Positions 1 through 64,000 of a stretch of 64,000 nucleotides of DNA are shown in pieces. This stretch comes from a virus. The notes beneath the pieces are model-generated. The model worked only from the letters and a program-made list of their open reading frames with translations. It searched no databases and was not told where the DNA came from. How positions within the stretch are numbered: position 1 is the first letter of the stretch; each line of letters opens with the position of its first letter. Made by a program: the position numbers and the translations under genes. The stretch lies in IMG/VR virus record IMGVR_UViG_3300009151_000031; one strand, given 5' to 3'.

Positions 1-297
1 AACCGGAAAGCTACTGCCCACAGTGATCCCTGAGACCGGACTATATCCCTGTGATGTAAAAACATTTAAAGTTTGATGTGCTTTATCAAACCAAAGTTGT
101 CCTTGTAAATTTGTGCCAACTGGCGCCGAGTTACTAGCAAAGTTTTCTAGCAAATATACTAAATTTTCAGTAAGAGCTTGCCCGTATCCTACGCGATTAG
201 GACCTGCTAAAGTTAAATTTGTTGCAGTTACATCAAACCCGCCGTCGGCAATGGTAGCCAAGGGTGAGTTATCAAATTTTCGTATCGTATATGCCAT
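1..297 (-). CDS. Virion structural (tail fibre/baseplate-associated) protein, 5' part only; runs off the window edge
   Basis: Not in the ORF track. Manual translation from ATG at 297 gives MAYTIRKFDNSPLATIADGG...YGQALTENLVYLLENFASNSAP...GQLWFDKAHQTLNVF, open to base 1. It is paralogous to the N-terminus of 3323..4927 (ENFIKLLQNFAS...GTLWYD). Confidence 0.8.
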   Translation of the reverse strand, partial: MAYTIRKFDNSPLATIADGGFDVTATNLTLAGPNRVGYGQALTENLVYLLENFASNSAPVGTNLQGQLWFDKAHQTLNVFTSQGYSPVSGITVGSSFPV

Positions 298-330
298 ATT
301 TTAATTGCTACCTATCATTATACTTATTTA

Positions 331-1890
331 TTACTTTGCAGTTAGGCTAGTCCTACCCACATTTAGAAACTTGTGTGTAACGTACCCATTGTTAACTGTA
401 ACTTCATTTCCGCCCAAAAATGCTGGCGAAACACCACTATATTGTACCACCACTATTCCTGACCCGCCATCACCTGCATCTGTCATATTGCTATGTGCTG
501 ACCCGCCACCACCGCCACCAGTTCCGTCTACTCCATGGCCTCCATTGCCGTTGCCGCCCCCAAATACAGCAACGCCACTTGGCCCTGAGCCGCCGCTGCC
601 TTGCTCTCCATATCCGCCGCCACCGCCTCCAGCAACTTGTAACCCAAGATATGTAATACCAAATCCGCCGTCGCCGCCTTGATTACCATTGCTTTGATGA
701 CCAGTGCCTCCAGCACCGCCACCACCACCTCCACCAGCTTGTCCGTAACCTTGCCAAATTCCTGCACCCCCGGAATTTCCCTGTCCTGGTATGCCGCTTC
801 CGCCACCGTGTGTGTTTACATATCCGCATCCGCCTCCGCCCGATCCACCGGATCCGGCAGTTTCGCTGGCTGTACCATATCCGCCGTTTCCTCCTCCAAT
901 GGCAAGAAACCAGCCATCGTCGTATTGTATAGGATCTGTCATACGGGTGTGCCATACTACATTGCCAGGTGGATCATATAGTGCGGCCGCAAAACTTGCT
1001 GGACCACCATCATTTAATGCCTGACAGGTAATTGTTATAATTCCTGCAGGTAAATTAATATAGTTTGAATTGGTCAATCCCCAGTCATCATTTGCACCAA
1101 CTACGCTACCATTGATACTTACTTGTATGTGATTATCTGCAGACACTATTAACTGATATGTTTGTGCTACAGGAATATATGCTTGATAGTTTGCAGTCAC
1201 CCAGGACCCAACCGGACTTACAAAATCTGGACTAGTCCATACTCCGTAAGTATTTAAAAATCCGTTATAAACAGGATACGACGCTGGATATACTGCAACA
1301 TCGACACCGGCTTGGCTGGGTGCAGTTGAATTCAAACCAAAATAACTATTGTTGCCACCGGCATTTGCACCGCCACCTGCGCCAACGATTGCATTGTATG
1401 TTAGTCTAGAATCTAATAGGATCTCTTTTGCATATACAACTCCGCCAGCTCCGCCGCCCCCGCCACCTTCCCATCCGTAGCCAATACCACCACCACCACC
1501 ACCAGCTACTACTAAAATATTTGCTCGTACATTGGGTGGCCAGAATTGTTTCCAATCACCGTTTACATTTACAAATCCAGCTTTGGTCCTAGAATACGGA
1601 CCTTGAGGGTACGCTATTAATGTTTCATCTCCGGTTACGGTATGAGTAATAATGCTGTCAGATGTCGTGATAGTGCCACCGGAATATAATGGTGCACCGG
1701 TATAGGAATTGTAGGTTATTACAGCAGAACCAGGTCCGCCAGGGTTGTTAGCTGAACTAACCGATAATCCTGCGGGTAAATCAGCACCATCAGAACCCGT
1801 GAAGCCACCATCGTCACCACCTCTAATGGAACCGCCTGCTCCCCCAAGTTGTCCGCCGCCGCCTCCGCCGCCGCCTGCTCCATCTGCCAT
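331..1890 (-). CDS. Glycine-rich tail-fibre-like protein with an inserted beta-sandwich (lectin-like) domain
   Basis: 519-aa ORF with VVAGGGGGG...GGAGG and GSGGSGIVVVQY Gly-rich fibre motifs. A non-Gly ~120-aa insert (SADNHIQVSING...DGGPASFAAAL) is present, and an AAGGA RBS precedes the start. Confidence 0.75.
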   Translation of the reverse strand: MADGAGGGGGGGGQLGGAGGSIRGGDDGGFTGSDGADLPAGLSVSSANNPGGPGSAVITYNSYTGAPLYSGGTITTSDSIITHTVTGDETLIAYPQGPYSRTKAGFVNVNGDWKQFWPPNVRANILVVAGGGGGGIGYGWEGGGGGGAGGVVYAKEILLDSRLTYNAIVGAGGGANAGGNNSYFGLNSTAPSQAGVDVAVYPASYPVYNGFLNTYGVWTSPDFVSPVGSWVTANYQAYIPVAQTYQLIVSADNHIQVSINGSVVGANDDWGLTNSNYINLPAGIITITCQALNDGGPASFAAALYDPPGNVVWHTRMTDPIQYDDGWFLAIGGGNGGYGTASETAGSGGSGGGGCGYVNTHGGGSGIPGQGNSGGAGIWQGYGQAGGGGGGGAGGTGHQSNGNQGGDGGFGITYLGLQVAGGGGGGYGEQGSGGSGPSGVAVFGGGNGNGGHGVDGTGGGGGGSAHSNMTDAGDGGSGIVVVQYSGVSPAFLGGNEVTVNNGYVTHKFLNVGRTSLTAK

Positions 1891-1899
1891 TTTGTTTCC

Positions 1900-2304
1900 T
1901 TACTTTCCTGTTTCTAGGGTTTCTAACATTGCTAAAATTTCGCTGTATGCTTCTACATTTTTACCATCACGCACTTCTGCAATAATTGGGCGCACATAAC
2001 GTATTGTTATGTCCATCCATAGATCTGTATGATCTCCTGGTTCATCGTTAATAGCCTGAACTATTTTGCTAGCACGAATATAATAATTGAGAACTTTTTC
2101 ACCAGGCATTACTGCTCGAAAATTTTGTAAATATTCAACATCTACATCATCATGTGGGTCACCATTTTTAGTTAGAGCATTATAAAAAATGCAACTATCT
2201 TCGCGACTCAATAAAGTAGTTATACAAGTTTCTTGATTGCCAGTATCATCACAGTGAGCACATGCTTCTCTGTCTTTTAAAAACTCTTCTAAACTCATTC
2301 CCAT
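1900..2304 (-). CDS. CFI-box-CTERM-like domain protein
   Basis: 134 aa. The pattern C-I-T-T...VEYLQNFR...YYIRASKIVQAIN...RPIIAEVRDGKNVEAY resembles the CFI-box family pattern (CxI..., LRxFRD, YY..aP.iv.ai); recognised by eye only. Confidence 0.5.
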   Translation of the reverse strand: MGMSLEEFLKDREACAHCDDTGNQETCITTLLSREDSCIFYNALTKNGDPHDDVDVEYLQNFRAVMPGEKVLNYYIRASKIVQAINDEPGDHTDLWMDITIRYVRPIIAEVRDGKNVEAYSEILAMLETLETGK

Positions 2305-2305
2305 G

Positions 2306-3319
2306 TTATTTGACTCCTGCTAGTAACCAGAATACACCAAATGTAGCCCACATTATGTAACCTAGTGCTACACTCTTGGTTGGTTCTGTTGTTTTTGTAT
2401 ACTTACCGATCATGCGGCTTACCCACATACCAGTTTTCATAATAAGTTTGCCGGCACGATTATCTGTTTCACCTACACCCATTATATAGGCCATATGTTC
2501 CGCCCACGGTGTGGCAATGCGTCTTGCCCAGCTAATTGCCATGTTACGTTGTGCTTGATTGCGTTTATCTTTGTCTCGGATCCAGAACATGCATTGTGGA
2601 CCATCTTTGTCCATCCAATCAACTACAACCGATGCCCAACGTACATAACCATAGTATGCATATGGATCTGTGTCTCGTAAATACTGTCCAAATCTTTCGT
2701 CTGCTTCATATATATTGTCTGACAAATATCCAAGTTCGTGTAACTTGGTACAGATAATCTTACAGCCACCACCGCCACCGTGCTCGCCACCGGATGTTTT
2801 ATTGCCGCCTGCACCGCCTGCAATAGCACCAGAACTTGCATACCCTTGGCTCGGTTGCCCATTACTATTATTTCCACCACCACCACCACCACCACCGCCG
2901 GCTGCGACAACAGTAACAGTACCATCAATTGATATAACAGTGGCAGCTCCGCCACCACCACCAGATCCTGACCAACCTTCTCCACCAGTACTACCACCCG
3001 GGCCGCCATTGTAACCCAAGGCGTTGCCACCACCACCACCACCACCATTGCCGGACCCGCTTGATCCGCCTGCGCCAGGTCCGCCTACATAAACTTGAAT
3101 ATTTTTACCAAACGGAATAGTTAATGTACCTGTTAATTGATGTCCGGCAGATCCTGGGTACCCGCTGTGACTATCATTGCCTCCAACTCCGCCCCCGGCA
3201 CCTTGTACCTTTAGACTAAGAGCTAGTGTAGTCGGAATTGGTATGTCGGTACGAATGTAAGGCATAACAACTGAATGCCAATTCCCATCTGCGCCTTTAT
3301 AATATATGCCGCGGGACAT
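2306..3319 (-). CDS. Gly-rich fibre N-terminal half fused to a GGGGG-CKIICT domain with a C-terminal hydrophobic helix
   Basis: 337 aa. Residues 1-185 are Gly-rich fibre repeats; C186 starts a non-Gly helical domain ending in SVALGYIMWATFGVFWLLAGVK. Confidence 0.7.
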   Translation of the reverse strand: MSRGIYYKGADGNWHSVVMPYIRTDIPIPTTLALSLKVQGAGGGVGGNDSHSGYPGSAGHQLTGTLTIPFGKNIQVYVGGPGAGGSSGSGNGGGGGGGNALGYNGGPGGSTGGEGWSGSGGGGGAATVISIDGTVTVVAAGGGGGGGGGNNSNGQPSQGYASSGAIAGGAGGNKTSGGEHGGGGGCKIICTKLHELGYLSDNIYEADERFGQYLRDTDPYAYYGYVRWASVVVDWMDKDGPQCMFWIRDKDKRNQAQRNMAISWARRIATPWAEHMAYIMGVGETDNRAGKLIMKTGMWVSRMIGKYTKTTEPTKSVALGYIMWATFGVFWLLAGVK

Positions 3320-3322
3320 TGA

Positions 3323-4927
3323 TTACCCGCCGATCTGGAACCAAAAGTCTCCAGTGACTCCGCCAGTTGGCGGTAATGTAGAAACAGTATAATTAAATTT
3401 TTGTCCTGCTATTGCACCAACAACAAATTGTGTAGTTGCTATATTTCCGCTGTTGTCTCCTGCATAAGAAGAATGTCCCATTGTAGACCAAACTGGCATA
3501 TTGGTAGTTGGTGCAGTTGGGATACCAGTAAAATGCGGACTATCGATATTTGCTAAAGGTATCAGAGCATTTGTTAATTGTACAATATTGCCATGAAGAA
3601 CATTTAAGTCAGGTGTAATGGTTGTATTAATGTAAGATTCAACATTTGAAATACGAAGACCTAATGTATTGCTTACGTATGATATCTGTACATTTGCAAG
3701 ATCACGAGTCTGTTGTAGACCGAGTGTTAATGCGTTATTTGTTGTTGTAATTTGCTCACCAACATGAGTGTTCATTGCCACGTTAGATGATACTATGGCA
3801 GCGTTTGCCGCTGTGACATTTGCATTGGTAGTTGCTTGTAAGTATGTTATGTTAGCGTTGGTGTTGGTAACAACTGCACTGATATTACCAATGTAGTCTG
3901 CGTAAACTGCCTGTACGTTGGCATTTATTTGCCCAACTGCGGTATTTAAACTATTGATAATAACAGTTTCAGTTGTGTCAACGTAATTCTTTGTGGCAAT
4001 ACCACGAGAATAAATTGGATCAGCGTTAACATAAGCATGTCCGGTATTACCACTAAAAGACAATCCACGAATGTTTCCATTGGTAGAAGTGTTAATAAAG
4101 AATTCTACGTTGCCACCAAAGTTTTTATTTTGTAAAATTAACGAACCGTTAGCAGTAGATATGTTTGCATTACTGAGAACTAAATTACCTGCAATATTAA
4201 CATCGCTTGCAAAACTTGTAGCAATATCATTACGAGCAAATACTGTTGGACTTAGTCCGCCAACAGTATTACTGTTAGTTGCTGTGCCATGTAGTATTGC
4301 AATGTTACTTAAATTTACACCTGGTTGAATTGATGTGAAACTGGTATAGGCTGTAGATATTACAGAATTTACTGTAAACACTGGATCAATACTTGTTACA
4401 CTAACCAGTTTATTACTAATGTATTCGCCAACAACAATATGTGTATTACCAGTGGTGTCTGTGATCGATTCAACAAACGGACCGCTCTTGCCTTGGCTAG
4501 CTGTATACGCAGGGCCAATTAATTCCCAGGCAGTACCATTCCAAGTGCGTAATTGTTGATTAACTGAATCCCACCATTGGTCACCAGTGTGTGTAACTAC
4601 AGGTGCAGTATTGCCAACTATACGTTGACTAGCCGGAATAAATTCAATGCCATCGTATACATTTAAAATATTGTTAGCAGTATCGTACCATAATGTGCCA
4701 GGTAGCAACAACAATGCATTTTGACTTATATCTGGTGGCGAGCTACTGGCAAAATTTTGCAATAGTTTAATAAAGTTTTCATTTTGAATTTCACCGTAAC
4801 TAGGATAGTTACGACCAATCAATGTTACACCAGTACTGGTATCGAGTGTGCCGTCTTGTAACACACCCAATGGCATCGTTGGAGTTATTAGTGCCGATCC
4901 GTCTGTTTTATTAATAGGGTATGTCAT
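3323..4927 (-). CDS. Virion structural/tail fibre protein with a coiled-coil stalk
   Basis: 534 aa with GRNYPSYGEIQNENFIKLLQNFAS, GTLWYD and GDQWWD motifs, an Asn/Ala heptad region, ANIDSPHFTGIPTAPT (a fibre motif) and a C-terminal GDFWFQ. Confidence 0.75.
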   Translation of the reverse strand: MTYPINKTDGSALITPTMPLGVLQDGTLDTSTGVTLIGRNYPSYGEIQNENFIKLLQNFASSSPPDISQNALLLLPGTLWYDTANNILNVYDGIEFIPASQRIVGNTAPVVTHTGDQWWDSVNQQLRTWNGTAWELIGPAYTASQGKSGPFVESITDTTGNTHIVVGEYISNKLVSVTSIDPVFTVNSVISTAYTSFTSIQPGVNLSNIAILHGTATNSNTVGGLSPTVFARNDIATSFASDVNIAGNLVLSNANISTANGSLILQNKNFGGNVEFFINTSTNGNIRGLSFSGNTGHAYVNADPIYSRGIATKNYVDTTETVIINSLNTAVGQINANVQAVYADYIGNISAVVTNTNANITYLQATTNANVTAANAAIVSSNVAMNTHVGEQITTTNNALTLGLQQTRDLANVQISYVSNTLGLRISNVESYINTTITPDLNVLHGNIVQLTNALIPLANIDSPHFTGIPTAPTTNMPVWSTMGHSSYAGDNSGNIATTQFVVGAIAGQKFNYTVSTLPPTGGVTGDFWFQIGG

Positions 4928-4933
4928 GTTCTA

Positions 4934-5623
4934 TTATCCGCTTAAATTAGTTAATGTTTGAATTCTTACAGTATAATCGATTTGAATTAAACGATTCAAC
5001 GCTTTTTGCACTGGGTGGAATACAACGTGTGTTAATAGTAGTCCAGTAGATGTTAGTCCACTTGTACCATCAGTACTACGACCGCGTAATCCCAGTTCGT
5101 CAAAAACGTATTGACCGTTTAGGTCTTGGCTGTTGTCAAATGCTTGCTGTCCGCTAGGCTCGCCGTAATCTAGTAGACAAGTAACTAAAATATCTGTGTA
5201 CAATGTACCAGGAATATGACTGATTGTCATTTTATTATTAACTGGATCTGGGTTAGTAATAGCAGTATTATCAACAATCTTTGCGTATGTTGGGTTATAC
5301 AAATTGGCGTTCTGACCCACAGTATTTGTAGGCAAGTATGTAATAATACCAGTTGGATCAACACTTGTGCCGCCGTTGCCAAAGTTCATTTCATAGATAA
5401 AGTTTTGTCCTTTATCAGCAACAGAATTGGCCAGCGCCACTGAGAAGTTTTCGTAGTGGATAGCGTTTGGCTTATCAATAAAGACTTCGTTGGTCTTTGG
5501 ATCGAATATCTTGATATGCCCGCGGATATAAATTCCGGACGATTCGTTTGGGCTTTGTTGTGTATTTTCCACTGCTTTTTCCTCTAATTTGTTTAAATCA
5601 TTACTTGTATCAGTATTTATCAT
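4934..5623 (-). CDS. Conserved baseplate-associated virion protein
   Basis: 229 aa with FGNGG, FDELGL and LLTHVVFHPVQK motifs, directly downstream of the giant wedge gene (ATGA overlap). An alternative GTG start at 5572 has an AGAGG RBS and an upstream TAAATA (5614-5619). Confidence 0.7.
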   Translation of the reverse strand: MINTDTSNDLNKLEEKAVENTQQSPNESSGIYIRGHIKIFDPKTNEVFIDKPNAIHYENFSVALANSVADKGQNFIYEMNFGNGGTSVDPTGIITYLPTNTVGQNANLYNPTYAKIVDNTAITNPDPVNNKMTISHIPGTLYTDILVTCLLDYGEPSGQQAFDNSQDLNGQYVFDELGLRGRSTDGTSGLTSTGLLLTHVVFHPVQKALNRLIQIDYTVRIQTLTNLSG

Positions 5624-8600
5624 GGTGTATATCCTGGGCTTGCTAATAGGAACTGCGCCTGTACTGTGGTGCTATTTACTAGGCCTGTGCCTGTTGTTGC
5701 GTTACTTACGCCCGGGGTGTACCAGCTGGTATCCTGCATTGTTAGGTTTCCGCTGATATTAGCGTATGTCGGAGTACTAATTGGGATAACTTGCGTTAAA
5801 CTTGAGTCTACGACCCGAGCACCAGTTAAATGTAAAGATACACCGGGAGTACCATCTACAGCACGTCGAATTTGTCCAAGTACATTGTTTACTGTATCAT
5901 TGGTATAGTAAGTGATTTTTTCACCGCCTATGAATACTACACCAGGAATTGCTAATCCAGGATTAGGAATTGGTAACACTGAACTGTTAACAACATGAAT
6001 GTTGCTGTCAGTAATTGCCAAATTACTAGCCAATGCTGTAGTATTTGCCGCACTAATTCTATAGTAAGTTGTAACTTGGTTTATATCTGTAAAGATACGG
6101 AAAGCATAATCATTGGTGCCCGGATTAACATTTGAGAATACTTTCATATTCAAGCTATCGTACATACGTCCAGGTAGTAACTCTTCTGGTGCATAGCTAC
6201 TAAATCTTCCAACATACTCGCCGCCGTCTACTATAATATCTGCCGGGTTTACACCCAAACTACTTGTGTATAAACTTGAGATAGTTGCATCAAATCCGCT
6301 GGCCACATTGCTTGCTGGTGAGCCAACGGTGACTGTTGTGCCTGAATATGTTCGTAAATTACCACCCTCAATTATAACACCGGGGTAGCTTAGTCCAGCA
6401 TAAGTTACACGATCATACTTAATTGTTGTAGCAACACTACGTACAAGATTATGTCCATTATTATTGCCATCATAAACGTTTTTAAGTACTGCACGGGCTT
6501 GTGCGCCAGAGCCAGTTCCGTTAATAATAATATCCGGAATTGATGTGTAGCCCGAGCCAGCATCGGTAATCACAATAGTTGCAAGGCCACCACTACCATT
6601 GATAGTTGCATACCCTTTTGCACCTGTGCCACCACCGCCTGTAATTACAATTTGAGGTGCTGTTAAGTAGCCACTGCCTGGTAAATCAATTACAGTATCA
6701 ACTACTCTATATTTGTAGTTATTATTCCATTGGCTGTATATGCTGTTGCTAGCACTTAATGTAGTGGCATCGTAACTTTGTTCTCCGCTTGGACTACGAT
6801 ATACTCCCAACTTGGCATCCCAGTATGGTGGCAAATCAAAGTCAGTAATATCGCTAACATATGAATCATTGCCAATATAGTCAACTACGTATTCGCGAAT
6901 TACTGTACGATAAGGCTTAACTTCATTGATGTAATTTAAATAGAAGTTTTGATTGTCAGGAATGTAACTTGGGAACTCCTGCAACTTGCGAATACTCTGA
7001 GTAGCACTGATGAAACTAGTCTTAAATGCCCAATCAATATTTTTTTGTTCTGTTAATATGTACTTGATTAATACAAAGAACAATTCGTTATAGTTGCCGG
7101 CCAGGTCATCAATGAAGATTTCTTTTTGCATCGACAACAAAATCTGACGCAATTCAAGCGCCGGAATGTCTGTTTCAATTCCTTGCATTTGAACTGTACC
7201 GTCTTGGATACCAACTGTTGTTTGTTCTAAATTAGAATCAATATAATATATTACAAATTTACCATTGCCGCTATCTGTTACTTTAATATAAGTGTTTGGC
7301 TGCAATGTTAGTTTGCCAAACTCTAAGTTATTAGCAACTGTAACGTTAATTGTTGTAGTTGGGTCAAATGTTGCATCATACCAATCAGCATATTGCCAAT
7401 ATAAATTAGTTTTATAAGTTTGTACCCAAGGTGATCCATTTGGGCGAGTTGCTACTGACCAATTTGTGCCATCCCATGTATAAATTGCCCACTTAGTAAG
7501 ATTGTTACTATCGCTTTTAACTAGTACAGAATATCCTGAAGATATTAAATTAGTATCTACGTAGCCAAGCTCATCAAACGTTTCAACTGATATCAAGTAA
7601 GTACTTAGACTAGAAACAGGATACTGCTCGCTACTATTAAGAATAGTCATAACCTTACGTTGAGTTACTGGGTATGCTAATAATTTTGCATTTACTAATG
7701 TGATTACATTATATAATGCTGTAACGACGTCAATAACAATTGACTGTCTTGGACGGATAGAAAGTCCGTAACGTCTACCAGGTGGCAACGCAGGATCTGG
7801 GACCGGATTTCCGTCGCGATCAATTCCTGATAAACTATCATTGATTTTAGCAATAATATTTTCTGGTAATTGGCTAGTTGGGTTGCCTTCTTGTACTAAT
7901 GCATATTCGCTGTGGACCAACGCTGTTTGCTTCGCTTGTACATTTGATGCACCAAGTTGTATTACGCTACTTTGTCCAACTAATGTGTGGCTGGCATTGT
8001 ATACTGCCACAGTATCATTACGCAATACAGCCGTATAAGGAATACCCTGGCTCTGCGGATTTTTAATAGCTTCAGCAATACTGTAAATGCTGTTATGTTT
8101 AGATTTATCTACAGTCTGAATATTTTTAACCCAATAATAATAAGTGGCGTTAACTACACCGTTAGGTGTAACATATCCATATGTGCTATATGACGAATTG
8201 TCTGGATACATTGGTACACCATCACTGGTGTAATCACTAGGTAATTGGCTACTTGCAATCCATTGGTATACGTCAACACTAGATCCCGGGAACTGGTCGC
8301 CCCAATGGTTTAATCGATAAATTAATGCATCTTGTTCGTAATTAATATAACGAACAGTATCTAAGTTCCACCAAATTGTTCCTACTTGATTTGGTCCCCA
8401 ATGTATTGTTTGATTTACAACATTGGTTCCTGCATTATACAGGGCAGGATCGGTTCCTCTTTGGAAGTCAATATCTTGACCAAATGCATTTAATATTTTT
8501 CCTTTTGCTGGATCAATGTAGTCTAATGCGGCTAATAAATTATCATTGTTTTTGTTATAAATTAATGTGCGACCAATACTGTCAATGTCAACTATTGGCA

Positions 8601-11600
8601 TTTGTGTTCTTGTTTGATTCCACGCCTTTGCTGATGTAGAATTCTTAAACACGTAGCCGGCACCATAATTATTTGTTGTACCAGGAGCACCAACAACTAT
8701 TACATTGCTAGTAACATCAATAGCAAACCCATAATTATCATTATTAGCTAACTGTGCTTCTAATTCTTGTATGTAAGCATATGAGTTACCAATTGGCTCA
8801 AACAAATATGTTGCGCCACTGTTATAAATGTAATCAACAAAGTTTGTAGTGTCTGAATCGATTACAGTTTCATCATCGTCAAACGTAGTATGTTCTTCTG
8901 CAGGAGAACCGATGCTACCAACAGCCAATACATTTCCATTTGCACTTACACTGATGCTAGTGCCAAATTTTCCAATTTCGTTAGCAGGGTGTGCAATTGA
9001 TTCTGTAAACGTATAGGTATTTCCGCCTAGTGTGTAACGTTCAACTACGCCGTTTGCAATGCCAGACTTTAAGGATCCAGGAACACCAATATATAAATTA
9101 GTACCAGTGCTATCAATATCTATACTTGCACCAAAGTTGGCACTTTGATTGTTGTACTGGCTGGTTAGTGTTGATTGCGTTTTACTAAATGCGTTTGTAA
9201 TTAAGTTTCCACCGTACACATAAACATTTCCAGCTTGTGTGTTGCCATTGGTAGCGTATGGTGCACCGATGATTACTACATTACCAGTGGCATTTGTTTT
9301 AACTATATTAGTGGTTGATCCAGTATTTTGAATTACGTTGGCTAATACATATTTTACATTTGCTGAACTTGGGGTAGTATTTGCTTTGTAAATATGCACA
9401 GATGTGTTGCCGCCAATGGCTAATATATTTCCATCGGTGCTCATTGAAATGCTTGTTACATTGCCAACTAAGTTTGCGCCGGTAATAGTTTGTAGTGCTG
9501 TAATTACATTACCGTTTTGACGATAGATATAAACATTAGAGCTACTTGCTACACTTAATAAATTTCCTCGGCTGTCAATTGCTGTACCAAAGTTAGAATC
9601 AATCGATGTTAATGTTTGTGTAGATCCTGTTGTTATTGGCGTTACAAATACTTGCTTGCTGCCAGGACTACCTGAGAATATGTAAGTATTGTCTGAACTA
9701 ATAGTTACTGCGGAACCAAATTGTCCAGCAGTAGATATATTACCAGTTACCTGGCTACGATTCTTAGTAGACCATGGTTGTTTAAATGTATAAACACCCC
9801 ACCCGTCCACTGATGCATTGTCTACCCATACCGTATCGCCAGTTATCCAGCCATTCTTAGGAATGGTGTGATTTTTAAAGTCACTTAATGAGTTAATTTT
9901 AGCACTATCTAATGTATATACTATCCCTGATCCGGTAATAGTCAATGCTCTTATTAATGTTTGTAGAGGACTTATTGATGTTAATTTGTCTAGGCGTGTA
10001 TTATCAATTTGAATAATAACGTTTGTTGTATTTGGTACACCAATAACTTCATATACTCCATCAAATGCCGAGCTAAAGTATTTTAACACAAGAATATCAC
10101 CAACACTGAATGTATGTGTATAGTTAAATGTTAATTGAGCATTTGAATCAAGAATATATGTTAGAGATTCGGCTGTTAAATTGGACTCATTGACTCTTAA
10201 AATATTCCAATTATTCTCAATGTCTTTTGCTACCCACGCATAGTCGCCTGCACCTAGTGCAGTAAGATCTAATTCGGGTTTTGTAATATCAAATATTGTG
10301 TAGTCAACATCATTTAAATTTACGTAACCGACGTCTGGTAAATCTGTCATATAAACTGGATCAACGCGATTACTATATAATGAGGTAGTTGTTACTAATG
10401 TATTACTTGCGGTATACACATTTGAATTTGTGCATAATGCGTTGCCGTTTAAGCTAACAATAACATTAGCGGCACTATATGTGCCAGCAGACGTAAATAC
10501 CGCTGGGTTAGTATTAAATACACTTTGGTCTAAGATAAAATCTTTATAGATATTATTATTTAGATTTCCATACTTACCAACATTAAATGCCCATTCTTCG
10601 TATACACTAATTTCACCACTGACGTTATTAAAATTGGCTTTAGTTAATGCTGTAATTGCATTCATTGTGCCTTTTTGTTTAATATACCCTTGGTAAAATT
10701 TTGTTTGTGTAGGAATACTAATACCTAGGTCAGTTAAGTATTGTCGTTGACGGAATCCTAATAATCCTGCAGAATATTTTTGTAATGTTTCGTTTGTAGG
10801 AGGATTATCTACATCGTAGAAGTTAGAAAATTGTTGTGCATTTAATCCAAAGCTCTGCAATAAACCAGTCTGGATACTATCGTAAGGAATTTGTGTCCAT
10901 AGTGTAGGAATAAAGTTTGCGCCTGCAGATATTTTTTGAGTAGCGGTATAATAAAAATTATTATATTGTACCACGTCTCCTAAATTATAGTCTCTTCCGG
11001 ACTGCCACACATCGATATTTGGGTCGCTATAGATATAGCCGGCGGCACTCAATGAGCCATCCCATGCCCCAGTTTTAGTTCCTGCTATTTTTAAACGACT
11101 CTGCCGTGTTCCAGTTGATGGAATATAAATAATATCGCCAAAATCATCAACATTGTCAAATACTAATACATGTTCGTATGCTGTTACGTTTAACTTTGCG
11201 TAACAAATTGTAGTTCCATTTAAGGTAGATATCTTAAAACGGTTTCCATTAACTGCACTATTAGTTCTTACAATATTAAAATTGTTATTTTTAATAGGAG
11301 CAAAATTTTGATCTAATATTTTATTACCATTGGAAGTATTTGTAACTTCATCAACGATTACTCCCGCAGTTAACAATGTCAACGATGTTGCTACTGGATT
11401 TAACACAATAACCGAAGTAGTATTCCACCCCTGCTGGCTCCAATACATTAACTCTTTAATACTTAGTAACCAGTTCTGCTCTTCTTGCAAATCTGTGTTA
11501 TACGTATCAAGTTGGAATCCAATTGCCGTTAAATATCGTTGGTAACTTACGATAAAATCTGCTACCTGCTGTATACTAGAAAATACAGTACCGTACGGAA

Positions 11601-14600
11601 TAACCGAAACAGAGCTTTCACTACTTTGATATAAACTAATTGTTAATCCATTGACCGTAAGTGGCTGTTTCTTATTATCTGCAATGCTTGGTATAATAGT
11701 AAAGAACGGGTTTGTTGGGTCATACCCAGTTACACTCCACCCAGTGGTAGTTTTTTCAACAATTACTGCACTATATACTGCTGATCCAACCGGAACCGAT
11801 TTGTTTAAATAGATATTGTAATTGGTGTCTGGGATGATCACACTACCACTAGTACTACCGGGACTTGTTTGTTCAGCACTTACTGTGATAATTGATTTGT
11901 CAGTAAAGCCACCAACCTTATAATTTAGTTTGACCGAGGTATTGGTAAAATAACTAGTCAGTGTAGAGATTGGATCGATGCCGGTATTTTTAATACTATC
12001 GGCAATCCAATTGATATATCCACTGGTGCGATCGACTGTGCCACTGGCGCTGTTGCCGTTAACTGTTAATAAGTTTGGTGCAATTTTTCTATTAGAAGCA
12101 TTAGAAAATTGTCCAGTTTGCGGGCTCTTAAAGAAACGACTTGTATCTAATTGTGTAGCAAAATATTGAGCTGGACGAAGTAATGCTAGTGTTAATTGTA
12201 CAGAATATGGATAATCACTGCTACGACGCCATGCCACTTCGGCGGGGCTGTGTTGACCCGAAGAAAATGCATCACTCGAAGTAGATGAATGATATTTTTT
12301 AATTAACGGAATTTGTGTTGGGTCTATTAGATTACCCGCAGAGTCTACTGGGATAAATTTAGTCAACCCTGAACGAGCAAATCTATCATCAGTATACGGC
12401 GCACCGTCATTCCATATGTAGCCTGATTCTAAGTCTTCCCATAGTAATATGTTTCCGCTAGTATACGGTCCGTTTCCGTAACGACTTTCCCACCATAGTG
12501 GTTTGCTACTAAATCCTAGCATAATCCAAGGAGTTAAGTTAGGCGTATCTGTGTCAAACCAATAGTTATATATAGCTCTCCATGATCCTTGTAGATTAGA
12601 TCCGTCAATTACATCTGGACAGCTACCGTAGTTCCAGGTCCATGGGTTATTAACATCGTAGAATTTATTTTCTGTATAATTAACATTATTAGTGCCTACC
12701 CAGTTCATAAAACTTTGTGAGATTACTTGATTAAATTCAGTTAGACTGTAATCCCCTTTTCTAAATCTTCCAGGAATAGTATTGTATAAATCAATTTCAT
12801 TGTTATTGTAATCGGCTTTAATGTTGTTGTAGATACGACGTTCCAATTCTAATAGATAGTCGTCGCGGAAGTCCTTGGTGTATATGCCAGTAGTTTGATC
12901 GTAAGTTCCAAATGCAGGTGTTATGCTACCATCGTGTCCACGAATAACCATTGTAGGTGTTTGATATGTATTATCTAAATATATTTCTGGAAGAAACTTT
13001 GGATATAGCCCTAGCTTGGTTGGAGTTTCCGGAATGTAATTGCCGTCGGTATTACCATAATCTCTGATAACAATTTGAGTTTTATTTGCTACGTCTGCGG
13101 CAGCAAATTCTCGAGTAAAGATAATGGTAGGACTAATTTTATTAAAAGTATAGTCTACTCCAACTGTTTGTTGTATTCCGTTTACATACACTAGCACAGC
13201 ACGATTGCTTAATATTGTGTTATTAAATAAAGAATTAATTTCGTAGTTTACCTGACGAGCATTCAGTACAGTATAGGTCACTGTAGAAAATCCGTTGCCT
13301 TGCGGAACCATGTCACTGTAATACCACGGAAAACTAGAATTCTTTAAAGAATTAATATTTTGTAATATAACGTCTACACCAATTGATGGGTTATTGTAGT
13401 TTATGTTTGAAGTTGTATTACATAAAGTTAAAAATTTATGTTTAAATTTTGTATATTCTTTTTTGGCCAATGTTATTGCATCAACAAAACTAACTGTTGG
13501 GTCGTTTAAAAACGATAATGCGTAAACCAACGGTGCCGAATGCTGGCGCAACGTACCACCTTGATCTTTAAGATAGTTGTCCTGTATTGGTATTGGGTTA
13601 CTAGGATCAGATGTTGTGTTTTCTATTAATTTATTATAGTGTGTTCTAAGTTGACCCAACGTAATAGATTTAAAGTTTTCATTCAATGGATTTAAATCTA
13701 AGTTATCCGGAACTTCATAATATGCAAGTTTACTTGATTCTGTGCTAAAAATCTTGACATCAATTTTGTCATTGATTGCTGGTATAGTCGTAAAGACGAT
13801 TGCGTGATACACACCATACTTTATTTGTTTATAATCCATTTCGTTGACTAGCAACTTATTATTTAGATAAACCTTAAGGTGTGGTACTGTTTGTTCGTCA
13901 ACCGGTAATACATCAATTTGTACAAACGCAGTTTGTACTCCATTTAATTCAATTACGTACCCATCAAAGAATTTTGTAAATACTTGAAATTGTAATGTGG
14001 GTTCAGCCGATGTTGCCCAGTTAGTTAATTTTTCTGTTTTGTCTAATCCGATATTTTTAACAAGGTACCCGGTATTAACACTAATTTTTCCGTTACTGGT
14101 TGAAAAAGAATCTGTATCGTAGTAGTTGTTAAAAACAATATCACCAATATTATTAAATGTTTGGTATGTTAACGGAAATCCTAATAGGCTATCATTGGTA
14201 CCGGAAGTAGCAACTGCGTAATTAAAGAATTTAGTACCGGCAAATGTGGTGCCTGGGTACACCGTTATATCACTAAAGCTATAACCATCATTATCTACAA
14301 TATCAAACAGTGGTGCTTGATTAACATTGGTCTTCTGTTGAGATTGTGTCCATGTGCTTCCATCAAATGCAAAAGTATATCCTTTGTGGGAACCTTTTGT
14401 AACTAGTACATTTTGTCCAGGTAATACTGGATCCGACGCTACTTTGTTTAGGGTCAGATACGGGCTATTAATAATACTTTGGTACTGTACTTCCCATACT
14501 TCGTTTACAATAGCAGTATCAAAGTCTTTGGCAAACACAATAGTATCGCCATTGACCAAGTGAATACCATCAATTGATGCTGTTGTTTTACCCTCGTAAT

Positions 14601-16377
14601 CATTGAACGCATCGGTTGGCGTAGTTATAATATAACTAACCGATGTAGTTGCTTGTTGACCATAATTGAATAATTGTAAATTTGGTTCAAATTCAATAAT
14701 GCTACGTCGTGCAGATATGTCATTTCCGTAGTCTGCTACAGAATTATTATACTTGGCAGTAGACGTAATTACATCTCGATGGAACCAACGATTGTATCGC
14801 GACCATGGGTTACGGTCTTGACTAGCTCTATTAATTGTAATGTAATCAGGAGATTTGTTAATGTTTTGACCAAATGATTCTGGTACAATTAATTCATCAA
14901 CTGGGACCAGGTCTATGCCTGTGCCAACTCCCTCAACATAGTAATCTTTGTTAGTGTATGTACTTGGAGTAACAGAGCTATCAAAATGAATTTTCATCCC
15001 ATTGGCAAAAATTACTCCATTGGGGCTGGTATATCCTGCACTACCAATAATATCATTGGGTACATCAATGGTACTCGTTGAATTATCAACTAATTTTATT
15101 TGCCCTGTAAATTGAGGGTTACTACTATCTTGGTAATATAGATAATTAACGCTGGCTGTCATTACCGGCACAATCTGGTAACGCATGTTATTATCTAACC
15201 AAAACTGATTACTTGCATAAGTCTGGCCAGACGAAATAAAAACTTTTTGCTGAGGTTGTATTTGAGTGTCAGGCACAATCTGAAGTACTGAATCGGTTGC
15301 GCTAATACGTACTATATTAAGGCGCCAGATATTTGATCTAGTTGCTTTAGGAATAATACCAGTAACTGGATTGGCATTTGGGTTTGCTTTACCTGTAGCT
15401 AAATCTGGCGGCAACGGATCTGTTGGGGTAGTCCAATCTGTGTCCGCAACTTGGCCGCCTACAAATACAATAGTTTTGTTTTGTAAGTTATTGTTAATAC
15501 CATCCAATCCTGTTGGAAATTTGCTTATGAAGGTACTTAGTAATTGATTTTGTATATCTGTATATTTAAATGCCACTGCGGCATCGGTGCTACCGGTAGT
15601 AGGTCTAATAATTGGCATGTTAACATAAAAGTCTTGCGCTGTTGCCAACGGAACTTTAAATGTAATATCTCCGCTGTCAGTGCCGTTGTTAGTTACGCCA
15701 AATACCTGACGAGTTGTGACTGTAGAAATATTGGGATCTTGACCGGACGTACCAGGACTAGTTTGTATCCAGAATTTAAAACTTGGTTGATTAATTTTAA
15801 ATGTATATGTTCCGCCACGTGCCAATGTAAGTTGTGTATTAGGGTGCGGGCCTATGCCAGTGAATGTATATCCGCCAACTGAAGTGCTACGTGTTACTTC
15901 ATATGTAGCTTGATACGGAACTTGATTAGTTGAAAGAGATACAGAAGCCGGGCCATTGGGTAACCAATAGTAATTATAATAATTTACAAACTTATCATAA
16001 TCAAATTGACCATCGTAATTATAACTGTCAGATGAAAATAGTCTTTGATGGTTTGTTGTTAATAACTGACTGCTACCAGTATTTGTTGCAACGCTATTTA
16101 ATAAATCCAGGTATCCAGCAGTAAATTTAATATTTTTATTTTCATCTGTTACTACTACCCCGGATTCCAATTGGTAATTAGATCTTGATGTAATTGATTC
16201 GGGCACATAGTTATCACCTAGTTTATATGTAGGAGCAAACTTGCGTCCGATGTATCCGTTAATTGGAGTGTTTATTGCGCCAGTATACAACTGGTCCATG
16301 GTAGCACCAAGGAAACGTTTATTCGTGTCTGTGCGAAAAGCTTCTGGTAAAAAATTAATAGTGTTTAGTAGTGCCAT
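5620..16377 (-). CDS. Giant baseplate wedge protein (T4 gp7-like position) with an FG-GAP-like propeller
   Basis: 3585-aa ORF coupled to gp6 (TAATG overlap). It has LNYINEVKPYRTVIR and GTGAKGYATI..GSGY repeats typical of T4-like wedge proteins, plus FGxS/AIxx...GAPG repeats. Confidence 0.7.
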   Translation of the reverse strand: MALLNTINFLPEAFRTDTNKRFLGATMDQLYTGAINTPINGYIGRKFAPTYKLGDNYVPESITSRSNYQLESGVVVTDENKNIKFTAGYLDLLNSVATNTGSSQLLTTNHQRLFSSDSYNYDGQFDYDKFVNYYNYYWLPNGPASVSLSTNQVPYQATYEVTRSTSVGGYTFTGIGPHPNTQLTLARGGTYTFKINQPSFKFWIQTSPGTSGQDPNISTVTTRQVFGVTNNGTDSGDITFKVPLATAQDFYVNMPIIRPTTGSTDAAVAFKYTDIQNQLLSTFISKFPTGLDGINNNLQNKTIVFVGGQVADTDWTTPTDPLPPDLATGKANPNANPVTGIIPKATRSNIWRLNIVRISATDSVLQIVPDTQIQPQQKVFISSGQTYASNQFWLDNNMRYQIVPVMTASVNYLYYQDSSNPQFTGQIKLVDNSTSTIDVPNDIIGSAGYTSPNGVIFANGMKIHFDSSVTPSTYTNKDYYVEGVGTGIDLVPVDELIVPESFGQNINKSPDYITINRASQDRNPWSRYNRWFHRDVITSTAKYNNSVADYGNDISARRSIIEFEPNLQLFNYGQQATTSVSYIITTPTDAFNDYEGKTTASIDGIHLVNGDTIVFAKDFDTAIVNEVWEVQYQSIINSPYLTLNKVASDPVLPGQNVLVTKGSHKGYTFAFDGSTWTQSQQKTNVNQAPLFDIVDNDGYSFSDITVYPGTTFAGTKFFNYAVATSGTNDSLLGFPLTYQTFNNIGDIVFNNYYDTDSFSTSNGKISVNTGYLVKNIGLDKTEKLTNWATSAEPTLQFQVFTKFFDGYVIELNGVQTAFVQIDVLPVDEQTVPHLKVYLNNKLLVNEMDYKQIKYGVYHAIVFTTIPAINDKIDVKIFSTESSKLAYYEVPDNLDLNPLNENFKSITLGQLRTHYNKLIENTTSDPSNPIPIQDNYLKDQGGTLRQHSAPLVYALSFLNDPTVSFVDAITLAKKEYTKFKHKFLTLCNTTSNINYNNPSIGVDVILQNINSLKNSSFPWYYSDMVPQGNGFSTVTYTVLNARQVNYEINSLFNNTILSNRAVLVYVNGIQQTVGVDYTFNKISPTIIFTREFAAADVANKTQIVIRDYGNTDGNYIPETPTKLGLYPKFLPEIYLDNTYQTPTMVIRGHDGSITPAFGTYDQTTGIYTKDFRDDYLLELERRIYNNIKADYNNNEIDLYNTIPGRFRKGDYSLTEFNQVISQSFMNWVGTNNVNYTENKFYDVNNPWTWNYGSCPDVIDGSNLQGSWRAIYNYWFDTDTPNLTPWIMLGFSSKPLWWESRYGNGPYTSGNILLWEDLESGYIWNDGAPYTDDRFARSGLTKFIPVDSAGNLIDPTQIPLIKKYHSSTSSDAFSSGQHSPAEVAWRRSSDYPYSVQLTLALLRPAQYFATQLDTSRFFKSPQTGQFSNASNRKIAPNLLTVNGNSASGTVDRTSGYINWIADSIKNTGIDPISTLTSYFTNTSVKLNYKVGGFTDKSIITVSAEQTSPGSTSGSVIIPDTNYNIYLNKSVPVGSAVYSAVIVEKTTTGWSVTGYDPTNPFFTIIPSIADNKKQPLTVNGLTISLYQSSESSVSVIPYGTVFSSIQQVADFIVSYQRYLTAIGFQLDTYNTDLQEEQNWLLSIKELMYWSQQGWNTTSVIVLNPVATSLTLLTAGVIVDEVTNTSNGNKILDQNFAPIKNNNFNIVRTNSAVNGNRFKISTLNGTTICYAKLNVTAYEHVLVFDNVDDFGDIIYIPSTGTRQSRLKIAGTKTGAWDGSLSAAGYIYSDPNIDVWQSGRDYNLGDVVQYNNFYYTATQKISAGANFIPTLWTQIPYDSIQTGLLQSFGLNAQQFSNFYDVDNPPTNETLQKYSAGLLGFRQRQYLTDLGISIPTQTKFYQGYIKQKGTMNAITALTKANFNNVSGEISVYEEWAFNVGKYGNLNNNIYKDFILDQSVFNTNPAVFTSAGTYSAANVIVSLNGNALCTNSNVYTASNTLVTTTSLYSNRVDPVYMTDLPDVGYVNLNDVDYTIFDITKPELDLTALGAGDYAWVAKDIENNWNILRVNESNLTAESLTYILDSNAQLTFNYTHTFSVGDILVLKYFSSAFDGVYEVIGVPNTTNVIIQIDNTRLDKLTSISPLQTLIRALTITGSGIVYTLDSAKINSLSDFKNHTIPKNGWITGDTVWVDNASVDGWGVYTFKQPWSTKNRSQVTGNISTAGQFGSAVTISSDNTYIFSGSPGSKQVFVTPITTGSTQTLTSIDSNFGTAIDSRGNLLSVASSSNVYIYRQNGNVITALQTITGANLVGNVTSISMSTDGNILAIGGNTSVHIYKANTTPSSANVKYVLANVIQNTGSTTNIVKTNATGNVVIIGAPYATNGNTQAGNVYVYGGNLITNAFSKTQSTLTSQYNNQSANFGASIDIDSTGTNLYIGVPGSLKSGIANGVVERYTLGGNTYTFTESIAHPANEIGKFGTSISVSANGNVLAVGSIGSPAEEHTTFDDDETVIDSDTTNFVDYIYNSGATYLFEPIGNSYAYIQELEAQLANNDNYGFAIDVTSNVIVVGAPGTTNNYGAGYVFKNSTSAKAWNQTRTQMPIVDIDSIGRTLIYNKNNDNLLAALDYIDPAKGKILNAFGQDIDFQRGTDPALYNAGTNVVNQTIHWGPNQVGTIWWNLDTVRYINYEQDALIYRLNHWGDQFPGSSVDVYQWIASSQLPSDYTSDGVPMYPDNSSYSTYGYVTPNGVVNATYYYWVKNIQTVDKSKHNSIYSIAEAIKNPQSQGIPYTAVLRNDTVAVYNASHTLVGQSSVIQLGASNVQAKQTALVHSEYALVQEGNPTSQLPENIIAKINDSLSGIDRDGNPVPDPALPPGRRYGLSIRPRQSIVIDVVTALYNVITLVNAKLLAYPVTQRKVMTILNSSEQYPVSSLSTYLISVETFDELGYVDTNLISSGYSVLVKSDSNNLTKWAIYTWDGTNWSVATRPNGSPWVQTYKTNLYWQYADWYDATFDPTTTINVTVANNLEFGKLTLQPNTYIKVTDSGNGKFVIYYIDSNLEQTTVGIQDGTVQMQGIETDIPALELRQILLSMQKEIFIDDLAGNYNELFFVLIKYILTEQKNIDWAFKTSFISATQSIRKLQEFPSYIPDNQNFYLNYINEVKPYRTVIREYVVDYIGNDSYVSDITDFDLPPYWDAKLGVYRSPSGEQSYDATTLSASNSIYSQWNNNYKYRVVDTVIDLPGSGYLTAPQIVITGGGGTGAKGYATINGSGGLATIVITDAGSGYTSIPDIIINGTGSGAQARAVLKNVYDGNNNGHNLVRSVATTIKYDRVTYAGLSYPGVIIEGGNLRTYSGTTVTVGSPASNVASGFDATISSLYTSSLGVNPADIIVDGGEYVGRFSSYAPEELLPGRMYDSLNMKVFSNVNPGTNDYAFRIFTDINQVTTYYRISAANTTALASNLAITDSNIHVVNSSVLPIPNPGLAIPGVVFIGGEKITYYTNDTVNNVLGQIRRAVDGTPGVSLHLTGARVVDSSLTQVIPISTPTYANISGNLTMQDTSWYTPGVSNATTGTGLVNSTTVQAQFLLASPGYTP

Positions 16378-19300
16378 TATTGTGTAGAACCAAAGTTAAT
16401 ACCGTGCATACCTAGTTGTGCGGCTGTTACTGCTGTTACCACGTCGATATCATTTACTGTTGCAGCCGATGTAATAATTTCCCATGGTTCGGCATTAATT
16501 TGGAAATAATTACCAAATACCAAATCGGTGTTGCTTGGAACAATAAGTACGCTACTGATATTAGGTGCCAGTGTACTGTGTAAATATGCGGCCAATTCAC
16601 TAAAATAAAATGTGTCGCCAAAATCCCAGTTATTAGGATCAAAGTAATTATTAATTGTGGCAATCACCTGCGTTTTAATTTCATTGTCTGTAATACCAAC
16701 ACTAGGATTCTTAACTACCTGGAAACGTGCTCGTAGCCCAGCATCTGCTTTAGCACCAAACAAAGGTTTAAAAATAGCCGGATTATAAATGATTGTATCG
16801 CTAACAGTTTTAAAATCGTTTAAGCCAGCGTAATCTAATTCAAGCCCGCTACTGGTAGGCGGAAGAGGTTCTGATATAGTTCCGGTTAAATCTCGCAACC
16901 AGGAAATATAAGCACTAGAATATGACGACACTAAAATATATAAATCCATAATATTAACTGGGGTTGGATCAATGCGGCTACGTGCCGGGGCATTATGTTT
17001 ATATTGGAAATACAATTCTGATCGCGTTAAGCCAGTTCCAACTGTGTCTGTAAATAAATCTGGATTATCTGGAACTCCTGGCATTTGTGTGTCAGGGAAT
17101 GTAACTAATACAATATTTTGATCTATATACCCGTCTGGTTCAACTTTACTATTATAAATTTTCCAAAGTATATCTTGTCCTAGTGGGACACCAGGATTAG
17201 TTGGCTTGTCGTTAATTTTTAATACCTTAATGGTGTCAGTGATAGGTAATCCTGTTGTACTATCGTACACACTCACTGCCGGATCGTAATAAAAATTAGT
17301 GGTGCCGTCGCTTGCAAAAGAATAACCTACTTGTTTATATGTAATGGTATACAAGCCAGCATTATAATCAAATCTCATGCCGTGCTTGGTGGCATTTGCG
17401 ATCCAGGCCGTTTTGTTTCCAATGTCTGCTGGAAGAACATTCTTCCAGGTTTGATTTACTTGGTCGTACGTTAATCCAAAGTTTAATGTTGATTGAATCT
17501 GACTAGTAATAGTTGGTATCAACGACATTGGTAAATCATTCATATACGGAGGAATGATACTGTTCTTACCAGTACGGGTAGTGTCACTTAAAATAGCACC
17601 ATCAGGAACTACAGTGGCAAATGTTATTTGGCTTGGTGTACTAAAGTTGTTATTAGGAACAACACTAGATACAGTTGCATATAGATTTAAACTATCTGCG
17701 CCCAACGCTGGTGTGCCAGCAACGTTTGCATGATGGCTATCAAAATAATAGTTAGGAACTGCGGTAAATTGCAAACTTGCACCAGGTGCAATATATTTTA
17801 AGTTGCCGGTGATACCCGACCCAACTTGTAATGTATTTCCAGTAATAACATTAGCAAGATATCCCCAGCTTGTTGATGTACTATATCCAGTTCTATGGAA
17901 TACTACATTACCACCCAACGATGTACTTGTGTTATATCGAGGATATTTACTGTAATAGTAATTACGCATTTCTGTGCTATCTATTGCAGGAATAACTTGA
18001 TTGTATATAGCCGAGTAAATATCGTTGCTGGTTAAGAAACTAAAACTACTACTGCTAGTCAATGTGTTAGCTGTTAGTATGCCATCATCACCAAAAATGT
18101 TTGTTGAGCTGTAGCTACCGGTTGGATCAATCGCATCAAGATATAAACTTACACCACTGCTTGTACGATTAATTGCCTTAATCTTTTGAATGCTTGTATA
18201 ATTAGTTTTAGGAAAGATATTATAGTCTTCGCCTGTTACCATACGATTTTGTGTGTAGTACTGCTGTGGTGCAGAAGTTTTAATACTTGATAAGCTAGGT
18301 GCCGCGTTGGCATTAGTTACCGTATATTTTAAACTAGCAGTAACCGTTAGTGTCTCTAAGGTATTATTTTTACTAATGTAAGTAAATCCAATTTGCACAG
18401 ATGCTAGATCGTCTGGGCTTATTGCAAATGTTGTACCGTTGCTGGTGCGGTAGTAAAATATAAACGATCCTTGGGGAATATTAGCAAAGGACCCGTCACC
18501 AAATACTAAATTTACTTGGTCATTGTTTAGTGTATTAATCTGATATAAATTCTTATCAGTTAAATTATTAAACACAACATTAGATCCTGGTAATGCCGGC
18601 ACTGGTGTCCATTTAGTCTGTGGGCCACCATTAACATTCAAACTATATAACCATTGGTCTGAATTTGTAATGTGGTTTGTAGCAACTGATATAAAATTGT
18701 TTGGAATAGCATTAGTAATATCAAACTTAGTTGCACTTAGTGAACCTTGTTTAAAGAATGTAAAGAATCCAGTGTTATTACTTCCATTGCCATTGTTATC
18801 GTTGCGATAAAGGATGTTAAACTGACCAACTTTTGTTGGGTCGTCTTGATAAAGGTAGCTTTCGCCGACGCTTGTGGCACTTACAGCTTCAAAACTAGTC
18901 GGGGAACCTTGGACAGCAACTGAAAATCCAGCAACCGGCAAAGTATTAGGATTTAATGCAATACTGTATTCATCAGTTTGGATATTATTAATTTTTTGGC
19001 TGTTACCGGGTTTACCAATATTTTGGCTAGTGATTAAACTAGCGTTGATAATAGCAGTAAATTGTTCTAGCCAGTTATCATTTGTTAAATCATTCCAGTG
19101 TACTGTGGCATTCGACAAGTTAATGCCCGCACTATCAATTACATTTTCTGTTGTTTTAACTGAGTCAAATTTGAGTAATCCACTTGCCGCTGTTGTGCGA
19201 CCAGGATTGTAACTTAGCATACGTGCTAATTTTAAAATACTGTCACGGCGCTGAGCTGTGTCAATAAAGTTTTCGCGAGCATTTAAATCTGTGCGGAAGG

Positions 19301-19526
19301 CAAGGCTCTGTCCCAAGAAAGCAATCATATCAATTAAAGCCAGATATTCGCTTGATTCTAGGAAGTCATTGAATGTTTCAGGATAGTAAACCTTGATGTA
19401 GTTGATCATACTGTTACGCAGAGTTTCAAAGTCGTAACTTGTGAAGTCTGCGTTAGTAAACGATTGGTACACCTTAGTCCAGTCCTGCTGGACTAATAAA
19501 CTGGTTTGACGTGTGGTTTGTGCCAT
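16377..19526 (-). CDS. gp6: Baseplate wedge subunit gp6-like
   Basis: DFTSYDFETLR...FNDFLESSE...LAFRTDLNARENFIDTAQRRDSILKLARMLSYNP and YYTQNRMVTGEDY are T4 gp6/baseplate-J family motifs. Confidence 0.9.
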   Translation of the reverse strand: MAQTTRQTSLLVQQDWTKVYQSFTNADFTSYDFETLRNSMINYIKVYYPETFNDFLESSEYLALIDMIAFLGQSLAFRTDLNARENFIDTAQRRDSILKLARMLSYNPGRTTAASGLLKFDSVKTTENVIDSAGINLSNATVHWNDLTNDNWLEQFTAIINASLITSQNIGKPGNSQKINNIQTDEYSIALNPNTLPVAGFSVAVQGSPTSFEAVSATSVGESYLYQDDPTKVGQFNILYRNDNNGNGSNNTGFFTFFKQGSLSATKFDITNAIPNNFISVATNHITNSDQWLYSLNVNGGPQTKWTPVPALPGSNVVFNNLTDKNLYQINTLNNDQVNLVFGDGSFANIPQGSFIFYYRTSNGTTFAISPDDLASVQIGFTYISKNNTLETLTVTASLKYTVTNANAAPSLSSIKTSAPQQYYTQNRMVTGEDYNIFPKTNYTSIQKIKAINRTSSGVSLYLDAIDPTGSYSSTNIFGDDGILTANTLTSSSSFSFLTSNDIYSAIYNQVIPAIDSTEMRNYYYSKYPRYNTSTSLGGNVVFHRTGYSTSTSWGYLANVITGNTLQVGSGITGNLKYIAPGASLQFTAVPNYYFDSHHANVAGTPALGADSLNLYATVSSVVPNNNFSTPSQITFATVVPDGAILSDTTRTGKNSIIPPYMNDLPMSLIPTITSQIQSTLNFGLTYDQVNQTWKNVLPADIGNKTAWIANATKHGMRFDYNAGLYTITYKQVGYSFASDGTTNFYYDPAVSVYDSTTGLPITDTIKVLKINDKPTNPGVPLGQDILWKIYNSKVEPDGYIDQNIVLVTFPDTQMPGVPDNPDLFTDTVGTGLTRSELYFQYKHNAPARSRIDPTPVNIMDLYILVSSYSSAYISWLRDLTGTISEPLPPTSSGLELDYAGLNDFKTVSDTIIYNPAIFKPLFGAKADAGLRARFQVVKNPSVGITDNEIKTQVIATINNYFDPNNWDFGDTFYFSELAAYLHSTLAPNISSVLIVPSNTDLVFGNYFQINAEPWEIITSAATVNDIDVVTAVTAAQLGMHGINFGSTQ

Positions 19527-19556
19527 ATTTTATTTGCCTATATTACCTATATCAAG

Positions 19557-19562
19557 TATTTA
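19557..19562 (-). promoter_or_regulatory. Late promoter TAAATA for gp6 and downstream genes
   Basis: TAAATA on the minus strand in the intergenic gap upstream of gp6; matches the core of the T4 late promoter TATAAATA. Confidence 0.65.
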
Positions 19563-19597
19563 TCAGGCGGGATAATATGGTCAGTTAATTCGGGGAA

Positions 19598-19975
19598 TTA
19601 AGAAGTAGTTAGTGTTTGGCTGCTTTTGTCAAAGTTCAATGAAATCATTTCTGATTGATCGGTTGGAATATAAGATAATGTTAGCTGAACAAGTAATCCA
19701 GTATCTTGTGCAGTAACAGCAATTTGACCGACACGTAATCGTGGGTCGTAACTAACAATTTTTATAATATCTTGAGTAATTATATCCTGTGTGCCTTCGT
19801 CTAGGGGCTCAAACAGCATATCCCATATAATAGTACCAAAGGTAGGTTGCATTAACTTCTGTCCTTTTTTTAGACTGAAGTAATTGAGTAAATCTTGTTT
19901 GGCCAGTTCGTAGTCAGTCAAAGTGTATTTCTTTGAGCTTGTACGTGTACTGAATCCGCGATATGTTATAGCCAT
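19598..19975 (-). CDS. gp25: Baseplate wedge subunit gp25-like (GPW/gp25 family)
   Basis: LTDYELAKQDLLNYF..KKGQKLMQPTFGT.IW.MLFEP...YDPR matches the gp25 family; adjacent to gp6. Confidence 0.85.
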   Translation of the reverse strand: MAITYRGFSTRTSSKKYTLTDYELAKQDLLNYFSLKKGQKLMQPTFGTIIWDMLFEPLDEGTQDIITQDIIKIVSYDPRLRVGQIAVTAQDTGLLVQLTLSYIPTDQSEMISLNFDKSSQTLTTS

Positions 19976-19982
19976 ATTGTAT

Positions 19983-20621
19983 TTATCGACTTAAAATAGT
20001 GATAGCGTAACGTCCGCTATTGTAAGAGTCTGTGCCGTTGCCCACGCCCGAGTACCTCCAAGCATACGCACCAGTCCCTGATATTTGTGTCATGGTTGGC
20101 TTTGATCCGGTACCCAAGGTCCAGCCTGTATAAATCATGCCAGCAACAACATCGTTTGTGTCATTGACCTGTATGCTTTCGTTTGCCACTAACGCATTGT
20201 ATAGGTCATATACCGCCCGATATGCTAGCTGTTCCTGTGCGGCATTGCTAGATAAAAATCCAGACAAACTTGTGATATTATACTCAATTGAACCTGATTG
20301 CCAACAATTGGCATAGTTTACACAATCTGTTCCGTAATGCTGGTTAGATCCTACAGCAAGAAATCCATAGATCTCTAATGCTTGTGTACTAAACTGATAT
20401 CTTCCCAGTCGATTGTCTGCGCCCACCAGGGTGTAATCCCAGGCGCTTTTATCATATGCAATTTGAGCTATTAAGTTTTGAACTTCGGTATTAGATAATC
20501 TATCTATGCTGGATGTAGCCGGCATTGTTATCGGTGCATCTGCTCGACCCAGCCAGCTGACCGGCAATGGATTTGTTATCCCTTGTTTGGTTGCTTGCTG
20601 TGGTCCAATATTTTGTAACAT
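19983..20621 (-). CDS. Lysozyme/transglycosylase-fold baseplate protein, probably lacking the catalytic Glu
   Basis: LGRYQF and FLSSNAAQE motifs of lysozyme-like folds. The likely start is the ATG at 20621, right after the gp5 stop (the ORF track extends it to 20657). Confidence 0.55.
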   Translation of the reverse strand: MLQNIGPQQATKQGITNPLPVSWLGRADAPITMPATSSIDRLSNTEVQNLIAQIAYDKSAWDYTLVGADNRLGRYQFSTQALEIYGFLAVGSNQHYGTDCVNYANCWQSGSIEYNITSLSGFLSSNAAQEQLAYRAVYDLYNALVANESIQVNDTNDVVAGMIYTGWTLGTGSKPTMTQISGTGAYAWRYSGVGNGTDSYNSGRYAITILSR

Positions 20622-20622
20622 A

Positions 20623-22215
20623 TTATAAGAAGCTTGCTGCCGCCTGATAACCACCACTGTTTGCGGCCATCTGCGCTATGCCAGCGGCCATTTGTAACTT
20701 GCCGTTGCCCATTGCTGTACGATCCCACGGCTCATGTGTTGGAACAATAGCACAGGTTGAATCTACTTTTGTGGCTCCAGAAATCCATTGTTTACCAACA
20801 ACTGATGTGTCAGGTAACTTGTTTGGTATTGGCGGAAGTTGAAACACTGGTGGTATCGGTGGTGTGGCCTTGGCGCAATTCAATGACAGCACCGATCCAT
20901 CTATGGCCATTATGCCCATAGCGCCAATTGACATTGCGGCTCCTGCGCTTATGCTTGCGGCACCAACTGCGCTCATTTTTAATAAGCCGCCGGCGGCAAC
21001 GCTTACTGCACCATATGCGCTTATATTAACTAGTCCATTGGCTTTGACTGACGTGGCCATCTGTGAACTGGTACTCAATGTACCCCATGAGTTGATACTG
21101 ATACTTGGAATAATGCCCGCGGCCGCGATCAGCTTGTTTGGGCCAGCCACACTATTGATGTTTGGTATTGCATCTATTTTGATATGTGGCGCACACATAG
21201 TGATATTGGTGTCACTGTGCATGTTGATTGGGCCACTGCTACGCATATTAAATCCGCCACCGGCAAATACATTTATAGACCCGTTTGGACTAAACTCTAA
21301 CCATTGGCTACCACTAGAACTACCAATATATAAAACTTGTTCAGTATCGTTCATTAATATCTGATGTCCAGCACTGGTACGCAATCTAATTAGTTGATCT
21401 GTTCCGTCCTTGTCGCCATCGTCCATAACAAAACTATGTCCAGCATTTCTAAAAAATACAACTTCATCGTTTCCGGGTGCTTGATCAGTTGGTGTAGCTT
21501 TACGCCCTGGTGTACTAATACCATAAACGTTACTTGGGGCTTCTCGCATACTACTTGAGCTAATAGCACCACGTACTTTATCTCTATCTAATCCTTGTCG
21601 AACATATGATGACATAGCACCAGGGTGTGTATACCTTGGGGTGTTAATTAGTCCGTCGGCATCAAATGCGCCTTCCGATGATATATTATATTCACTAACC
21701 GGGGCATTTGAGTCGCTTTTAATTATTTCGTCAAATGCGCCTATGCCAGTTGGCTTAGTATTTTCGCTTCCGCCAATGTTACGAGCAATGCCAGGCACCA
21801 TATGATGACTTGGGCTATCGTAAATACAGGCAAACCAATAACCACGTTGCATATCACCAGCAACAAACGTAACTAATACTTTATTACCGATGTCTGGCGG
21901 ACAAAACCACATACCATAACTTTGTCCTGAGGTTAATGCGCTATCTGGATTTGTTCCTGCGTCGGCGCCAAATGTAGTTCCGTAAAAAGGACTTGCATAA
22001 CTTACAACAATTTGATTTGAATTGCCACCGGCTTCTGGGTTTTCAACTGTTCCGCCAAATTCTGGGATAGTAACGATTAGCTGTCCCATACGACTGCCTT
22101 CAACGTGTCCTTGGACGATTGCTTCGTATGGTCCTGGATCTACACTAGAGCCAGTTTTCTTACTGTCTGCTTTTGCAGTTTTACTCGGACCTCGATATCT
22201 TTCATTAGTTGCCAT
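20623..22215 (-). CDS. gp5: Baseplate central spike gp5-like (OB-fold plus beta-helix, no lysozyme domain)
   Basis: YASPFYG...SYGMWFCPPDIGNKVLVTF...YWFAC OB-fold, GHSFVMDD...IRLRTSAGHQILMND beta-helix repeats and a terminal VPTHEPW. Confidence 0.8.
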   Translation of the reverse strand: MATNERYRGPSKTAKADSKKTGSSVDPGPYEAIVQGHVEGSRMGQLIVTIPEFGGTVENPEAGGNSNQIVVSYASPFYGTTFGADAGTNPDSALTSGQSYGMWFCPPDIGNKVLVTFVAGDMQRGYWFACIYDSPSHHMVPGIARNIGGSENTKPTGIGAFDEIIKSDSNAPVSEYNISSEGAFDADGLINTPRYTHPGAMSSYVRQGLDRDKVRGAISSSSMREAPSNVYGISTPGRKATPTDQAPGNDEVVFFRNAGHSFVMDDGDKDGTDQLIRLRTSAGHQILMNDTEQVLYIGSSSGSQWLEFSPNGSINVFAGGGFNMRSSGPINMHSDTNITMCAPHIKIDAIPNINSVAGPNKLIAAAGIIPSISINSWGTLSTSSQMATSVKANGLVNISAYGAVSVAAGGLLKMSAVGAASISAGAAMSIGAMGIMAIDGSVLSLNCAKATPPIPPVFQLPPIPNKLPDTSVVGKQWISGATKVDSTCAIVPTHEPWDRTAMGNGKLQMAAGIAQMAANSGGYQAAASFL

Positions 22216-22228
22216 TATTGATTATTCC

Positions 22229-24361
22229 TTAAAAGTTTCCTGCGGTAAAGTCCATGCCGCCAGGTGTTGCCAACGGATTGTCCCTCCCAGTTACTATACT
22301 AGGTAATGTTTGCGGAACTACCGGAGTTACTATTACAGGTTTTGTAGGTGTTATAACCTTATTAGTTGTTTTGTTAGTCTCTGTTGATTCGCGCTGATTA
22401 TCTTGGCTTGTGCTTGTTGCTGAAGACCCGTTGGTTACTGGCGCCGAACCTGCATTGTATTCTTGATTGTCAATGCGTACACAGTTAACAGTTTGTGTAA
22501 ACGTGCCTTTTGAAAATACATTATTAATGGTTGTTGTTGTATACAATCCGCTAAACACTGAACTACTAGTACCGTTACGAGTCATTGGCGGAAATGTTAG
22601 GCCAGTATTTAAGTATTCGTTGTCGGCATCAACCGGAGTATTGATCTGTAGGCCAATTACCACTGGCATAATATCCATACGGATGTGGCCATATTTATTA
22701 GCAAACTCAGCCTGACTTAAAGTATGCCAGTTATTATAGTCACCTGACGTATTGGGACTTGGACTATATAACCAGTCGTCTTGTTTCATTAATGTAGGAT
22801 CTCCTACAATGTCTAGCTTAATTACAAGCATGTCTGCGTCAGTTTTTTGTTGTTTAGACTTTAGCACATCCATACCTATGATAGATTTTGCCTGGCCTCT
22901 GAGTCCCTGCGATATACTCATGTCACTTATTATGGTTTCAATCCTAGTAGGTGCAATAACAGGAGTATTTTTTAACTGTGGTAATATTGAATTAATTAAA
23001 AAACTTGGAGTTAGTGCATATCCACTAGACGCCACATATTCTGCCTGATTCTGTTTCTTAGATTCTGCTGTAACTTGTCCGGCACCAACATTGTTAGCAT
23101 ACGCAATTACAGCAGTATAGTATGCCAGATTGAGAGTTATATCAAGTTTTAAAATATCAGTGTTTTGCCCAGTGAAGGTATAATTATACAGCTTAGTTAC
23201 AAACCGCCTAGCATCCGAGAATTGACCTGGATCTATTGTATGCCGTCCGCCAAAGGTTGCATGTTGATGTATTCTATAAGTAAATGCGTAAGATAATTTG
23301 CCGCGGGCAATGTCTTTAGCGGCTGCACCAGTAGAGACACCGCCGCCGCCATCAGTACCTTGTATTAAACTTTGTACTGTGGTTTTATATGTGTTAACAA
23401 TAGTACCTAGATTGGCATCTGGCTTTACTTGGTATATTCCAAGTTGGTCGTCGGTCCAAAACGAACATTGTGCAAATAATCTCTGTATAATGTCATTTAT
23501 ATCTTCGCCGGCAGTAAAGATAAATGGTGCTTTTCCAAGGGCCGCATCTTGAGAACTTGGAGTAACTTGACTTAACGGCATAGTCTTTGGGTTAGTTACT
23601 TTGCTTTCTTGTATATCTTTATCAATATCAAATTTTAATGTGCTTGCAAACTTTCTATGTCCTAGAGCAACTTCGGTAGCATAATATTTGTTATATTCTT
23701 TTGCTAGTTCGTCTAATACTTCTTTAAATGTTGCACCGGCAACATTTATCTGTCTCGGTAATTTACAATTAACCGATGAATATGCTTCAAACGATATAGG
23801 ATTTGCTGTACATGCATATGAAGATCCTTCTACGCCGACCTTTACTTTCATACCAGATATTTTAATAGGATATCTTTTCATAAATTTGTCGGTTTCGCTT
23901 TTTGGAACTTGATTTCCTTGATCATCGTACCCAAAAAATTCAATTTGTAAAAGGAATGGTTGATCTATATAGTCAACACCTTTTTCTAGTCCGTACATTA
24001 TTAGTACGTCTAACAAAGTTGATCCATACGGTTCTGTAATTTTAAACTTACACGATAAATTATTGGTCTGACCACGATCGGTTGCTGGTTGTATATGTGT
24101 TACTAGTTCTACATCACTTAGGTTATAATTTAATCCCCCTGTTCCCGGCAAGCGTTGTCGAGGGTACAGCCCCGAATCTTCGGCCAATACATAACTCTTA
24201 GTTAATTTGTATTCCATTGCGCCTTTAACGTCAGCTTCGCTGGCTAGGCCATTATAATCGTCGATATCAAGCCACCACAAACTCAATGCATAGGTGTACG
24301 ATGCAAATTTATGTAGCGGGTTTGGTACTAATGCTGTTGGTATTGGTTTTTTTACACTCAT
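22229..24361 (-). CDS. Baseplate hub protein (gp27-like)
   Basis: 710 aa starting NPLHKFASYTYALSLW, with ITEPYG, PFLLQIEFFGY, YNYTFTGQNTDI, LDIVGDP and FSGLY motifs; immediately upstream of gp5. Confidence 0.6.
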   Translation of the reverse strand: MSVKKPIPTALVPNPLHKFASYTYALSLWWLDIDDYNGLASEADVKGAMEYKLTKSYVLAEDSGLYPRQRLPGTGGLNYNLSDVELVTHIQPATDRGQTNNLSCKFKITEPYGSTLLDVLIMYGLEKGVDYIDQPFLLQIEFFGYDDQGNQVPKSETDKFMKRYPIKISGMKVKVGVEGSSYACTANPISFEAYSSVNCKLPRQINVAGATFKEVLDELAKEYNKYYATEVALGHRKFASTLKFDIDKDIQESKVTNPKTMPLSQVTPSSQDAALGKAPFIFTAGEDINDIIQRLFAQCSFWTDDQLGIYQVKPDANLGTIVNTYKTTVQSLIQGTDGGGGVSTGAAAKDIARGKLSYAFTYRIHQHATFGGRHTIDPGQFSDARRFVTKLYNYTFTGQNTDILKLDITLNLAYYTAVIAYANNVGAGQVTAESKKQNQAEYVASSGYALTPSFLINSILPQLKNTPVIAPTRIETIISDMSISQGLRGQAKSIIGMDVLKSKQQKTDADMLVIKLDIVGDPTLMKQDDWLYSPSPNTSGDYNNWHTLSQAEFANKYGHIRMDIMPVVIGLQINTPVDADNEYLNTGLTFPPMTRNGTSSSVFSGLYTTTTINNVFSKGTFTQTVNCVRIDNQEYNAGSAPVTNGSSATSTSQDNQRESTETNKTTNKVITPTKPVIVTPVVPQTLPSIVTGRDNPLATPGGMDFTAGNF

Positions 24362-24364
24362 TGA

Positions 24365-24667
24365 TTAATACCCAATGGCTTGATTAACTACTGCCAGAGT
24401 TGGCACGTAGATTATTGTCCCAGATGTAAAACTTAATAAAGGATCTAATAAGATATCAGGATTGCGTACAGAAAATACCCACCATAATCCGCTATTTTTG
24501 TACATGTCATATGCTAATAGATCTGGACGAAGATTATATGCCGAATCAATTTGATATACTGCATCAGTTACATCAGCTGGTATTGTTTTTCCGGACCACA
24601 CATCAAGAAATGGTCCCCACGTACTTGTGCCATGATATAGACTTGATTTACTATAAGACGCCGACAT
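24365..24667 (-). CDS. gp53: Baseplate wedge gp53-like (LysM-like)
   Basis: RPDLLAYDMY..SGLWWVF..RN...DP...F..G..IYVP is the gp53 pattern. Confidence 0.75.
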   Translation of the reverse strand: MSASYSKSSLYHGTSTWGPFLDVWSGKTIPADVTDAVYQIDSAYNLRPDLLAYDMYKNSGLWWVFSVRNPDILLDPLLSFTSGTIIYVPTLAVVNQAIGY

Positions 24668-25665
24668 TATAGGAATCCTCCATTTTGTCCGCCCTTGGAC
24701 GCATTTGCAGGCTGTTGTGTTGCACCAAATGCGCTTGATGGCATTCCTGCGCCTGACCTATTAACCAATGCTCCTGCTGAAAAATCAGCAAGACTAAAGC
24801 CTTGGCTTTGTGCGTATCTACTGTAAACTGGTTGCAGACTCAGTGTTACTGTACTAGTAGTTGGCATACGGGTGCTGTTTAATCTATAATTTTGAAATTG
24901 CGGATTATAACCTTTGTTGGTTGCGGCTGGCTCAGGAATATCTATGTAGTCGCATTCCGGTGGCATAGTGTGACTAAAACTTGTAACTACACAAGGTACA
25001 TTAGGCAAATAGTATTGACCGTAGCCATTTAAATACACAATAGGAGGTGGGTTACCGGCCATCGGGTCTGCGCCAAAAAACATTTTTGTACAGGATCTGA
25101 AGAAATATATTACTGCCAATAGATATTGTCCTTCATTTACATTTTGTACTGTGAAGGTTGCATTAAGAGAAATTGCGGCAACTTCTGAGAAATTATAAGC
25201 ATAGTGTTTATAATTACTGTGTGTTAATTCAACTGGTGTGTAACTTGCCGTATGAGTTACGGTTACTTGTGGGGTATAGGGAAATACAACACCTACACGC
25301 TTAGATCCGCCACTGGCAAAAATATTGCTGACTTGTCCTTGTATAGCACTGGTGCCGCCGCCTGTCTCTTTGATTAATGGACTTAATAAAATATTACTAG
25401 GATCATTGTAAAAGTAATTACTACCTGGTGCTAAACTAACTCTAACACGCCAATCGTTTGAGGCATTTGGGTAAATTAATACTGGACTTGGGCCTGTTGT
25501 TTTGTCGCTGTACTTAAACATATCAGCCACGTTTTGGCGGGTGCTTGCGGCACTCAGTCCAACAGACCCCAGTAGCCCGGAGGTTACTGCCGAGCCAATT
25601 TGGGCGCCAAAGCCGCCGGTTCCGCCGCTGGCTCCTGGTAGCACTGAATTTGGTAATACTGGCAT
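24667..25665 (-). CDS. Baseplate-tail tube junction/initiator protein (gp48/gp54-like)
   Basis: DWRVRVSL, GVVFPYTP, FFRSCTKMFFG and PPPIVYLNGYGQYYLPNVPCVVTSF are tube-fold motifs; directly upstream of gp53. Confidence 0.6.
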   Translation of the reverse strand: MPVLPNSVLPGASGGTGGFGAQIGSAVTSGLLGSVGLSAASTRQNVADMFKYSDKTTGPSPVLIYPNASNDWRVRVSLAPGSNYFYNDPSNILLSPLIKETGGGTSAIQGQVSNIFASGGSKRVGVVFPYTPQVTVTHTASYTPVELTHSNYKHYAYNFSEVAAISLNATFTVQNVNEGQYLLAVIYFFRSCTKMFFGADPMAGNPPPIVYLNGYGQYYLPNVPCVVTSFSHTMPPECDYIDIPEPAATNKGYNPQFQNYRLNSTRMPTTSTVTLSLQPVYSRYAQSQGFSLADFSAGALVNRSGAGMPSSAFGATQQPANASKGGQNGGFL

Positions 25666-25686
25666 AATTAGATCCTGTTTATACAG

Positions 25687-25692
25687 TATTTA
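25687..25692 (-). promoter_or_regulatory. Late promoter TAAATA heading the baseplate operon
   Basis: TAAATA about 21 nt upstream of the ATG at 25665, with an AGGA RBS in between. Confidence 0.7.
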
Positions 25693-25737
25693 TTACCTTA
25701 TATAAACGGCTAATATTATGTTACTTTTATAAAGAGG

Positions 25738-25767
25738 TTGACCTTTGAAACGTAAATATGTTAGTAT
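25738..25767 (+). promoter_or_regulatory. Sigma70-like promoter for gp55
   Basis: TTGACC-18 nt-TAGTAT upstream of the gp55 RBS (AAGGA). Confidence 0.5.
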
Positions 25768-25793
25768 GCACTAACTGTTAAGGAAACAACTAA

Positions 25794-26681
25794 ATGGCAC
25801 GTAATAACTATCTCAATAATAAAGATATTTTAAAAGAGATCCACAAAAGCAAAACATCGTATTGTTGTTTTGACGATATAGAAGATAATGCATACGACAT
25901 GATTCTTCCAGATGTTGCTAAAATAAACAAAAAGAATATACTGCAAGCTCGTAAAGATCGCGCTGAACGGTTAGCTAAGTTAGCGCACGAAGCCGCTACA
26001 GCAGATGGTACAAAAGCCAAACTTGCTGAATTTGAAGTCAAACTCAAAGATGTTGCAGACACAGATATAGTGTTCCGGGTAATGACGTGGGAACATATCC
26101 CAATCGATGATGTTAAATCACGTAAAGCCGCTGTCAAAGCATATGAACTAGATGATGACGCCCCAGTTCGGTCAGAGTATGACGATGATGAACTAGACAT
26201 TGCTGGCAATACCAAATACGTCAAATGTAACTTTCCCCCTTTCTTTCATTACAAGGTTTCCGATGCGGGCGAACCAATTATTGTGGGCAAGAGCCACTGG
26301 AAGGGTACACTTAAAAAGGGTGAGTTTAGCCGTGAACACGGAAAAATGACTCCTAAGTTGGCACACATGTTTATTAAATTGTGCGAACGTTACGCTACAC
26401 GCAGTAACTGGCGTGGTTATACTTACAACGATGAAATGCGTAGTCAAGCACTACTTCAATTATCGCAAATTGGACTGCAATTTGATGAATTTAAATCACA
26501 AAACCCTTTTGCTTATTATACTGCCGCTATTACTAATAGTTTTACTCGAGTACTTAATATTGAGAAGCGTAATCAGAATCTGCGAGATGATATTTTAGAA
26601 ATGAACAATCTAAGCCCAAGTTACACACGCCAGGGAATGAAAATTAGTTCAGGCAGTGACGGTGGTGGCTACGACGATTGA
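25794..26681 (+). CDS. gp55: Late-transcription sigma factor gp55-like
   Basis: N-terminal NYLNNKDIL and C-terminal NWRGYTYNDEMRSQAL...FDEFKSQNPFAYYTAAITNSF..VLNIEKRNQ correspond to T4 gp55 motifs. Confidence 0.85.
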   Translation: MARNNYLNNKDILKEIHKSKTSYCCFDDIEDNAYDMILPDVAKINKKNILQARKDRAERLAKLAHEAATADGTKAKLAEFEVKLKDVADTDIVFRVMTWEHIPIDDVKSRKAAVKAYELDDDAPVRSEYDDDELDIAGNTKYVKCNFPPFFHYKVSDAGEPIIVGKSHWKGTLKKGEFSREHGKMTPKLAHMFIKLCERYATRSNWRGYTYNDEMRSQALLQLSQIGLQFDEFKSQNPFAYYTAAITNSFTRVLNIEKRNQNLRDDILEMNNLSPSYTRQGMKISSGSDGGGYDD

Positions 26682-26692
26682 GCAAATCGATC

Positions 26693-26721
26693 TTGCAATT
26701 ATCAAAATAAACCTGTATAGT
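26693..26721 (+). promoter_or_regulatory. Sigma70-like promoter for gp47, possibly giving a leaderless mRNA
   Basis: TTGCAA-17 nt-TATAGT; the ATG follows 7 nt later with no Shine-Dalgarno. Confidence 0.6.
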
Positions 26722-26728
26722 ATTAGCT

Positions 26729-27748
26729 ATGACTAATCTATTCCGTAAGGCCGCGATCTTCACTGACATTCACTTTGGATTAAAATCAAACAGCCAAACG
26801 CACAACGATGACTGTTTGAATTTTGTTAAATGGGCAACTGCCAAAGCTCGAGAAGAAGGATGCGATACTGCCATGTTCTTGGGCGATTGGCACAATAATC
26901 GTGCATCGATCAATATTCTTACACTTCAATACAGCTTGCAAGCACTGGAGCATTTAAATGATAATTTTGAAACCGTATTCTTTATTCCTGGTAATCATGA
27001 TTTGTATTATCGGGATAAAAGAGATGTACAGAGCGTGGAATGGGCAAAGCATCTCAAGAACATCCATATTTGCAACGATTGGACTACTATCGGTGATGTC
27101 ACTATTGCCCCTTGGCTGGTAGGTGATGACTTCAAGAAGTTAAAGAAATTAAAAGGTAAATATTTGTTTGGGCACTTTGAATTGCCCGGGTACTTGATGA
27201 ATGCCATGGTTGCTATGCCGGACCACGGTGAAGTAGATCCTAAAAACGATATGAAAGGATTTGAACATGTGTTCTCTGGCCACTTTCATAAACGTCAAAC
27301 TAAAGGTAATATCACTTACCTAGGTAATTGTTTCCCACACAACTATGCAGACGCCGGCGACGATGATCGTGGCTTAATGATCCTAGAATGGGATAAAGAA
27401 CCTGTATATCATGCTTGGCCCGATCAACCTATGTATCGTGTGTTCCAACTAAGTGATGTACTCAAACACACAGAAGTTATGCTTCGACCCAATATGCATG
27501 TTCGAGTTAATTTAGACATTGATATCAGTTACGAAGAAGCTACCTTTATCAAAGAAACATTCATTGAAACATATAAGTTACGTGAAATTACAATTATTCC
27601 AGCTAAGGTAACTGATTTAACTGATTATGAAATACAAGGTAACATAGAATTTGAATCTGTAGATCAAATTGTGTACAGCCAGTTGAGCACAATCGACAGT
27701 GAACAGTTTAACAAGAACTTATTGCTAGACATCTATAGAAACCTCTAA
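26729..27748 (+). CDS. gp47: Recombination endonuclease subunit gp47 (Mre11/SbcD metallophosphoesterase)
   Basis: FTDIHFG, FLGDW, PGNHD, GHFE and SGHFHKR phosphoesterase motifs. Confidence 0.92.
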   Translation: MTNLFRKAAIFTDIHFGLKSNSQTHNDDCLNFVKWATAKAREEGCDTAMFLGDWHNNRASINILTLQYSLQALEHLNDNFETVFFIPGNHDLYYRDKRDVQSVEWAKHLKNIHICNDWTTIGDVTIAPWLVGDDFKKLKKLKGKYLFGHFELPGYLMNAMVAMPDHGEVDPKNDMKGFEHVFSGHFHKRQTKGNITYLGNCFPHNYADAGDDDRGLMILEWDKEPVYHAWPDQPMYRVFQLSDVLKHTEVMLRPNMHVRVNLDIDISYEEATFIKETFIETYKLREITIIPAKVTDLTDYEIQGNIEFESVDQIVYSQLSTIDSEQFNKNLLLDIYRNL

Positions 27749-27755
27749 GGGTTTT

Positions 27756-28748
27756 ATGTACAAGTTTGAGGATTTACGCAGGCTAGAAATCGAGCCAACA
27801 AACACATGTCAGGCTCGATGTCCTCAATGTTTACGCACCCCTGCAGATGGTAGTGTTAACCGTACACTCAAAGACGAATTAAGTTTAGCGGTGATTAAAC
27901 AACAAATTCCAGTAGAGTTTTGGCAACAATTAACCAGTATCAACTTCCAAGGTAGTACAGGCGATGCATTAGCATACCCCGATCTTGTAGAATTAATACA
28001 CTACATGAAACAGCACACGCAAGCACAGTTTAGTATACACACAAACGGCGGACTCGGATCACGTACAACATGGCAAGGGTTAGCAGACGTACTAGATGCC
28101 AACGACAAAGTCATATTTGGCATTGACGGATTAGCTGACACTAATCATTTATACCGTGTGGCTGTAGACTTTGCTACTGTAGTTAAAAATGCAACAACAT
28201 TTATTACAGCAGGTGGTACCGCACATTGGCAATATATCACTTTTAAACATAACCAACATCAAGTTGCCGAAGCCGAACAACTAAGCAAAGATTTGGGCTT
28301 TAAGAGTTTTTACCTGCGTACTTCTGGCAGATTCACTAATGCCAACTACCAAGACGTTTATGCCAACGGTCGAGTTACACATCGCATTGAGCCCAGCGAC
28401 ATTTCATTTGAGCAACCTATACACTTTGAACATAGACTTAAAAGTGATATTAAAACAGCTAAAATTTCTTGCGAAGCTATTCATACTAAATGGGTTGCTA
28501 TCTACGCAGACGGCACAGTATGGCCCTGCTGCCATTTGATGGGCTGGCACCAAACACACACTCATAACATTTCTAAATTAATTAATCGTAAGCTAGATGA
28601 TGTTATAGAAGATTACACAAACATAAGTTTGCACACGCATACCTTAAACGAAATTATTAATAGCCCGGTGTTTCAAACAAATTACCCCACTAGTTTTGAT
28701 AGCGCACAGCCTATTCCGGTATGCGTAAGTCACTGTAGAAAACAATGA
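27756..28748 (+). CDS. Radical SAM protein with a C-terminal SPASM/twitch-like domain (type A1)
   Basis: TCQARCPQC (CxxxCxxC), GDAL, TNGG and IDG motifs; C-terminal C...IYADGTVWPCC...CVSHC. Confidence 0.9.
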   Translation: MYKFEDLRRLEIEPTNTCQARCPQCLRTPADGSVNRTLKDELSLAVIKQQIPVEFWQQLTSINFQGSTGDALAYPDLVELIHYMKQHTQAQFSIHTNGGLGSRTTWQGLADVLDANDKVIFGIDGLADTNHLYRVAVDFATVVKNATTFITAGGTAHWQYITFKHNQHQVAEAEQLSKDLGFKSFYLRTSGRFTNANYQDVYANGRVTHRIEPSDISFEQPIHFEHRLKSDIKTAKISCEAIHTKWVAIYADGTVWPCCHLMGWHQTHTHNISKLINRKLDDVIEDYTNISLHTHTLNEIINSPVFQTNYPTSFDSAQPIPVCVSHCRKQ

Positions 28749-30169
28749 ACGTAAAAGAATTAAAAGCCAAATTAGAAAAAGACTACACCTTATTGGTGTT
28801 TGCTGACTTTGCAGAAGTTAGCCATACGCCAACAGCCGCTTATAAGTTATTAGAAAGTATACGCAAGGATACGTTTGCTGACCGTGAGCGTATTGTGTTT
28901 TACGGCAACTATCCAGATATAGAATTAGTTAACCACGTGGCTAAAGCTAGAGAGTTATTAGATATCGGTGAGTTCTTTTGTATTTGGCAAAATGAAATAA
29001 CAGATGCACTAGCACCAGGTACTGGATATCGACTTGCTGATACTGTGTGTCCGTTGCTGTGGAGTCATTTAGAAATCAGGCACACCGGCGACGTGTACCC
29101 GTGCTGTGTTAATACTGTACCTGTTGGCAACGTAAACGAAAGTTCATTGGTTGAAATATTTAACAATGATAAAATGGATTTGTTACGTAAACAAATGTCT
29201 ACCGGCGGACGTCCGGACAGTTGTGACCATTGTTGGCGTTTAGAAAAACAAGGGTTGTCAAGCAATCGTCAATGGCACATGGGCAAGAATGCTCAGGATT
29301 TTAATTCACGATGGTACGATGATGTACAAATTCGCAGTTTGGATCTAAAGCCCAGCAACACCTGTAACTTCAAATGCCGTACTTGTAATCCCAGTAACAG
29401 CTCATTGATTGCGGCCGAAGTTAAACAATTTAGTTCTGCGTCTATAGCTGTCAACATTGCTGCCAATCGATGGAACGGGTATAGAGAATATACCTGGAAA
29501 GAATTGGATAATATCTTGCCCACCATAGAAAATTTAGACTTTTTTGGCGGAGAACCGTTTTTATTAAAAGAACTACGAACTTTTATACAAACAGCCGTTG
29601 ATACAGATCATTGCAAACACATACGGTTACACTTTAATACCAATGGTAGTATATTTCCAAACGACATAATTGATAACATACAAAAGTTCAAAGAAGTTGA
29701 TATAGCAGTAAGTATAGATGACATTGGATCCAGATTTGAGTTGACTCGCGGAGGCGCATGGTCTAATGTTGAGGCCAACTTACTCCAATTTAAAGAGTTA
29801 GAATCAGAGAACTTTAAAGTTTACATCTTTCCAACAGTTAACATCCAAAATGTATTGTACCTAGATGAACTACTTGGCTGGGCCAAACAAAATCAACTAG
29901 TATACAAATTTAATTTTCTTGAGTTTCCACGGTATTATAATATCAATTCAATGACTGACCGAGCACGTGAATTAGTTATTAACAAATACCAGGATTCGTC
30001 TAATCTACAACTACAAGCCCTGGCCAATCGTGTTAAAAACTCTGCTGGCAGTGACGGCAAGATGTTTGTCAAAAAAATGAAATGGTTTGACTATATTCGA
30101 AATCAAAACTTTGGCAGTACTCACAACGAAATTGCCCAAGCCATGGGTTACGACTTGCTTTCTCCATGA
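28745..30169 (+). CDS. Radical SAM protein with an N-terminal SPASM-like domain (type B1)
   Basis: CPLLW..LEIRHTGDVYPCC and CDHC precede TCNFKCRTC, GGEPF, TNGS and SIDD. Confidence 0.9.
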   Translation: MNVKELKAKLEKDYTLLVFADFAEVSHTPTAAYKLLESIRKDTFADRERIVFYGNYPDIELVNHVAKARELLDIGEFFCIWQNEITDALAPGTGYRLADTVCPLLWSHLEIRHTGDVYPCCVNTVPVGNVNESSLVEIFNNDKMDLLRKQMSTGGRPDSCDHCWRLEKQGLSSNRQWHMGKNAQDFNSRWYDDVQIRSLDLKPSNTCNFKCRTCNPSNSSLIAAEVKQFSSASIAVNIAANRWNGYREYTWKELDNILPTIENLDFFGGEPFLLKELRTFIQTAVDTDHCKHIRLHFNTNGSIFPNDIIDNIQKFKEVDIAVSIDDIGSRFELTRGGAWSNVEANLLQFKELESENFKVYIFPTVNIQNVLYLDELLGWAKQNQLVYKFNFLEFPRYYNINSMTDRARELVINKYQDSSNLQLQALANRVKNSAGSDGKMFVKKMKWFDYIRNQNFGSTHNEIAQAMGYDLLSP

Positions 30170-30184
30170 CACTTGTAGTATAAT
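30155..30184 (+). promoter_or_regulatory. Sigma70-like promoter for gp46, possibly giving a leaderless mRNA
   Basis: TTGCTT-18 nt-TATAAT; the ATG follows 8 nt later with no Shine-Dalgarno. Confidence 0.6.
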
Positions 30185-30192
30185 AATAATCT

Positions 30193-31962
30193 ATGTTCAA
30201 AATTAAAACTTTAACCGTTAAGAATTTTATGAGTGTGGGTAACTCTACACAAGCAGTAAACTTTGATCGTCAAGACTTAACATTGGTACTAGGCGAAAAC
30301 TTGGACCTCGGAGGAGACGATTCGGGTGCCAGGAACGGAACAGGTAAGACCACAATTATTAATGCGTTAAGCTATGCCATGTACGGCAATGCTCTTACTA
30401 ACATTAAGAAAGATAACTTAATCAACAAGACTAACCAAAAGAACATGATGGTCACAATTGATTTTGAAAAAGACAGTATCAACTACCGCATTGAACGTGG
30501 ACGTAAGCCCAACACAATGAAGTTCTTTGTTGGTGATACAGAAAAAGAAATTACTGATGATGCCCAAGGAGACAGTCGCGAAACACAAGCAGAGATAGAA
30601 CGTATGCTAGGCATGAGCCACGACATGTTCAAGCATATTGTTGCGCTCAATACTTATACAGAACCGTTTTTAGCACTTAAAGCAAATGAACAGCGTACTA
30701 TCATTGAACAATTATTGGGCATTACACTATTGAGTGAAAAAGCCGATAACTTAAAAGAACAGAACAAAGCAACTAAAGATGCGATACAACAAGAAGAATT
30801 TCGCATTAAGGCTGTAACTGATGCTAACGTTCGTATACAAGAGCAAATCGATTCATTGAAGCGTAGACAAACTTTATGGAGCACTAAACATGCAGAAGAA
30901 ATACAGAAACTACAAACGGCGATCGAAGAGCTACAGAGAATTGACATTGCGGCCGAAATTCAAGCACACTCGGCGTTTAAGACTTGGGATCAAACCCGAA
31001 AGGACATCAACGAACTATCGTCGGCGATTACGAGATCCAAGATGGATCTTGGTCGAGAAGAAAAGGCTATTGCCAAAACATCAGCTGAACTTGTTTCGCT
31101 GGAAAATCATACGTGTCATACCTGCGGGCAGGAATTCCATGACACGAAGCACCAACAAGTACTGGGACAGAAGCAGAAAGACTTATCAACAGCAGAAGAG
31201 AATCAGAGAACCCATGCTACCATGTTGGCTGAACTACAATCAGCTCACGATGGGTTGGGCAAACTAGGTCCGAGACCCGAAACATTTTATGACAAAGAAG
31301 CCGATGCTATCCATCACCAAGCTAGTGTAGATAATTTAATTACTCAGCTTACATCTAAATTAGATGATACTGACCCTTATGCAGAACAAATTGTTGAAAT
31401 GCAATCTACAGCAGTGGAAGAAGTTACGTACGATGTAATAAATGAGCTTACCAATATCAAGGAACATCAAGAGTTCTTGTTAAAACTGTTAACCAACAAA
31501 GATAGCTTTATCCGCAAACGTATCATTGATCAAAACCTAAGTTACTTAAACGCACGATTGGGACAGTACTTAGATCGCATCGGTTTGCCACATACTATTA
31601 AGTTTAACAACGATTTAACTACAAGCATCACAGAGTTAGGCAGAGATTTAGACTTTGACAACTTGAGTCGCGGTGAACGTAATCGTTTAATCTTGTCACT
31701 GAGTTGGGCATTCCGTGATGTATGGGAAAGTTTGTATCAACCAATTAACTTGTTGTTCATCGACGAGCTAGTAGATTCGGGAATGGATAGTAGCGGCGTT
31801 GAAAACTCACTGGCTATCCTTAAGAAGATGTCTAGGGAAAGTAACAAGAGTATTTGGTTAGTATCACACAAAGACGAACTTAGTGGGCGTGTAAACAATA
31901 CGCTACACGTAGTTAAAGAAAATGGATTTACAAGTTACAACACCGACATCGAAATTACTTAA
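30193..31962 (+). CDS. gp46: Recombination endonuclease ATPase subunit gp46 (Rad50/SbcC)
   Basis: Walker A NGTGKTT, coiled coil with CHTC zinc hook, LSRGE signature, Walker B FIDE and H-loop VSH. Confidence 0.95.
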   Translation: MFKIKTLTVKNFMSVGNSTQAVNFDRQDLTLVLGENLDLGGDDSGARNGTGKTTIINALSYAMYGNALTNIKKDNLINKTNQKNMMVTIDFEKDSINYRIERGRKPNTMKFFVGDTEKEITDDAQGDSRETQAEIERMLGMSHDMFKHIVALNTYTEPFLALKANEQRTIIEQLLGITLLSEKADNLKEQNKATKDAIQQEEFRIKAVTDANVRIQEQIDSLKRRQTLWSTKHAEEIQKLQTAIEELQRIDIAAEIQAHSAFKTWDQTRKDINELSSAITRSKMDLGREEKAIAKTSAELVSLENHTCHTCGQEFHDTKHQQVLGQKQKDLSTAEENQRTHATMLAELQSAHDGLGKLGPRPETFYDKEADAIHHQASVDNLITQLTSKLDDTDPYAEQIVEMQSTAVEEVTYDVINELTNIKEHQEFLLKLLTNKDSFIRKRIIDQNLSYLNARLGQYLDRIGLPHTIKFNNDLTTSITELGRDLDFDNLSRGERNRLILSLSWAFRDVWESLYQPINLLFIDELVDSGMDSSGVENSLAILKKMSRESNKSIWLVSHKDELSGRVNNTLHVVKENGFTSYNTDIEIT

Positions 31963-32914
31963 TCACAATCGCATACACATTGAGATTAGCAGTAAGTGTA
32001 CATTAAAATGTCCGCGATGTCCCCGTACGGAATTAAAACCCGAGCTAGTAAACAGAGAAATTAGTCTACCAGAGTTTCAGCGGGCATTTACTGCCGACTT
32101 GTTAAAAGAAGTACACGAAATAGTATTTTGCGGCGACATTGGCGACCCAATATATGCACGAGACTTTTTAGAAATTGTACGTTACATTAAGACATCTAGA
32201 TTTAATACCAGTTTGGTTATTGTTACCAACGGTAGCTATAAGTCTGAACTGTGGTGGACCGAATTAGGATCACTGCTAGGTCGTAATGACAAAGTTACGT
32301 TTAGTGTTGATGGGTGGAATCAAGAATCAAACGAGCGGTACAGAGTAAACAGTGATTTTAAAAGTATTATTGCAGGTGCAAAAGCATTACGGGCGGCAAG
32401 TGCCTGTTCAATGAACTGGTCTGCAATTTATTTTAATTTTAACGAAGATAAAATGCCTTGGATACAGGATTTAGCACAAGATTTAGGATTTGATACATTT
32501 GAAGCTGTGCTTAGTTCAAAGTTTGACGGTATGTATTTGATAAATGGCATTGACCCATTGAAACCAATACGTGGGTACGTTGCTAAAAGTAGCAAGTACG
32601 AAGTTCATACAGTTAGTTTAACCAATCATATTCCCATTGTGTTTCATAATACACGTGAACGACATCCGTGGGCTCGTTGTGCCAACGGCACTAAAGAAAT
32701 GTTTATTAATGTTGATGGATTAGTATTTCCGTGTCCTTGGTTTAATAGTGGCTACATGGAAAACGACTTTGTAGACAAGTATCGCGACCAGTTAAGTATT
32801 AAAAATCGTACACTTAAAGAAATACTAGATGATCCTTTGTGGAATGAGATGTACACCAGGTTTGAAATTGCTCCATTGCCTATTTGCTTATTGAAATGTA
32901 AAAATGCCCAATAA
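31922..32914 (+). CDS. Radical SAM/SPASM protein (type A2, paralog of 27756..28748)
   Basis: KCTLKCPRC, GDP, TNGS and SVDG motifs; C-terminal C...FINVDGLVFPCPW...CLLKC. Confidence 0.9.
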   Translation: MDLQVTTPTSKLLNHNRIHIEISSKCTLKCPRCPRTELKPELVNREISLPEFQRAFTADLLKEVHEIVFCGDIGDPIYARDFLEIVRYIKTSRFNTSLVIVTNGSYKSELWWTELGSLLGRNDKVTFSVDGWNQESNERYRVNSDFKSIIAGAKALRAASACSMNWSAIYFNFNEDKMPWIQDLAQDLGFDTFEAVLSSKFDGMYLINGIDPLKPIRGYVAKSSKYEVHTVSLTNHIPIVFHNTRERHPWARCANGTKEMFINVDGLVFPCPWFNSGYMENDFVDKYRDQLSIKNRTLKEILDDPLWNEMYTRFEIAPLPICLLKCKNAQ

Positions 32915-34208
32915 AGATATATTCTGCAACATTCCGTGGTACGAGCTACATATCAATCATGATGGTAGTTACGATCTGTGCGGCTGTATGAGCGAGCTTA
33001 TTACACAAACAGATCAGGGCAAAGAGTGGAACATCTTTAATTACCCTGTAGAGGAATACTGGCAAAGCCGTCGTTTACGTGACGAACGATTAAGTAAGTT
33101 AGGTGACGTGCCTAATCCTGCTTGTGGTGTTTGCCAACATCAAGATCAATTAGGTAGTCATAGCAAACGTATTAAAGAAAACTTAAAGAGTGTATTGTTT
33201 TACGATCGAAACTTTTATAAGAGTTTTGAACAAAGCCCACACAAGGCCGCATTTGATTACAGCCTCGACAATGACGGCGCTACTGTTACTCGACCTGTTA
33301 GTTACCATTTGAGCTTGGGCAATGAATGTGACTTAGCCTGTGTGATGTGCAGTCCTAACAGTAGCTACAAACTTGCCAACGACTATAAAGCATTGGGGTG
33401 GATTACGGATTCACGCAGATTAAATTGGACAGATGATCCTGTAATATGGAATAACTTCTGTCAAACACTACTTGCTACTGATTTAGTCAGCCTACATATT
33501 ATCGGCGGCGAACCTACTATAAACAAGCGATTTACACAACTAATTGACTTGTTTGTTGCCAATAACCGCACCGACTTTAGCTTTAGTTTTACTACTAACT
33601 GTATGCACAATATAGATCACTTGTGGGATAAATTAAGTAAATTTAAACGAGTTGAAATTGGTATGAGTGTAGAAAGTATAAACTTTTCCAATGACTATGT
33701 TCGATATGGTGGCAGTATTGATACTATATTAAGCAATATAAAACATTTTAAAGCCACTGCACCAAAAAATGTAGCGTTTGTTGTGCGTACTGTGCCTACG
33801 TTGCTGACCATTAATTACTATAGTCAGTTAATTGATTGGTGTTTAGACAATGATTTTTTAATAGACAGTTATTTTGCAACAGATCCAAAATGGCAACAGA
33901 TTAGATTGTTGCCCGATTCTATAAAGATGCAGTTACAAACAGAATTTCAAATTCAACTTGATAATTATGTATCGCTAAGTGCGTGTCGTATAACAGGATT
34001 GACTAATTTTAGAAATCAGGCACACGTAATAGAAAATTTAATATCTGAAATACGTGCCGCCATTGCTAGTTTAGCATTAGGCAATCAAGACCCAGACCTT
34101 ATAGCCGAGAGTGTGTTAAAATTCAAGCAACTAGACACTATGCGTAACAACAACGTAGTTAAGAATTTTCCAATGCTACAAACTTATTTTGAATCAAATG
34201 GTTACTAA
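32904..34208 (+). CDS. Radical SAM protein with an N-terminal SPASM-like domain (type B2, paralog of 28745..30169)
   Basis: CNIPW.ELHINHDGSYDLCGC and CGVC precede ECDLACVMC and GGEPT. Confidence 0.9.
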   Translation: MPNKDIFCNIPWYELHINHDGSYDLCGCMSELITQTDQGKEWNIFNYPVEEYWQSRRLRDERLSKLGDVPNPACGVCQHQDQLGSHSKRIKENLKSVLFYDRNFYKSFEQSPHKAAFDYSLDNDGATVTRPVSYHLSLGNECDLACVMCSPNSSYKLANDYKALGWITDSRRLNWTDDPVIWNNFCQTLLATDLVSLHIIGGEPTINKRFTQLIDLFVANNRTDFSFSFTTNCMHNIDHLWDKLSKFKRVEIGMSVESINFSNDYVRYGGSIDTILSNIKHFKATAPKNVAFVVRTVPTLLTINYYSQLIDWCLDNDFLIDSYFATDPKWQQIRLLPDSIKMQLQTEFQIQLDNYVSLSACRITGLTNFRNQAHVIENLISEIRAAIASLALGNQDPDLIAESVLKFKQLDTMRNNNVVKNFPMLQTYFESNGY

Positions 34209-34641
34209 TTTACAATTTGCTATAACACTAAAACCTGTTGGGTATGAAAATACTTGGCCCGAGTTTTATCTTAAAATAGATGAAGAATTACAAGACGTAG
34301 GTGTGTTAACCGAAGAACGGGCGTATAATTTTGATGTTGAGCTAGAGGATGGCGCACATTGTATTACTGTTGGGTTTACTAACAAAGAAGATGCCGACAC
34401 TATAGCCATAGACAATGAAATTATTGCCGACAAAGCTATTATAGTTGAGAACATTACAATAGAGGGATACGAGTTTAAAGATTTTTTGTACAGGGGTGTT
34501 TACTATCCCGCAGGTAGGTGGCATTCGAACAGCAATTATTTAAGTTGGAACGGCGAGTGGAAGTTAGAGTTTACTACTCCAATTTTTACTTGGTTACATC
34601 AAACACAGCATTTGGGTTGGATTTACGAGAAAAATTTGTGA
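34189..34641 (+). CDS. Hypothetical acidic beta-sandwich protein coupled to the radical SAM cluster
   Basis: 150-aa ORF overlapping the B2 stop; DKAIIVENITIEG and YLSWNGEWKLEFTTPIFTWL. Confidence 0.7.
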   Translation: MNQMVTNLQFAITLKPVGYENTWPEFYLKIDEELQDVGVLTEERAYNFDVELEDGAHCITVGFTNKEDADTIAIDNEIIADKAIIVENITIEGYEFKDFLYRGVYYPAGRWHSNSNYLSWNGEWKLEFTTPIFTWLHQTQHLGWIYEKNL

Positions 34642-34669
34642 TATTGTGTAATTGTCATAATTACTATGC

Positions 34670-35098
34670 ATGTCATGGATTTACGAAAATACTCAAGTAG
34701 AAACTTTACCCGAAGATTGTGTTGGTTTTGTTTATTTGATCACAAATAACCTAACCGGCAGGAAGTATATTGGCAAAAAATTAGCAAAATTTAGTAAAAC
34801 CACCTATAAAATGGTTAAACTAAAAAATGGTAACAAGAAGCGTAAAAAAATTCGAGGTAAAACAGATTCAGATTGGCAAACATATTATGGCTCTAGCCCA
34901 GAACTAACAAAAGATGTGTTAGAATTGGGCGTTGAAAACTTTAGCAGAGAAGTACTCTTTTATTGTAAATCAAAATCAGAATGTAGTTATATTGAAGCGA
35001 GAGAACAATTTGCTCGCAGAGTATTAGAAAGTAACGATTATTATAACGGACACATACAAGTTCGTGTACATGGCTCACACATTATCAACAAGATATAG
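34670..35098 (+). CDS. GIY-YIG nuclease, Seg-like catalytic domain only
   Basis: GFVYLITNNLTGRKYIGKK, YYGSS, GVENFSREVL, conserved Glu (YIEARE) and YYN. It has a Lys/Arg-rich insertion and no C-terminal DNA-binding domain. Confidence 0.85.
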   Translation: MSWIYENTQVETLPEDCVGFVYLITNNLTGRKYIGKKLAKFSKTTYKMVKLKNGNKKRKKIRGKTDSDWQTYYGSSPELTKDVLELGVENFSREVLFYCKSKSECSYIEAREQFARRVLESNDYYNGHIQVRVHGSHIINKI

Positions 35099-35410
35099 TT
35101 CTTCAGACAACAAGTCTAATTAGTAAAATCACCCAAACAGTATTGGCTCGCACAGGCTTAAAAACGTGTGCTCACGACAACTCGATAATAAGAGGGACGG
35201 AAGTCTTGCCGCTGTAGCAAGCACTCAATCACTATCCTTAACAGGACGAAGATCGCCAATTGCCGCGGTTTGATTGTTTGAAGAACTAGATATGGCTAAA
35301 AAGATGTACTAGCGATAGTACAGGTTTAATATATATGTTAGCGTATGTGTATTAAGCTGCCGTTGTGTAAGACAGAATGAGTAGGTACCGGACAACCGCC
35401 TGCGAAATTG

Positions 35411-35460
35411 ATTATACTTAATTATAGTAGATTATAGTTAATTATAGACAATTATAGTTC
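35411..35460. repeat. Five tandem 10-bp units ATTATA(g/c)nnn
   Basis: attatactta attatagtag attatagtta attatagaca attatagttc. Confidence 0.9.
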
Positions 35461-35618
35461 TAACGCTAAGTGACTGTGCTACTCGGATAATGCAGATCTT
35501 AACTTTGCCCTGTGCGGGCAAAGTGTGACCAATTAATCTGGATAATACTAAAAAACAACAATACTTCTAAATAAATGTTCTAAGAAGAAAAGTATCTATG
35601 AGCTTTAGCGAAATAGAT

Positions 35619-35637
35619 AGACTTACGCAGTAAGTCT
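35619..35637. terminator. Perfect hairpin at the convergent-transcription junction (possible terminator or RNA 3' end)
   Basis: AGACTTAC-GCA-GTAAGTCT; no long U tract. Confidence 0.4.
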
Positions 35638-35656
35638 TAAATGAAACAACACACAA

Positions 35657-35875
35657 TTAGAAGAATGGTAAACCCGACTTCTCAGTTGTTTCTAGATTAG
35701 TTTTAATAATATCGTTGATAATTTCTCTGTCTGAAGATGATAACATCATGGCATCATTATAAGAAATACTGCCTCGCATATACCAACAGGTTGATAAGAG
35801 ATCTTTTTTTATGGCTTTTGCATCTTTGTCAAGTCGACTTAACTCCTCAACAATCTCATCGTTAGATAATGACAA
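35657..35875 (-). CDS. Small baseplate/tail assembly protein (gp51-like position), probably the -1 frameshift extension of the upstream gene
   Basis: 72 aa from TTG with no RBS; CWYMRGSISYNDAMMLS..DREII. The frame is open back to the TTTTTTC slippery site. Confidence 0.7.
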   Translation of the reverse strand: MSLSNDEIVEELSRLDKDAKAIKKDLLSTCWYMRGSISYNDAMMLSSSDREIINDIIKTNLETTEKSGLPFF

Positions 35876-35880
35876 AAGCC

Positions 35881-36729
35881 TTAGCCGAAAAAATTTGTCT
35901 GTTCAAAAACAAACGGTGTTACAAAATCTTTGCCACATTCTTCATTAGAGCATACCATATTAATATTGGCGTACGATGCATTTTCAGTTTTAATTTTCTC
36001 TAGTGCGGTTTTGACCGCCTCCCAAACAGATCTATCGCAGTTGTTTAAAAATTCTGTAATAAACTCTACATTTTCTACTACAATGCCGTCACTAGTTTTA
36101 ATTGACCCAATACTTTTACTAATTTGATTAAGTCCAGTTTCAATTAATTTTCTAAACATCTCTTCAAATTTTGCTGTTTTTTCATCGTCGGGCATATCAG
36201 TGTCACGTACCAAGTTCATAATACGTTGTTCTTCAAAATTAAGTAAACCATTTTTATTATATTCTTCATAACTTTGTGGCTTCAACGAAATTTCTAAATC
36301 AGCTATTTTAATTGGAGTGTCCCAATTGCCTATTCCAATTTTATCAATCATGACTGATAAATCAAGTCCTCGCTCGTTTTTAGTATTGCACACCGGGCAT
36401 AAGCACGTAAAGTCTAATTCGTTCCCATAACTAGCAAGTCTGATTGCAATTAATAGTTTGTCTAAATCAACCAACGGCATTTTCCACGCATTTTTAATAC
36501 TTGGGCAACAACTTTCAATTACAGATGCAGTACTAGAACCATTCATTAATGCATCTGGTGTTTTCATTGTAATTTCGTCACGGGCAGTCATTGCGTAAAC
36601 TGGAATTTCTCCAGTAACTGGCAATTCTATACTTCCATCTGACCACCAACGCCCTTGACTTGGTAATCGTACGTACAAAATCGGCTGTCTAAAATGCTTT
36701 GTTAACGGGTTATTAGATAAACTGTCCAT
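35881..36729 (-). CDS. gp26: Baseplate hub assembly chaperone gp26-like / tail assembly chaperone
   Basis: NPL..FRQP.LY.RLPS.G, MTARDEI..KTPDALMNG, DLDKLLIAIRLASYG and CPVC...C..EEC zinc-binding motifs. A GGAG RBS favours the ATG at 36729 over 36744. Confidence 0.75.
   Translation of the reverse strand: MDSLSNNPLTKHFRQPILYVRLPSQGRWWSDGSIELPVTGEIPVYAMTARDEITMKTPDALMNGSSTASVIESCCPSIKNAWKMPLVDLDKLLIAIRLASYGNELDFTCLCPVCNTKNERGLDLSVMIDKIGIGNWDTPIKIADLEISLKPQSYEEYNKNGLLNFEEQRIMNLVRDTDMPDDEKTAKFEEMFRKLIETGLNQISKSIGSIKTSDGIVVENVEFITEFLNNCDRSVWEAVKTALEKIKTENASYANINMVCSNEECGKDFVTPFVFEQTNFFG
35887..35893 (-). other. Putative -1 ribosomal frameshift site T TTT TTC
   Basis: Frame 0 reads AAT TTT TTC GGC TAA; the -1 frame reads TTT TTT CGG CTA AGG CTT TTG TCA into the 35657..35875 ORF. 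Confidence 0.65.
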
Positions 36730-36743
36730 ATAATAGAACTCCA

Positions 36744-36768
36744 TAAATAGTTGATATATGTGTACTTA
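36744..36768. promoter_or_regulatory. Divergent late promoters: TAAATA (+, 36744-36749) and TAAGTA (-, 36763-36768)
   Basis: The motifs lie between the divergent gp26-like and tape-measure-like genes. Confidence 0.55.
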
Positions 36769-36796
36769 TCACAGTAATTAACGGTGAAAATAAAAT

Positions 36797-39385
36797 ATGG
36801 ACATTGATCCAAAAGTAGAAGAAGCACTCAAACGTCTGGGAATAGAGTTACCAGGAGTAGCCGATGGACTGGGTAAAATGCGCGATTCTACCGATGCGGT
36901 TGTGAAATCTGCAACACGTCAAGCTATAGAACAAGCTCGTGCTCATAGACAATTAACTGATTCAATTGCAAAAGAATTGCGGGCGCAAGGTGTAGCAATA
37001 GATCAAGCCAAAGAAATGGCTCGGGTTACTGCGGATCAGATTAAAGTTGAAGAAGCCGCATCTGAATCTGCAATTAAAAATCAAAAGATAGACGACGAGT
37101 TAGCTAAAAAACGCGAAGCAGGTGTTAAAAAGTTACTACAGAATTTACAAGGATTAACTACTCAATCGTTATCTGCTATATCTTCTTTTGCTACTAGTGA
37201 TAAAGCATTTACCGGAGTTGTCCCGACATTAGAGTTAATGGGTAATGTTGTTAAGACTGTTGCAGATGCAATGGGATTGATGCTCAGTGGTATTTCTATT
37301 TTTGGATTTAGCTTAGGAAAAGCATCAGAAGGTTTAGCTAAATTTGTTGGGATCGCCGCAGATATAACAGTTCAAGTTGGTAGAATGCAACTTGAAATGA
37401 GCCAGGCATATCTTGACAGTTATAATCAAATAAGCGCCGTTGGTTTAACACTTGGTGGACAACTTAGTGAGTTATCAACAAGTTCAAAAGAAGCTGGTAT
37501 GTGGATTAACCAGTACGCAGGATTTGTTAAAAATAATATAGAAGCATTGGGAACAATGGGCGGAACTGTCCAGCAGTCAGCTGAGCGAATTGGTAAACTT
37601 AGTGCCTCGGCTCTTAAGGCCAATGACAAATTACTAGTACTATATGGTGGGTATGACAAAGCCGCCGGCGCATTAGCAGGATGGGCAAAACAAGTAGCGG
37701 CAGCAGGAACAGATGCGGCTACAACACAAGCATACTTGACAAAAAATTCAACCGCATACTTGACTAACTTAAAGGCCTTGCAGGAATTGACAGGCCTAAG
37801 TGTTGAGCAGGCACAGAAAGAACAAGAAGAAGCACAAAAAGATATTGCGTTTAGATTAAAGATTAGAGATCTTCAAATTGAGGATGCAAGGAACGGCACA
37901 AATAAAGCACAGGCAGTATTAGACAATGAATTAATAATGCGTAGGACGTACGGCGCACAAGCCGCTGATTTATATAAAGAACGAATTGCTAACGACGGGC
38001 GAGTTATTTCTCAATCGGGATTAGTTTATCAATCATTCTTTAGAGTTCAGTCTGACATAGTTAATAAAGTTATTGAAACAACTGGTCTAGAAACTGCCGC
38101 CAGATTAAGAGCTATATCGGACATTACTGCAAATGGACGAGCTCTAATAGATGCTCAAACTGCTAATCAAAGAAACATAATAAAAATTGGCACTTACCAG
38201 GGCGAAGAAATAACAAAAGCTATTGTAAATGGAGTACGAGAGTCGTTAGATACAGCAGGTAAACAAGCTGAACTTCCAAAAGCCGTTGCTAGTGTACTTG
38301 AAAATTTAAAGAAGCCATTGGATCAAGCTGGGCAAGATTTAGCCTTATTATTGACGAAGCAAACAAAATCACATCAAGATATGGATGATATAACTGCAAA
38401 AAATATAGCAGACGTTGCAAAAATGGCAACAGCACTAACTGGTCTAACTGCATTATTAATAGCGCAGTTTGGCGGCAGTTCAAGATTAACTGGCGCAATT
38501 ACTACTACCGTTGAATCGTTATTGGATTTAAAACGTAGAATTGATGGAACGTCAACAGGCAATACAAAAGATAAAGGGTACGATTGGGGCAAAGTTGGTT
38601 CTGAAGCCGTAACTGTTGGGACTATAGGTGCGACAGTCATGGGCGCATCGGCATTGGCTGGAGGTATTACTGCCCCGGCAGCATTACCAATCGCCGCGGC
38701 AGGCGGAATTGGTGGCAGCATTATTGGTGGCGGAACGGAACTATTCCGCCAATGGTATAATAAGACATTCGGTAGTGGTGATACCGGATCGGCAGATGTT
38801 GGCAAATTATTAAAGTTCCAAGGCGGCAAAACAGGCGATGCTTTACACTATGCTGGCATGAACCCAGATGCAAGAGCCGCATTTGAAAAAATGATAGCAG
38901 AACATGGTCAGCCAGTTAAAATTACTTCATCGTATCGTAGTCCTGAAGAGCAAGCGGCATTTTATGCGGCCTGGTTAAAAGCTGGTGGCGGCCCTGGTAA
39001 TCCTACAGTAACAACCCCAGAGTTTGGATCCCTTACAACTCCTACCCCGCCAGGCCGACCCGACCCACACGGACAGGGATTTGCGTTAGACCTGGACCGA
39101 AGTGATTATGAAAAATTAAAAACAAGCGGATTATTGGCCAAATTTGGATTTAGAGACGTTGCTGGCGATCCCGGGCATATACAAAAAATGGCCAAAGGTG
39201 GTATTACCGATGGAGTGAGCATTGCTGGAGAAGAAGGTCCAGAAGCAGTTATTCCGCTACCAGATGGTCGTACTATACCAATTAAAATGGATACAGGTAA
39301 ACTAATTGAAAAACTTGATGAGTTATTAACGGTGATGATAGATAACAGAGATTATTCGGAAAAGATTAGTAGGTCAGTTGCCTAA
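36797..39385 (+). CDS. Tape-measure-like protein with a C-terminal M15-type peptidoglycan peptidase domain
   Basis: 862 aa, long Ala/Gln/Lys-rich helical region. It has ITSSYRSPEEQ...PHGQGFALD...DPGH (M15 Zn ligands) and the AKGGI...AGEEGPEAVIPL motif common at tape-measure C-termini. Confidence 0.75.
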   Translation: MDIDPKVEEALKRLGIELPGVADGLGKMRDSTDAVVKSATRQAIEQARAHRQLTDSIAKELRAQGVAIDQAKEMARVTADQIKVEEAASESAIKNQKIDDELAKKREAGVKKLLQNLQGLTTQSLSAISSFATSDKAFTGVVPTLELMGNVVKTVADAMGLMLSGISIFGFSLGKASEGLAKFVGIAADITVQVGRMQLEMSQAYLDSYNQISAVGLTLGGQLSELSTSSKEAGMWINQYAGFVKNNIEALGTMGGTVQQSAERIGKLSASALKANDKLLVLYGGYDKAAGALAGWAKQVAAAGTDAATTQAYLTKNSTAYLTNLKALQELTGLSVEQAQKEQEEAQKDIAFRLKIRDLQIEDARNGTNKAQAVLDNELIMRRTYGAQAADLYKERIANDGRVISQSGLVYQSFFRVQSDIVNKVIETTGLETAARLRAISDITANGRALIDAQTANQRNIIKIGTYQGEEITKAIVNGVRESLDTAGKQAELPKAVASVLENLKKPLDQAGQDLALLLTKQTKSHQDMDDITAKNIADVAKMATALTGLTALLIAQFGGSSRLTGAITTTVESLLDLKRRIDGTSTGNTKDKGYDWGKVGSEAVTVGTIGATVMGASALAGGITAPAALPIAAAGGIGGSIIGGGTELFRQWYNKTFGSGDTGSADVGKLLKFQGGKTGDALHYAGMNPDARAAFEKMIAEHGQPVKITSSYRSPEEQAAFYAAWLKAGGGPGNPTVTTPEFGSLTTPTPPGRPDPHGQGFALDLDRSDYEKLKTSGLLAKFGFRDVAGDPGHIQKMAKGGITDGVSIAGEEGPEAVIPLPDGRTIPIKMDTGKLIEKLDELLTVMIDNRDYSEKISRSVA

Positions 39386-39390
39386 CTAGC

Positions 39391-39398
39391 TATAAATA
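39391..39398 (+). promoter_or_regulatory. Late promoter TATAAATA for the portal gene
   Basis: Exact T4 late consensus 21 nt upstream of the portal ATG. Confidence 0.75.
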
Positions 39399-39419
39399 TA
39401 GCATAACAGAGAATATTAT

Positions 39420-41120
39420 ATGGCCGGTTGGAAAAAATACTTTAAAACCAGTAACTTACCTAGTAACATCAGCCCCTTGGGTGGCGGACGCATTGCTGAC
39501 CCAGGCATGCGTAACTATCAAAGTCAATTACCTGAAGTTTATATTGGACATCCAAATCGCGTTGAGCGATATAACCAGTATGAACAAATGGACATGGACA
39601 GCGAAGTCAATGCGGCACTAGATATTCTTGCTGAGTTTATGACTCAAAAGAATGAAGAGAACCATACATCGTTTACCTTAAAGTTTAAAGAAACTCCCAG
39701 TGACAACGAAGTCAAGATCTTAAAAGAACAGCTACAACAATGGGTAGCCTTGAACGAATTAAACAAACGTTCATTTAAAATTGTACGTAATACATTAAAG
39801 TACGGAGATCAAGTATTCATCCGTGATCCAGAAAACTTTAAACTGATGTGGACAGAAATGTCCAAAGTTACCAAAGTTATTGTCAACGAAGGTGAAGGCA
39901 AAAAGCCTGAGCAGTATTTGATCAAAGACTTAAACCCTAACTTTCAAAACTTAACAGCTACAGCAGTAGCAACAACAGACACCTATACCAACCATCCACA
40001 AACTGGCGGCCCGAGCGGTGCTTATGTGCAACCACAAACACCATTTGGTGGTGGAAGTCGTTTTAGTCATGCCAAAAACGAAGCTCCTATCAACGCAGAA
40101 CACATTGTTCATGTGAGTTTAACTGAAGGCCTAGACGTATTTTGGCCGTTTGGTAATAGTGTATTAGAAAACATCTTTAAAGTATTCAAGCAAAAAGAAT
40201 TGTTAGAAGATTCAATTATTATCTATCGTGTACAACGTGCTCCAGAGCGCCGTATTTTCAAAATTGACGTGGGCAACATGCCAAGTCATATGGCCATGGC
40301 ATTTGTTGAACGTATTAAAAACGAAATTCATCAACGTCGTATTCCTACGCAAAGCGGAACAGGTAGCAATGCCAACATGATGGATGCCACATACAATCCA
40401 TTAAGTACAAACGAAGACTATTTCTTCCCAACCACAGCAGACGGTCGTGGCAGTAGTGTTGATGTACTACCTGGCGGTGCTAACCTAGGTGAAATTACAG
40501 ACTTGCGATTCTTTACCAACAAGTTATTCCGTGGTTTGCGTATTCCTAGTAGCTATTTGCCAACTACAGCTGAAGATGGTACAGCGGCCTATACAGATGG
40601 TCGTGTAGGTACAGCACTTATACAAGAATGGCGCTTTAACCAGTATTGCTTGCGTTTACAATCAATGATTGCTGACCGATTGGATGCAGAGTTCAAGCTG
40701 TTTATGCGTTGGAGAGGCTTTAACATTGATGGATCCTTGTTTGATCTACAGTTTAATCCGCCACAAAACTTTGCACAGTATCGTCAAGCAGACATAGATA
40801 GTGCTAGAATTGCTACATTTACACAGCTAGAAGCATACCCTTACCTAAGCAAACGCTGGTTAATGAAGCGTTATTTAGGCATGACTGAACAAGAAATTGC
40901 AGAAAACGAAATGGCCTGGGCAGAAGAAAAAGGTGATGTAGAAACAGCACCAGTTGATGCACCAGGACTTCGTAGCGTTGGTGTAAGTCCGGGTGGCATT
41001 CAAAGTGACATTGAAGGACTAGGCCCAGAAGGCGGCGATGCCAGCGGAGGTGAAGACCTAAGCGGCGCCCCAGGCGCAGATGGTCCTGCAGGGGTTGGTG
41101 TACCAGCACCAGCACTTTAA
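39420..41120 (+). CDS. gp20: Portal vertex protein gp20
   Basis: LLEDSIIIYRVQRAPERRIFKIDVGNMP, EDYFFP...GRGSSVDVLPGG.NLGEITD and LRIPSSYL are T4 gp20 family motifs. Confidence 0.95.
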   Translation: MAGWKKYFKTSNLPSNISPLGGGRIADPGMRNYQSQLPEVYIGHPNRVERYNQYEQMDMDSEVNAALDILAEFMTQKNEENHTSFTLKFKETPSDNEVKILKEQLQQWVALNELNKRSFKIVRNTLKYGDQVFIRDPENFKLMWTEMSKVTKVIVNEGEGKKPEQYLIKDLNPNFQNLTATAVATTDTYTNHPQTGGPSGAYVQPQTPFGGGSRFSHAKNEAPINAEHIVHVSLTEGLDVFWPFGNSVLENIFKVFKQKELLEDSIIIYRVQRAPERRIFKIDVGNMPSHMAMAFVERIKNEIHQRRIPTQSGTGSNANMMDATYNPLSTNEDYFFPTTADGRGSSVDVLPGGANLGEITDLRFFTNKLFRGLRIPSSYLPTTAEDGTAAYTDGRVGTALIQEWRFNQYCLRLQSMIADRLDAEFKLFMRWRGFNIDGSLFDLQFNPPQNFAQYRQADIDSARIATFTQLEAYPYLSKRWLMKRYLGMTEQEIAENEMAWAEEKGDVETAPVDAPGLRSVGVSPGGIQSDIEGLGPEGGDASGGEDLSGAPGADGPAGVGVPAPAL

Positions 41121-41132
41121 TATTAAAAAGGG

Positions 41133-41138
41133 TAAATA
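41133..41138 (+). promoter_or_regulatory. Late promoter TAAATA, 8 nt before the ATG (leaderless candidate)
   Basis: GGTAAATAGTAATACTATG. Confidence 0.55.
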
Positions 41139-41146
41139 GTAATACT

Positions 41147-41371
41147 ATGTTTATTTTAGAACTATTCGACCCTGCGCCTGCAGGCTATCACAATGAAAAA
41201 GATGATCAAAGTGTGAGCAAAATGTCTGATAGTCGCAAGACTAGACTTACATTAGCACACCTAAATCAACTTCGTCAAAGTCATGATGTGCGTAAAGTAG
41301 AACACGAAAAGAAACTAGAACAAGTAGCAAAACAATATGCAGTATCGGCTGAATCGGCCGGACCAGTATAA
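41147..41371 (+). CDS. Small head-module protein between portal and core genes
   Basis: 74 aa; RKTRLTLAHLNQLRQSHDVRKVEH..KL..VAKQY; sits where T4 gp67/68 sit. Confidence 0.75.
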   Translation: MFILELFDPAPAGYHNEKDDQSVSKMSDSRKTRLTLAHLNQLRQSHDVRKVEHEKKLEQVAKQYAVSAESAGPV

Positions 41372-41449
41372 AATACCATATTTTTTGGTATATCTCCGAC
41401 AACCCAGTCAAAAACAGCCCATTTAACCCTTAATATATGTAGTTTTGTG

Positions 41450-41455
41450 TAAATA
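41450..41455 (+). promoter_or_regulatory. Late promoter TAAATA
   Basis: Upstream of the AAGGAG RBS of 41487; a second TATAAATA lies at 41367-41374. Confidence 0.55.
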
Positions 41456-41486
41456 ACATTACAAAGCCACTTATTAAGGAGTTCTT

Positions 41487-42494
41487 ATGAACAAGTTTGA
41501 AAAATTAATTGAATACATCATTAATGATGAAGATCAAAAAGCTCGTGAATTATTTCACGATATTGTAGTAGAAAAATCCCGCGACATTTACGAATCTATC
41601 ATGGACGAAGAGAACATGGAAGAACGTGTACACGGCGACCAAGTTGGTGAAATGGTTGACGAAATTAGCCACGAAGAATCTGTGGGCGAAGACGAAGAAA
41701 CAAACAGCGACGAATTTACTCTTGATGGCGATGACGATCAAGATGGCAACCCCGACGGTGCGTTCCCAGCTGATGATAACACTGATGATGCTAGTAACCC
41801 AACAGAAGACAACATTGATGATAAAGTAATGAACATTGATGCCAAGTTGGACGAGCTATTGGCCAAGTTTGATGAAATCATGGGCGATACTGGTTCAGAA
41901 CAAGAACCAATGGGTGCCGAAGAGCCAGGAATGGACCATGCAGAACCAGAAATGCCTGCTGAAGACACAATGATGGAAGGCGAACAACCAGAGTGGTTAA
42001 AAGCCAACAAAGGTAAAAAAGGTTCATCGGCTGAAGATGACGAAGAAGATGACGAAGAAGATGACAAGCCTAAAAAAGATGCTAAAACTGAAGGCAAAAA
42101 ATCTACAAGCGAATTAATGCGTGAGTATGTTGATAAAATTCAAGATATGAATTTATCAGGCGCTTCCGAAGGTGATGCAGTTGGGTCATCTGGTAAAAAA
42201 ACTAGTGTAAACAACAAGTCTATCACTGGTCCAGGCGCAGATTTTGGTGGTACAGCCAATATGGCCAAAGGTGGAACACAGAACCAAGATGGTACAAGTG
42301 CTCCTAGCTCACCAAAACCAGAACAAATTAAATCAGGCAACGTAAACACACCTGGCGGCAACGCTGGTAAGTCTGGCTTCAAAACTAAAGAAGGTGAATA
42401 TAGCACCGAACACGGTAAAGAAGGCCAAACAACTAGTGGTACCGTTCCTGTAGCTAAGAAATCTGTACAAGTACAGAATACTGGCAAAAAGTAA
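41487..42494 (+). CDS. Highly acidic prohead core/scaffold-like protein
   Basis: 335 aa, Asp/Glu-rich and low complexity; N-terminal FEKLIEYIIND.D.KARELFHDIVVEKSRDIYE; immediately upstream of gp21. Confidence 0.7.
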   Translation: MNKFEKLIEYIINDEDQKARELFHDIVVEKSRDIYESIMDEENMEERVHGDQVGEMVDEISHEESVGEDEETNSDEFTLDGDDDQDGNPDGAFPADDNTDDASNPTEDNIDDKVMNIDAKLDELLAKFDEIMGDTGSEQEPMGAEEPGMDHAEPEMPAEDTMMEGEQPEWLKANKGKKGSSAEDDEEDDEEDDKPKKDAKTEGKKSTSELMREYVDKIQDMNLSGASEGDAVGSSGKKTSVNNKSITGPGADFGGTANMAKGGTQNQDGTSAPSSPKPEQIKSGNVNTPGGNAGKSGFKTKEGEYSTEHGKEGQTTSGTVPVAKKSVQVQNTGKK

Positions 42495-42507
42495 TTAGGA
42501 AACGATA

Positions 42508-43146
42508 ATGGCTTTGTACCTAAAAGAGAACTTATCCTTTGACCGGGCAGGCATTGTAGTTGAATCTACAGAGTCTGCAGACGGAAAGAAAAAAGATCTC
42601 TATATGAAGGGGGTATTCATCGAAGGAGGCGTCAAAAACGCTAACGAACGTGTATACCCTGTTCACGAAATTGAAAAAGCTGTTTCAACTATTAATAACC
42701 AAATCAAAGAGGGCTACTCCGTCCTAGGCGAAGTAGATCACCCAGACGACTTAAAAATTAACTTAGACCGAGTTAGCCATATGATCACAGAAATGTGGAT
42801 GGATGGCCCAGCTGGTTTTGGTAAATTAAAGATTTTACCTACTGCTATGGGACAACTAGTAGAAGCCATGATTACATCAGGTGTTAAGCTAGGCGTTAGT
42901 TCTCGTGGATCCGGGCAGGTAAATGAAAGTAGTGGACACGTTAGTGATTATGAGATCATTACCGTAGACATCGTAGCGCAACCCAGTGCTCCTCATGCAT
43001 ATCCTAAAGCAATTTATGAAGGTCTGATGAACTACCGAGGCGGCGAACAAGTATTTGGTCTAGCACGTGAAGCTAGCCAAGATCAAAAAGTACAGAAGTA
43101 CCTGAAAGAAGCCGTTAAAGGCTTTATCAAAGATTTAAAACTATAG
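42508..43146 (+). CDS. gp21: Prohead core protease gp21
   Basis: KNANERVYP, GEVDHP, NLDRVSH and GVSSRGSG, plus DIVAQPSAP. Confidence 0.95.
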   Translation: MALYLKENLSFDRAGIVVESTESADGKKKDLYMKGVFIEGGVKNANERVYPVHEIEKAVSTINNQIKEGYSVLGEVDHPDDLKINLDRVSHMITEMWMDGPAGFGKLKILPTAMGQLVEAMITSGVKLGVSSRGSGQVNESSGHVSDYEIITVDIVAQPSAPHAYPKAIYEGLMNYRGGEQVFGLAREASQDQKVQKYLKEAVKGFIKDLKL

Positions 43147-43158
43147 GAGAAATATCCA

Positions 43159-44277
43159 ATGTTAGATGCTATCAAACCATTGTTGGATAACGGAATTATT
43201 AACGAAGCAACTCGTCAAGAAATTTCTGAAGCTTGGGAAGCTCGTATTACCGAAGCCAAAGAACAAGTTCGTGCCGAACTACGTGAAGAATTTAGTCAAC
43301 GTTATCAACATGACAAGCAAGTTATGGTTGAAGCTCTAGACAAAATGGTAACTGAGTCTCTCACTGCTGAACTACAAGAGTTCGCAGACGAAAAACAACA
43401 ATTGGCGGAAGACCGTGTTGCATTTAAACGCACAATGGTCGAAAGCGCAGGTAAGTTCAACAATTTCATGGTTAGCAAACTAGCTGAAGAAATCAAAGAA
43501 CTACGTGCAGATCGTAAACAGTACGAGAATGCCATTGGCAAACTTGAGCAATTTACAATCCGTGCTTTAGCAGAAGAAATCAAAGAATTTGAAGCAGACA
43601 AAAAAGCCGTAGTGGAAACTAAGGTTCGTTTGGTTGCTGAAGGTAAAGCTAAGTTAGCTGAACTACAAGACAAATTTGTAAAACAATCTGCCGCCGCAGT
43701 TAAAGAGGCTGTAACCAGTTCGTTAGAGTCAGAATTGACTCAACTAAAAGAAGACATTACATCGGCACGTGAAAACATGTTTGGTCGTCGTCTATTCGAA
43801 GCATTCGCAAGCGAATTTGCTGGTACTCATTTAAATGAGAACAAACAAATCCGTCAGTTACAATCACAAGTTGAATTAGTAACTGGTAAATTATCTGAAG
43901 CAGTTCAGAAAATCCAAGAAAAGAATGTGTTAGTTGAATCAAAAGAACGTGAAGTTCGTATTATTAAGGAATCAGCAGAGCGCAAGGACAAACTTGCAGA
44001 AATGCTGAAACCATTAAATAAAGAAAAGTCAGCAATTATGCGTGACCTTCTTGAAAGTGTGCAGACTGATAAATTGCAGTCAGCATACGAAAAGTATCTA
44101 CCAGCTGTATTGAACAACAGTTCTGTGAACACAGTGGCCCCTAAAGCTGCCGTATTAACAGAAAGTCGTGCAGTAGTTACTGGTGATAAAACTGCTAAAA
44201 CTGCCGTTACAAATCAACAAGCGCCTGACGTAATGTCAAACGTTTTTGAAATGAAGCGTTTAGCAGGGCTTAATTAA
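43159..44277 (+). CDS. gp22: Prohead scaffolding protein gp22
   Basis: 372-aa Glu/Lys/Ala-rich coiled coil between gp21 and gp23, ending MKRLAGL. Confidence 0.85.
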   Translation: MLDAIKPLLDNGIINEATRQEISEAWEARITEAKEQVRAELREEFSQRYQHDKQVMVEALDKMVTESLTAELQEFADEKQQLAEDRVAFKRTMVESAGKFNNFMVSKLAEEIKELRADRKQYENAIGKLEQFTIRALAEEIKEFEADKKAVVETKVRLVAEGKAKLAELQDKFVKQSAAAVKEAVTSSLESELTQLKEDITSARENMFGRRLFEAFASEFAGTHLNENKQIRQLQSQVELVTGKLSEAVQKIQEKNVLVESKEREVRIIKESAERKDKLAEMLKPLNKEKSAIMRDLLESVQTDKLQSAYEKYLPAVLNNSSVNTVAPKAAVLTESRAVVTGDKTAKTAVTNQQAPDVMSNVFEMKRLAGLN

Positions 44278-44302
44278 ACCCTAAATAGGAAAAGGAAATA
44301 AA

Positions 44303-45481
44303 ATGACACAACAATTATTAGAAAGCCGTTGGGGCGAGACAAAAGAAGCCCTGTTAGAAGGCTTACAAGGCTCTAAGCGTACCTCAATGAGCGTAATCTT
44401 AGAAAACACTCGCAAGATGTTAGCAGAAAATGCATCTGGTGGCGCAACTCAAGCTGGTAACGTAGCTACACTTAACCGTGTAATTCTTCCAGTTATTCGT
44501 CGCGTTATGCCAACTGTTATTGCTAACGAAATCATTGGTGTACAACCAATGACAGGCCCAGTTGCTCAGATTCACACATTACGTGTGCGTTATGCAGACA
44601 ACCAAACTGACTCATCAAGCTATGGTACATCCACAGCCGCTGGTGACGAAGCACTAAGCCCATTCAAAATTGCCGTTGCATACTCTGGTAGTTCATCTAC
44701 TGGTCAAGCTACTAGCACAGCCGCATTAGAAGGCGTTGCAGGTAACCGTATCAATGTTCAGATCTTGAAACAAGTTGTAGAAGCTAAGACACGTAAGTTG
44801 TCAGCTCGTTGGACATTTGAAGCCGCTCAAGACGCACAGTCTATGCACGGTTTGGATGTTGAAGCTGAAATCATGGCTGCTTTAGCACAAGAAATCACAG
44901 TTGAAATCGACCAAGAGATCCTAGGTTCCCTACGTGCTCTAGCCGCAACTGACTACACATACGACCAATCTGCTGTATCTGGTACAGCTACATTCGTTGG
45001 TGACGAGCATGCCGCGTTAGCTATTTTAGTTAACCGTACAGCTAACTTGATCGCTCAACGTACACGTCGTGGTGCTGGTAACTGGGCTGTTGTTTCCCCA
45101 GCTGCCTTGACAGTTCTACAATCTGCTACAACTAGCGCATTTGCTCGTACAACAGAAGGTACTTTTGAAGCTCCTACAAACACTAAGTTTGTTGGTACAT
45201 TAAACGGTGCTATGAAGGTTTATGTTGACGGTTACGCAAATGACAGCCAAGCTGTATTAGTTGGATACAAAGGTTCTAGCGAGGCAGATGCTGCCGCGTT
45301 CTATTGCCCATACATTCCTCTAATGAGTTCTGGTGTTGTTCTAGATCCAACAACTTTTGAACCAGTCGTAAGTTTCATGACACGTTACGGATATGTTGAG
45401 TTAACAAACACAGCATCATCTCTAGGTAACGCTGGTGACTACGTTGGCGAGATCGCTGTTGCAAACTTATCATTCCAATAA
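44303..45481 (+). CDS. gp23: Major capsid protein gp23
   Basis: RRVMP..IA.EIIGVQPMTGP, VEAKTRKLSARWTFEAAQD...HGLDVEAE, EITVEIDQE, FYCPYIPL and FMTRYG. A TAAATA lies at 44282-44287. Confidence 0.97.
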   Translation: MTQQLLESRWGETKEALLEGLQGSKRTSMSVILENTRKMLAENASGGATQAGNVATLNRVILPVIRRVMPTVIANEIIGVQPMTGPVAQIHTLRVRYADNQTDSSSYGTSTAAGDEALSPFKIAVAYSGSSSTGQATSTAALEGVAGNRINVQILKQVVEAKTRKLSARWTFEAAQDAQSMHGLDVEAEIMAALAQEITVEIDQEILGSLRALAATDYTYDQSAVSGTATFVGDEHAALAILVNRTANLIAQRTRRGAGNWAVVSPAALTVLQSATTSAFARTTEGTFEAPTNTKFVGTLNGAMKVYVDGYANDSQAVLVGYKGSSEADAAAFYCPYIPLMSSGVVLDPTTFEPVVSFMTRYGYVELTNTASSLGNAGDYVGEIAVANLSFQ

Positions 45482-45510
45482 TCTACCAAGATTACAGAAA
45501 TGTAAAAATC

Positions 45511-45537
45511 AAAAAAGCGCCGAAAGGCGCTTTTTTT
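45511..45537 (+). terminator. Intrinsic terminator after gp23
   Basis: AAAAAAGCGCC-GAAA-GGCGCTTTTTTT. Confidence 0.9.
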
Positions 45538-45548
45538 GTTGACTCAAA

Positions 45549-45554
45549 TAAATA
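45549..45554 (+). promoter_or_regulatory. Late promoter TAAATA
   Basis: Directly after the gp23 terminator and upstream of the AAGGA RBS of 45576. Confidence 0.65.
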
Positions 45555-45575
45555 ATACAACAACAAGGAACTTAT

Positions 45576-45866
45576 ATGGCCGCCCCAGCAAAAACCGCAC
45601 AAAAAGTAAAAGTAGCAAGTACGCCAACCACAGTCAAGGCCGCACCAATGACTAAAGTATCTAACCCTATACCGGCAACCAAAATTGGGATACCAGTAAT
45701 GACAGGTGGCGCCGCAGGACATGCTGGAGTTGGTACAGTGGCTGGAAAACCAGACTATAGTGCCAGTGGATCTTTAACTACCGCACAGACAGCCAAACCT
45801 GCCAAAGTAACAATCACAGTATCGGCAGTGGGAAAAACAAACAATAGAGATAAAAGCTATCTGTAA
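45576..45866 (+). CDS. Small basic Ala/Lys/Thr/Pro-rich protein, monocistronic late gene
   Basis: 96 aa with an AAGGA RBS, its own promoter and its own terminator. Confidence 0.7.
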   Translation: MAAPAKTAQKVKVASTPTTVKAAPMTKVSNPIPATKIGIPVMTGGAAGHAGVGTVAGKPDYSASGSLTTAQTAKPAKVTITVSAVGKTNNRDKSYL

Positions 45867-45882
45867 TATATTTTTATGAAAT

Positions 45883-45907
45883 AAAAAGGCTCTTCGGAGC
45901 CTTTTTT
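45883..45907 (+). terminator. Intrinsic terminator
   Basis: AAAAAGGCTC-TTCG-GAGCCTTTTTT. Confidence 0.9.
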
Positions 45908-45924
45908 GTTGGCTAAGTAATACT

Positions 45925-46635
45925 ATGAAACAATTACTAGTTGGCTTTGGCGACAGTTGGACATTTGGATCCGAACTAGATATACCAAGAGAAGCCCCGT
46001 GGGGCAACCACTTAGCAACAATGCTTGATGCAGACTATGTTAACATGGGCACACCTGCTAGTAGCATTGGTCATTTAAGTAAGCAACTCTTTGATTTTAT
46101 TAAAGAAAATCCCACATTTGAACAACGTAAAATTATCTTTATGGTTGGGTTGTCTGGACTAACTAGATACCTAAGTTATAATAATGCCAATAAAGAATTT
46201 GTAAATATAACACCAGACGCAGTATACAGCACAAGTAATATACACTTTAGCGGTCGCCCACCTGATTGTATTGATCATATGCGGCAGTTAGCACAATTAA
46301 CATATAGACAAGTTGAAGATCCAGTGTACAACGAGTTTATTGCAGTACAAACTATAACTTTGTTTCAGCAGTTTTGTAATTATAATGAAATTGATTGTGT
46401 GTTTTTTAGTTATTTTGACATGCCTACATTTAACAACTTTGGGCATATGATTGCTCAAGAGTATATCTACCCCGGCACAATTACACAGGCATTAACTGGT
46501 AAAGAATACACAATACCAGACATAAGAAACAATGAATATTTTGCAGGTAAATTATTCCACCCAAACATACTTGGACATCGACGCATAGCAGAACTGTTAA
46601 ACAAATTTTATGATAAATTATTTCCAGGGAATTGA
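45925..46635 (+). CDS. SGNH/GDSL hydrolase-fold protein
   Basis: Block I GFGDSWTFG and block V FHPNILGH; preceded by TAAGTA (45914-45919). Confidence 0.8.
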   Translation: MKQLLVGFGDSWTFGSELDIPREAPWGNHLATMLDADYVNMGTPASSIGHLSKQLFDFIKENPTFEQRKIIFMVGLSGLTRYLSYNNANKEFVNITPDAVYSTSNIHFSGRPPDCIDHMRQLAQLTYRQVEDPVYNEFIAVQTITLFQQFCNYNEIDCVFFSYFDMPTFNNFGHMIAQEYIYPGTITQALTGKEYTIPDIRNNEYFAGKLFHPNILGHRRIAELLNKFYDKLFPGN

Positions 46636-47587
46636 AGGTGATGATATTCCGTACCAAGCAACAATACTTGGGCGCAATATACTAGACATTAATAAACGCA
46701 ACTGGTTCTTTCCGTTAAACGATCACTATAACAAACACCAATCGGGCTGGACAGAATCAACCGGTAAAATTGCACGTCAGCATGATGCAGTAGTATTTTA
46801 TGACATAGTTAATACAGGCGATTACGAGCACGGAAAGTTTAGGCAATTTGTCAGTGAGTTTAAACACGACAACAAGTATTGGTTAACATTAAATCAAACT
46901 CCTAATTTTATATTAGATGGAGTAAAGATAATTCCGTGGGACTTTATGTGGAATAGAACCAAAGCATACTACACAGAAGCAGTTCCTAAAGATTTACATC
47001 TACATCATTACTCGGCTGGCAAGTATACACTACCTACGTTAGATTTTGAAAGAGTGCGCTCTAAACAATATCTAAGTATGACTGGTAGAGAGTATGGGTA
47101 TAGAATACAATTATATGATTTTGTAAAAGACTTTGGTGGGTATGTATCCAATAGATCACGCAACATATATTTAGAAGGCAGTCCGGTAGTTGGTGCGTTT
47201 AGTCCAGTGCCAAATGAGTTTTATCTTGACAGCTATATTAGTATCTATGTTGAAAGTAATTGCTTGCAATCTGATTTAATACACATAACAGAAAAAACGT
47301 ATGAGCCGTTACTTAAAGGACACATTATATTGCCGTTTAGTAATCCTGGTACAATTAGACGTCTACGTGATTTAGGATTTGCATTTCCTGATTTTGTTGA
47401 TTACAGCTATGATACTATACTGGATCCTATTGCAAGATTTACTGCACTTAAGGAAGTATTTAAAAATTTATTAATGCAGAACTTACCTAAGCTATATCAA
47501 GACAATCAACATATCTTTACACATAATCAAAACTGTGTAAATGTAATACCATACGATAACAATTTGCTGGAAATTTTTAATGTTTAA
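46610..47587 (+). CDS. Putative glycosyltransferase (GT-B C-terminal motif, GT10/exostosin-like)
   Basis: YISIYVES...ITEKTYEPLLKGHIILPF...IRRLRDLGF...DYSYD resembles phage GT-B glycosyltransferases. Confidence 0.55.
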   Translation: MINYFQGIEGDDIPYQATILGRNILDINKRNWFFPLNDHYNKHQSGWTESTGKIARQHDAVVFYDIVNTGDYEHGKFRQFVSEFKHDNKYWLTLNQTPNFILDGVKIIPWDFMWNRTKAYYTEAVPKDLHLHHYSAGKYTLPTLDFERVRSKQYLSMTGREYGYRIQLYDFVKDFGGYVSNRSRNIYLEGSPVVGAFSPVPNEFYLDSYISIYVESNCLQSDLIHITEKTYEPLLKGHIILPFSNPGTIRRLRDLGFAFPDFVDYSYDTILDPIARFTALKEVFKNLLMQNLPKLYQDNQHIFTHNQNCVNVIPYDNNLLEIFNV

Positions 47588-48467
47588 ATTTTACGACACA
47601 CTTACATTTGATGAAAGTCTAGATCACAAGCATGTAGACTGGAGTCCTGACAATATATACTCCTATAGGCAATGGTACGAGGAAGATATACAAGGAAAAG
47701 ATACACTATTGATACAAATTGGCGACTCTTGGACATGGGGCGATCACCTTGGATGCATTGACTGGGATAAAGCCAGCAACGACCCTTGTAGAATGGACGA
47801 AATAGTGGGGCGCCAATTAAGCAACCTATTAGAATCAGATTGGGTTAATATAGCCAAGCCTGGGTGTAGTAATTACTGGATGCTAGAACAATTACAAAAT
47901 ATAGAAATGAATCTAATCAGAGTACAACACCAATATAAAAAGATTCGTATTGTAATTTCATTAACAGAAGATTTACGAGAAGCAAAATATACACGACGCA
48001 TTAATGTTGACAGACCATACCAAACATTTTGGGACGAAAGTACTAGCATTAAAGATTTTTTAGTCAAGGTAGAAAGTTATTTACTGCTTAACTTAGAAAC
48101 ATATTTTAAGAAATACCCATTTGTTGATGTTAAAGTTGCTAGAGTGTTTACAGATGTGTGGCCTGAAAATACTAGTCCACTGCTATTAGAAAAGTCTTGG
48201 TGCGATGTAATACAAGATAAAATTGAGTTTAATAATTATCTTAAGCCAGTTCCGTTTATAGGACAAATGAGTATTGACCCGTTGACAGAAAAATACATAT
48301 CTACCAAGCCCGAACGTAAACAGGAGTTTTTAGATATAATGGATCGTGTAGCTACACGTTGGAACTTCTTAGGTGCTAGTCAGTATAACTTAAAAGGCAG
48401 TACTTGCCACCCTAATCCAGCAGGTCATCGTTTGTGGGCCGAGTATCTTTACACACAATTTAGCTAA
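47580..48467 (+). CDS. SGNH/GDSL hydrolase-fold protein
   Basis: QIGDSWTWG, NIAKPGCSN and CHPNPAGH. Confidence 0.8.
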   Translation: MFKFYDTLTFDESLDHKHVDWSPDNIYSYRQWYEEDIQGKDTLLIQIGDSWTWGDHLGCIDWDKASNDPCRMDEIVGRQLSNLLESDWVNIAKPGCSNYWMLEQLQNIEMNLIRVQHQYKKIRIVISLTEDLREAKYTRRINVDRPYQTFWDESTSIKDFLVKVESYLLLNLETYFKKYPFVDVKVARVFTDVWPENTSPLLLEKSWCDVIQDKIEFNNYLKPVPFIGQMSIDPLTEKYISTKPERKQEFLDIMDRVATRWNFLGASQYNLKGSTCHPNPAGHRLWAEYLYTQFS

Positions 48468-48470
48468 ATA
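48465..48470 (+). promoter_or_regulatory. Late promoter TAAATA with a ~70-nt leader
   Basis: TAAATA 73 nt upstream of the ATG at 48544. Confidence 0.6.
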
Positions 48471-48543
48471 GTTATGTTCATAAGAATTCTCGGAGTCAAG
48501 CCACTTCGGGTAGCCTAGAACGCTATTTAAAGGAGAAAATAAA

Positions 48544-48948
48544 ATGGCAAAATTTAAAGTCGCAAGTATCAATAACGGAGTTCCTACAGATAGAGGAATT
48601 GCAAGCGGTAACGGTGGTGTTGGTGGTCTAACTAGTTTATCTGGTAACCAAATTCAGCCAACAGTAAAAATTGGATCAGCAAGTGCCGCTTCTGGTTCTA
48701 TTATTGCACAAAAAGGTCGTAGCGAGTTTCGTGTAACCGATGGCACAAACATTGGTAATTGTACACTAGTGAATTTGGCAACTCCAACAGTGGCCAACAC
48801 TATGAGTATTGTGGTCACCAAGTCTGACGCATCAACATTCCAAGCAAGTCGTATTACAAACAAATTTGTTCACGATTTTGCTGGCAACAAGTATCGTTAT
48901 AAACTAGCTGCCGCTACAGCAACTTTTGTTTCAGTAGCATACGCTTAA
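48544..48948 (+). CDS. Small virion structural protein (candidate capsid decoration), monocistronic
   Basis: 134 aa with a strong AAGGAG RBS and its own promoter and terminator; IIAQKGRSEFRV and ASRITNKFV motifs. Confidence 0.7.
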   Translation: MAKFKVASINNGVPTDRGIASGNGGVGGLTSLSGNQIQPTVKIGSASAASGSIIAQKGRSEFRVTDGTNIGNCTLVNLATPTVANTMSIVVTKSDASTFQASRITNKFVHDFAGNKYRYKLAAATATFVSVAYA

Positions 48949-48965
48949 TTTTAACTAAGCAAACT

Positions 48966-48989
48966 AAAACCCGCTTCGGCGGGTTTTTT
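48966..48989 (+). terminator. Intrinsic terminator
   Basis: AAAACCCGC-TTCG-GCGGGTTTTTT. Confidence 0.9.
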
Positions 48990-49017
48990 ATTGATTTCAG
49001 CAAAGATCTACTCAGCA

Positions 49018-49023
49018 TAAATA
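49018..49023 (+). promoter_or_regulatory. Late promoter TAAATA heading the fibre array
   Basis: Lies between the terminator and the AGGA RBS of 49045. Confidence 0.65.
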
Positions 49024-49044
49024 CTACATAAACAGGATACGGAC

Positions 49045-49599
49045 ATGAGTACTATTAAGAGAATTTCGGGTAATTACACTATACAGACGTTGAATCCTAA
49101 CGACCAAATTAACTTACAAGCCAACGCCGTAATTATTAACGGCAATTTGTTTGTGACTGGTAATAGTCAAACAGTTTCTACCACAAATAGTGCAATTACA
49201 GACAACATAATTTACTTGAATCACGGCCTGAGTAATAGTAATCCGCCAAATCCATTGGGGGCCGCAATTGAAATAGATCGTGGAACCAGCGCCAACGTAC
49301 AAATCCGTTGGAACGAAACACTACAAGCATGGCAGGCCAGTAATGATGGCGTAACTTACAAATATATTCTATTAGGAACAGGCACAACTGCCAACTTATA
49401 TAACGACCCTGCACCAACGCTAAGTGCTAATTTAAATTTAAACGGGCATACAATTTATAGTCCAGCTGGTAGTGTGCAACTATTTGCCAATACCGCTCAA
49501 AGTGGCGGATCGGGACTGTACGTAACCAACACACAAGCAACTGGCGCAGAGCTAGTAACCAAATCTAAAGCAGTAGCGTTTAGTATCATATTCGGATAG
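49045..49599 (+). CDS. Fibre-associated structural protein
   Basis: 184 aa; GNLFVTG, ITDNIIYLN and IEIDRG...IRWNE module shared with downstream fibres. Confidence 0.75.
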   Translation: MSTIKRISGNYTIQTLNPNDQINLQANAVIINGNLFVTGNSQTVSTTNSAITDNIIYLNHGLSNSNPPNPLGAAIEIDRGTSANVQIRWNETLQAWQASNDGVTYKYILLGTGTTANLYNDPAPTLSANLNLNGHTIYSPAGSVQLFANTAQSGGSGLYVTNTQATGAELVTKSKAVAFSIIFG

Positions 49600-49608
49600 G
49601 AAAAATAA

Positions 49609-49917
49609 ATGTCAATCATCAACACAGCATTAACAACAACAGCGGCAAACATTTATGTTAGCTCAGGTAATAGTGCCACCACAGTACTTCATTTTTGTAA
49701 CTATGCAAACCTTGGCGCAACTGCTAACGTATGGGTAGTACCAGCTGGTTTAACAGCCAACGCACTAACAATCATTTATTCAAATGTTTCATTGACTGCA
49801 CAAAATACTTTGGTAGTAGACACAGAAAAACTTATTTTAAGCAACGGTGATGCTATTGTTGCCAACGTTAGTATAAATGGGTCAGTGACAGCAACAGTAA
49901 GCTATATTGGAATTTAA
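49609..49917 (+). CDS. Small beta-rich structural/adaptor protein
   Basis: 102 aa, tightly coupled in the fibre operon. Confidence 0.75.
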   Translation: MSIINTALTTTAANIYVSSGNSATTVLHFCNYANLGATANVWVVPAGLTANALTIIYSNVSLTAQNTLVVDTEKLILSNGDAIVANVSINGSVTATVSYIGI

Positions 49918-49919
49918 TA

Positions 49920-50363
49920 ATGGCACGATTTCTTAAAAATCCGGATATCACACGCAGTGGCAAACTTGCCGCACGTTTACCAATGGTACCCAACAACTCA
50001 TACGGCGATGCACCAGTTGACGGCCTGATTAGATATAACCAAGCCACTAGTCGTATTGAATTTTATTACAATGGTACATGGAGCCAAGTTGCCAAAATTG
50101 GAACAGTACAAATAGTGATAGATAATTTTTCCGGTGATGGCGCACAGGTTTTGTTTACGCCAATGGCGCAAGAAGAAACAGACCCAACTGCTATTGCAGT
50201 TTTTGTTGGCGGTGTACATCAACAACCGAACTCTTATACAGTAATACCAGGAAGAACATTACAATTCTTAGGCGGCCCTCCTCCTGGACCAACTGCATTG
50301 TATCCAACACAAAATCAGATTATTGTTATTCATAATCTCAATAGCACTAACGTACCCGCCTAG
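49920..50363 (+). CDS. Fibre-associated structural protein
   Basis: 147 aa; GLIRYNQATSRIEFYYNGTW and FSGDG...VFVGGVHQQP modules shared with 52614 and 54275. Confidence 0.75.
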   Translation: MARFLKNPDITRSGKLAARLPMVPNNSYGDAPVDGLIRYNQATSRIEFYYNGTWSQVAKIGTVQIVIDNFSGDGAQVLFTPMAQEETDPTAIAVFVGGVHQQPNSYTVIPGRTLQFLGGPPPGPTALYPTQNQIIVIHNLNSTNVPA

Positions 50364-50371
50364 GACCACCA

Positions 50372-52612
50372 ATGGCAATAGCATCCTTAGGACGTATTAC
50401 AGGACAGATGCTAAATCAAAACCTGGAAAGATCAGGTGTAAATTTAGTAATCGATGCAAACCTTACTCAATTTGATGTAAGTAATCGTCGCGTTGGTATC
50501 AACACAACCACTCCTGCATATACATTGGATGTAAACGGCAATGCTCACATTGGGAACCTTTACATACTTGGTAATACCGTTACCAGCGACGCTGGTCAAA
50601 TTAAATTTGGGTCTATATCAAATATAAACTTTACTGGTGGAACTAGTAACAATGTTATTATTACAGACGGAACAGGCAATCTAAGTTTTACAAACATTGG
50701 CAGTTTGCCAGATCTGGTTGCCGCAAATATTTCTATTGTTGGTGTTAACGCCAACCTCAATGCGTACGAAACATGGGCAAATGCAACATTTGTAACCACC
50801 GCAGTTGAAAACGAATTAGCGGCAAATGTTGGCGCATACCATATATGGGCCAATGCAAACTTAGCAACACAAACAACAAACATTAATCTTGTTAACGCAA
50901 ACGTAACAGCGGCTAATGCAACTATAGCGGCACTTCAAGGAAATCTAATTCCTCTAGGTTCTAACACATCGCCGGCACTACGCAGTAACGCAGTAACACT
51001 AACAACATCTACTACAGTAACAGACGCTATTTCACAATTAAATTTTGTGCTAGGCAAACTGGTACCTCCAAGCCCGCCACCGTTTCCTGGATCAAGTACA
51101 TTGGCATTAAGCACTGGGGTTTCAACGGGTCGCATTACAAACTTTACTCAAACTGATAACTCAGGGTGGGCAAATCTAAGCGTCGCCGCCAGCACAAGTG
51201 TAAGCGCAACAAGAGTTGCAACTTATGTTGCAGGTACTATTACAACTGTTGGCCCTGGCAACTCCGGTACAGTAACAGCATACCTAAACGGCACAGCCGC
51301 TGGTACAGTTACAATGAATACTGGCAGTCAAAATGGAACTTACAGTAACTTAATTATAGCCAGTGACCAAGACTATTCTGCAGTCATTGGCGGATCCGGG
51401 GGATTCTGGGAAAGCTTCAACGCAAGCCTATCAGGAAATACTATTCCGGCTGGATGGAACCGTGCAAATATTATGCACACATCTGGAACATCAACTAATA
51501 CTATCAATTGGTATTATGATAATTCGTCTCCGGGCACTCCTACATTTAGCAATACAAGTATTGCATTGACATCGAATACTGTAAGCTATTCAAGTACAGT
51601 TCCACATTTTACTAGTTCAGCAACATTTACTATTAAAGGTAACGTTGCTCGACTAAGCGGAGATACATATCCACTGGCAGTCAGTTCTGGATCGTCGACA
51701 TTAGTCACTGGCTCATCGGCTACTGGTTTCCAAGCACCAACAGCAGTAACATACACATCGGCAGGAGTTACAGTTCCATTAACTAGAAACCTATATGTAA
51801 GCTCTGGTAGTGCATATTTTGAAACTACTTCTGCAATATCAACAGGTTTTGGATCATCTACAACTGGCCCAGGATTAAGTGTTACTAATAACTATCTAAC
51901 TGGTACAAGTGGCGCACTAATTGTTAGCGGTACTCCTACTATTCTTTATAAGACTGGTACCAGTACCAACATTGAAGAAACAAGCATTCCTGTTACTAGC
52001 GTAGGTGTTGGGTCAGGCAATGGTCTTCGTATTGCCAATCCGGGTTCGTCTGACAACTCAGCATACACTGGAAGTGAAGCGGCATTTAATAGTACAACTG
52101 GACCATTTTATACATATGATGCTACTAACATTGGTAGTAGTGGACAAGGTATCATTAAATTTGATCAAACAAATTATAGTACCGGCTACTTACCAGTTGG
52201 TCCTAACTTATCTACGCAAGGCGCTAGCCAATATTTTACATTTAAATTTACAAGAACTACAGTACAACGATTTGACGTAGCATACACCGGAACTATTGCT
52301 GGCTTATGGGTAGCATTACCCGGAAGCGCAATTGATACTACAGCTAGCCCAACTAGTGGTTGGTTAAATATGGCTGTTGCCTATGCAGGTAGCGGTGTGC
52401 CTGGTACAGGTACAGGTGGCAACGGATCTGCCGGCTGTGCGTACGGCGGTGTAGCAACATTAAATTCATCAGTAACCAAGAGCGTAACAGCAAACTTTGG
52501 TACAGTACAATCAGGATCTAGCGGAACAAACGCAGGTGATATCTATGTACGTATTAAATTAACAAGCGGTCAAAGTTTGACAGCATTAAGTATAGTAACG
52601 GCGACACACTAA
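50372..52612 (+). CDS. Fibre protein with a coiled-coil stalk and a large Ser/Thr/Gly-rich C-terminal domain
   Basis: 746 aa; RVGINTTTPAYTLDVNG fibre motif and ANVGAYHIWAN coiled-coil repeats. Confidence 0.75.
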   Translation: MAIASLGRITGQMLNQNLERSGVNLVIDANLTQFDVSNRRVGINTTTPAYTLDVNGNAHIGNLYILGNTVTSDAGQIKFGSISNINFTGGTSNNVIITDGTGNLSFTNIGSLPDLVAANISIVGVNANLNAYETWANATFVTTAVENELAANVGAYHIWANANLATQTTNINLVNANVTAANATIAALQGNLIPLGSNTSPALRSNAVTLTTSTTVTDAISQLNFVLGKLVPPSPPPFPGSSTLALSTGVSTGRITNFTQTDNSGWANLSVAASTSVSATRVATYVAGTITTVGPGNSGTVTAYLNGTAAGTVTMNTGSQNGTYSNLIIASDQDYSAVIGGSGGFWESFNASLSGNTIPAGWNRANIMHTSGTSTNTINWYYDNSSPGTPTFSNTSIALTSNTVSYSSTVPHFTSSATFTIKGNVARLSGDTYPLAVSSGSSTLVTGSSATGFQAPTAVTYTSAGVTVPLTRNLYVSSGSAYFETTSAISTGFGSSTTGPGLSVTNNYLTGTSGALIVSGTPTILYKTGTSTNIEETSIPVTSVGVGSGNGLRIANPGSSDNSAYTGSEAAFNSTTGPFYTYDATNIGSSGQGIIKFDQTNYSTGYLPVGPNLSTQGASQYFTFKFTRTTVQRFDVAYTGTIAGLWVALPGSAIDTTASPTSGWLNMAVAYAGSGVPGTGTGGNGSAGCAYGGVATLNSSVTKSVTANFGTVQSGSSGTNAGDIYVRIKLTSGQSLTALSIVTATH

Positions 52613-52613
52613 T

Positions 52614-54128
52614 ATGGCAATTTCAGATAGTCAGAAGGTAGACTTATTATTTAAAAAGGTTGGTTACGGCGTAAGCAAAACCGACACGTCTACCTACAAG
52701 GGTCCTACCGGTGAAGCTAACGCTAGCCCATTGGTAAGCCCTGGCAGTACGATCTATCAACAAGACTATGCTATACCTAGTGGAACTATATTGCCTACAA
52801 GCAATAGTAGTGTTGTTACAGTCTATAGAGATAGTTTAACTAGCACAGTTCAATGTGCTAAATTGCCAACAACCAGCGCCAACGTGTCTTGGACAACAGG
52901 ATTAACAGATTGGATCCCGGTACAATATGGTACTGGTTATCAAGTCAAATTATATGCCGGGCCGTCTGGCAGTTCAACTCCACAAAACTTTATAAGTTTA
53001 CCTGCAGGCGGTTCAGGCAACAACGATGACTGGAATTTTGATTATCAAGCCGGTGTTGTAAACTTTGCTGATACTAACGTTCCTACAGCGGCCAATCAGT
53101 CCGGCAACGTTGTTTATGTAGTTGGTGCAAGATACACTGGTGTTAAAGGTATTACTACTTTTGCTAATTTACAAGTTGCTAACATTTCAATTAATGGTAA
53201 TACCATTACAGGTAATACTGGTATTACATTTGGTGGCAATGTTACAGCAGGCAACATTATATCTACCACTGTTTATAGTAATATTATTGGCACGTTGGCT
53301 ACTATTACATCTAATGTAACTGCCGGCAATGTTATTTCTAACTTGTACGGAAACCTAATAGGAACATCAGTAACCCTATCTGGCAACCTAACTGCTGGTA
53401 ACTTAATAACATTAGGTAATGCTTATGTTGGCAATTTAACAGTTACTAACTTAGAAATAGACCAAGGCAATATTATTGCCGGCAATGTAACTAGTACATT
53501 TTATGGAAATAGTTTTGCTACTACGTATGCTAACATTTACACAGATTACATCACACCAAATCAAACAACAACAACAACATTTAATTCATCAACTGCTATT
53601 AGATTGCCAATTGGCGGAAATATTGCTAGACCCAACACACCATCCTCGGGACAAATTCGTTATAACAGTGACTACAATACAGTAGAATTTTATAATGGAA
53701 CCAATTGGATAAGTGTTGTAACAAATATCAGCGGACAAAACTTTTTTGGTGATGGATCTGCTACATTTACACTAGACCAAGTAACAACCGCCAATGGTAT
53801 TCTAGTAAGTATTAACGGTACTGTGCAACAACCTTTATTTGCGTATAACGTAACCGGTGATCAAATTACATTTACAGAAACTCCTTTAGTAACCGACCAA
53901 ATTGACATACGTTTTTTAGCCGCCTCAATTGTAATAGATAATATTTTTAACACTGACATTAGTGTTGCAGGAAATATTACATTAACTGGTTTATTATCTG
54001 CACCGCAAACAACAAAGGCAAGTAATGCAATTGGTACAATTGGTCAAATGTGTTGGGATGCCAACTACATTTATATATGTACTGCTACAAATACATGGAA
54101 AAGATCGCCGTTGACCGGTGGGTATTAA
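52614..54128 (+). CDS. Fibre/virion structural protein
   Basis: 504 aa; GNVTAGN beta repeats, GQIRYNSDYNTVEFYNG and a terminal WDANYIYICTATNTWKR module. Confidence 0.75.
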   Translation: MAISDSQKVDLLFKKVGYGVSKTDTSTYKGPTGEANASPLVSPGSTIYQQDYAIPSGTILPTSNSSVVTVYRDSLTSTVQCAKLPTTSANVSWTTGLTDWIPVQYGTGYQVKLYAGPSGSSTPQNFISLPAGGSGNNDDWNFDYQAGVVNFADTNVPTAANQSGNVVYVVGARYTGVKGITTFANLQVANISINGNTITGNTGITFGGNVTAGNIISTTVYSNIIGTLATITSNVTAGNVISNLYGNLIGTSVTLSGNLTAGNLITLGNAYVGNLTVTNLEIDQGNIIAGNVTSTFYGNSFATTYANIYTDYITPNQTTTTTFNSSTAIRLPIGGNIARPNTPSSGQIRYNSDYNTVEFYNGTNWISVVTNISGQNFFGDGSATFTLDQVTTANGILVSINGTVQQPLFAYNVTGDQITFTETPLVTDQIDIRFLAASIVIDNIFNTDISVAGNITLTGLLSAPQTTKASNAIGTIGQMCWDANYIYICTATNTWKRSPLTGGY

Positions 54129-54138
54129 TAATAACTGC

Positions 54139-54252
54139 TAAATAGTTTTATAGAAGTTCACTTGTCTCGCACAACTCAACCGCACCGAGCCTAGCGCAAC
54201 GTAATCCGAAATTACACGGTGCAAACCCAAAAACTCCCATATTCGATAAATA
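54139..54252 (+). promoter_or_regulatory. Two TAAATA boxes (54139-54144, 54247-54252) bracketing a ~90-nt structured element
   Basis: Direct motif matches with nested inverted repeats between them. Confidence 0.5.
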
Positions 54253-54274
54253 CATTATATAGGGAGCTTTCAGC

Positions 54275-57200
54275 ATGGCAAACAATTTAACAAGAATACA
54301 AAATAACCAGATTACTGACAGTACGATCCAAGCGCAGGCCAAATTGGCCGCAGGATCGATCACCGGTAACTTGCTAGCAAGCACAGTAACCTTTAACAGT
54401 AATATTACAATTCTTGGCAATTTAACTGTAGCAAATAGCTATACTCAGTTAAACTCAATTAACACATACATCAATGACCCGGTGGTTGTTTTCAACAATA
54501 ACTATGTTGGATCATTAACCAATTACGATATTGGTATTCTTGTCAATCGTAACTTGGCCAGTTTGGGTGCATATGGCTCAGTAAACACATTCTTAGGTTG
54601 GAGCGAACAGTCTCAGGCCTTTATTGCAGTAGCAACAACAGAAACTGGTACAGCAGTAAGCAGTATCAACAACAGCGGGTACGCCAACGTAAGCATTGGT
54701 AATTTAGTAGCAGTAGCAGGATCATTTAGCGGAGCGATTACTGCTCCTGCCGCAACGATTACAACAGTAAATTCTACAAATGGCAACGTTACAACACTAT
54801 ACTCGACTAACTTTAGTTCAGGTAATGCTAGAATTTCCAGTGGCTACGCTGATAATTTTGCAATTGGCGCAAATGCAACGGCAACCGGCGCATTCACAAC
54901 ATTAAGCACCAGCGGTAATGCAACCATTGTTGGTAATATTGCTATTACAGGTAATATTGTTCCAAGTGCAAACGTAACTTATAGTTTGGGTACCAGTGCC
55001 AATAGATTTAAAGACTTATGGTTAAGCGGTAGCACAATGTACCTAGGTGGATTTACCTTGAGTGAAGAGGCCAGTGGTAATGTAAACTTTACATCAGCAA
55101 ATGGTAACCGCTTAACAATCGTTGGTACTACAGCAAACACAGTACAAGCAACTGGTAATATTATAACTCCTTATGTATTAGGTAGTATTGTTGGCCCAAC
55201 TGCAACTATTACAACCAGCGCAAGCATAACTGGCACTGGCGCAAGCACAAGCACAACAACCGGCGCACTAGTAGTGGCAGGTGGTGCTGGCATTGCTGGA
55301 AATATCAACATAGGACAATTGACTAGTTTACATAACATTCGTGGTAACTTATTAATTGGTCAAGGTTCTGTACAAGACTCTGCAGACTCTGCACTAACTA
55401 TTAACTTAAACACAGATACTCCATTGGTATCTAACGCAACAGTTCACTTGTCTGGTGCAACTGGTAAAAATGCAACATACGGCGCCGACTCGTTTGGCGG
55501 ATCTGGAAACTTATCGATATACTTAGGACGTCATGCACGAGGTACAAGTACAAGCCCAACAGCAGTACAGGCACTGGATGCCATTGCTGGATTCCTTGGT
55601 CGTGGTTACGGTGCAACTGGATACAATACCAATGCGGCAAACATAAATCCAGGTATGACAATTTATGCCGCAGAAAATTTCACTGATTCTGCACAAGGCA
55701 CAGGTATCAACATTACTTACATACCAACCGGTAGCCTTACAGCAATTACAGGTATCAAAATTGATCCGTCAACAGGCGGCGGTAATGTGCTTATCCCAGC
55801 AACAACAACAAGTACAAGTACAACAACTGGTGCATTGGTTGTTAGTGGTGGTATTGGTGTCAACGGCAATTCAACATTTGGTGCCAATTTAACAGTCAAC
55901 GGCAACGCTATTATTCAAGGCGGCCTAGTTGTTAACGGTACATTTGAGTATATTAACTCAACTATTACAACACACGTTGATCCAGTATTAGAATTAAACA
56001 CTGGTGTAAATGGCGCACCATTGGCAGCTGACAACTTGGCTGACGTTGGTTTAAAGATGCACTACTACAATGGTGCAGATAGAATTTCGTTTATTGGTCG
56101 TGCGTATGATACAGGATTCTTAGAATACTACGCACTTGGTACAGAAAGTGGCAATACTTTCAGCGGTACTTATGGCACAGTTAAATCTGGTGCATTGTAC
56201 CTGGCTAACACTTCTACTGCAACAGGCTTTACTCCGTCGAATGCCGGGGCATTATATGTAGCAGGCGGCGCAGGCATTGCCGGCGACCTATATGTTGCAA
56301 AAGAAGTACATGGCGGCAATGGATATTTTGCCAGTATTAATAACACACCAATTGGTAATGCAACACCAACTACTGGTGCATTTACAACTGTAACAGCAAT
56401 AACAAGTAGTCCAACTAACCTAAATGCCACATTTGGTAACATTACAACATTGTATGCTCAGAACTTTAGTTCTGGTAATGCAGTTATCACAGGCGGTAGT
56501 GTTAACGGTAGCCCAATTGGCGCAAGTTCAGCAAGCACTGGTGCATTTACAACTGTAACTGCTTCGGGTACAGCCATTGTGTCTGGCAACATTGTTGCTG
56601 GTAGTGGTACAGCAAGTACAAACACAACAACAGGTGCTTTAGTGGTTGTTGGCGGCGCAGGCGTAAGCGGTAATGCTACAATTGGTGGTGACACAGTGAT
56701 TACTGGCGATGCGTATGTTCAGGGTGGTGACATCTGGACAAGTGCAACAACATTTAACCTAGTAAATGCAACTGCTACCACAGTTAACTTTGCTGGTGCC
56801 GCAACAACATTGAATACTGGTAATGCTAGTGGCACAACCAACATGGCTGGTGTGGTTAAAGCAAGCGGAAATATTGTAGCCGCAAGTGGTACAGCAAGTA
56901 CTAACACAACAACTGGCGCTCTTGTAGTAACAGGCGGTGCTGGTATTAGCGGCGCTGTAAACATTGGCGGTAATGTAACACATGCCAACGCAACAATATT
57001 CAACACAGCACAAGCGGCTGGCATGGACACAGTTATTAAAGGTGCCAATGATAGTACATTACTATGGGCACGTCCAAACGCCACATACGATTCTGTAATC
57101 ATTGGTAATTCTGCAACAGCAGGTACAGCAGTACGCGGTGCCAAGTTGGTTATTAACTCTAGTGATTCAATTATATTACCGGTTGGTACCAACGCACAAC

Positions 57201-57970
57201 GTCCAAGTAGTTCCGGCGGCACTGATGTTGCAGGTATGTTGCGTTACAACTCAACCAGCGCATCAGTTGAAGCATATACAGGTTCGCAGTGGACATCATT
57301 CTCAACAGCGTTTACAATTATTGCTGACAATCAGTTTACAGGCACAGGTAGTCAAACCGCATTTACACTAGCAACAGCACAGACAACTGCAAGTTGTATT
57401 GTAAGTATCAACGGTGTGGTACAGATTCCAACTCTGGCTTACTCGGTAAGCGGCACAACATTGACATTTACAGAAGCTCCAGCAAGCACAGACATTATTG
57501 ATGTGCGTATGTTGACAACTACCACAACAGTATTTGGTGTTGCAAGTGTCAACGGGTACATGCAGGTACAAGTTGATAACAGTGGTGTTTATGTCTACAC
57601 TGGATCAGTTGATACAAATGTAACTACATACTGGAATACAGCTGGTGCAGAAGTCAACACTCGTGGTAATGTAACCACAAGTACAACAGGAAATACCACA
57701 ATAGATAGTTTCTCTTCAACTGTATACAGTTCAGCAGAGTACCTAATTACATCAACAATCAGTGGTACAAACATACGTGAATTGACTAAGATTTTAGTTG
57801 TCACAGACGGAACTAACGCATACCGTACAGTTTATGGCGTAACCGGCACAGCTGGTAACACATTAACAACTTGGAGTGCAAACGTGTCGGGAGGTACCGT
57901 AACATTATGGGGCGCCTCGACAAATGCAAACACGATTTATCGTGTTAAGAAAGATTATCAAGCAATTTAA
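54275..57970 (+). CDS. Long modular fibre protein
   Basis: 1231 aa, Thr/Gly/Ala/Asn-rich, with four STxTTTGALVVxGGxG repeats and DPVLELNTG and MLRYNS modules. Confidence 0.85.
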   Translation: MANNLTRIQNNQITDSTIQAQAKLAAGSITGNLLASTVTFNSNITILGNLTVANSYTQLNSINTYINDPVVVFNNNYVGSLTNYDIGILVNRNLASLGAYGSVNTFLGWSEQSQAFIAVATTETGTAVSSINNSGYANVSIGNLVAVAGSFSGAITAPAATITTVNSTNGNVTTLYSTNFSSGNARISSGYADNFAIGANATATGAFTTLSTSGNATIVGNIAITGNIVPSANVTYSLGTSANRFKDLWLSGSTMYLGGFTLSEEASGNVNFTSANGNRLTIVGTTANTVQATGNIITPYVLGSIVGPTATITTSASITGTGASTSTTTGALVVAGGAGIAGNINIGQLTSLHNIRGNLLIGQGSVQDSADSALTINLNTDTPLVSNATVHLSGATGKNATYGADSFGGSGNLSIYLGRHARGTSTSPTAVQALDAIAGFLGRGYGATGYNTNAANINPGMTIYAAENFTDSAQGTGINITYIPTGSLTAITGIKIDPSTGGGNVLIPATTTSTSTTTGALVVSGGIGVNGNSTFGANLTVNGNAIIQGGLVVNGTFEYINSTITTHVDPVLELNTGVNGAPLAADNLADVGLKMHYYNGADRISFIGRAYDTGFLEYYALGTESGNTFSGTYGTVKSGALYLANTSTATGFTPSNAGALYVAGGAGIAGDLYVAKEVHGGNGYFASINNTPIGNATPTTGAFTTVTAITSSPTNLNATFGNITTLYAQNFSSGNAVITGGSVNGSPIGASSASTGAFTTVTASGTAIVSGNIVAGSGTASTNTTTGALVVVGGAGVSGNATIGGDTVITGDAYVQGGDIWTSATTFNLVNATATTVNFAGAATTLNTGNASGTTNMAGVVKASGNIVAASGTASTNTTTGALVVTGGAGISGAVNIGGNVTHANATIFNTAQAAGMDTVIKGANDSTLLWARPNATYDSVIIGNSATAGTAVRGAKLVINSSDSIILPVGTNAQRPSSSGGTDVAGMLRYNSTSASVEAYTGSQWTSFSTAFTIIADNQFTGTGSQTAFTLATAQTTASCIVSINGVVQIPTLAYSVSGTTLTFTEAPASTDIIDVRMLTTTTTVFGVASVNGYMQVQVDNSGVYVYTGSVDTNVTTYWNTAGAEVNTRGNVTTSTTGNTTIDSFSSTVYSSAEYLITSTISGTNIRELTKILVVTDGTNAYRTVYGVTGTAGNTLTTWSANVSGGTVTLWGASTNANTIYRVKKDYQAI

Positions 57971-57994
57971 TAGCCAACAGGGAGATATGGAACT

Positions 57995-59311
57995 ATGGCA
58001 AATAGCAACTTCGTAGTACACAATGGACTTACAGTAGGTCCGTTGACAATTGATGCCGCAAGTGGCACATTAACAACAACTGGTCCTATTGTTAGTACCA
58101 GTACAACGCCAGCTGTATTCAGCGGCGCTAACCTTGTCGCGTCTAGCGGCACAGCTAGTACAACAACAGCCACGGGTGCGTTAGTTGTAGTTGGTGGCTT
58201 AGGCGTTAGCGGAAACGTTAACATTGGTGGCGATGTTAATATTAGTGGTAACATAAGTGTTACTGGTAATAGCGTAAACATTGGATCAACAACATTATCG
58301 GTTCAAGATCCAATTATTAACTTAAACACCACAAGTGATTTAACACCATTATCGTCGCCAACAGCAGTTGATATTGGACTTAAATTCCACTTTTATGATC
58401 AAGGAGCAGACCAACACGGTTTCTTGGGTCGTGCAGTTGACAGCAAATTCTTAGAATTCTACGGTGCTGGTAACGATTCAGGAAACGTATTTGCTGGAAC
58501 AGCATACGGTACAATTAAAGCTGGTGAATTTTTAGCGGCTAACAGTACTTCTGCAACAAGTTCAACAACTGGTGCAATTCGCGCAGTTGGCGGCATCAGC
58601 ACACAAGGTAACTTGTATGTTGGTTCTGGTGCTTACTTTGCCAACACAAAATCTATTGCAACAGCAGTCACTACTTCCAGTGGTACAGCACCAACTGCAA
58701 CAGTCAGCAAGTTGGGAGACCTATGGTACGATACTGCCACAGATACAACATATCAATATCTCAACGACGGAACAGGTACATACTGGATTGATACAACATC
58801 AGTTCCTTATAACTATCAAGCAAACATAACAGTTACAGCCGGTACATTGACAGTCAGCGGCAACGGTAGTATCGGCAACTTGACAGTGAGTGGTGTATTA
58901 AATGCCACAGCAACTTCAGCACAATACGCTGACTTGGCAGAGTTATATGCAACCGATACAAACTATACAGCAGGTACAGTGGTTGTGTTTGGCGGCGACG
59001 CTGAAGTCACACAATCAACAGTAGATCATGATTCGCGTGTGGCTGGAGTTATTAGTACAACACCAGCATACTTGATGAATGCTCAGTGGCCAGTTGGCAC
59101 TTACCATCCAGTGGCGTTGACAGGTCGTGTTCCATGTCTAGTACAAGGTCCAGTAACAAAAGGGCAAGTGCTGGTAACTGGTACAGAACCTGGAACAGCA
59201 ATGGCAATTGATGCCAGCAAGTTTCAACCAGGCGTGGTAATTGGTAAGAGTTTAGAAACAATAACAGATAACAGCGTTCAGACTATTGAAGTTGCTGTAG
59301 GGAGATTTTAA
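57995..59311 (+). CDS. Fibre protein with a C-terminal intramolecular-chaperone/autocleavage (peptidase G2-like) domain
   Basis: SAQYADLAE...VAGVISTTPAYLMN...VALTGRVPCLVQGPVTKGQVLV. Confidence 0.75.
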   Translation: MANSNFVVHNGLTVGPLTIDAASGTLTTTGPIVSTSTTPAVFSGANLVASSGTASTTTATGALVVVGGLGVSGNVNIGGDVNISGNISVTGNSVNIGSTTLSVQDPIINLNTTSDLTPLSSPTAVDIGLKFHFYDQGADQHGFLGRAVDSKFLEFYGAGNDSGNVFAGTAYGTIKAGEFLAANSTSATSSTTGAIRAVGGISTQGNLYVGSGAYFANTKSIATAVTTSSGTAPTATVSKLGDLWYDTATDTTYQYLNDGTGTYWIDTTSVPYNYQANITVTAGTLTVSGNGSIGNLTVSGVLNATATSAQYADLAELYATDTNYTAGTVVVFGGDAEVTQSTVDHDSRVAGVISTTPAYLMNAQWPVGTYHPVALTGRVPCLVQGPVTKGQVLVTGTEPGTAMAIDASKFQPGVVIGKSLETITDNSVQTIEVAVGRF

Positions 59312-59313
59312 TC

Positions 59314-59949
59314 ATGGCATTTCCATCAAGTCCAACAAACGGTCAGTTAGCTACAGTTAACAATATCACATACACTTACGCGAGTGCAACTAACTCATGG
59401 AAGCGTAATGGTATTACTTCAGGTTCTAACTTACAAATCAACAGTTTAGTCATTAACAGCTCAACCAACGCAACAAGTACAACCAGTGGCGCCCTACAAG
59501 TAACAGGTGGTGCAGGCTTTGGCGGTAACGTGTACATTGGTAGCACACTTTTTGGTACAGCAACTTCGGCAAAATACGCTGACTTGGCTGAAAACTATCA
59601 AGGCGATAAACCATACACTCCTGGTACAGTAGTTATGTTTGGTGGAGCCGCAGAAATCACAGTAGCCGATGCTGATAGTACAGCAGTAGCCGGTGTTATT
59701 TCTACCAATCCAGCACACCTAATGAACGGTGCATTGAGTGGTCCTAGCGTGGCTCCTGTAGCATTTACTGGTCGAGTACCATGTAATGTTATTGGTCCAG
59801 TTAAGAAAGGCGATTTAATGGTATCAGCGGGCTTTGGCTTTGCTAAAGTTAACAACAAACCGGCTGTGGGTAGTGTAATTGGTAAAGCATTACAAGACTA
59901 TCCAGTTAATGGTAAAGGTGTTATTGAAGTAGTAGTTGGCCGTTTCTAA
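59314..59949 (+). CDS. Short fibre protein with a C-terminal peptidase G2-like chaperone domain
   Basis: SAKYADLAE...VAGVISTNPAHLMN...VAFTGRVPCNVIGPVKKGDLMV. Confidence 0.75.
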   Translation: MAFPSSPTNGQLATVNNITYTYASATNSWKRNGITSGSNLQINSLVINSSTNATSTTSGALQVTGGAGFGGNVYIGSTLFGTATSAKYADLAENYQGDKPYTPGTVVMFGGAAEITVADADSTAVAGVISTNPAHLMNGALSGPSVAPVAFTGRVPCNVIGPVKKGDLMVSAGFGFAKVNNKPAVGSVIGKALQDYPVNGKGVIEVVVGRF

Positions 59950-59970
59950 ATCAACTTAACTTATACAAAC

Positions 59971-59996
59971 AAAGGGCCTGTGGGCCCTTTTGTTTT
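59971..59996 (+). terminator. Intrinsic terminator
   Basis: AAAGGGCC-TGTG-GGCCCTTTTGTTTT, followed by a late TAAATA at 60011-60016. Confidence 0.8.
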
Positions 59997-60039
59997 GACT
60001 ACGCAGGCGATAAATACACAATAATACGGAATTTACATA

Positions 60040-61149
60040 ATGGCATTAACTAGACCGCGCATAGGACAATTTGATACTGGTAGTACCACGTTCAGTGATC
60101 CGATAACGGTATTGCACGGTGGCGCAACTACAGCCAATGTTGACGTTGGTTTCTTGATGAATCGTGCCAACGGCTTGGTCAGCAACGTGGCAATATATTG
60201 GAACGAAACAGGCAATACCTTTGTTACGGCATTTACCAGTAATACTGGCATAACAGATACTAATATTGCAGTAACCAGTTATGCACCAATTACTACAGGA
60301 CATCATTTACCTGGTGCAAACGTAACCTATGACTTGGGTAGTCCAACCCAGCGTTTCCGTAGTTTATATCTAAGCGGAAACACAATTGATTTGGGCGGTG
60401 CTGTAATCAAGTCAGATGCGGTAACCGGTGCCATTGCACTAATCCCTCAAGCAACTGCAACCAATCCAAATCCTTCTGGTATTGTTATCAGTACATCAGG
60501 CACAGTCAGTGCCATACAGACTGTGGCAGGGGTAGTAACCAGTGCCAATATTGGCAATGTAGCAAACACCGCAACAGTTTCAAGTACTAGTACTTTTGCC
60601 AATGCCAACATTAGTGGTAACTTGGTAGTCGGTGGGAATCTGACAGTAGCCGGCACAGTAACATTTACAAACAGCGTAATAGAAACTAGTACAGAAACTG
60701 TACTTGGTGTAGAAATTGTTGGCGGAAACTTGATAGCCAACTCAGGAACAGCAAGTACAAGTACAACAACAGGTGCCTTAGTAGTAGCAGGCGGAGTGGG
60801 TGTTAGTGGAGATGTAAATATTGGCGGCAATTTATCAGTTGCCAATGCTTACCTAGATCGTGGGCAAGATTTTAACGATTGGAACACGGTTACCATTATG
60901 GGCACTTATTTGATAAATAGAACTAGCTGGTCTGGAACAAGCAATACACCATTGAATTCACAGAATTTCACTGGAGTATTGGAAGTGTTAAACACAGGTA
61001 ACATTGCGCTAACACAAAATTACAGACCTTATGATAATTCAGGATCTCCTAGTGTGTCCTGGACTAGAAGCAAATTTAATACTAACAGTTGGACCGTGTG
61101 GGTTGAAATGTTAGACGGCAGCGAAGCAATGGATGGCGGAAGTTTTTAA
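60040..61149 (+). CDS. Modular fibre protein
   Basis: 369 aa; DPITVL..DVGFLMNR, YDLGSPTQRFRSLYLSG and STSTTTGALVV modules; terminal MDGGSF. Confidence 0.8.
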   Translation: MALTRPRIGQFDTGSTTFSDPITVLHGGATTANVDVGFLMNRANGLVSNVAIYWNETGNTFVTAFTSNTGITDTNIAVTSYAPITTGHHLPGANVTYDLGSPTQRFRSLYLSGNTIDLGGAVIKSDAVTGAIALIPQATATNPNPSGIVISTSGTVSAIQTVAGVVTSANIGNVANTATVSSTSTFANANISGNLVVGGNLTVAGTVTFTNSVIETSTETVLGVEIVGGNLIANSGTASTSTTTGALVVAGGVGVSGDVNIGGNLSVANAYLDRGQDFNDWNTVTIMGTYLINRTSWSGTSNTPLNSQNFTGVLEVLNTGNIALTQNYRPYDNSGSPSVSWTRSKFNTNSWTVWVEMLDGSEAMDGGSF

Positions 61150-61161
61150 AGGATAAAAAAC

Positions 61162-62868
61162 GTGGCAAATACAATATTACTAAAAAGATCGGGCACAGCC
61201 GGCAAAGTACCACTAACAGCTAACTTATCACTTGGTGAATTAAGCGTTAACTATACTGATGGCCGTTTATACACAACCAGTGGCGCTGCCATCATTGATT
61301 TGTCACAGAACGACAAAATTACGTTATCCGGCGATGCAACTGGTACTAGCACAAATCCTAGTGCAGGCTCTAATTGGAGCAACTTAGCAGTAACATTATC
61401 AAGCACTGGGGTAACAGCTGGTAACTATGGTAGTGCTACAAGTATTCCAACAATCGTTGTTGATGCTAAAGGTCGCGTTACAAGTATTACCAGCAACGCA
61501 GTAAGCACAACAATTAGTTTAGGTGCAGGGTCTGGATCCGGTTCGGTTGCGGGAGGCGGAACATTAACAGTATCTGGTGGCACTGGTATTACAACTAGCG
61601 TAACAGGTTCCACATATACAATTACCAACGGTGGTGTAACAGGATTATCGAGTTCTGGTGCAGGTAACGTAACAGTATCAGCATCCACTGGCGCAGTAAC
61701 ATTGGCATTACCAGCAACAGGTCCGGGTGCTATATCGGCAGGTAGTTCTACGGCGATTCCGGTTGTAACAACAGACGCATATGGTCGTGTTGTTGGCTTA
61801 ACAACAGCCGCAGTGGTTGCGCCGGCTGGCACATTATCAGGTTCGACACTAGCTTCGGGCGTTACAGCATCTAGTTTAACTAGCGTTGGTACACTGGTAA
61901 ACTTAACAGTTACAAACGCAATTTCTGGTAGCGTAACCGGTAGTGCCGCAACAGCAACCACAGCCGGTACAGTAACAACAGCCGCACAACCAAACATCAC
62001 CAGTGTTGGTACACTAACTGGACTAACAGTTTCTAGTACAATTTCTGGTAGCGTAAGCGGAAGTGCCGCAACGGTTACAGGAGCAAGTCAATCAAGTATC
62101 ACAACATTAGCAGGGCTAACAAGTTTAGGTACTGCCGCAGTAACTACAACTGCCGCAGGTAACTTTGTTGTTGCTGGTAACTTGACAGTTAGCGGTACAT
62201 ACGAATATGTAAACAGTACTGTTACAGTACTACAAGATCCAATTATTGAATTAAACACCGGTGTCAACGGTGCCGCATTAACTGGCACAGCATTTGACTC
62301 TGGTATTAAAACTCACTACTGGACAGGCCTTGCAGACGCTAGTGCATTCTTTGGTCGTACCAACGACACTGGCTCATTGGAATATTATGGTTATGTATCT
62401 GGTGAATCTGGCAACGTAATTACTGGTACCTATGGTACAATTAAATCTGGTGCATTAGTTTTAGCAAATAGCACAGCCAGCTCAAGCACTACAACTGGTG
62501 CATTGCAAGTATCCGGTGGTGCTGGTATTGCTGGTGCAGTATATGCCGGTTCATTGTATGATACTGGTAACAGAGTCTTAACATCAGCAAGCTCACACAG
62601 TAACAGTGGTGGTGACGTAACAGTAAGCGGTGCATATAACGCATTGTCATTGACACTGGCTACGGTGAACACAAACGTAGGTACATTTGGTAATGCTACT
62701 TACAATCAAGGTATAACAGTAAACGGCAAAGGTTTAATAACTGGTGTTACAACAGCATTGATTACTCCAGCGTTTAGTAGCTTGACCGGTACACCAACAA
62801 CATTAAGCGGATACGGAATTACAGATGCATTGAGTACAAGTGCTACCATTGATGGCGGTAGTTTTTAA
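61162..62868 (+). CDS. Modular fibre protein with an Mtd-N/hyaluronidase-like N-terminal anchor
   Basis: ILLKRS..AGKVP...L..GELSVNYTDGRLY N-terminus, AGNYGSATSIPTIVVDAKGRVT fibre repeats and terminal IDGGSF. Confidence 0.8.
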   Translation: MANTILLKRSGTAGKVPLTANLSLGELSVNYTDGRLYTTSGAAIIDLSQNDKITLSGDATGTSTNPSAGSNWSNLAVTLSSTGVTAGNYGSATSIPTIVVDAKGRVTSITSNAVSTTISLGAGSGSGSVAGGGTLTVSGGTGITTSVTGSTYTITNGGVTGLSSSGAGNVTVSASTGAVTLALPATGPGAISAGSSTAIPVVTTDAYGRVVGLTTAAVVAPAGTLSGSTLASGVTASSLTSVGTLVNLTVTNAISGSVTGSAATATTAGTVTTAAQPNITSVGTLTGLTVSSTISGSVSGSAATVTGASQSSITTLAGLTSLGTAAVTTTAAGNFVVAGNLTVSGTYEYVNSTVTVLQDPIIELNTGVNGAALTGTAFDSGIKTHYWTGLADASAFFGRTNDTGSLEYYGYVSGESGNVITGTYGTIKSGALVLANSTASSSTTTGALQVSGGAGIAGAVYAGSLYDTGNRVLTSASSHSNSGGDVTVSGAYNALSLTLATVNTNVGTFGNATYNQGITVNGKGLITGVTTALITPAFSSLTGTPTTLSGYGITDALSTSATIDGGSF

Positions 62869-62936
62869 AATTTAAAGGAATTTTTATTCCTGTAAGATTT
62901 AGTTTTTACTAAATTATTAACCTTATTAGGTAGAGA

Positions 62937-64000
62937 ATGGCGCAACCAATTTTATTAAAGCGCAGTTCGGTTGCTGGCAAAGCACCGCTAACTGCCAATT
63001 TACAGTACGGTGAATTATCCATCAATTATACCGATGGCGCTCTCTACTACCTAACGTCCAATAACACCGTTAACTCATTTCTAAGTAACGGTTCTACACT
63101 TACAGCAAACTTTGGCGGTAACGTTGTTACCACAGGCAACGTATTTACTGGCGGCAACTTAATAATAGGCCCAACAGTTAGTGGATTGCTTGGTCGAGTA
63201 AGCAACAGCACAGCACTTTTAGTAAATCCAAGTGGTGTAACACCGGTAGCACAGTCTTCATTTAATCCAATGGTTCATATTGTTGGTCGCGATGGGGTTG
63301 GAACCGTATTGGCCATTGATTGTTTTGGTAACGGCTGCGGTATTATTAATCGTCACGGTCGCGGAACTACAGCTAGTCCAACTCCTGCAGGCCCAAATGA
63401 TTGCATGGGTGGGATAGTGGCCGTTGGTTACGGCACAACAGGATTTAGTACAGCCAACATTGACTTGATGGCAGGTCTCAGGATCACTTCCACAGAGTTA
63501 TTCACCGACACATCAATGCCAACCAAGTTGGAGTTACGAACTGTTCCAGTTGGCAGTAATACCGCAGTTTTGGCAATGACTTTAAATGCCAGCGGTGTTA
63601 TTAGTATACATAGTACAACAGATTCCACAAGTACCACTACAGGTGCCTTGGTTGTTGCTGGTGGTGCAGGTATTGCTGGTAAGTTATATATTGCCAACAC
63701 CGGTGATGTCAGTGCCAATATTGGCGCATATCAGACTTATGCCAATACGACTATATCAAGTACACAAGCTAACATTGGCGCATATCAGACTTTTGCCAAT
63801 ACAACCATATCAACTACACAAGCCAATATTGGCGCATATCAGACTTATGCCAATACAACCAATGCTACTACACAGGCAAACTTGGGTGCTTATCAGACTT
63901 ATGCCAACCTTACTGCGGTAACACAGGCAACTAGTATTAGCACAATTAACGCAAACGTAGGTGCATATCAGACATTTGCTAATACAACCAATGCTACTAC
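62937..64000 (+). CDS. Modular fibre protein, 5' part only; runs off the window edge
   Basis: Not in the ORF track. Manual translation from ATG 62937 (MAQPILLKRSSVAGKAPLTANLQYGELSINYTDG) is open to base 64000 and paralogous to the 61162 N-terminus. Confidence 0.85.
   Translation, partial: MAQPILLKRSSVAGKAPLTANLQYGELSINYTDGALYYLTSNNTVNSFLSNGSTLTANFGGNVVTTGNVFTGGNLIIGPTVSGLLGRVSNSTALLVNPSGVTPVAQSSFNPMVHIVGRDGVGTVLAIDCFGNGCGIINRHGRGTTASPTPAGPNDCMGGIVAVGYGTTGFSTANIDLMAGLRITSTELFTDTSMPTKLELRTVPVGSNTAVLAMTLNASGVISIHSTTDSTSTTTGALVVAGGAGIAGKLYIANTGDVSANIGAYQTYANTTISSTQANIGAYQTFANTTISTTQANIGAYQTYANTTNATTQANLGAYQTYANLTAVTQATSISTINANVGAYQTFANTTNAT
63714..64000 (+). repeat. 54-bp coding tandem repeat (18-aa ANIGAYQTYANTTxxTTQ units)
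   Basis: Units start at 63714, 63768, 63822, 63876 and 63951; the fourth unit is 75 bp (+7 aa). Confidence 0.9.

Follow-up and report, generated by a model that had tools for sequence, protein, structure and literature searches.

The locus under study lies in a window of 64,000 nucleotides, the whole stretch of viral DNA that was analysed, and consists of three genes, g1, g2 and g3, each encoded on the minus strand (Table 1). The source is an uncultured freshwater T4-like phage, and a megablast search with positions 1-5700 of the window against 50,697 phage records returned no match. The three genes directly adjoin one another and are probably transcribed together; a scan for sigma-70 promoters, terminators and the T4 late box TATAAATA found nothing between g1, g2 and g3. 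Since an independent 18.9-kb contig from a separate study is colinear across 300-3400, the arrangement of the locus is not an assembly artefact.

The open reading frames and coordinates are those given in a preliminary description of this DNA, which had read g1 as glycine-rich up to AGGNK and unrelated thereafter. The g1 product runs ...IAGGAGGNK (K174 is encoded by nt 2800-2798), passes through a linker and enters an unrelated helical domain at Cys186. Between the two halves lies g2 alone, without other genes. The preliminary description had treated the split as caused by a 907-bp module in a fibre gene: the interval from junction to junction, 2797..1891, does span 907 nt, but the cassette defined by homology has other limits (2780..1871), and the interrupted domain is of the adhesin type, TNF-like/polyglycine, and not a fibre shaft.

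Table 1. Elements of the g1-g2-g3 locus in window coordinates
Feature	Coordinates	Strand	Description
g1	3319..2306	-	337 aa
g1 residues 1-174 ('socket')	2798..3319	-	N-terminal short strand region and upstream part of glycine-rich domain 1, ending ...AGGNK
Linker TSGGEHGGGGG	2765..2797	-	Shared cassette begins at its 5' edge with the GGGGG-coding tract (2779-2765)
'IICTKL' C-terminal domain, g1 residues 186-337	2309..2764	-	Predicted all-alpha bundle; stop codon 2306-2308
Last IICTKL helix VALGYIMWATFGVFWLLAGV, residues about 316-336	2312..2374	-	Hydrophobic, membrane-anchor-like; AF2 helix 317-335
g2	2304..1900	-	134 aa
Spacer GGAAACAAA	1891..1899	-	g2 stop to g3 ATG; holds AAGGA ribosome-binding site; GNK in g3 frame
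g3	1890..331	-	519 aa; start is MADGAGGGGGGGGQLGGAGG
g3 residues 1-62 ('plug')	1705..1890	-	Missing end of domain 1: central poly-Gly loop and last strand GSAVITY
g3 residues 63-121	1528..1704	-	'GG.ITT...ITH.V' hairpin motif and G.VNVNG.W linker joining the two glycine-rich domains
g3 residues 122-485	436..1527	-	Second glycine-rich domain, complete; PA14-like insert (about 200-320)
g3 C-terminal hairpin motif and stop codon	331..435	-	
Relocating cassette	1871..2780	-	Poly-Gly linker, IICTKL, g2, ribosome-binding site, ATG, ~7 first codons of the downstream fragment

The socket of g1 represents the first ~5/6 of domain 1 and ceases to resemble its relatives precisely at ...AGGNK (nt 2798). 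It matches about positions 17-183 of 226 in the Pfam profile PF21722 with 13.3 bits, a score under the curated cut-off of 24.3 that is expected of a truncated copy of the domain. The KTSGGEH that follows is typical of g1-type genes, with KT[SY]GG(EH) kept in P0072, P0076-P0079, P0014 and gene A of the related locus L002, and in another sample the linker differs in length by 6 nt, in frame, at 2769. For g3, the score against PF21722 is 47.3 bits (E 3.3e-12), over the same cut-off, and its second domain is covered at profile positions 18-88 (residues 124-190) and 90-225 (residues 329-484); a model of a homolog matched PA14 sugar-binding domains with probability 1.0. Domain 2 is contiguous within g3, whereas domain 1 is not found on one polypeptide, as the family has it, being divided between g1 (to 174) and g3 (2-62). 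A tblastn search of phages with g3, a query masked by the low-complexity filter, gave no match.

The spacer upstream of g3 does contain GGA AAC AAA in frame ahead of the ATG, as had been pointed out, but the TAA of g2 (1902-1900) directly precedes these codons, and the codons overlap AAGGA. The accompanying caution about a chance match was well placed, as GNK is indistinguishable from a ribosome-binding-site context here; it may be a relic of ancestral G-x-N-K codons or merely the ribosome-binding site. In L002 the counterpart of the spacer, upstream of gene B, reads GGAAGCAAG-TA-ATG. The imperfect 10-nt direct repeat proposed for the junctions (8/10 identical) does not rise above chance, with GGAAACAAAATG occurring 9 times in the window at up to 2 mismatches against 10.1 expected.

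Unsplit homologs and the position of the split

Seven homologs (P0249, P0250, P0251, P0252, P0253, P0256 and P0257) carry the junction as one chain. P0249 is 678 aa long and P0250 916 aa, and the unsplit junction reads ...GQNK-GN-ADGGGAGGGGGG... By BLASTP, residues 8-175 of P0249 correspond to g1 13-174 at 44% identity, with the alignment stopping exactly at the predicted NK. Residues 178-300 align with g3 2-110, and residues 202-504 match g3 26-316 at 48% identity (BLASTP, E 2e-64). Residues 63-121 of g3 are colinear with both P0249 and P0250, and the hairpin motif of this region is repeated at the g3 C-terminus. Composition-adjusted BLASTP gives the g1-P0249 match an E of 0.63 only, and its significance appears instead from colinearity and from a shuffle test that preserves composition. 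In this test g1(1-185) scored 400 against P0249 versus 159 +/- 11.5 for shuffled sequences (z 20.9, with 0 of 200 shuffles as high), and g3(1-130) scored 274 versus 75 +/- 8.5 (z 23.5). Glycine richness accounts for far less resemblance than this. Because the two genes align with adjacent, non-overlapping segments of P0249, their glycine-rich parts are consecutive halves and not paralogs. The plug aligns inside the unsplit homologs from 'DGGGAGGGGGG' on, with 16 invariant columns; D3 and D26, neither of them a glycine, are among these, and Y60 is almost invariant.

At the level of sequence, these comparisons establish the split, its exact position and its unsplit relatives, and the family norm suggests that the unsplit form is ancestral. 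They also support the earlier proposals that g3 starts in mid-domain and that a single ancestral gene was interrupted: g3 bears the missing end of the g1 domain, and the seven proteins run uninterrupted across the junction. Homologs of the two genes do occur joined, and the halves do not fall on the same part of the domain.

P0249 itself scores 48.9 bits against PF21722. An AF2 model of its residues 21-290, mostly at pLDDT 70-94, was best matched in Foldseek by ALK/LTK's TNF-like plus glycine-rich domains (7nx3, 7nx1, 7lrz; probability 1.0) and by the mycobacteriophage Bxb1 tail tip (overall probability 0.96-1.0, E about 1e-3). This agrees with the family fold, a beta sandwich bearing extended glycine loops in a lattice.

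The IICTKL domain, g2 and the relocating cassette

The AF2 model of the IICTKL domain has six helices at pLDDT 85-90. Neither this domain nor g2 matched a family at E<=1 in Pfam, PHROG or NCBIfam, and NCBIfam, including its CFI-box-CTERM and sorting models, likewise gave no match at E<=1 for g1, g2, L002 gene A or the cyanophage homolog. A Foldseek search of the PDB with the fold returned no convincing match (best E 0.8). The best hit of a wide VIA-align search, a helical region of a Salmonella effector (Z 6.0, 105 residues, rmsd 3.7 A), is not convincing either, because such scores are common for helical bundles. BFVD yielded nothing beyond the domain's own uncharacterised relatives, and the protein atlas holds only unnamed clusters for g2 and IICTKL. 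The domain is nevertheless common, with 662 clusters (50% identity) at E<=0.001, and it is C-terminal in all 150 of the 150 best matches of these, in proteins of 94-1859 aa. The position of its last helix, which may lie in a membrane, stays hydrophobic across relatives though the sequence varies.

The g2 protein is small and acidic and has a cluster of cysteines at its N-terminus (C15, C18, C27, C38) that is absent from its short relatives, and an alignment of ten g2 sequences is highly divergent. Among 50 distinct viral loci, 20 have a g2 homolog immediately after the IICTKL gene, and so does Synechococcus phage SynMITS9220M01. Viral-contig scans with single queries (g2, the g3 N-terminus or P0078) recovered 1-2 loci each. 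Compared with the L002 copy, the IICTKL domain has a dN/dS of 0.04; that of g2 is 0.05.

The limits of the cassette were set by nucleotide homology, from poly-Gly tract to poly-Gly tract. In blastn it matches L002 3985-4898 with 83% identity over 914 nt, the homology beginning at 2780, at a locus where the split site is another one. The cassette's boundaries are formed by (GGN)n tracts (2765-2782 and 1858-1875) with a spacing of 907 nt. Since near-identical copies (82-96% aa) are found splitting related glycine-rich domains at two further positions, the cassette relocates, apparently via these tracts. At site 3 (L098-L101) the halves correspond to P0249 34-95 and 94-253. Site 2 is placed by Pfam profile coordinates and motifs, because, of the two L002 genes that form this second pair, B matches P0251 in BLASTP only at its N-terminus (E 8e-05) and C does not match significantly. 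In a tree of IICTKL domains the site labels are interleaved, the window copy grouping as sister of one from site 3 (support 96/80), and the well-supported branches require at least 3 changes for site 1. The cassette thus recurs at three positions.

The arrangement recurs in L002, where gene A precedes gene B, as well as in a Kyanoviridae cyanophage and an independent metagenome contig, and L002 retains the pairing of g1-type with g3-type genes even though the rest of its gene B differs. Genes consisting of the remainder only (L002 C, L098-L102) are 92-155 aa long with dN/dS of 0.10-0.27, and fragment-only genes of 150 aa have dN/dS of 0.10-0.15 at dS 0.7-0.9. Both the cassette and the fragment-only genes are under purifying selection.

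One g1-type relative, P0014, carries a self-cleaving-type Hint domain at the socket/IICTKL border, exactly between the two (...GQDKTSGGG / Hint (C...HN, Lys at +1) / IICTKL). The Hint domain of P0094 also has Lys at +1, and for this reason both are of the cleaving and not of the splicing type.

Predicted reassembly of the halves and comparison with known systems

We modeled the two halves together, as the preliminary description had recommended. The complex of g1(1-185) with g3(1-125) gave an ipSAE of 0.81 in three runs, against 0.00 for the best of 3 controls; of 80 solved complexes, 58 attain the mark applied to this score, as do 2 of 110 mismatched pairs, counts that apply only approximately here because our model used our own alignments. 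The runs had at least 91% of contacts in common and a partner pLDDT of at least 79, and the tightest predicted contacts were those of g3 54-60 with g1 34-41. The g1 half reached a pLDDT of 81-83 with g3 and 67 with unrelated partners, and its predicted fold was poor alone (<50). The model shows that the halves are complementary. It does not extend to assembly in the cell, since halves of a known single-chain fold tend to pass by likeness to solved structures (ALK, Pam3 gp24).

We consider it likely, at a probability of about three in four, that the locus is a gene in pieces, an adhesin split by the cassette whose halves reassemble as g1:g3. The ancestor would have been a single adhesin gene encoding a pair of TNF-like/polyglycine ('Gly_rich_2') receptor-binding domains, and the cassette would have inserted inside the first of these, after ...G-x-N-K, probably by recombination at (GGN)n tracts. 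It would have supplied the upstream half with the poly-Gly linker, with IICTKL and its hydrophobic, membrane-like last helix and with a stop codon, adding g2 and, for the downstream half, a ribosome-binding site plus ATG. The g1 product would then join the first ~5/6 of domain 1 to IICTKL, and the g3 product would comprise the last ~60 residues of domain 1 (poly-Gly loop and last strand) followed by the linker and the intact PA14-bearing domain 2. The g3 plug would complete the g1 socket non-covalently, with the g1:g3 heterocomplex serving as adhesin. IICTKL on its flexible linker, together with g2, might serve assembly or anchoring, possibly transiently, although these roles are guesses. A virion adhesin that carries a membrane-anchored domain does not agree easily with a mature fibre, unless that domain is taken off, and no cleavage module is recognisable in the window copy of g1.

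The halves might instead have ceased to cooperate after a real split, with g1 acting through IICTKL, g3 through domain 2 and PA14, and the leftovers of domain 1 tolerated as relics. The complete second domain of g3, the lack of a confident fold for the g1 half alone and the presence of the IICTKL cassette on many proteins without a glycine-rich remainder downstream are all compatible with this; it is nonetheless unlikely, given the 16 plug columns, D3 and D26 included, that are invariant in common with the unsplit homologs, the persistence of remainder-only genes at dN/dS 0.10-0.27, the pairing kept in L002 despite the divergence of gene B, and the confident complex model. That g1 and g3 are paralogs, continuous in their glycine-rich parts by chance, is a reading to which we give almost no weight. 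Glycine-rich sequence does align with almost anything, and a direct BLASTP of g1 against g3 found nothing significant, but the two genes map consecutively and without overlap onto seven unsplit homologs, with z >20 against shuffles, and the P0249 alignments and the shuffle test together refute it.

The preliminary description had offered non-covalent reunion, protein ligation and DNA or RNA excision as ways of rejoining the halves, of which we retain the non-covalent route, on the strength of the structure model. Covalent joining after translation could proceed, for example, through an acyl intermediate at the socket end that is resolved by the plug N-terminus, with IICTKL and g2 as ligation or sorting machinery. 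Hint domains make thioesters, the downstream fragments start Gly-rich, and a Hint (C...HN, Lys at +1) stands between socket and IICTKL in P0014 and P0016 and before IICTKL in P0094 and P0035, there on non-glycine or truncated N-terminal parts. Such joining is improbable here, however, as g1, g2 and g3 have no Hint or intein match and g3 no intein C-half, the residue before IICTKL varies (CK, CS, GK, GS, KK, SK), the g3 N-terminus is M-A-D and not free oligoglycine, and structure searches of the PDB found no peptidase or transpeptidase fold. Restoration of a single chain by (GGN)n deletion in part of the genomes, by RNA splicing or by translational bypassing from AAA (2800-2798) to AAA (1893-1891) is very improbable too. 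The in-frame (GGN)n tracts flanking the cassette, the instability of such tracts implied by the 6-nt linker variant and the matching take-off and landing codons would all suit it. Against it, Rfam 15 gave no intron or ribozyme at E<=1 on either strand of 1-6000, contigs of three DNA runs and one RNA run are colinear over both junctions, and g2 and IICTKL are under strong purifying selection. The bypass in T4 gene 60 spans ~50 nt; one of 907 nt would lie far beyond that, and the take-off codon here has no following stop. Nor did junction molecules appear, as none of the Logan contigs, from which rare variants, such as a rare excised form, would be dropped, joins 2798 to 1890 or both flanking poly-Gly tracts; the 'joints' seen had sides of 20-22 nt, all GGN-repeat matches. 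One RNA contig ends at 2801, beside a GGN tract, which we read as an assembly break.

A gene split into separately encoded pieces has precedents in T4-like phages, where mobile genes were inserted, namely nrdA/mobE of Aeromonas phage Aeh1, the T4 topoisomerase genes 39/60 with mobA, and gene 43A/43B of phage 25, among which reassembly of the NrdA and gp43 fragments was shown experimentally (Edgell et al. 2010, PMC2988022). As in these cases, a gene that is contiguous in related phages is split into two cistrons in a T4-like host. Unlike them, the insert has no recognisable homing endonuclease (HNH/GIY-YIG) and no family at E<=1, it encodes an in-frame C-terminal domain, a partner protein and a restart site, and its target is a structural adhesin domain and not an enzyme, hit at three or more (GGN)n-bounded positions. 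By profile, and by fold for the unsplit homolog, the domain belongs to the same family, with its polyglycine-II lattice, as Pam3 gp24, Salmonella phage S16 gp38, the ALK/LTK extracellular domain and PF21722/PF12810. The lattice centre of Pam3 gp24 is formed by its first and last glycine loops (PMC9608196), so a domain without the last loop should be incomplete. The described members of the Pam3 gp24 type are single-chain, whereas in the present locus a separate gene supplies the last glycine loop and last strand. Cyanophage Pam3 gp24 has a chaperone, gp25 (PMC9608196), and the present locus is likewise a fibre gene cluster with a small gene directly after, where the chaperone gene would be; g2 has no detectable similarity to gp25/Tfa-type chaperones, and only its position after the fibre gene fits. 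Halves on adjacent genes, and a junction Hint in some g1 relatives, also recall naturally split inteins and Hint-BIL domains, but the window copy lacks a Hint, intein halves and a +1 nucleophile, and nothing suggests splicing. Our literature search found no paper combining gene fission, tail fiber and bacteriophage, and none naming PF21722.

More tentatively, IICTKL-g2 could be a new kind of gene-splitting cassette that recombines into (GGN)n tracts and makes plug-and-socket pairs or, in L002, A-B-C triples, which might be reshuffled for host range. IICTKL and g2 would keep the open socket in place or anchored until the plug is available, after which IICTKL would be lost, in some lineages through cleavage by Hint; we regard this as possible but doubtful. 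Split genes in T4-like phages have been known only for a few enzymes and tied to homing endonucleases, and the present locus would add a second route to genes in pieces, in which a cassette without a recognisable nuclease splits a receptor-binding structural domain at three places in relatives. If the halves do reassemble, a polyglycine-lattice domain would be completed in trans and multi-protein adhesins could be built from exchangeable parts, and socket and plug would be a candidate fragment-complementation pair for engineering. IICTKL is a common uncharacterised domain, and its defined genetic context at this locus eases its study.

The divided domain and its gene neighbourhood

Every gene between positions 1 and 16377 of the window lies on the minus strand, and the fibre cluster here is headed by a structural protein of 3585 aa in which long stretches are repetitive. 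Between g1 and g3, which each carry one half of a glycine-rich adhesin domain, lies the small gene g2; a single base separates the g1 stop from the g2 ATG, and nine bases separate the g2 stop from the g3 ATG. The intervals between the three genes show no conspicuous promoter-like or terminator-like site, which makes their co-transcription likely. The sequencing runs containing the window's sequence are freshwater and lake metagenomes.

Genes of the fibre cluster and of L002, a 113-kb viral contig (IMGVR_UViG_3300032282_001564)
Feature	Coordinates	Strand	Size	Remarks
3585-aa structural protein	5620-16377	-	3585 aa	first of the cluster in transcription order
229-aa protein		-	229 aa	phrog_11259; second in transcription order
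534-aa fibre protein		-	534 aa	third in transcription order, directly before g1
g1	3319..2306	-	337 aa	upstream half ("socket")
g2	2304..1900	-	134 aa	small gene between the halves
g3	1890..331	-	519 aa	downstream half ("plug")
further fibre gene		-		after g3 in transcription order
L002 gene A				g1-like; very divergent IICTKL domain; no g2
L002 gene B				MADGGGG... N-terminus; at its end half of a glycine-rich domain (profile 3-114) plus the 92%-identical IICTKL domain
L002 g2				between genes B and C
L002 gene C			102 aa	remainder of the glycine-rich domain only

The match of g1 to PF21722 (Gly_rich_2, a TNF-like/polyglycine domain) is confined to profile positions 17-183 of 226. Past ...AGGNK the protein continues with TSGGEHGGGGG and then a 152-residue domain opening CKIICTKL, here called the IICTKL domain. 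The N-terminus of g3 reads MADGAGGGGGGGG. This protein also contains a PF21722 domain in full (residues 124-190 corresponding to profile 18-88, and residues 329-484 to profile 90-225), interrupted by an insert that resembles PA14 sugar-binding domains when a homolog model is compared with known structures. A resemblance to the end of that complete domain and the hairpin after it extends over the first ~85 residues, so g3 does indeed start mid-domain.

A search with the first 125 residues of g3 retrieved P0249, a 678-aa protein, and its junction region in turn retrieved P0250-P0257. All seven of P0249, P0250, P0251, P0252, P0253, P0256 and P0257 carry the junction in one chain, with the pattern ...G-x-(N/D)-K, 2-6 residues, then DGGGAGGGGGG.... 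In a joint alignment with 16 columns invariant across unsplit and split-type proteins, four split-type genes (window g3, P0247, P0248 and L002 gene B) start exactly at the conserved DGG. P0249 residues 8-175 align with g1 13-174 at 44% identity, ending at the predicted NK, and residues 202-504 align with g3 26-316 at 48% identity (E 2e-64). Because glycine bias lowers composition-adjusted BLAST scores for g1, we used composition-preserving shuffles, which gave z 20.9 for g1(1-185) and z 23.5 for g3(1-130) against P0249, with g3 2-110 matching P0249 178-300. The preliminary description had proposed a single fibre gene interrupted at 2798/1890; the interruption is real, the junction falls at that position, and the uninterrupted homologs read across it. 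The two halves map to consecutive parts of P0249, and a reading of g1 and g3 as paralogs is therefore out. From the norm of the family we infer that the unsplit form came first.

The GNK repeated at both junctions fared less clearly. It is in frame and sets a Lys before Asp3 of g3 at the distance seen in most unsplit homologs, where Lys stands three residues before the conserved Asp, and in L002 the homologous GGAAGCAAG precedes the gene B ATG. However, the pattern is not above chance within the window, and the stretch containing it also serves as the ribosome-binding site. Ancestral codons may survive in this repeat.

A relocating cassette

Pfam, PHROGs and NCBIfam contain no family for the IICTKL domain, which an exhaustive search found in 662 clusters at E<=0.001. 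In all of the best 150 of these 662 hits it is C-terminal, in proteins of 94-1859 aa. The sequence upstream is variable, most often a linker of poly-Gly, poly-Pro or poly-Arg, with Cys/Asn repeats on some proteins and a Hint domain in four cases; the residue preceding IIC shows no conservation. Its model is a six-helix bundle with a hydrophobic last helix, for which structure searches gave no convincing match. A g2 homolog follows the IICTKL gene immediately at 20 of 50 distinct viral loci, and also in Synechococcus phage SynMITS9220M01, which has the same three-gene order and a third gene starting MAKAGGGGGG. Purifying selection is strong on both parts of the cassette, with dN/dS of 0.04 for the IICTKL domain and 0.05 for g2.

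Several variants of this arrangement were seen. The linker before the IICTKL domain in SynMITS9220M01 (L001:3669-5519, QJT70041.1) consists of ~34 Pro and then 8 Arg, not poly-Gly. N-terminal Cys-Asn arrays (...NCNCNCN...) replace the glycine-rich domains in P0022, P0026, P0075, P0085, P0102 and P0104. At L026-L041 and L047 (e.g. L026:3962-4795) the g2 homolog reaches 273-280 aa, twice the usual length, and is fused to a further part without a Pfam family. With regard to the 3585-aa protein, relatives similar in size (parts of 1320-1486 aa, DUF4815 context) end in an IICTKL domain in other phages (L007 and L010-L016).

The closest relative of the window, L002, shares 83% nucleotide identity over 914 nt. 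The homologous block starts at the poly-Gly linker (2780), takes in the IICTKL domain, g2, ribosome-binding site and ATG, and stops near codon 7 of the gene downstream (1871); in L002 it sits at a different place. Two split glycine-rich domains seem to link genes A, B and C (L002:1725-5184) into a chain, with A as the first socket, B as the first plug and second socket, and C, after g2, as the second plug alone. This B/C split (site 2; the window's own is site 1) also occurs in L048 and L102. At a third site, found in L098-L101, the upstream gene finishes with ...VLTVSVGGGGGGG, then a linker and the IICTKL domain; this end maps to P0249 34-95 (z 3.6) and the 150-155-aa downstream product to P0249 94-253 (z 9.8-13). 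Cassettes at the three sites are 82-96% identical in protein. The IICTKL tree pairs the window copy with a site-3 copy as its sister (support 96/80), a long way from the main site-1 clade, and well-supported branches force at least three changes for site 1, at least three for site 3 and at least two for site 2. The cassette moves, and the window holds a real gene in pieces produced by its relocation.

The simplest mechanism would be recombination in the (GGN)n tracts, which lie on both sides of the block; the length of the linker tract differs between samples. An 18.9-kb contig that comes from a different study is colinear with the window except at 2769, where 6 nt of the g1 poly-Gly linker, two Gly codons, are missing in frame; tract length therefore varies between populations. 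In L098, a 278-aa secreted-looking protein (1376-2212) is encoded shortly downstream of a fragment-only gene and has, by eye, a DNA/RNA non-specific endonuclease-like motif (...DKGHMAPD...).

Probable completion of the domain by two chains

AF2 models P0249 with confidence across most of residues 21-290, and the best PDB matches of this model are the TNF-like plus glycine-rich domains in ALK/LTK and the Bxb1 tail tip. In the solved phage example, Pam3 gp24, the glycine-rich domain binds the host, with the first and last of its glycine loops placed at the lattice centre (PMC9608196). In the window, the counterpart of that last loop, together with the last strand, is supplied by g3. Modelled alone, g1 has a glycine-rich part that AF2 leaves unfolded (pLDDT <50 at residues 79-185) and a confident IICTKL domain. 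The complex of g1(1-185) with g3(1-125) scored an ipSAE of 0.81 in three of three runs, against 0.00 for the best of three controls; of the solved complexes 58 of 80 pass the mark for this score, and of the mismatched pairs 2 of 110, a calibration that is rough here as custom alignments were used. The runs had at least 91% of contacts in common and partner pLDDT of at least 79. The tightest contacts join the first strand of g1 (34-41) to the GSAVITY strand of g3 (54-60), and g1 residues 175-185 make no confident contacts. When two chains are halves of a known single-chain fold, likeness to solved structures tends to carry them through such a test; the model shows complementarity of g1 and g3, not binding in the cell.

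Fragment-only genes have dN/dS of 0.10-0.15 at dS 0.7-0.9, and values of 0.20-0.27 between more distant pairs, which argues against reading the leftover fragments of the glycine-rich domain as relics. The preliminary description had left the route of reunion among non-covalent assembly, protein ligation and DNA or RNA excision. Of these, the non-covalent route has the support of the complex model. DNA contigs of three runs, including the 18.9-kb contig, span both junctions colinearly, and the coverage by contigs of RNA libraries includes parts of g1, the g1/g2 boundary and g3. No intron was found, nor any real deletion or splice joint between the halves in these DNA and RNA contigs, which may miss rare forms, and the window copy has no Hint domain or intein. 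Joining of the halves by acyl-transfer chemistry retains a small chance from P0014, a g1-type relative in which ...GQDKTSGGG leads into a Hint domain (Lys at +1) and then the IICTKL domain, an order suggesting that this lineage sheds the IICTKL domain. Non-covalent domain completion is the most likely way in which the split pair works. A 376-nt lake metatranscriptome contig is identical to 2801-3176 and stops 3 nt short of the split junction, probably at an assembly break beside the GGN repeat.

What the first reader, a model, noticed from the sequence alone, without database searches (positions are those of the whole stretch)
35100..35640. ~550-nt ornate, pseudoknotted non-coding RNA candidate in the largest non-coding gap
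Seen in the sequence: no ORF, but dense base pairing. Local hairpins are AGT-CTTGC/GCAAG-C-ACT (35202-35225), TGTACTA-GCGA-TAGTACA with a GNRA loop (35305-35322) and ACTTTGCCC-TGTGC-GGGCAAAGT (35502-35524). A three-way junction is closed by CAATCA/TGATTG (35226-31/35271-76) and holds TCCT-TAAC-AGGA and ATCGC/GCGGT. A 15-bp helix (35323-37/35344-58) needs five G-U pairs, so it works as RNA on the + strand. Its whole loop TTAGCG (35338-43) is complementary to CGCTAA (35464-69), giving a pseudoknot. A long-range stem AGAACTA/TAGTTCT (35282-88/35455-61) is present, and CGCACAGG (35149-56) is complementary to the hairpin loop region CCTGTGCG (35509-16). Established knowledge: large ornate phage-associated RNAs of this size class exist (GOLLD, ROOL) and their functions are unknown. 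Inference: this is a functional large ncRNA, either a member of such a class or a new one.
Basis: partly seen in the sequence, partly recalled or inferred. Interest (0 to 1): 0.9.

Follow-up and report, generated by a model that had tools for sequence, protein, structure and literature searches.

The report
Full-length Polynucleobacter-1 twin-box phage RNA
The gene-free stretch behind a small nuclease gene of this uncultured T4-like phage encodes a real, multiply knotted non-coding RNA of about 410 bases; it belongs to the Polynucleobacter-1 motif described in 2010, whose function is unknown, and its undescribed last part carries the same 7-letter word twice.

Summary
The observation largely holds. 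Window 35138-35552 (+) is a conserved, structured non-coding RNA. Its first 135 nt (35145-35279) match Rfam RF01718, Polynucleobacter-1, at 94.4 bits against a cut-off of 37.

About 190 viral contigs of uncultured T4-like phages carry the whole RNA. In 98 non-redundant copies, 16 helices and three pseudoknots covary, and G-U pairs far outnumber A-C (511 to 66), so the RNA is read from the + strand.

The last two hairpins (35594-35637) look like the terminator of the convergent minus-strand operon. The ATTATAG repeats are a variable expansion hairpin.

The undescribed 3' third holds two 24-nt modules. Their 7-nt cores (GGAUAAU at 35485-91 and 35540-46) are identical within each genome but differ between lineages, and no internal partner was found. 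Function is unknown. The best guess is a trans-acting scaffold that shows one word twice to one partner.

This scan has found the same RNA family on other DNA many times.

The parts
34670..35098 (+). Upstream 142-aa stand-alone GIY-YIG (SegE-like) gene, linked to the RNA
   Evidence: Pfam PF19835, E 3.7e-32, covers residues 3-129. It is a full-length match to phrog_447, a 148-position profile, so it is not truncated. It lies on the same strand within 120 nt upstream of the RNA in 137 of 167 testable loci, and within 2 kb in 165 of 167.
35138..35144 (+). Conserved leader word RCRGUWA directly 5' of the RNA; in many relatives it contains the GIY stop codon
   Evidence: Alignment of upstream flanks. 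The profile hit starts at 35138.
35145..35279 (+). 5' domain = Rfam RF01718 Polynucleobacter-1: P1 35150-54/35167-71, P2 35181-83/35192-94, P3 35203-09/35217-22, P4 35226-30/35272-76, P5 35232,35235-37/35244-46,35248, P6 35250-56/35265-70
   Evidence: cmscan 94.4 bits, gathering score 37, E 5e-19, model positions 1-141. Covariation.
35145..35158 (+). PK0: 35145-47 pairs with 35156-58 and crosses P1; this pseudoknot is not in the Rfam structure
   Evidence: Pair 35146/35157 is GC 63 / AU 35 in 98 sequences.
35172..35200 (+). P1b: 35172-73 pairs with 35199-200 and encloses P2; not in the Rfam structure
   Evidence: CG 79 / UG 11 / AU 5 / UA 3 and CG 78 / UG 12 / GC 7.
35306..35321 (+). P7 hairpin with GNRA-type loop GCGA
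   Evidence: Three to five pair types per position. Already in the 2010 alignment.
35324..35357 (+). P8 long hairpin; its loop 35339-44 forms PK1
   Evidence: 12 of 13 pairs change on both sides. G-U pairs are frequent and A-C pairs rare.
35463..35468 (+). 3' strand of pseudoknot PK1 (pairs with 35339-44)
   Evidence: Variants UUAGCG/CGCUAA, UAGUAU/AUACUA, UGAUAU/AUAUCA, CAGCAU/AUGCUG. 100% of cells paired and 5 of 6 pairs compensatory.
35360..35398 (+). Px: 35360,35362-66 pairs with the P9 loop 35392-96,35398, giving a third pseudoknot
   Evidence: Nearly invariant; a few compensatory changes (UA 94 / CG 4; GC 94 / AU 2 / GU 2).
35382..35402 (+). P9 hairpin (35382-85/35399-402) around the invariant GGUACCGGACAACCGCC
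   Evidence: Closing pair is GC 74 / CG 12 / UA 9.
35374..35461 (+). P10: AGAAU 35374-78 pairs with GUUCU 35457-61 and encloses P9 and the variable insert
   Evidence: 68 of 90 sequences pair at 5 of 5 positions and 21 at 4 of 5, with more than 25 different compensatory variants.
35403..35456 (+). Variable expansion hairpin holding the 10-nt ATTATAG repeats
   Evidence: TRF period 10, 4.9 copies. Present only in a subset (window, L025, L111, L037, L003). Replaced by 6 nt in most relatives and by an unrelated hairpin in L042.
35470..35493 (+). Repeat module A (GUGAC-N7-ACUC-GGAUAAU-GC); twin box A = 35485-35491
35503..35523 (+). P12 hairpin between the two modules; its loop is variable
   Evidence: 100% of cells paired. 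UG 23 and no AC at the closing pair.
35525..35548 (+). Repeat module B (GUGAC-N7-AUCU-GGAUAAU-AC); twin box B = 35540-35546
   Evidence: Identity covariation with module A at offset 51.
35553..35593 (.). Variable A-rich linker, which reads as a U-tract on the minus strand
   Evidence: Poorly conserved. Mean of 7.2 A in the 12 nt 5' of P13.
35594..35637 (-). P13 (35594-99/35613-18) and P14 (35619-26/35630-37): probable intrinsic terminator of the convergent minus-strand operon, possibly bidirectional
   Evidence: The stems covary, but A-C 50 exceeds G-U 21, the reverse of the core. The terminator scan calls 35637-35619 on the minus strand. The hairpins sit at the end of minus-strand genes wherever genes were inserted, and are absent where a + strand gene follows the RNA.

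Best explanation
Window 35138-35552 (+) encodes a full-length member of the Polynucleobacter-1 RNA family, a roughly 410-nt stably folded non-coding RNA of uncultured T4-like phages. It has three parts. The first is the catalogued 5' domain (P1-P6). The second is a compact knotted core (P7, P8, P9 and P10 with pseudoknots PK1 and Px). The third is a 3' domain in which hairpin P12 is flanked by two single-stranded 24-nt modules.

The RNA is most likely made as the 3' continuation of the GIY-YIG gene transcript, because in many relatives it starts at that gene's stop codon. It most likely acts in trans. The folded body would serve as a scaffold that presents two copies of one lineage-specific 7-nt word (here GGAUAAU) to the same partner twice. 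That partner could be an RNA or DNA word, or a co-evolving dimeric protein.

Shown: family membership, conservation, strand, helices, pseudoknots, linkage to the GIY gene, and the identity covariation of the two boxes.

Inferred: co-transcription, trans action, and bivalent binding. The partner and the biological role are unknown.
For: Membership: RF01718 at 94.4 bits over the full model. The tail helices and pseudoknot match the 2010 alignment.

Conservation: 194 profile hits. About 190 viral contigs span model positions 3-442 wherever the contig allows.

Structure: 97.6% of cells paired, 55 of 93 pairs compensatory, 0 of 500 shuffles reach the observed values. An unbiased mutual-information scan of 98 sequences recovers the same helices plus PK0, P1b, PK1 and Px. 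P10 is supported.

Strand: G-U 511 against A-C 66 in the core.

Linkage to the GIY gene:
- 165 of 167 RNA-selected loci have the GIY gene upstream on the same strand.
- 71 of 76 protein-selected loci have the RNA downstream.
- The RNA begins at or within a few nt of the stop codon in many loci.

Twin boxes:
- The strongest mutual information in the whole RNA is identity at offset 51: 309/360 UU 44, AA 42, GG 10; 303/354 GG 60, AA 38; 307/358 GG 77, AA 21.
- On a tree built without these columns the pairs change at least 19, 10 and 16 times, and agree in 98/98, 98/98 and 96/98 sequences. Independent pairs go the same way 9 of 9, 8 of 8 and about 7 of 8 times.
- Divergent lineages carry other words, again as twins: GAGACAAG/AAGACAAG, GGUGUCAAG/AGUGUCAAG, and AGCGAAAG twice in the Polynucleobacter chromosome.
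- Fixed differences between the two modules persist, which argues against gene conversion.
- Site 303 is not correlated with its near neighbours, which argues against linkage.
- No internal Watson-Crick partner was found.
Against: The transcript, its ends and its abundance are therefore unproven.

No partner for the boxes was found:
- no complementary word within 5-10 kb of the loci;
- no enrichment of the word or its complement in the 64-kb window;
- no association with any GIY protein column beyond background.

Identity covariation could also come from non-canonical parallel contacts or from contacts between RNA copies. No promoter or + strand terminator was identified.
Confidence: 0.55

Rival explanations
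1. RNA partner or guide of the adjacent GIY-YIG nuclease. The 142-aa protein has no DNA-binding domain, and the RNA would supply target recognition through the twin boxes.
For: The gene-RNA linkage is tight in both directions. The RNA starts at the gene's stop codon in many loci. The protein is a bare nuclease domain with conserved catalytic-type residues. The boxes behave like programmable words.
Against: The protein family (phrog_447) is a full-length small protein, not a truncation. Homologues in cultured cyanophages, OM43 phage Melnitz and phage C48C1 have no RF01718 match and no large gap downstream. Other genes are inserted between gene and RNA in 28 loci, and 2 loci have the RNA without the gene. 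Two loci have the gene with no RNA within 2.3-2.5 kb. No protein column tracks the box states. No RNA-guided GIY-YIG enzyme is known (from my own knowledge).
Confidence: 0.08
2. Cis-acting 3' UTR element of the GIY-YIG transcription unit. It would act as an mRNA 3'-end protector, a processing platform or an insulator at a convergent junction, with no trans function.
For: Its position is directly behind the gene and at a convergent junction in about half of the loci. No promoter of its own was seen.
Against: About 410 nt with three pseudoknots and invariant single-stranded blocks is far more than 3'-end protection needs. The RNA keeps its sequence when other genes are inserted on either side. 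The twin boxes evolve in step, which a passive structure does not explain. A related RNA sits in a bacterial chromosome in a different gene context.
Confidence: 0.12
3. Self-assembling RNA-only multimer of the ROOL/GOLLD type, with the twin boxes forming contacts between protomers.
For: It is large, ornate, multiply knotted and phage-borne, with no partner found in cis. GOLLD, ROOL and OLE form homo-oligomers (PMC12286853 abstract).
Against: There is no sequence or structure homology to those families. Canonical kissing contacts need complementary or palindromic words, and the boxes are neither. In-register identity would need parallel like-with-like pairing, which has little precedent (from my own knowledge).
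Confidence: 0.1
4. DNA-level element: a replication origin or iteron array, a packaging site or a recombination site.
For: Five 10-bp-phased ATTATAG units, in an AT-rich region between the replication/recombination and structural modules.
Against: The repeats are a lineage-specific insert, absent from most relatives. Compensatory changes with G-U 511 against A-C 66 show selection on a + strand RNA fold, not on duplex DNA.
Confidence: 0.02
5. Catalytic RNA: a self-cleaving ribozyme, or a remnant of a group I intron that once carried the GIY-YIG gene.
For: GIY-YIG genes often ride in group I introns of T4-like phages (from my own knowledge). The core is pseudoknotted and has invariant junction nucleotides.
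Against: There is no Rfam match to group I or II introns, RNase P or any self-cleaving class at E up to 10. There is no split host gene: the flanks are a complete gene on one side and a convergent gene on the other.
Confidence: 0.03

Closest known systems
Polynucleobacter-1 RNA motif (Rfam RF01718; Weinberg et al. 2010, Genome Biol 11:R31, PMC2864571)
   Same: The 5' 135 nt score 94.4 bits over the whole model. The authors' raw alignment also contains P7, P8, P9/P10 and the P8-loop pseudoknot. They noted that the motif lies downstream of genes of family GOS11034. One of their scaffolds encodes ...YYNGHIQVRVHGSHI... just upstream, which is the C-terminus of the GIY-YIG protein found here.
   Different: Rfam models only the first 141 positions. 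The paper found no copy in any sequenced phage, whereas here the RNA sits in a T4-like phage and in about 190 viral contigs. As far as I could find, the following are not described: the 3' third (two modules with twin boxes around P12), PK0, P1b and Px. The 2010 pseudoknot carried no covariation support ('?'), and it now has strong support.
GOLLD and ROOL large ornate RNAs
   Same: More than 400 nt, many helices and pseudoknots, phage-associated, function unknown.
   Different: No match to either covariance model. This RNA is smaller and is not next to tRNA genes (no tRNA in the window). Oligomerisation was not tested.
OMEGA/HEARO guide RNAs of IscB and TnpB
   Same: A structured RNA directly beside a small nuclease gene, with short fast-evolving words.
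   Different: The nuclease fold is different (GIY-YIG). There is no HEARO match. The variable words are internal and duplicated rather than a terminal guide. Gene and RNA occur apart.
Multi-site sponge or regulator RNAs such as CsrB/RsmZ and twin-seed sRNAs such as RsaE (comparison from my own knowledge)
   Same: Repeated identical single-stranded words displayed on a folded body. The main-clade box GGAUGA resembles a CsrA site.
   Different: There are only two copies.

Membership tests
Polynucleobacter-1 RNA (RF01718) | Score at or above the curated gathering score of the covariance model | tested here: met
   94.4 bits against 37; E 5e-19; model positions 1-141 of 141.
Polynucleobacter-1 RNA (RF01718) | Helices P1-P3 plus a three-way junction (P4-P6), kept by compensatory change | tested here: met
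   Helices 2 and 4-8 pair in 95.6-100% of cells. One search gives 2-5 pair types per position.
Polynucleobacter-1 RNA (RF01718) | The 'tail' of the original motif: two hairpins, a nested stem pair, and a pseudoknot from the second hairpin loop | tested here: met
   P7, P8, P9/P10 and PK1 are present and covary. They match SS_cons and SS_cons_1 of the 2010 file.
Polynucleobacter-1 RNA (RF01718) | Location downstream of a GOS11034-family gene | tested here: met
   The GIY-YIG gene ends 47 nt upstream. The same protein C-terminus is encoded upstream in a 2010 scaffold.
GOLLD / ROOL / HEARO / OLE | Match to the family covariance model | tested here: not met
   No match at E up to 10 in 34900-35900 with permissive filters.
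Group I intron | Match to the intron model, and a host gene split by the element | tested here: not met
   No Rfam match. The flanks are a complete GIY gene and a convergent 72-aa ORF.
RNA-guided nuclease system | Obligate co-occurrence of nuclease and RNA | tested here: not met
   Homologues in cultured phages lack the RNA. Two loci have the RNA without the gene and two have the gene without the RNA.
RNA-guided nuclease system | Physical complex of protein and RNA, and RNA-dependent target choice | not testable with these tools
   The complex predictor takes proteins only. No biochemical data are available.

The most novel reading that the evidence does not exclude
The twin boxes are a programmable address. 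The folded RNA would read one 7- to 9-nt nucleic-acid word twice, in a host or phage RNA or DNA, either as a new kind of bivalent RNA reader or as the targeting subunit for the neighbouring GIY-YIG nuclease. A variant of this reading is that the two boxes pair with each other like-with-like in a parallel-stranded motif, which would have little precedent in natural RNA.
Probability: 0.07. Interest if true: 0.9.

Novelty: new member of a known kind. Interest (0 to 1): 0.5.

Why it matters
Polynucleobacter-1 has been an orphan motif since 2010 and is catalogued as a 141-nt sRNA. It is in fact a roughly 410-nt, triply knotted RNA, carried at a fixed place by a large clade of uncultured freshwater and marine T4-like phages. 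At least 590 viral contigs encode the linked protein.

That puts it among the few large ornate RNAs whose functions are open, and it is a good subject for cryo-EM and chemical probing. The twin boxes give a concrete handle for experiments: whatever reads them must change with them, so box swaps and pull-downs can be designed directly. For this window alone the result is ordinary, because it is one more member of a known family.

Tried and rejected
- A blastn search of the gap against 50,697 phage records found no match.
- An Rfam search of GIY loci from cultured phages (Melnitz, P-HM2, C48C1) found no RF01718.
- A pattern scan of genome contigs gave almost only chance hits. One short contig in a metagenome-assembled genome is real.
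- The roughly 23 viral loci of the first pattern scan that hold no window-like genes were chance matches.
- The search for an internal partner of the boxes found nothing. The best complementarity is 0.76, to 35271-81, which overlaps the 3' strand of P4.
- The search for the reverse complement of each locus's own box within the locus returned only the boxes themselves.
- GGATAAT and its complement are not enriched in the window: 7 found against 8.3 expected.
- Box states show no association with GIY protein columns: normalised mutual information 0.27-0.32, below the best values of many other RNA columns.
- A tRNA-anticodon-loop reading of the boxes was rejected, because the complement would put a pyrimidine at loop position 37.
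- The RNAalifold suggestion of 35229-32 with 35526-29 and 35275-82 with 35483-90 rests on invariant or G-U-rich pairs, and the second helix takes the 3' strand of the covarying P4. I did not adopt it.
- PDB sequence search with the GIY protein found no match.

Full report
**Context.** The window comes from a T4-like myophage.
- It encodes a gp20-type portal (39420-41120), a baseplate hub protein (35881-36744, minus strand), a gp46-like SMC ATPase, and several radical-SAM/SPASM genes.
- The closest portals of cultured phages are only about 50% identical.
- The gap 35099-35656 lies between a 142-aa SegE-like GIY-YIG gene on the + strand and a convergent 72-aa ORF on the minus strand.
- It holds no ORF above 35 aa and is the largest gap in the window.

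**Check of the observation.** The stretch folds better than shuffles on both strands, with z = -3.84 on + and -2.72 on -.

Rfam gives one match above threshold in the whole window: RF01718, Polynucleobacter-1, at 35145-35279 (+). It scores 94.4 bits against a cut-off of 37 and covers the full model. Nothing else matches in 34900-35900, even at E up to 10. In particular there is no GOLLD, ROOL, HEARO, RNase P or intron match.

**Relatives.** Two pattern scans of viral contigs brought in more than 230 loci. A profile built from alignment A1 finds 194 hits. About 190 viral contigs carry the RNA over its whole length, and in the window the hit spans 35138-35640. The pattern matches in bacterial genomes were chance, apart from one short contig.

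**Structure.** I tested a hand-set structure of 93 pairs in 17 helices on 23 relatives.

| Measure | Structure | 3' partners slid by 1-3 columns |
|---|---|---|
| Cells forming a standard pair | 97.6% | 32-42% |
| Pairs with a change on both sides | 55 of 93 | 9-19 |

None of 500 shuffles reaches the observed values.

An unbiased mutual-information scan over 98 copies that are less than 97% identical recovers the same helices. In window coordinates they are:

| Helix | Coordinates | Note |
|---|---|---|
| PK0 | 35145-47 / 35156-58 | |
| P1 | 35150-54 / 35167-71 | |
| P1b | 35172-73 / 35199-200 | |
| P2 | 35181-83 / 35192-94 | |
| P3 | 35203-09 / 35217-22 | |
| P4 | 35226-30 / 35272-76 | |
| P5 | around 35235-37 / 35244-46 | |
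| P6 | 35250-56 / 35265-70 | |
| P7 | 35306-11 / 35316-21 | |
| P8 | 35324-37 / 35344-57 | |
| PK1 | 35339-44 / 35463-68 | GC 93 / AU 5; CG 86 / UA 12; GC 77 / AU 19 |
| Px | 35360-66 / 35392-98 | |
| P9 | 35382-85 / 35399-402 | |
| P10 | 35374-78 / 35457-61 | more than 25 compensatory variants |
| P12 | 35503-10 / 35516-23 | |

In these helices G-U pairs outnumber A-C by 511 to 66, so the fold is selected on the + strand.

**What fails.**
- The pairing of 35149-56 with the P12 loop pairs in 79% of cells.
- Counted together, these two pairings are no better than shuffles (66 of 500 shuffles reach the observed percentage of paired cells).
- The P12 loop varies independently of P1.
- The ATTATAG repeats (35411-59) sit in a variable insert between P9 and the 3' strand of P10. 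Most relatives have 6 nt there and one has an unrelated hairpin. The repeats are therefore an expansion hairpin, not a conserved iteron array.

**The 3' end.** P13 (35594-99/35613-18) and P14 (35619-26/35630-37) covary, but here A-C (50) exceeds G-U (21), the reverse of the core.
- The 12 nt before P13 are A-rich, which reads as a U-tract on the minus strand.
- The terminator scan calls P14 on the minus strand.
- Where genes were inserted behind the RNA on the minus strand, the hairpins sit at the end of those genes. Where a + strand gene follows, the hairpins are missing.

I read P13 and P14 as the terminator of the convergent operon, possibly working in both directions. That leaves the RNA proper at about 35138-35552.

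**What was already known.** Weinberg et al. 2010 describe the motif as lying mostly downstream of GOS11034-family genes, with a 3' half that is 'not always detected', and found it in no sequenced phage.

Their raw alignment marks an ACTUAL_MOTIF that runs through P7, P8, P9/P10 and a 7-bp pseudoknot from the P8 loop. At that time the pseudoknot had no covariation support. The modelled SEARCH_MOTIF is only the 5' part.

One of their scaffolds shows the rest of the RNA as unaligned flank. Its upstream coding sequence ends ...YYNGHIQVRVHGSHI..., which is the GIY-YIG protein found here.

So roughly two thirds of this RNA is published. Only one paper in the library names the motif. A 2023 survey of structured RNAs in viral contigs reports candidates of at most 151 nt.

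**What seems undescribed.** PK0, P1b and Px appear to be new, and so does the 3' domain. In that domain, two 24-nt modules of the form GUGAC-N7-AYUCK-GGAUGAW-RC (35470-93 and 35525-48) flank P12.

The strongest mutual information in the whole RNA is not Watson-Crick. It is identity between the modules at a constant offset of 51.

| Column pair | States in 98 sequences | Minimum changes on the tree | Sequences that agree | Independent pairs going the same way |
|---|---|---|---|---|
| 303/354 | GG 60, AA 38 | 19 | 98/98 | 9 of 9 |
| 307/358 | GG 77, AA 21 | 10 | 98/98 | 8 of 8 |
| 309/360 | UU 44, AA 42, GG 10 | 16 | 96/98 | about 7 of 8 |

The tree was built without these columns.

Divergent lineages use quite different words, again as twins: GAGACAAG/AAGACAAG, GGUGUCAAG/AGUGUCAAG, GAGUCAAG/UAGUCAAG and GGAUAAU. 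The Polynucleobacter chromosome copy has AGCGAAAG twice.

Three simple explanations do not fit.
- Gene conversion does not fit, because fixed differences between the modules persist.
- Linkage does not fit, because site 303 does not track its near neighbours.
- An internal partner does not fit, because no complementary segment exists inside the RNA, within 5-10 kb, or in excess in the window.

In this window both boxes read GGAUAAU (35485-91 and 35540-46).

**The neighbouring gene.** The protein is a full-length member of a 148-position family, phrog_447, which is annotated there and in GenBank as 'NAD synthetase'. That label is probably an error, since Pfam places it in SegE-type GIY-YIG.

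| Loci selected by | Testable loci | Result |
|---|---|---|
| the RNA | 167 | gene within 120 nt upstream in 137; within 2 kb in 165; absent in 2 |
| the protein | 76 | RNA downstream in 71; no RNA within 2.3-2.5 kb in 2 |

In many loci the RNA starts at the stop codon. On the other hand, 496 cultured phage records, mostly cyanophages, encode homologues at under 60% identity. The three I inspected have neither the RNA nor room for it. No protein column follows the box states.

The linkage is real and fits co-transcription. It does not show a nuclease-RNA machine.

**Mechanism.** The best reading is a trans-acting scaffold RNA that shows one lineage-specific word twice to one partner. I hold that part at about one chance in three. 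That this is a real + strand structured RNA of the Polynucleobacter-1 family is close to certain. The rivals, in order, are:
- a cis-acting 3' UTR element;
- a self-assembling RNA like ROOL;
- an RNA partner of the GIY-YIG nuclease;
- a ribozyme;
- a DNA-level site.

**Earlier notes of this scan.** I looked these up after my own analysis. They report the same 'twin-box' extended Polynucleobacter-1 RNA in many other genomes, and my results agree with them.

Noticed in passing
window 35594-35637 (minus strand): Two covarying hairpins followed, on the minus strand, by a U-rich tract. They look like the intrinsic terminator of the gp26-like/72-aa operon rather than part of the RNA: A-C 50 against G-U 21.
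   Followed up: yes
window 34670-35098: This GIY-YIG protein family (phrog_447) is labelled 'NAD synthetase' in PHROGs and in many GenBank phage records. Pfam places it in SegE-type GIY-YIG, so the label looks like a propagated error.
   Followed up: partly
window 35657-36744 (minus strand): The 72-aa ORF directly follows the 287-aa baseplate-hub (gp26-like) ORF. Another first-reader note proposes a -1 frameshift joining them. The pair is conserved together in most relatives.
   Followed up: no
window 27756-34641: Radical-SAM/SPASM genes lie before and after the gp46-like gene. The content of this block varies greatly among relatives: some have none and some have one to three.
   Followed up: no
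L094 / L097, between P6 and the GGCUAAAAAG block: An extra hairpin of about 35 nt (…GCGATTGTTTACCATGGGTGTAAACAAT…) is inserted in the linker of the RNA, and a second insert lies before P13. This shows where the fold tolerates expansions.
   Followed up: no
L105, L263; L403, L407: These are exceptions to the gene-RNA linkage. Two loci have the RNA but no GIY gene in the DNA held, and two have the GIY gene but no RNA within 2.3-2.5 kb downstream.
   Followed up: partly
window 5620-16377 (minus strand): A single 3585-aa ORF lies in the structural region, possibly a giant fibre or decoration protein.
   Followed up: no
window 35822-35900 (minus strand): Weak partial match to the 3' half of RF01718 (14.5 bits, E 1.6) inside the baseplate gene. 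I take it as chance.
   Followed up: no
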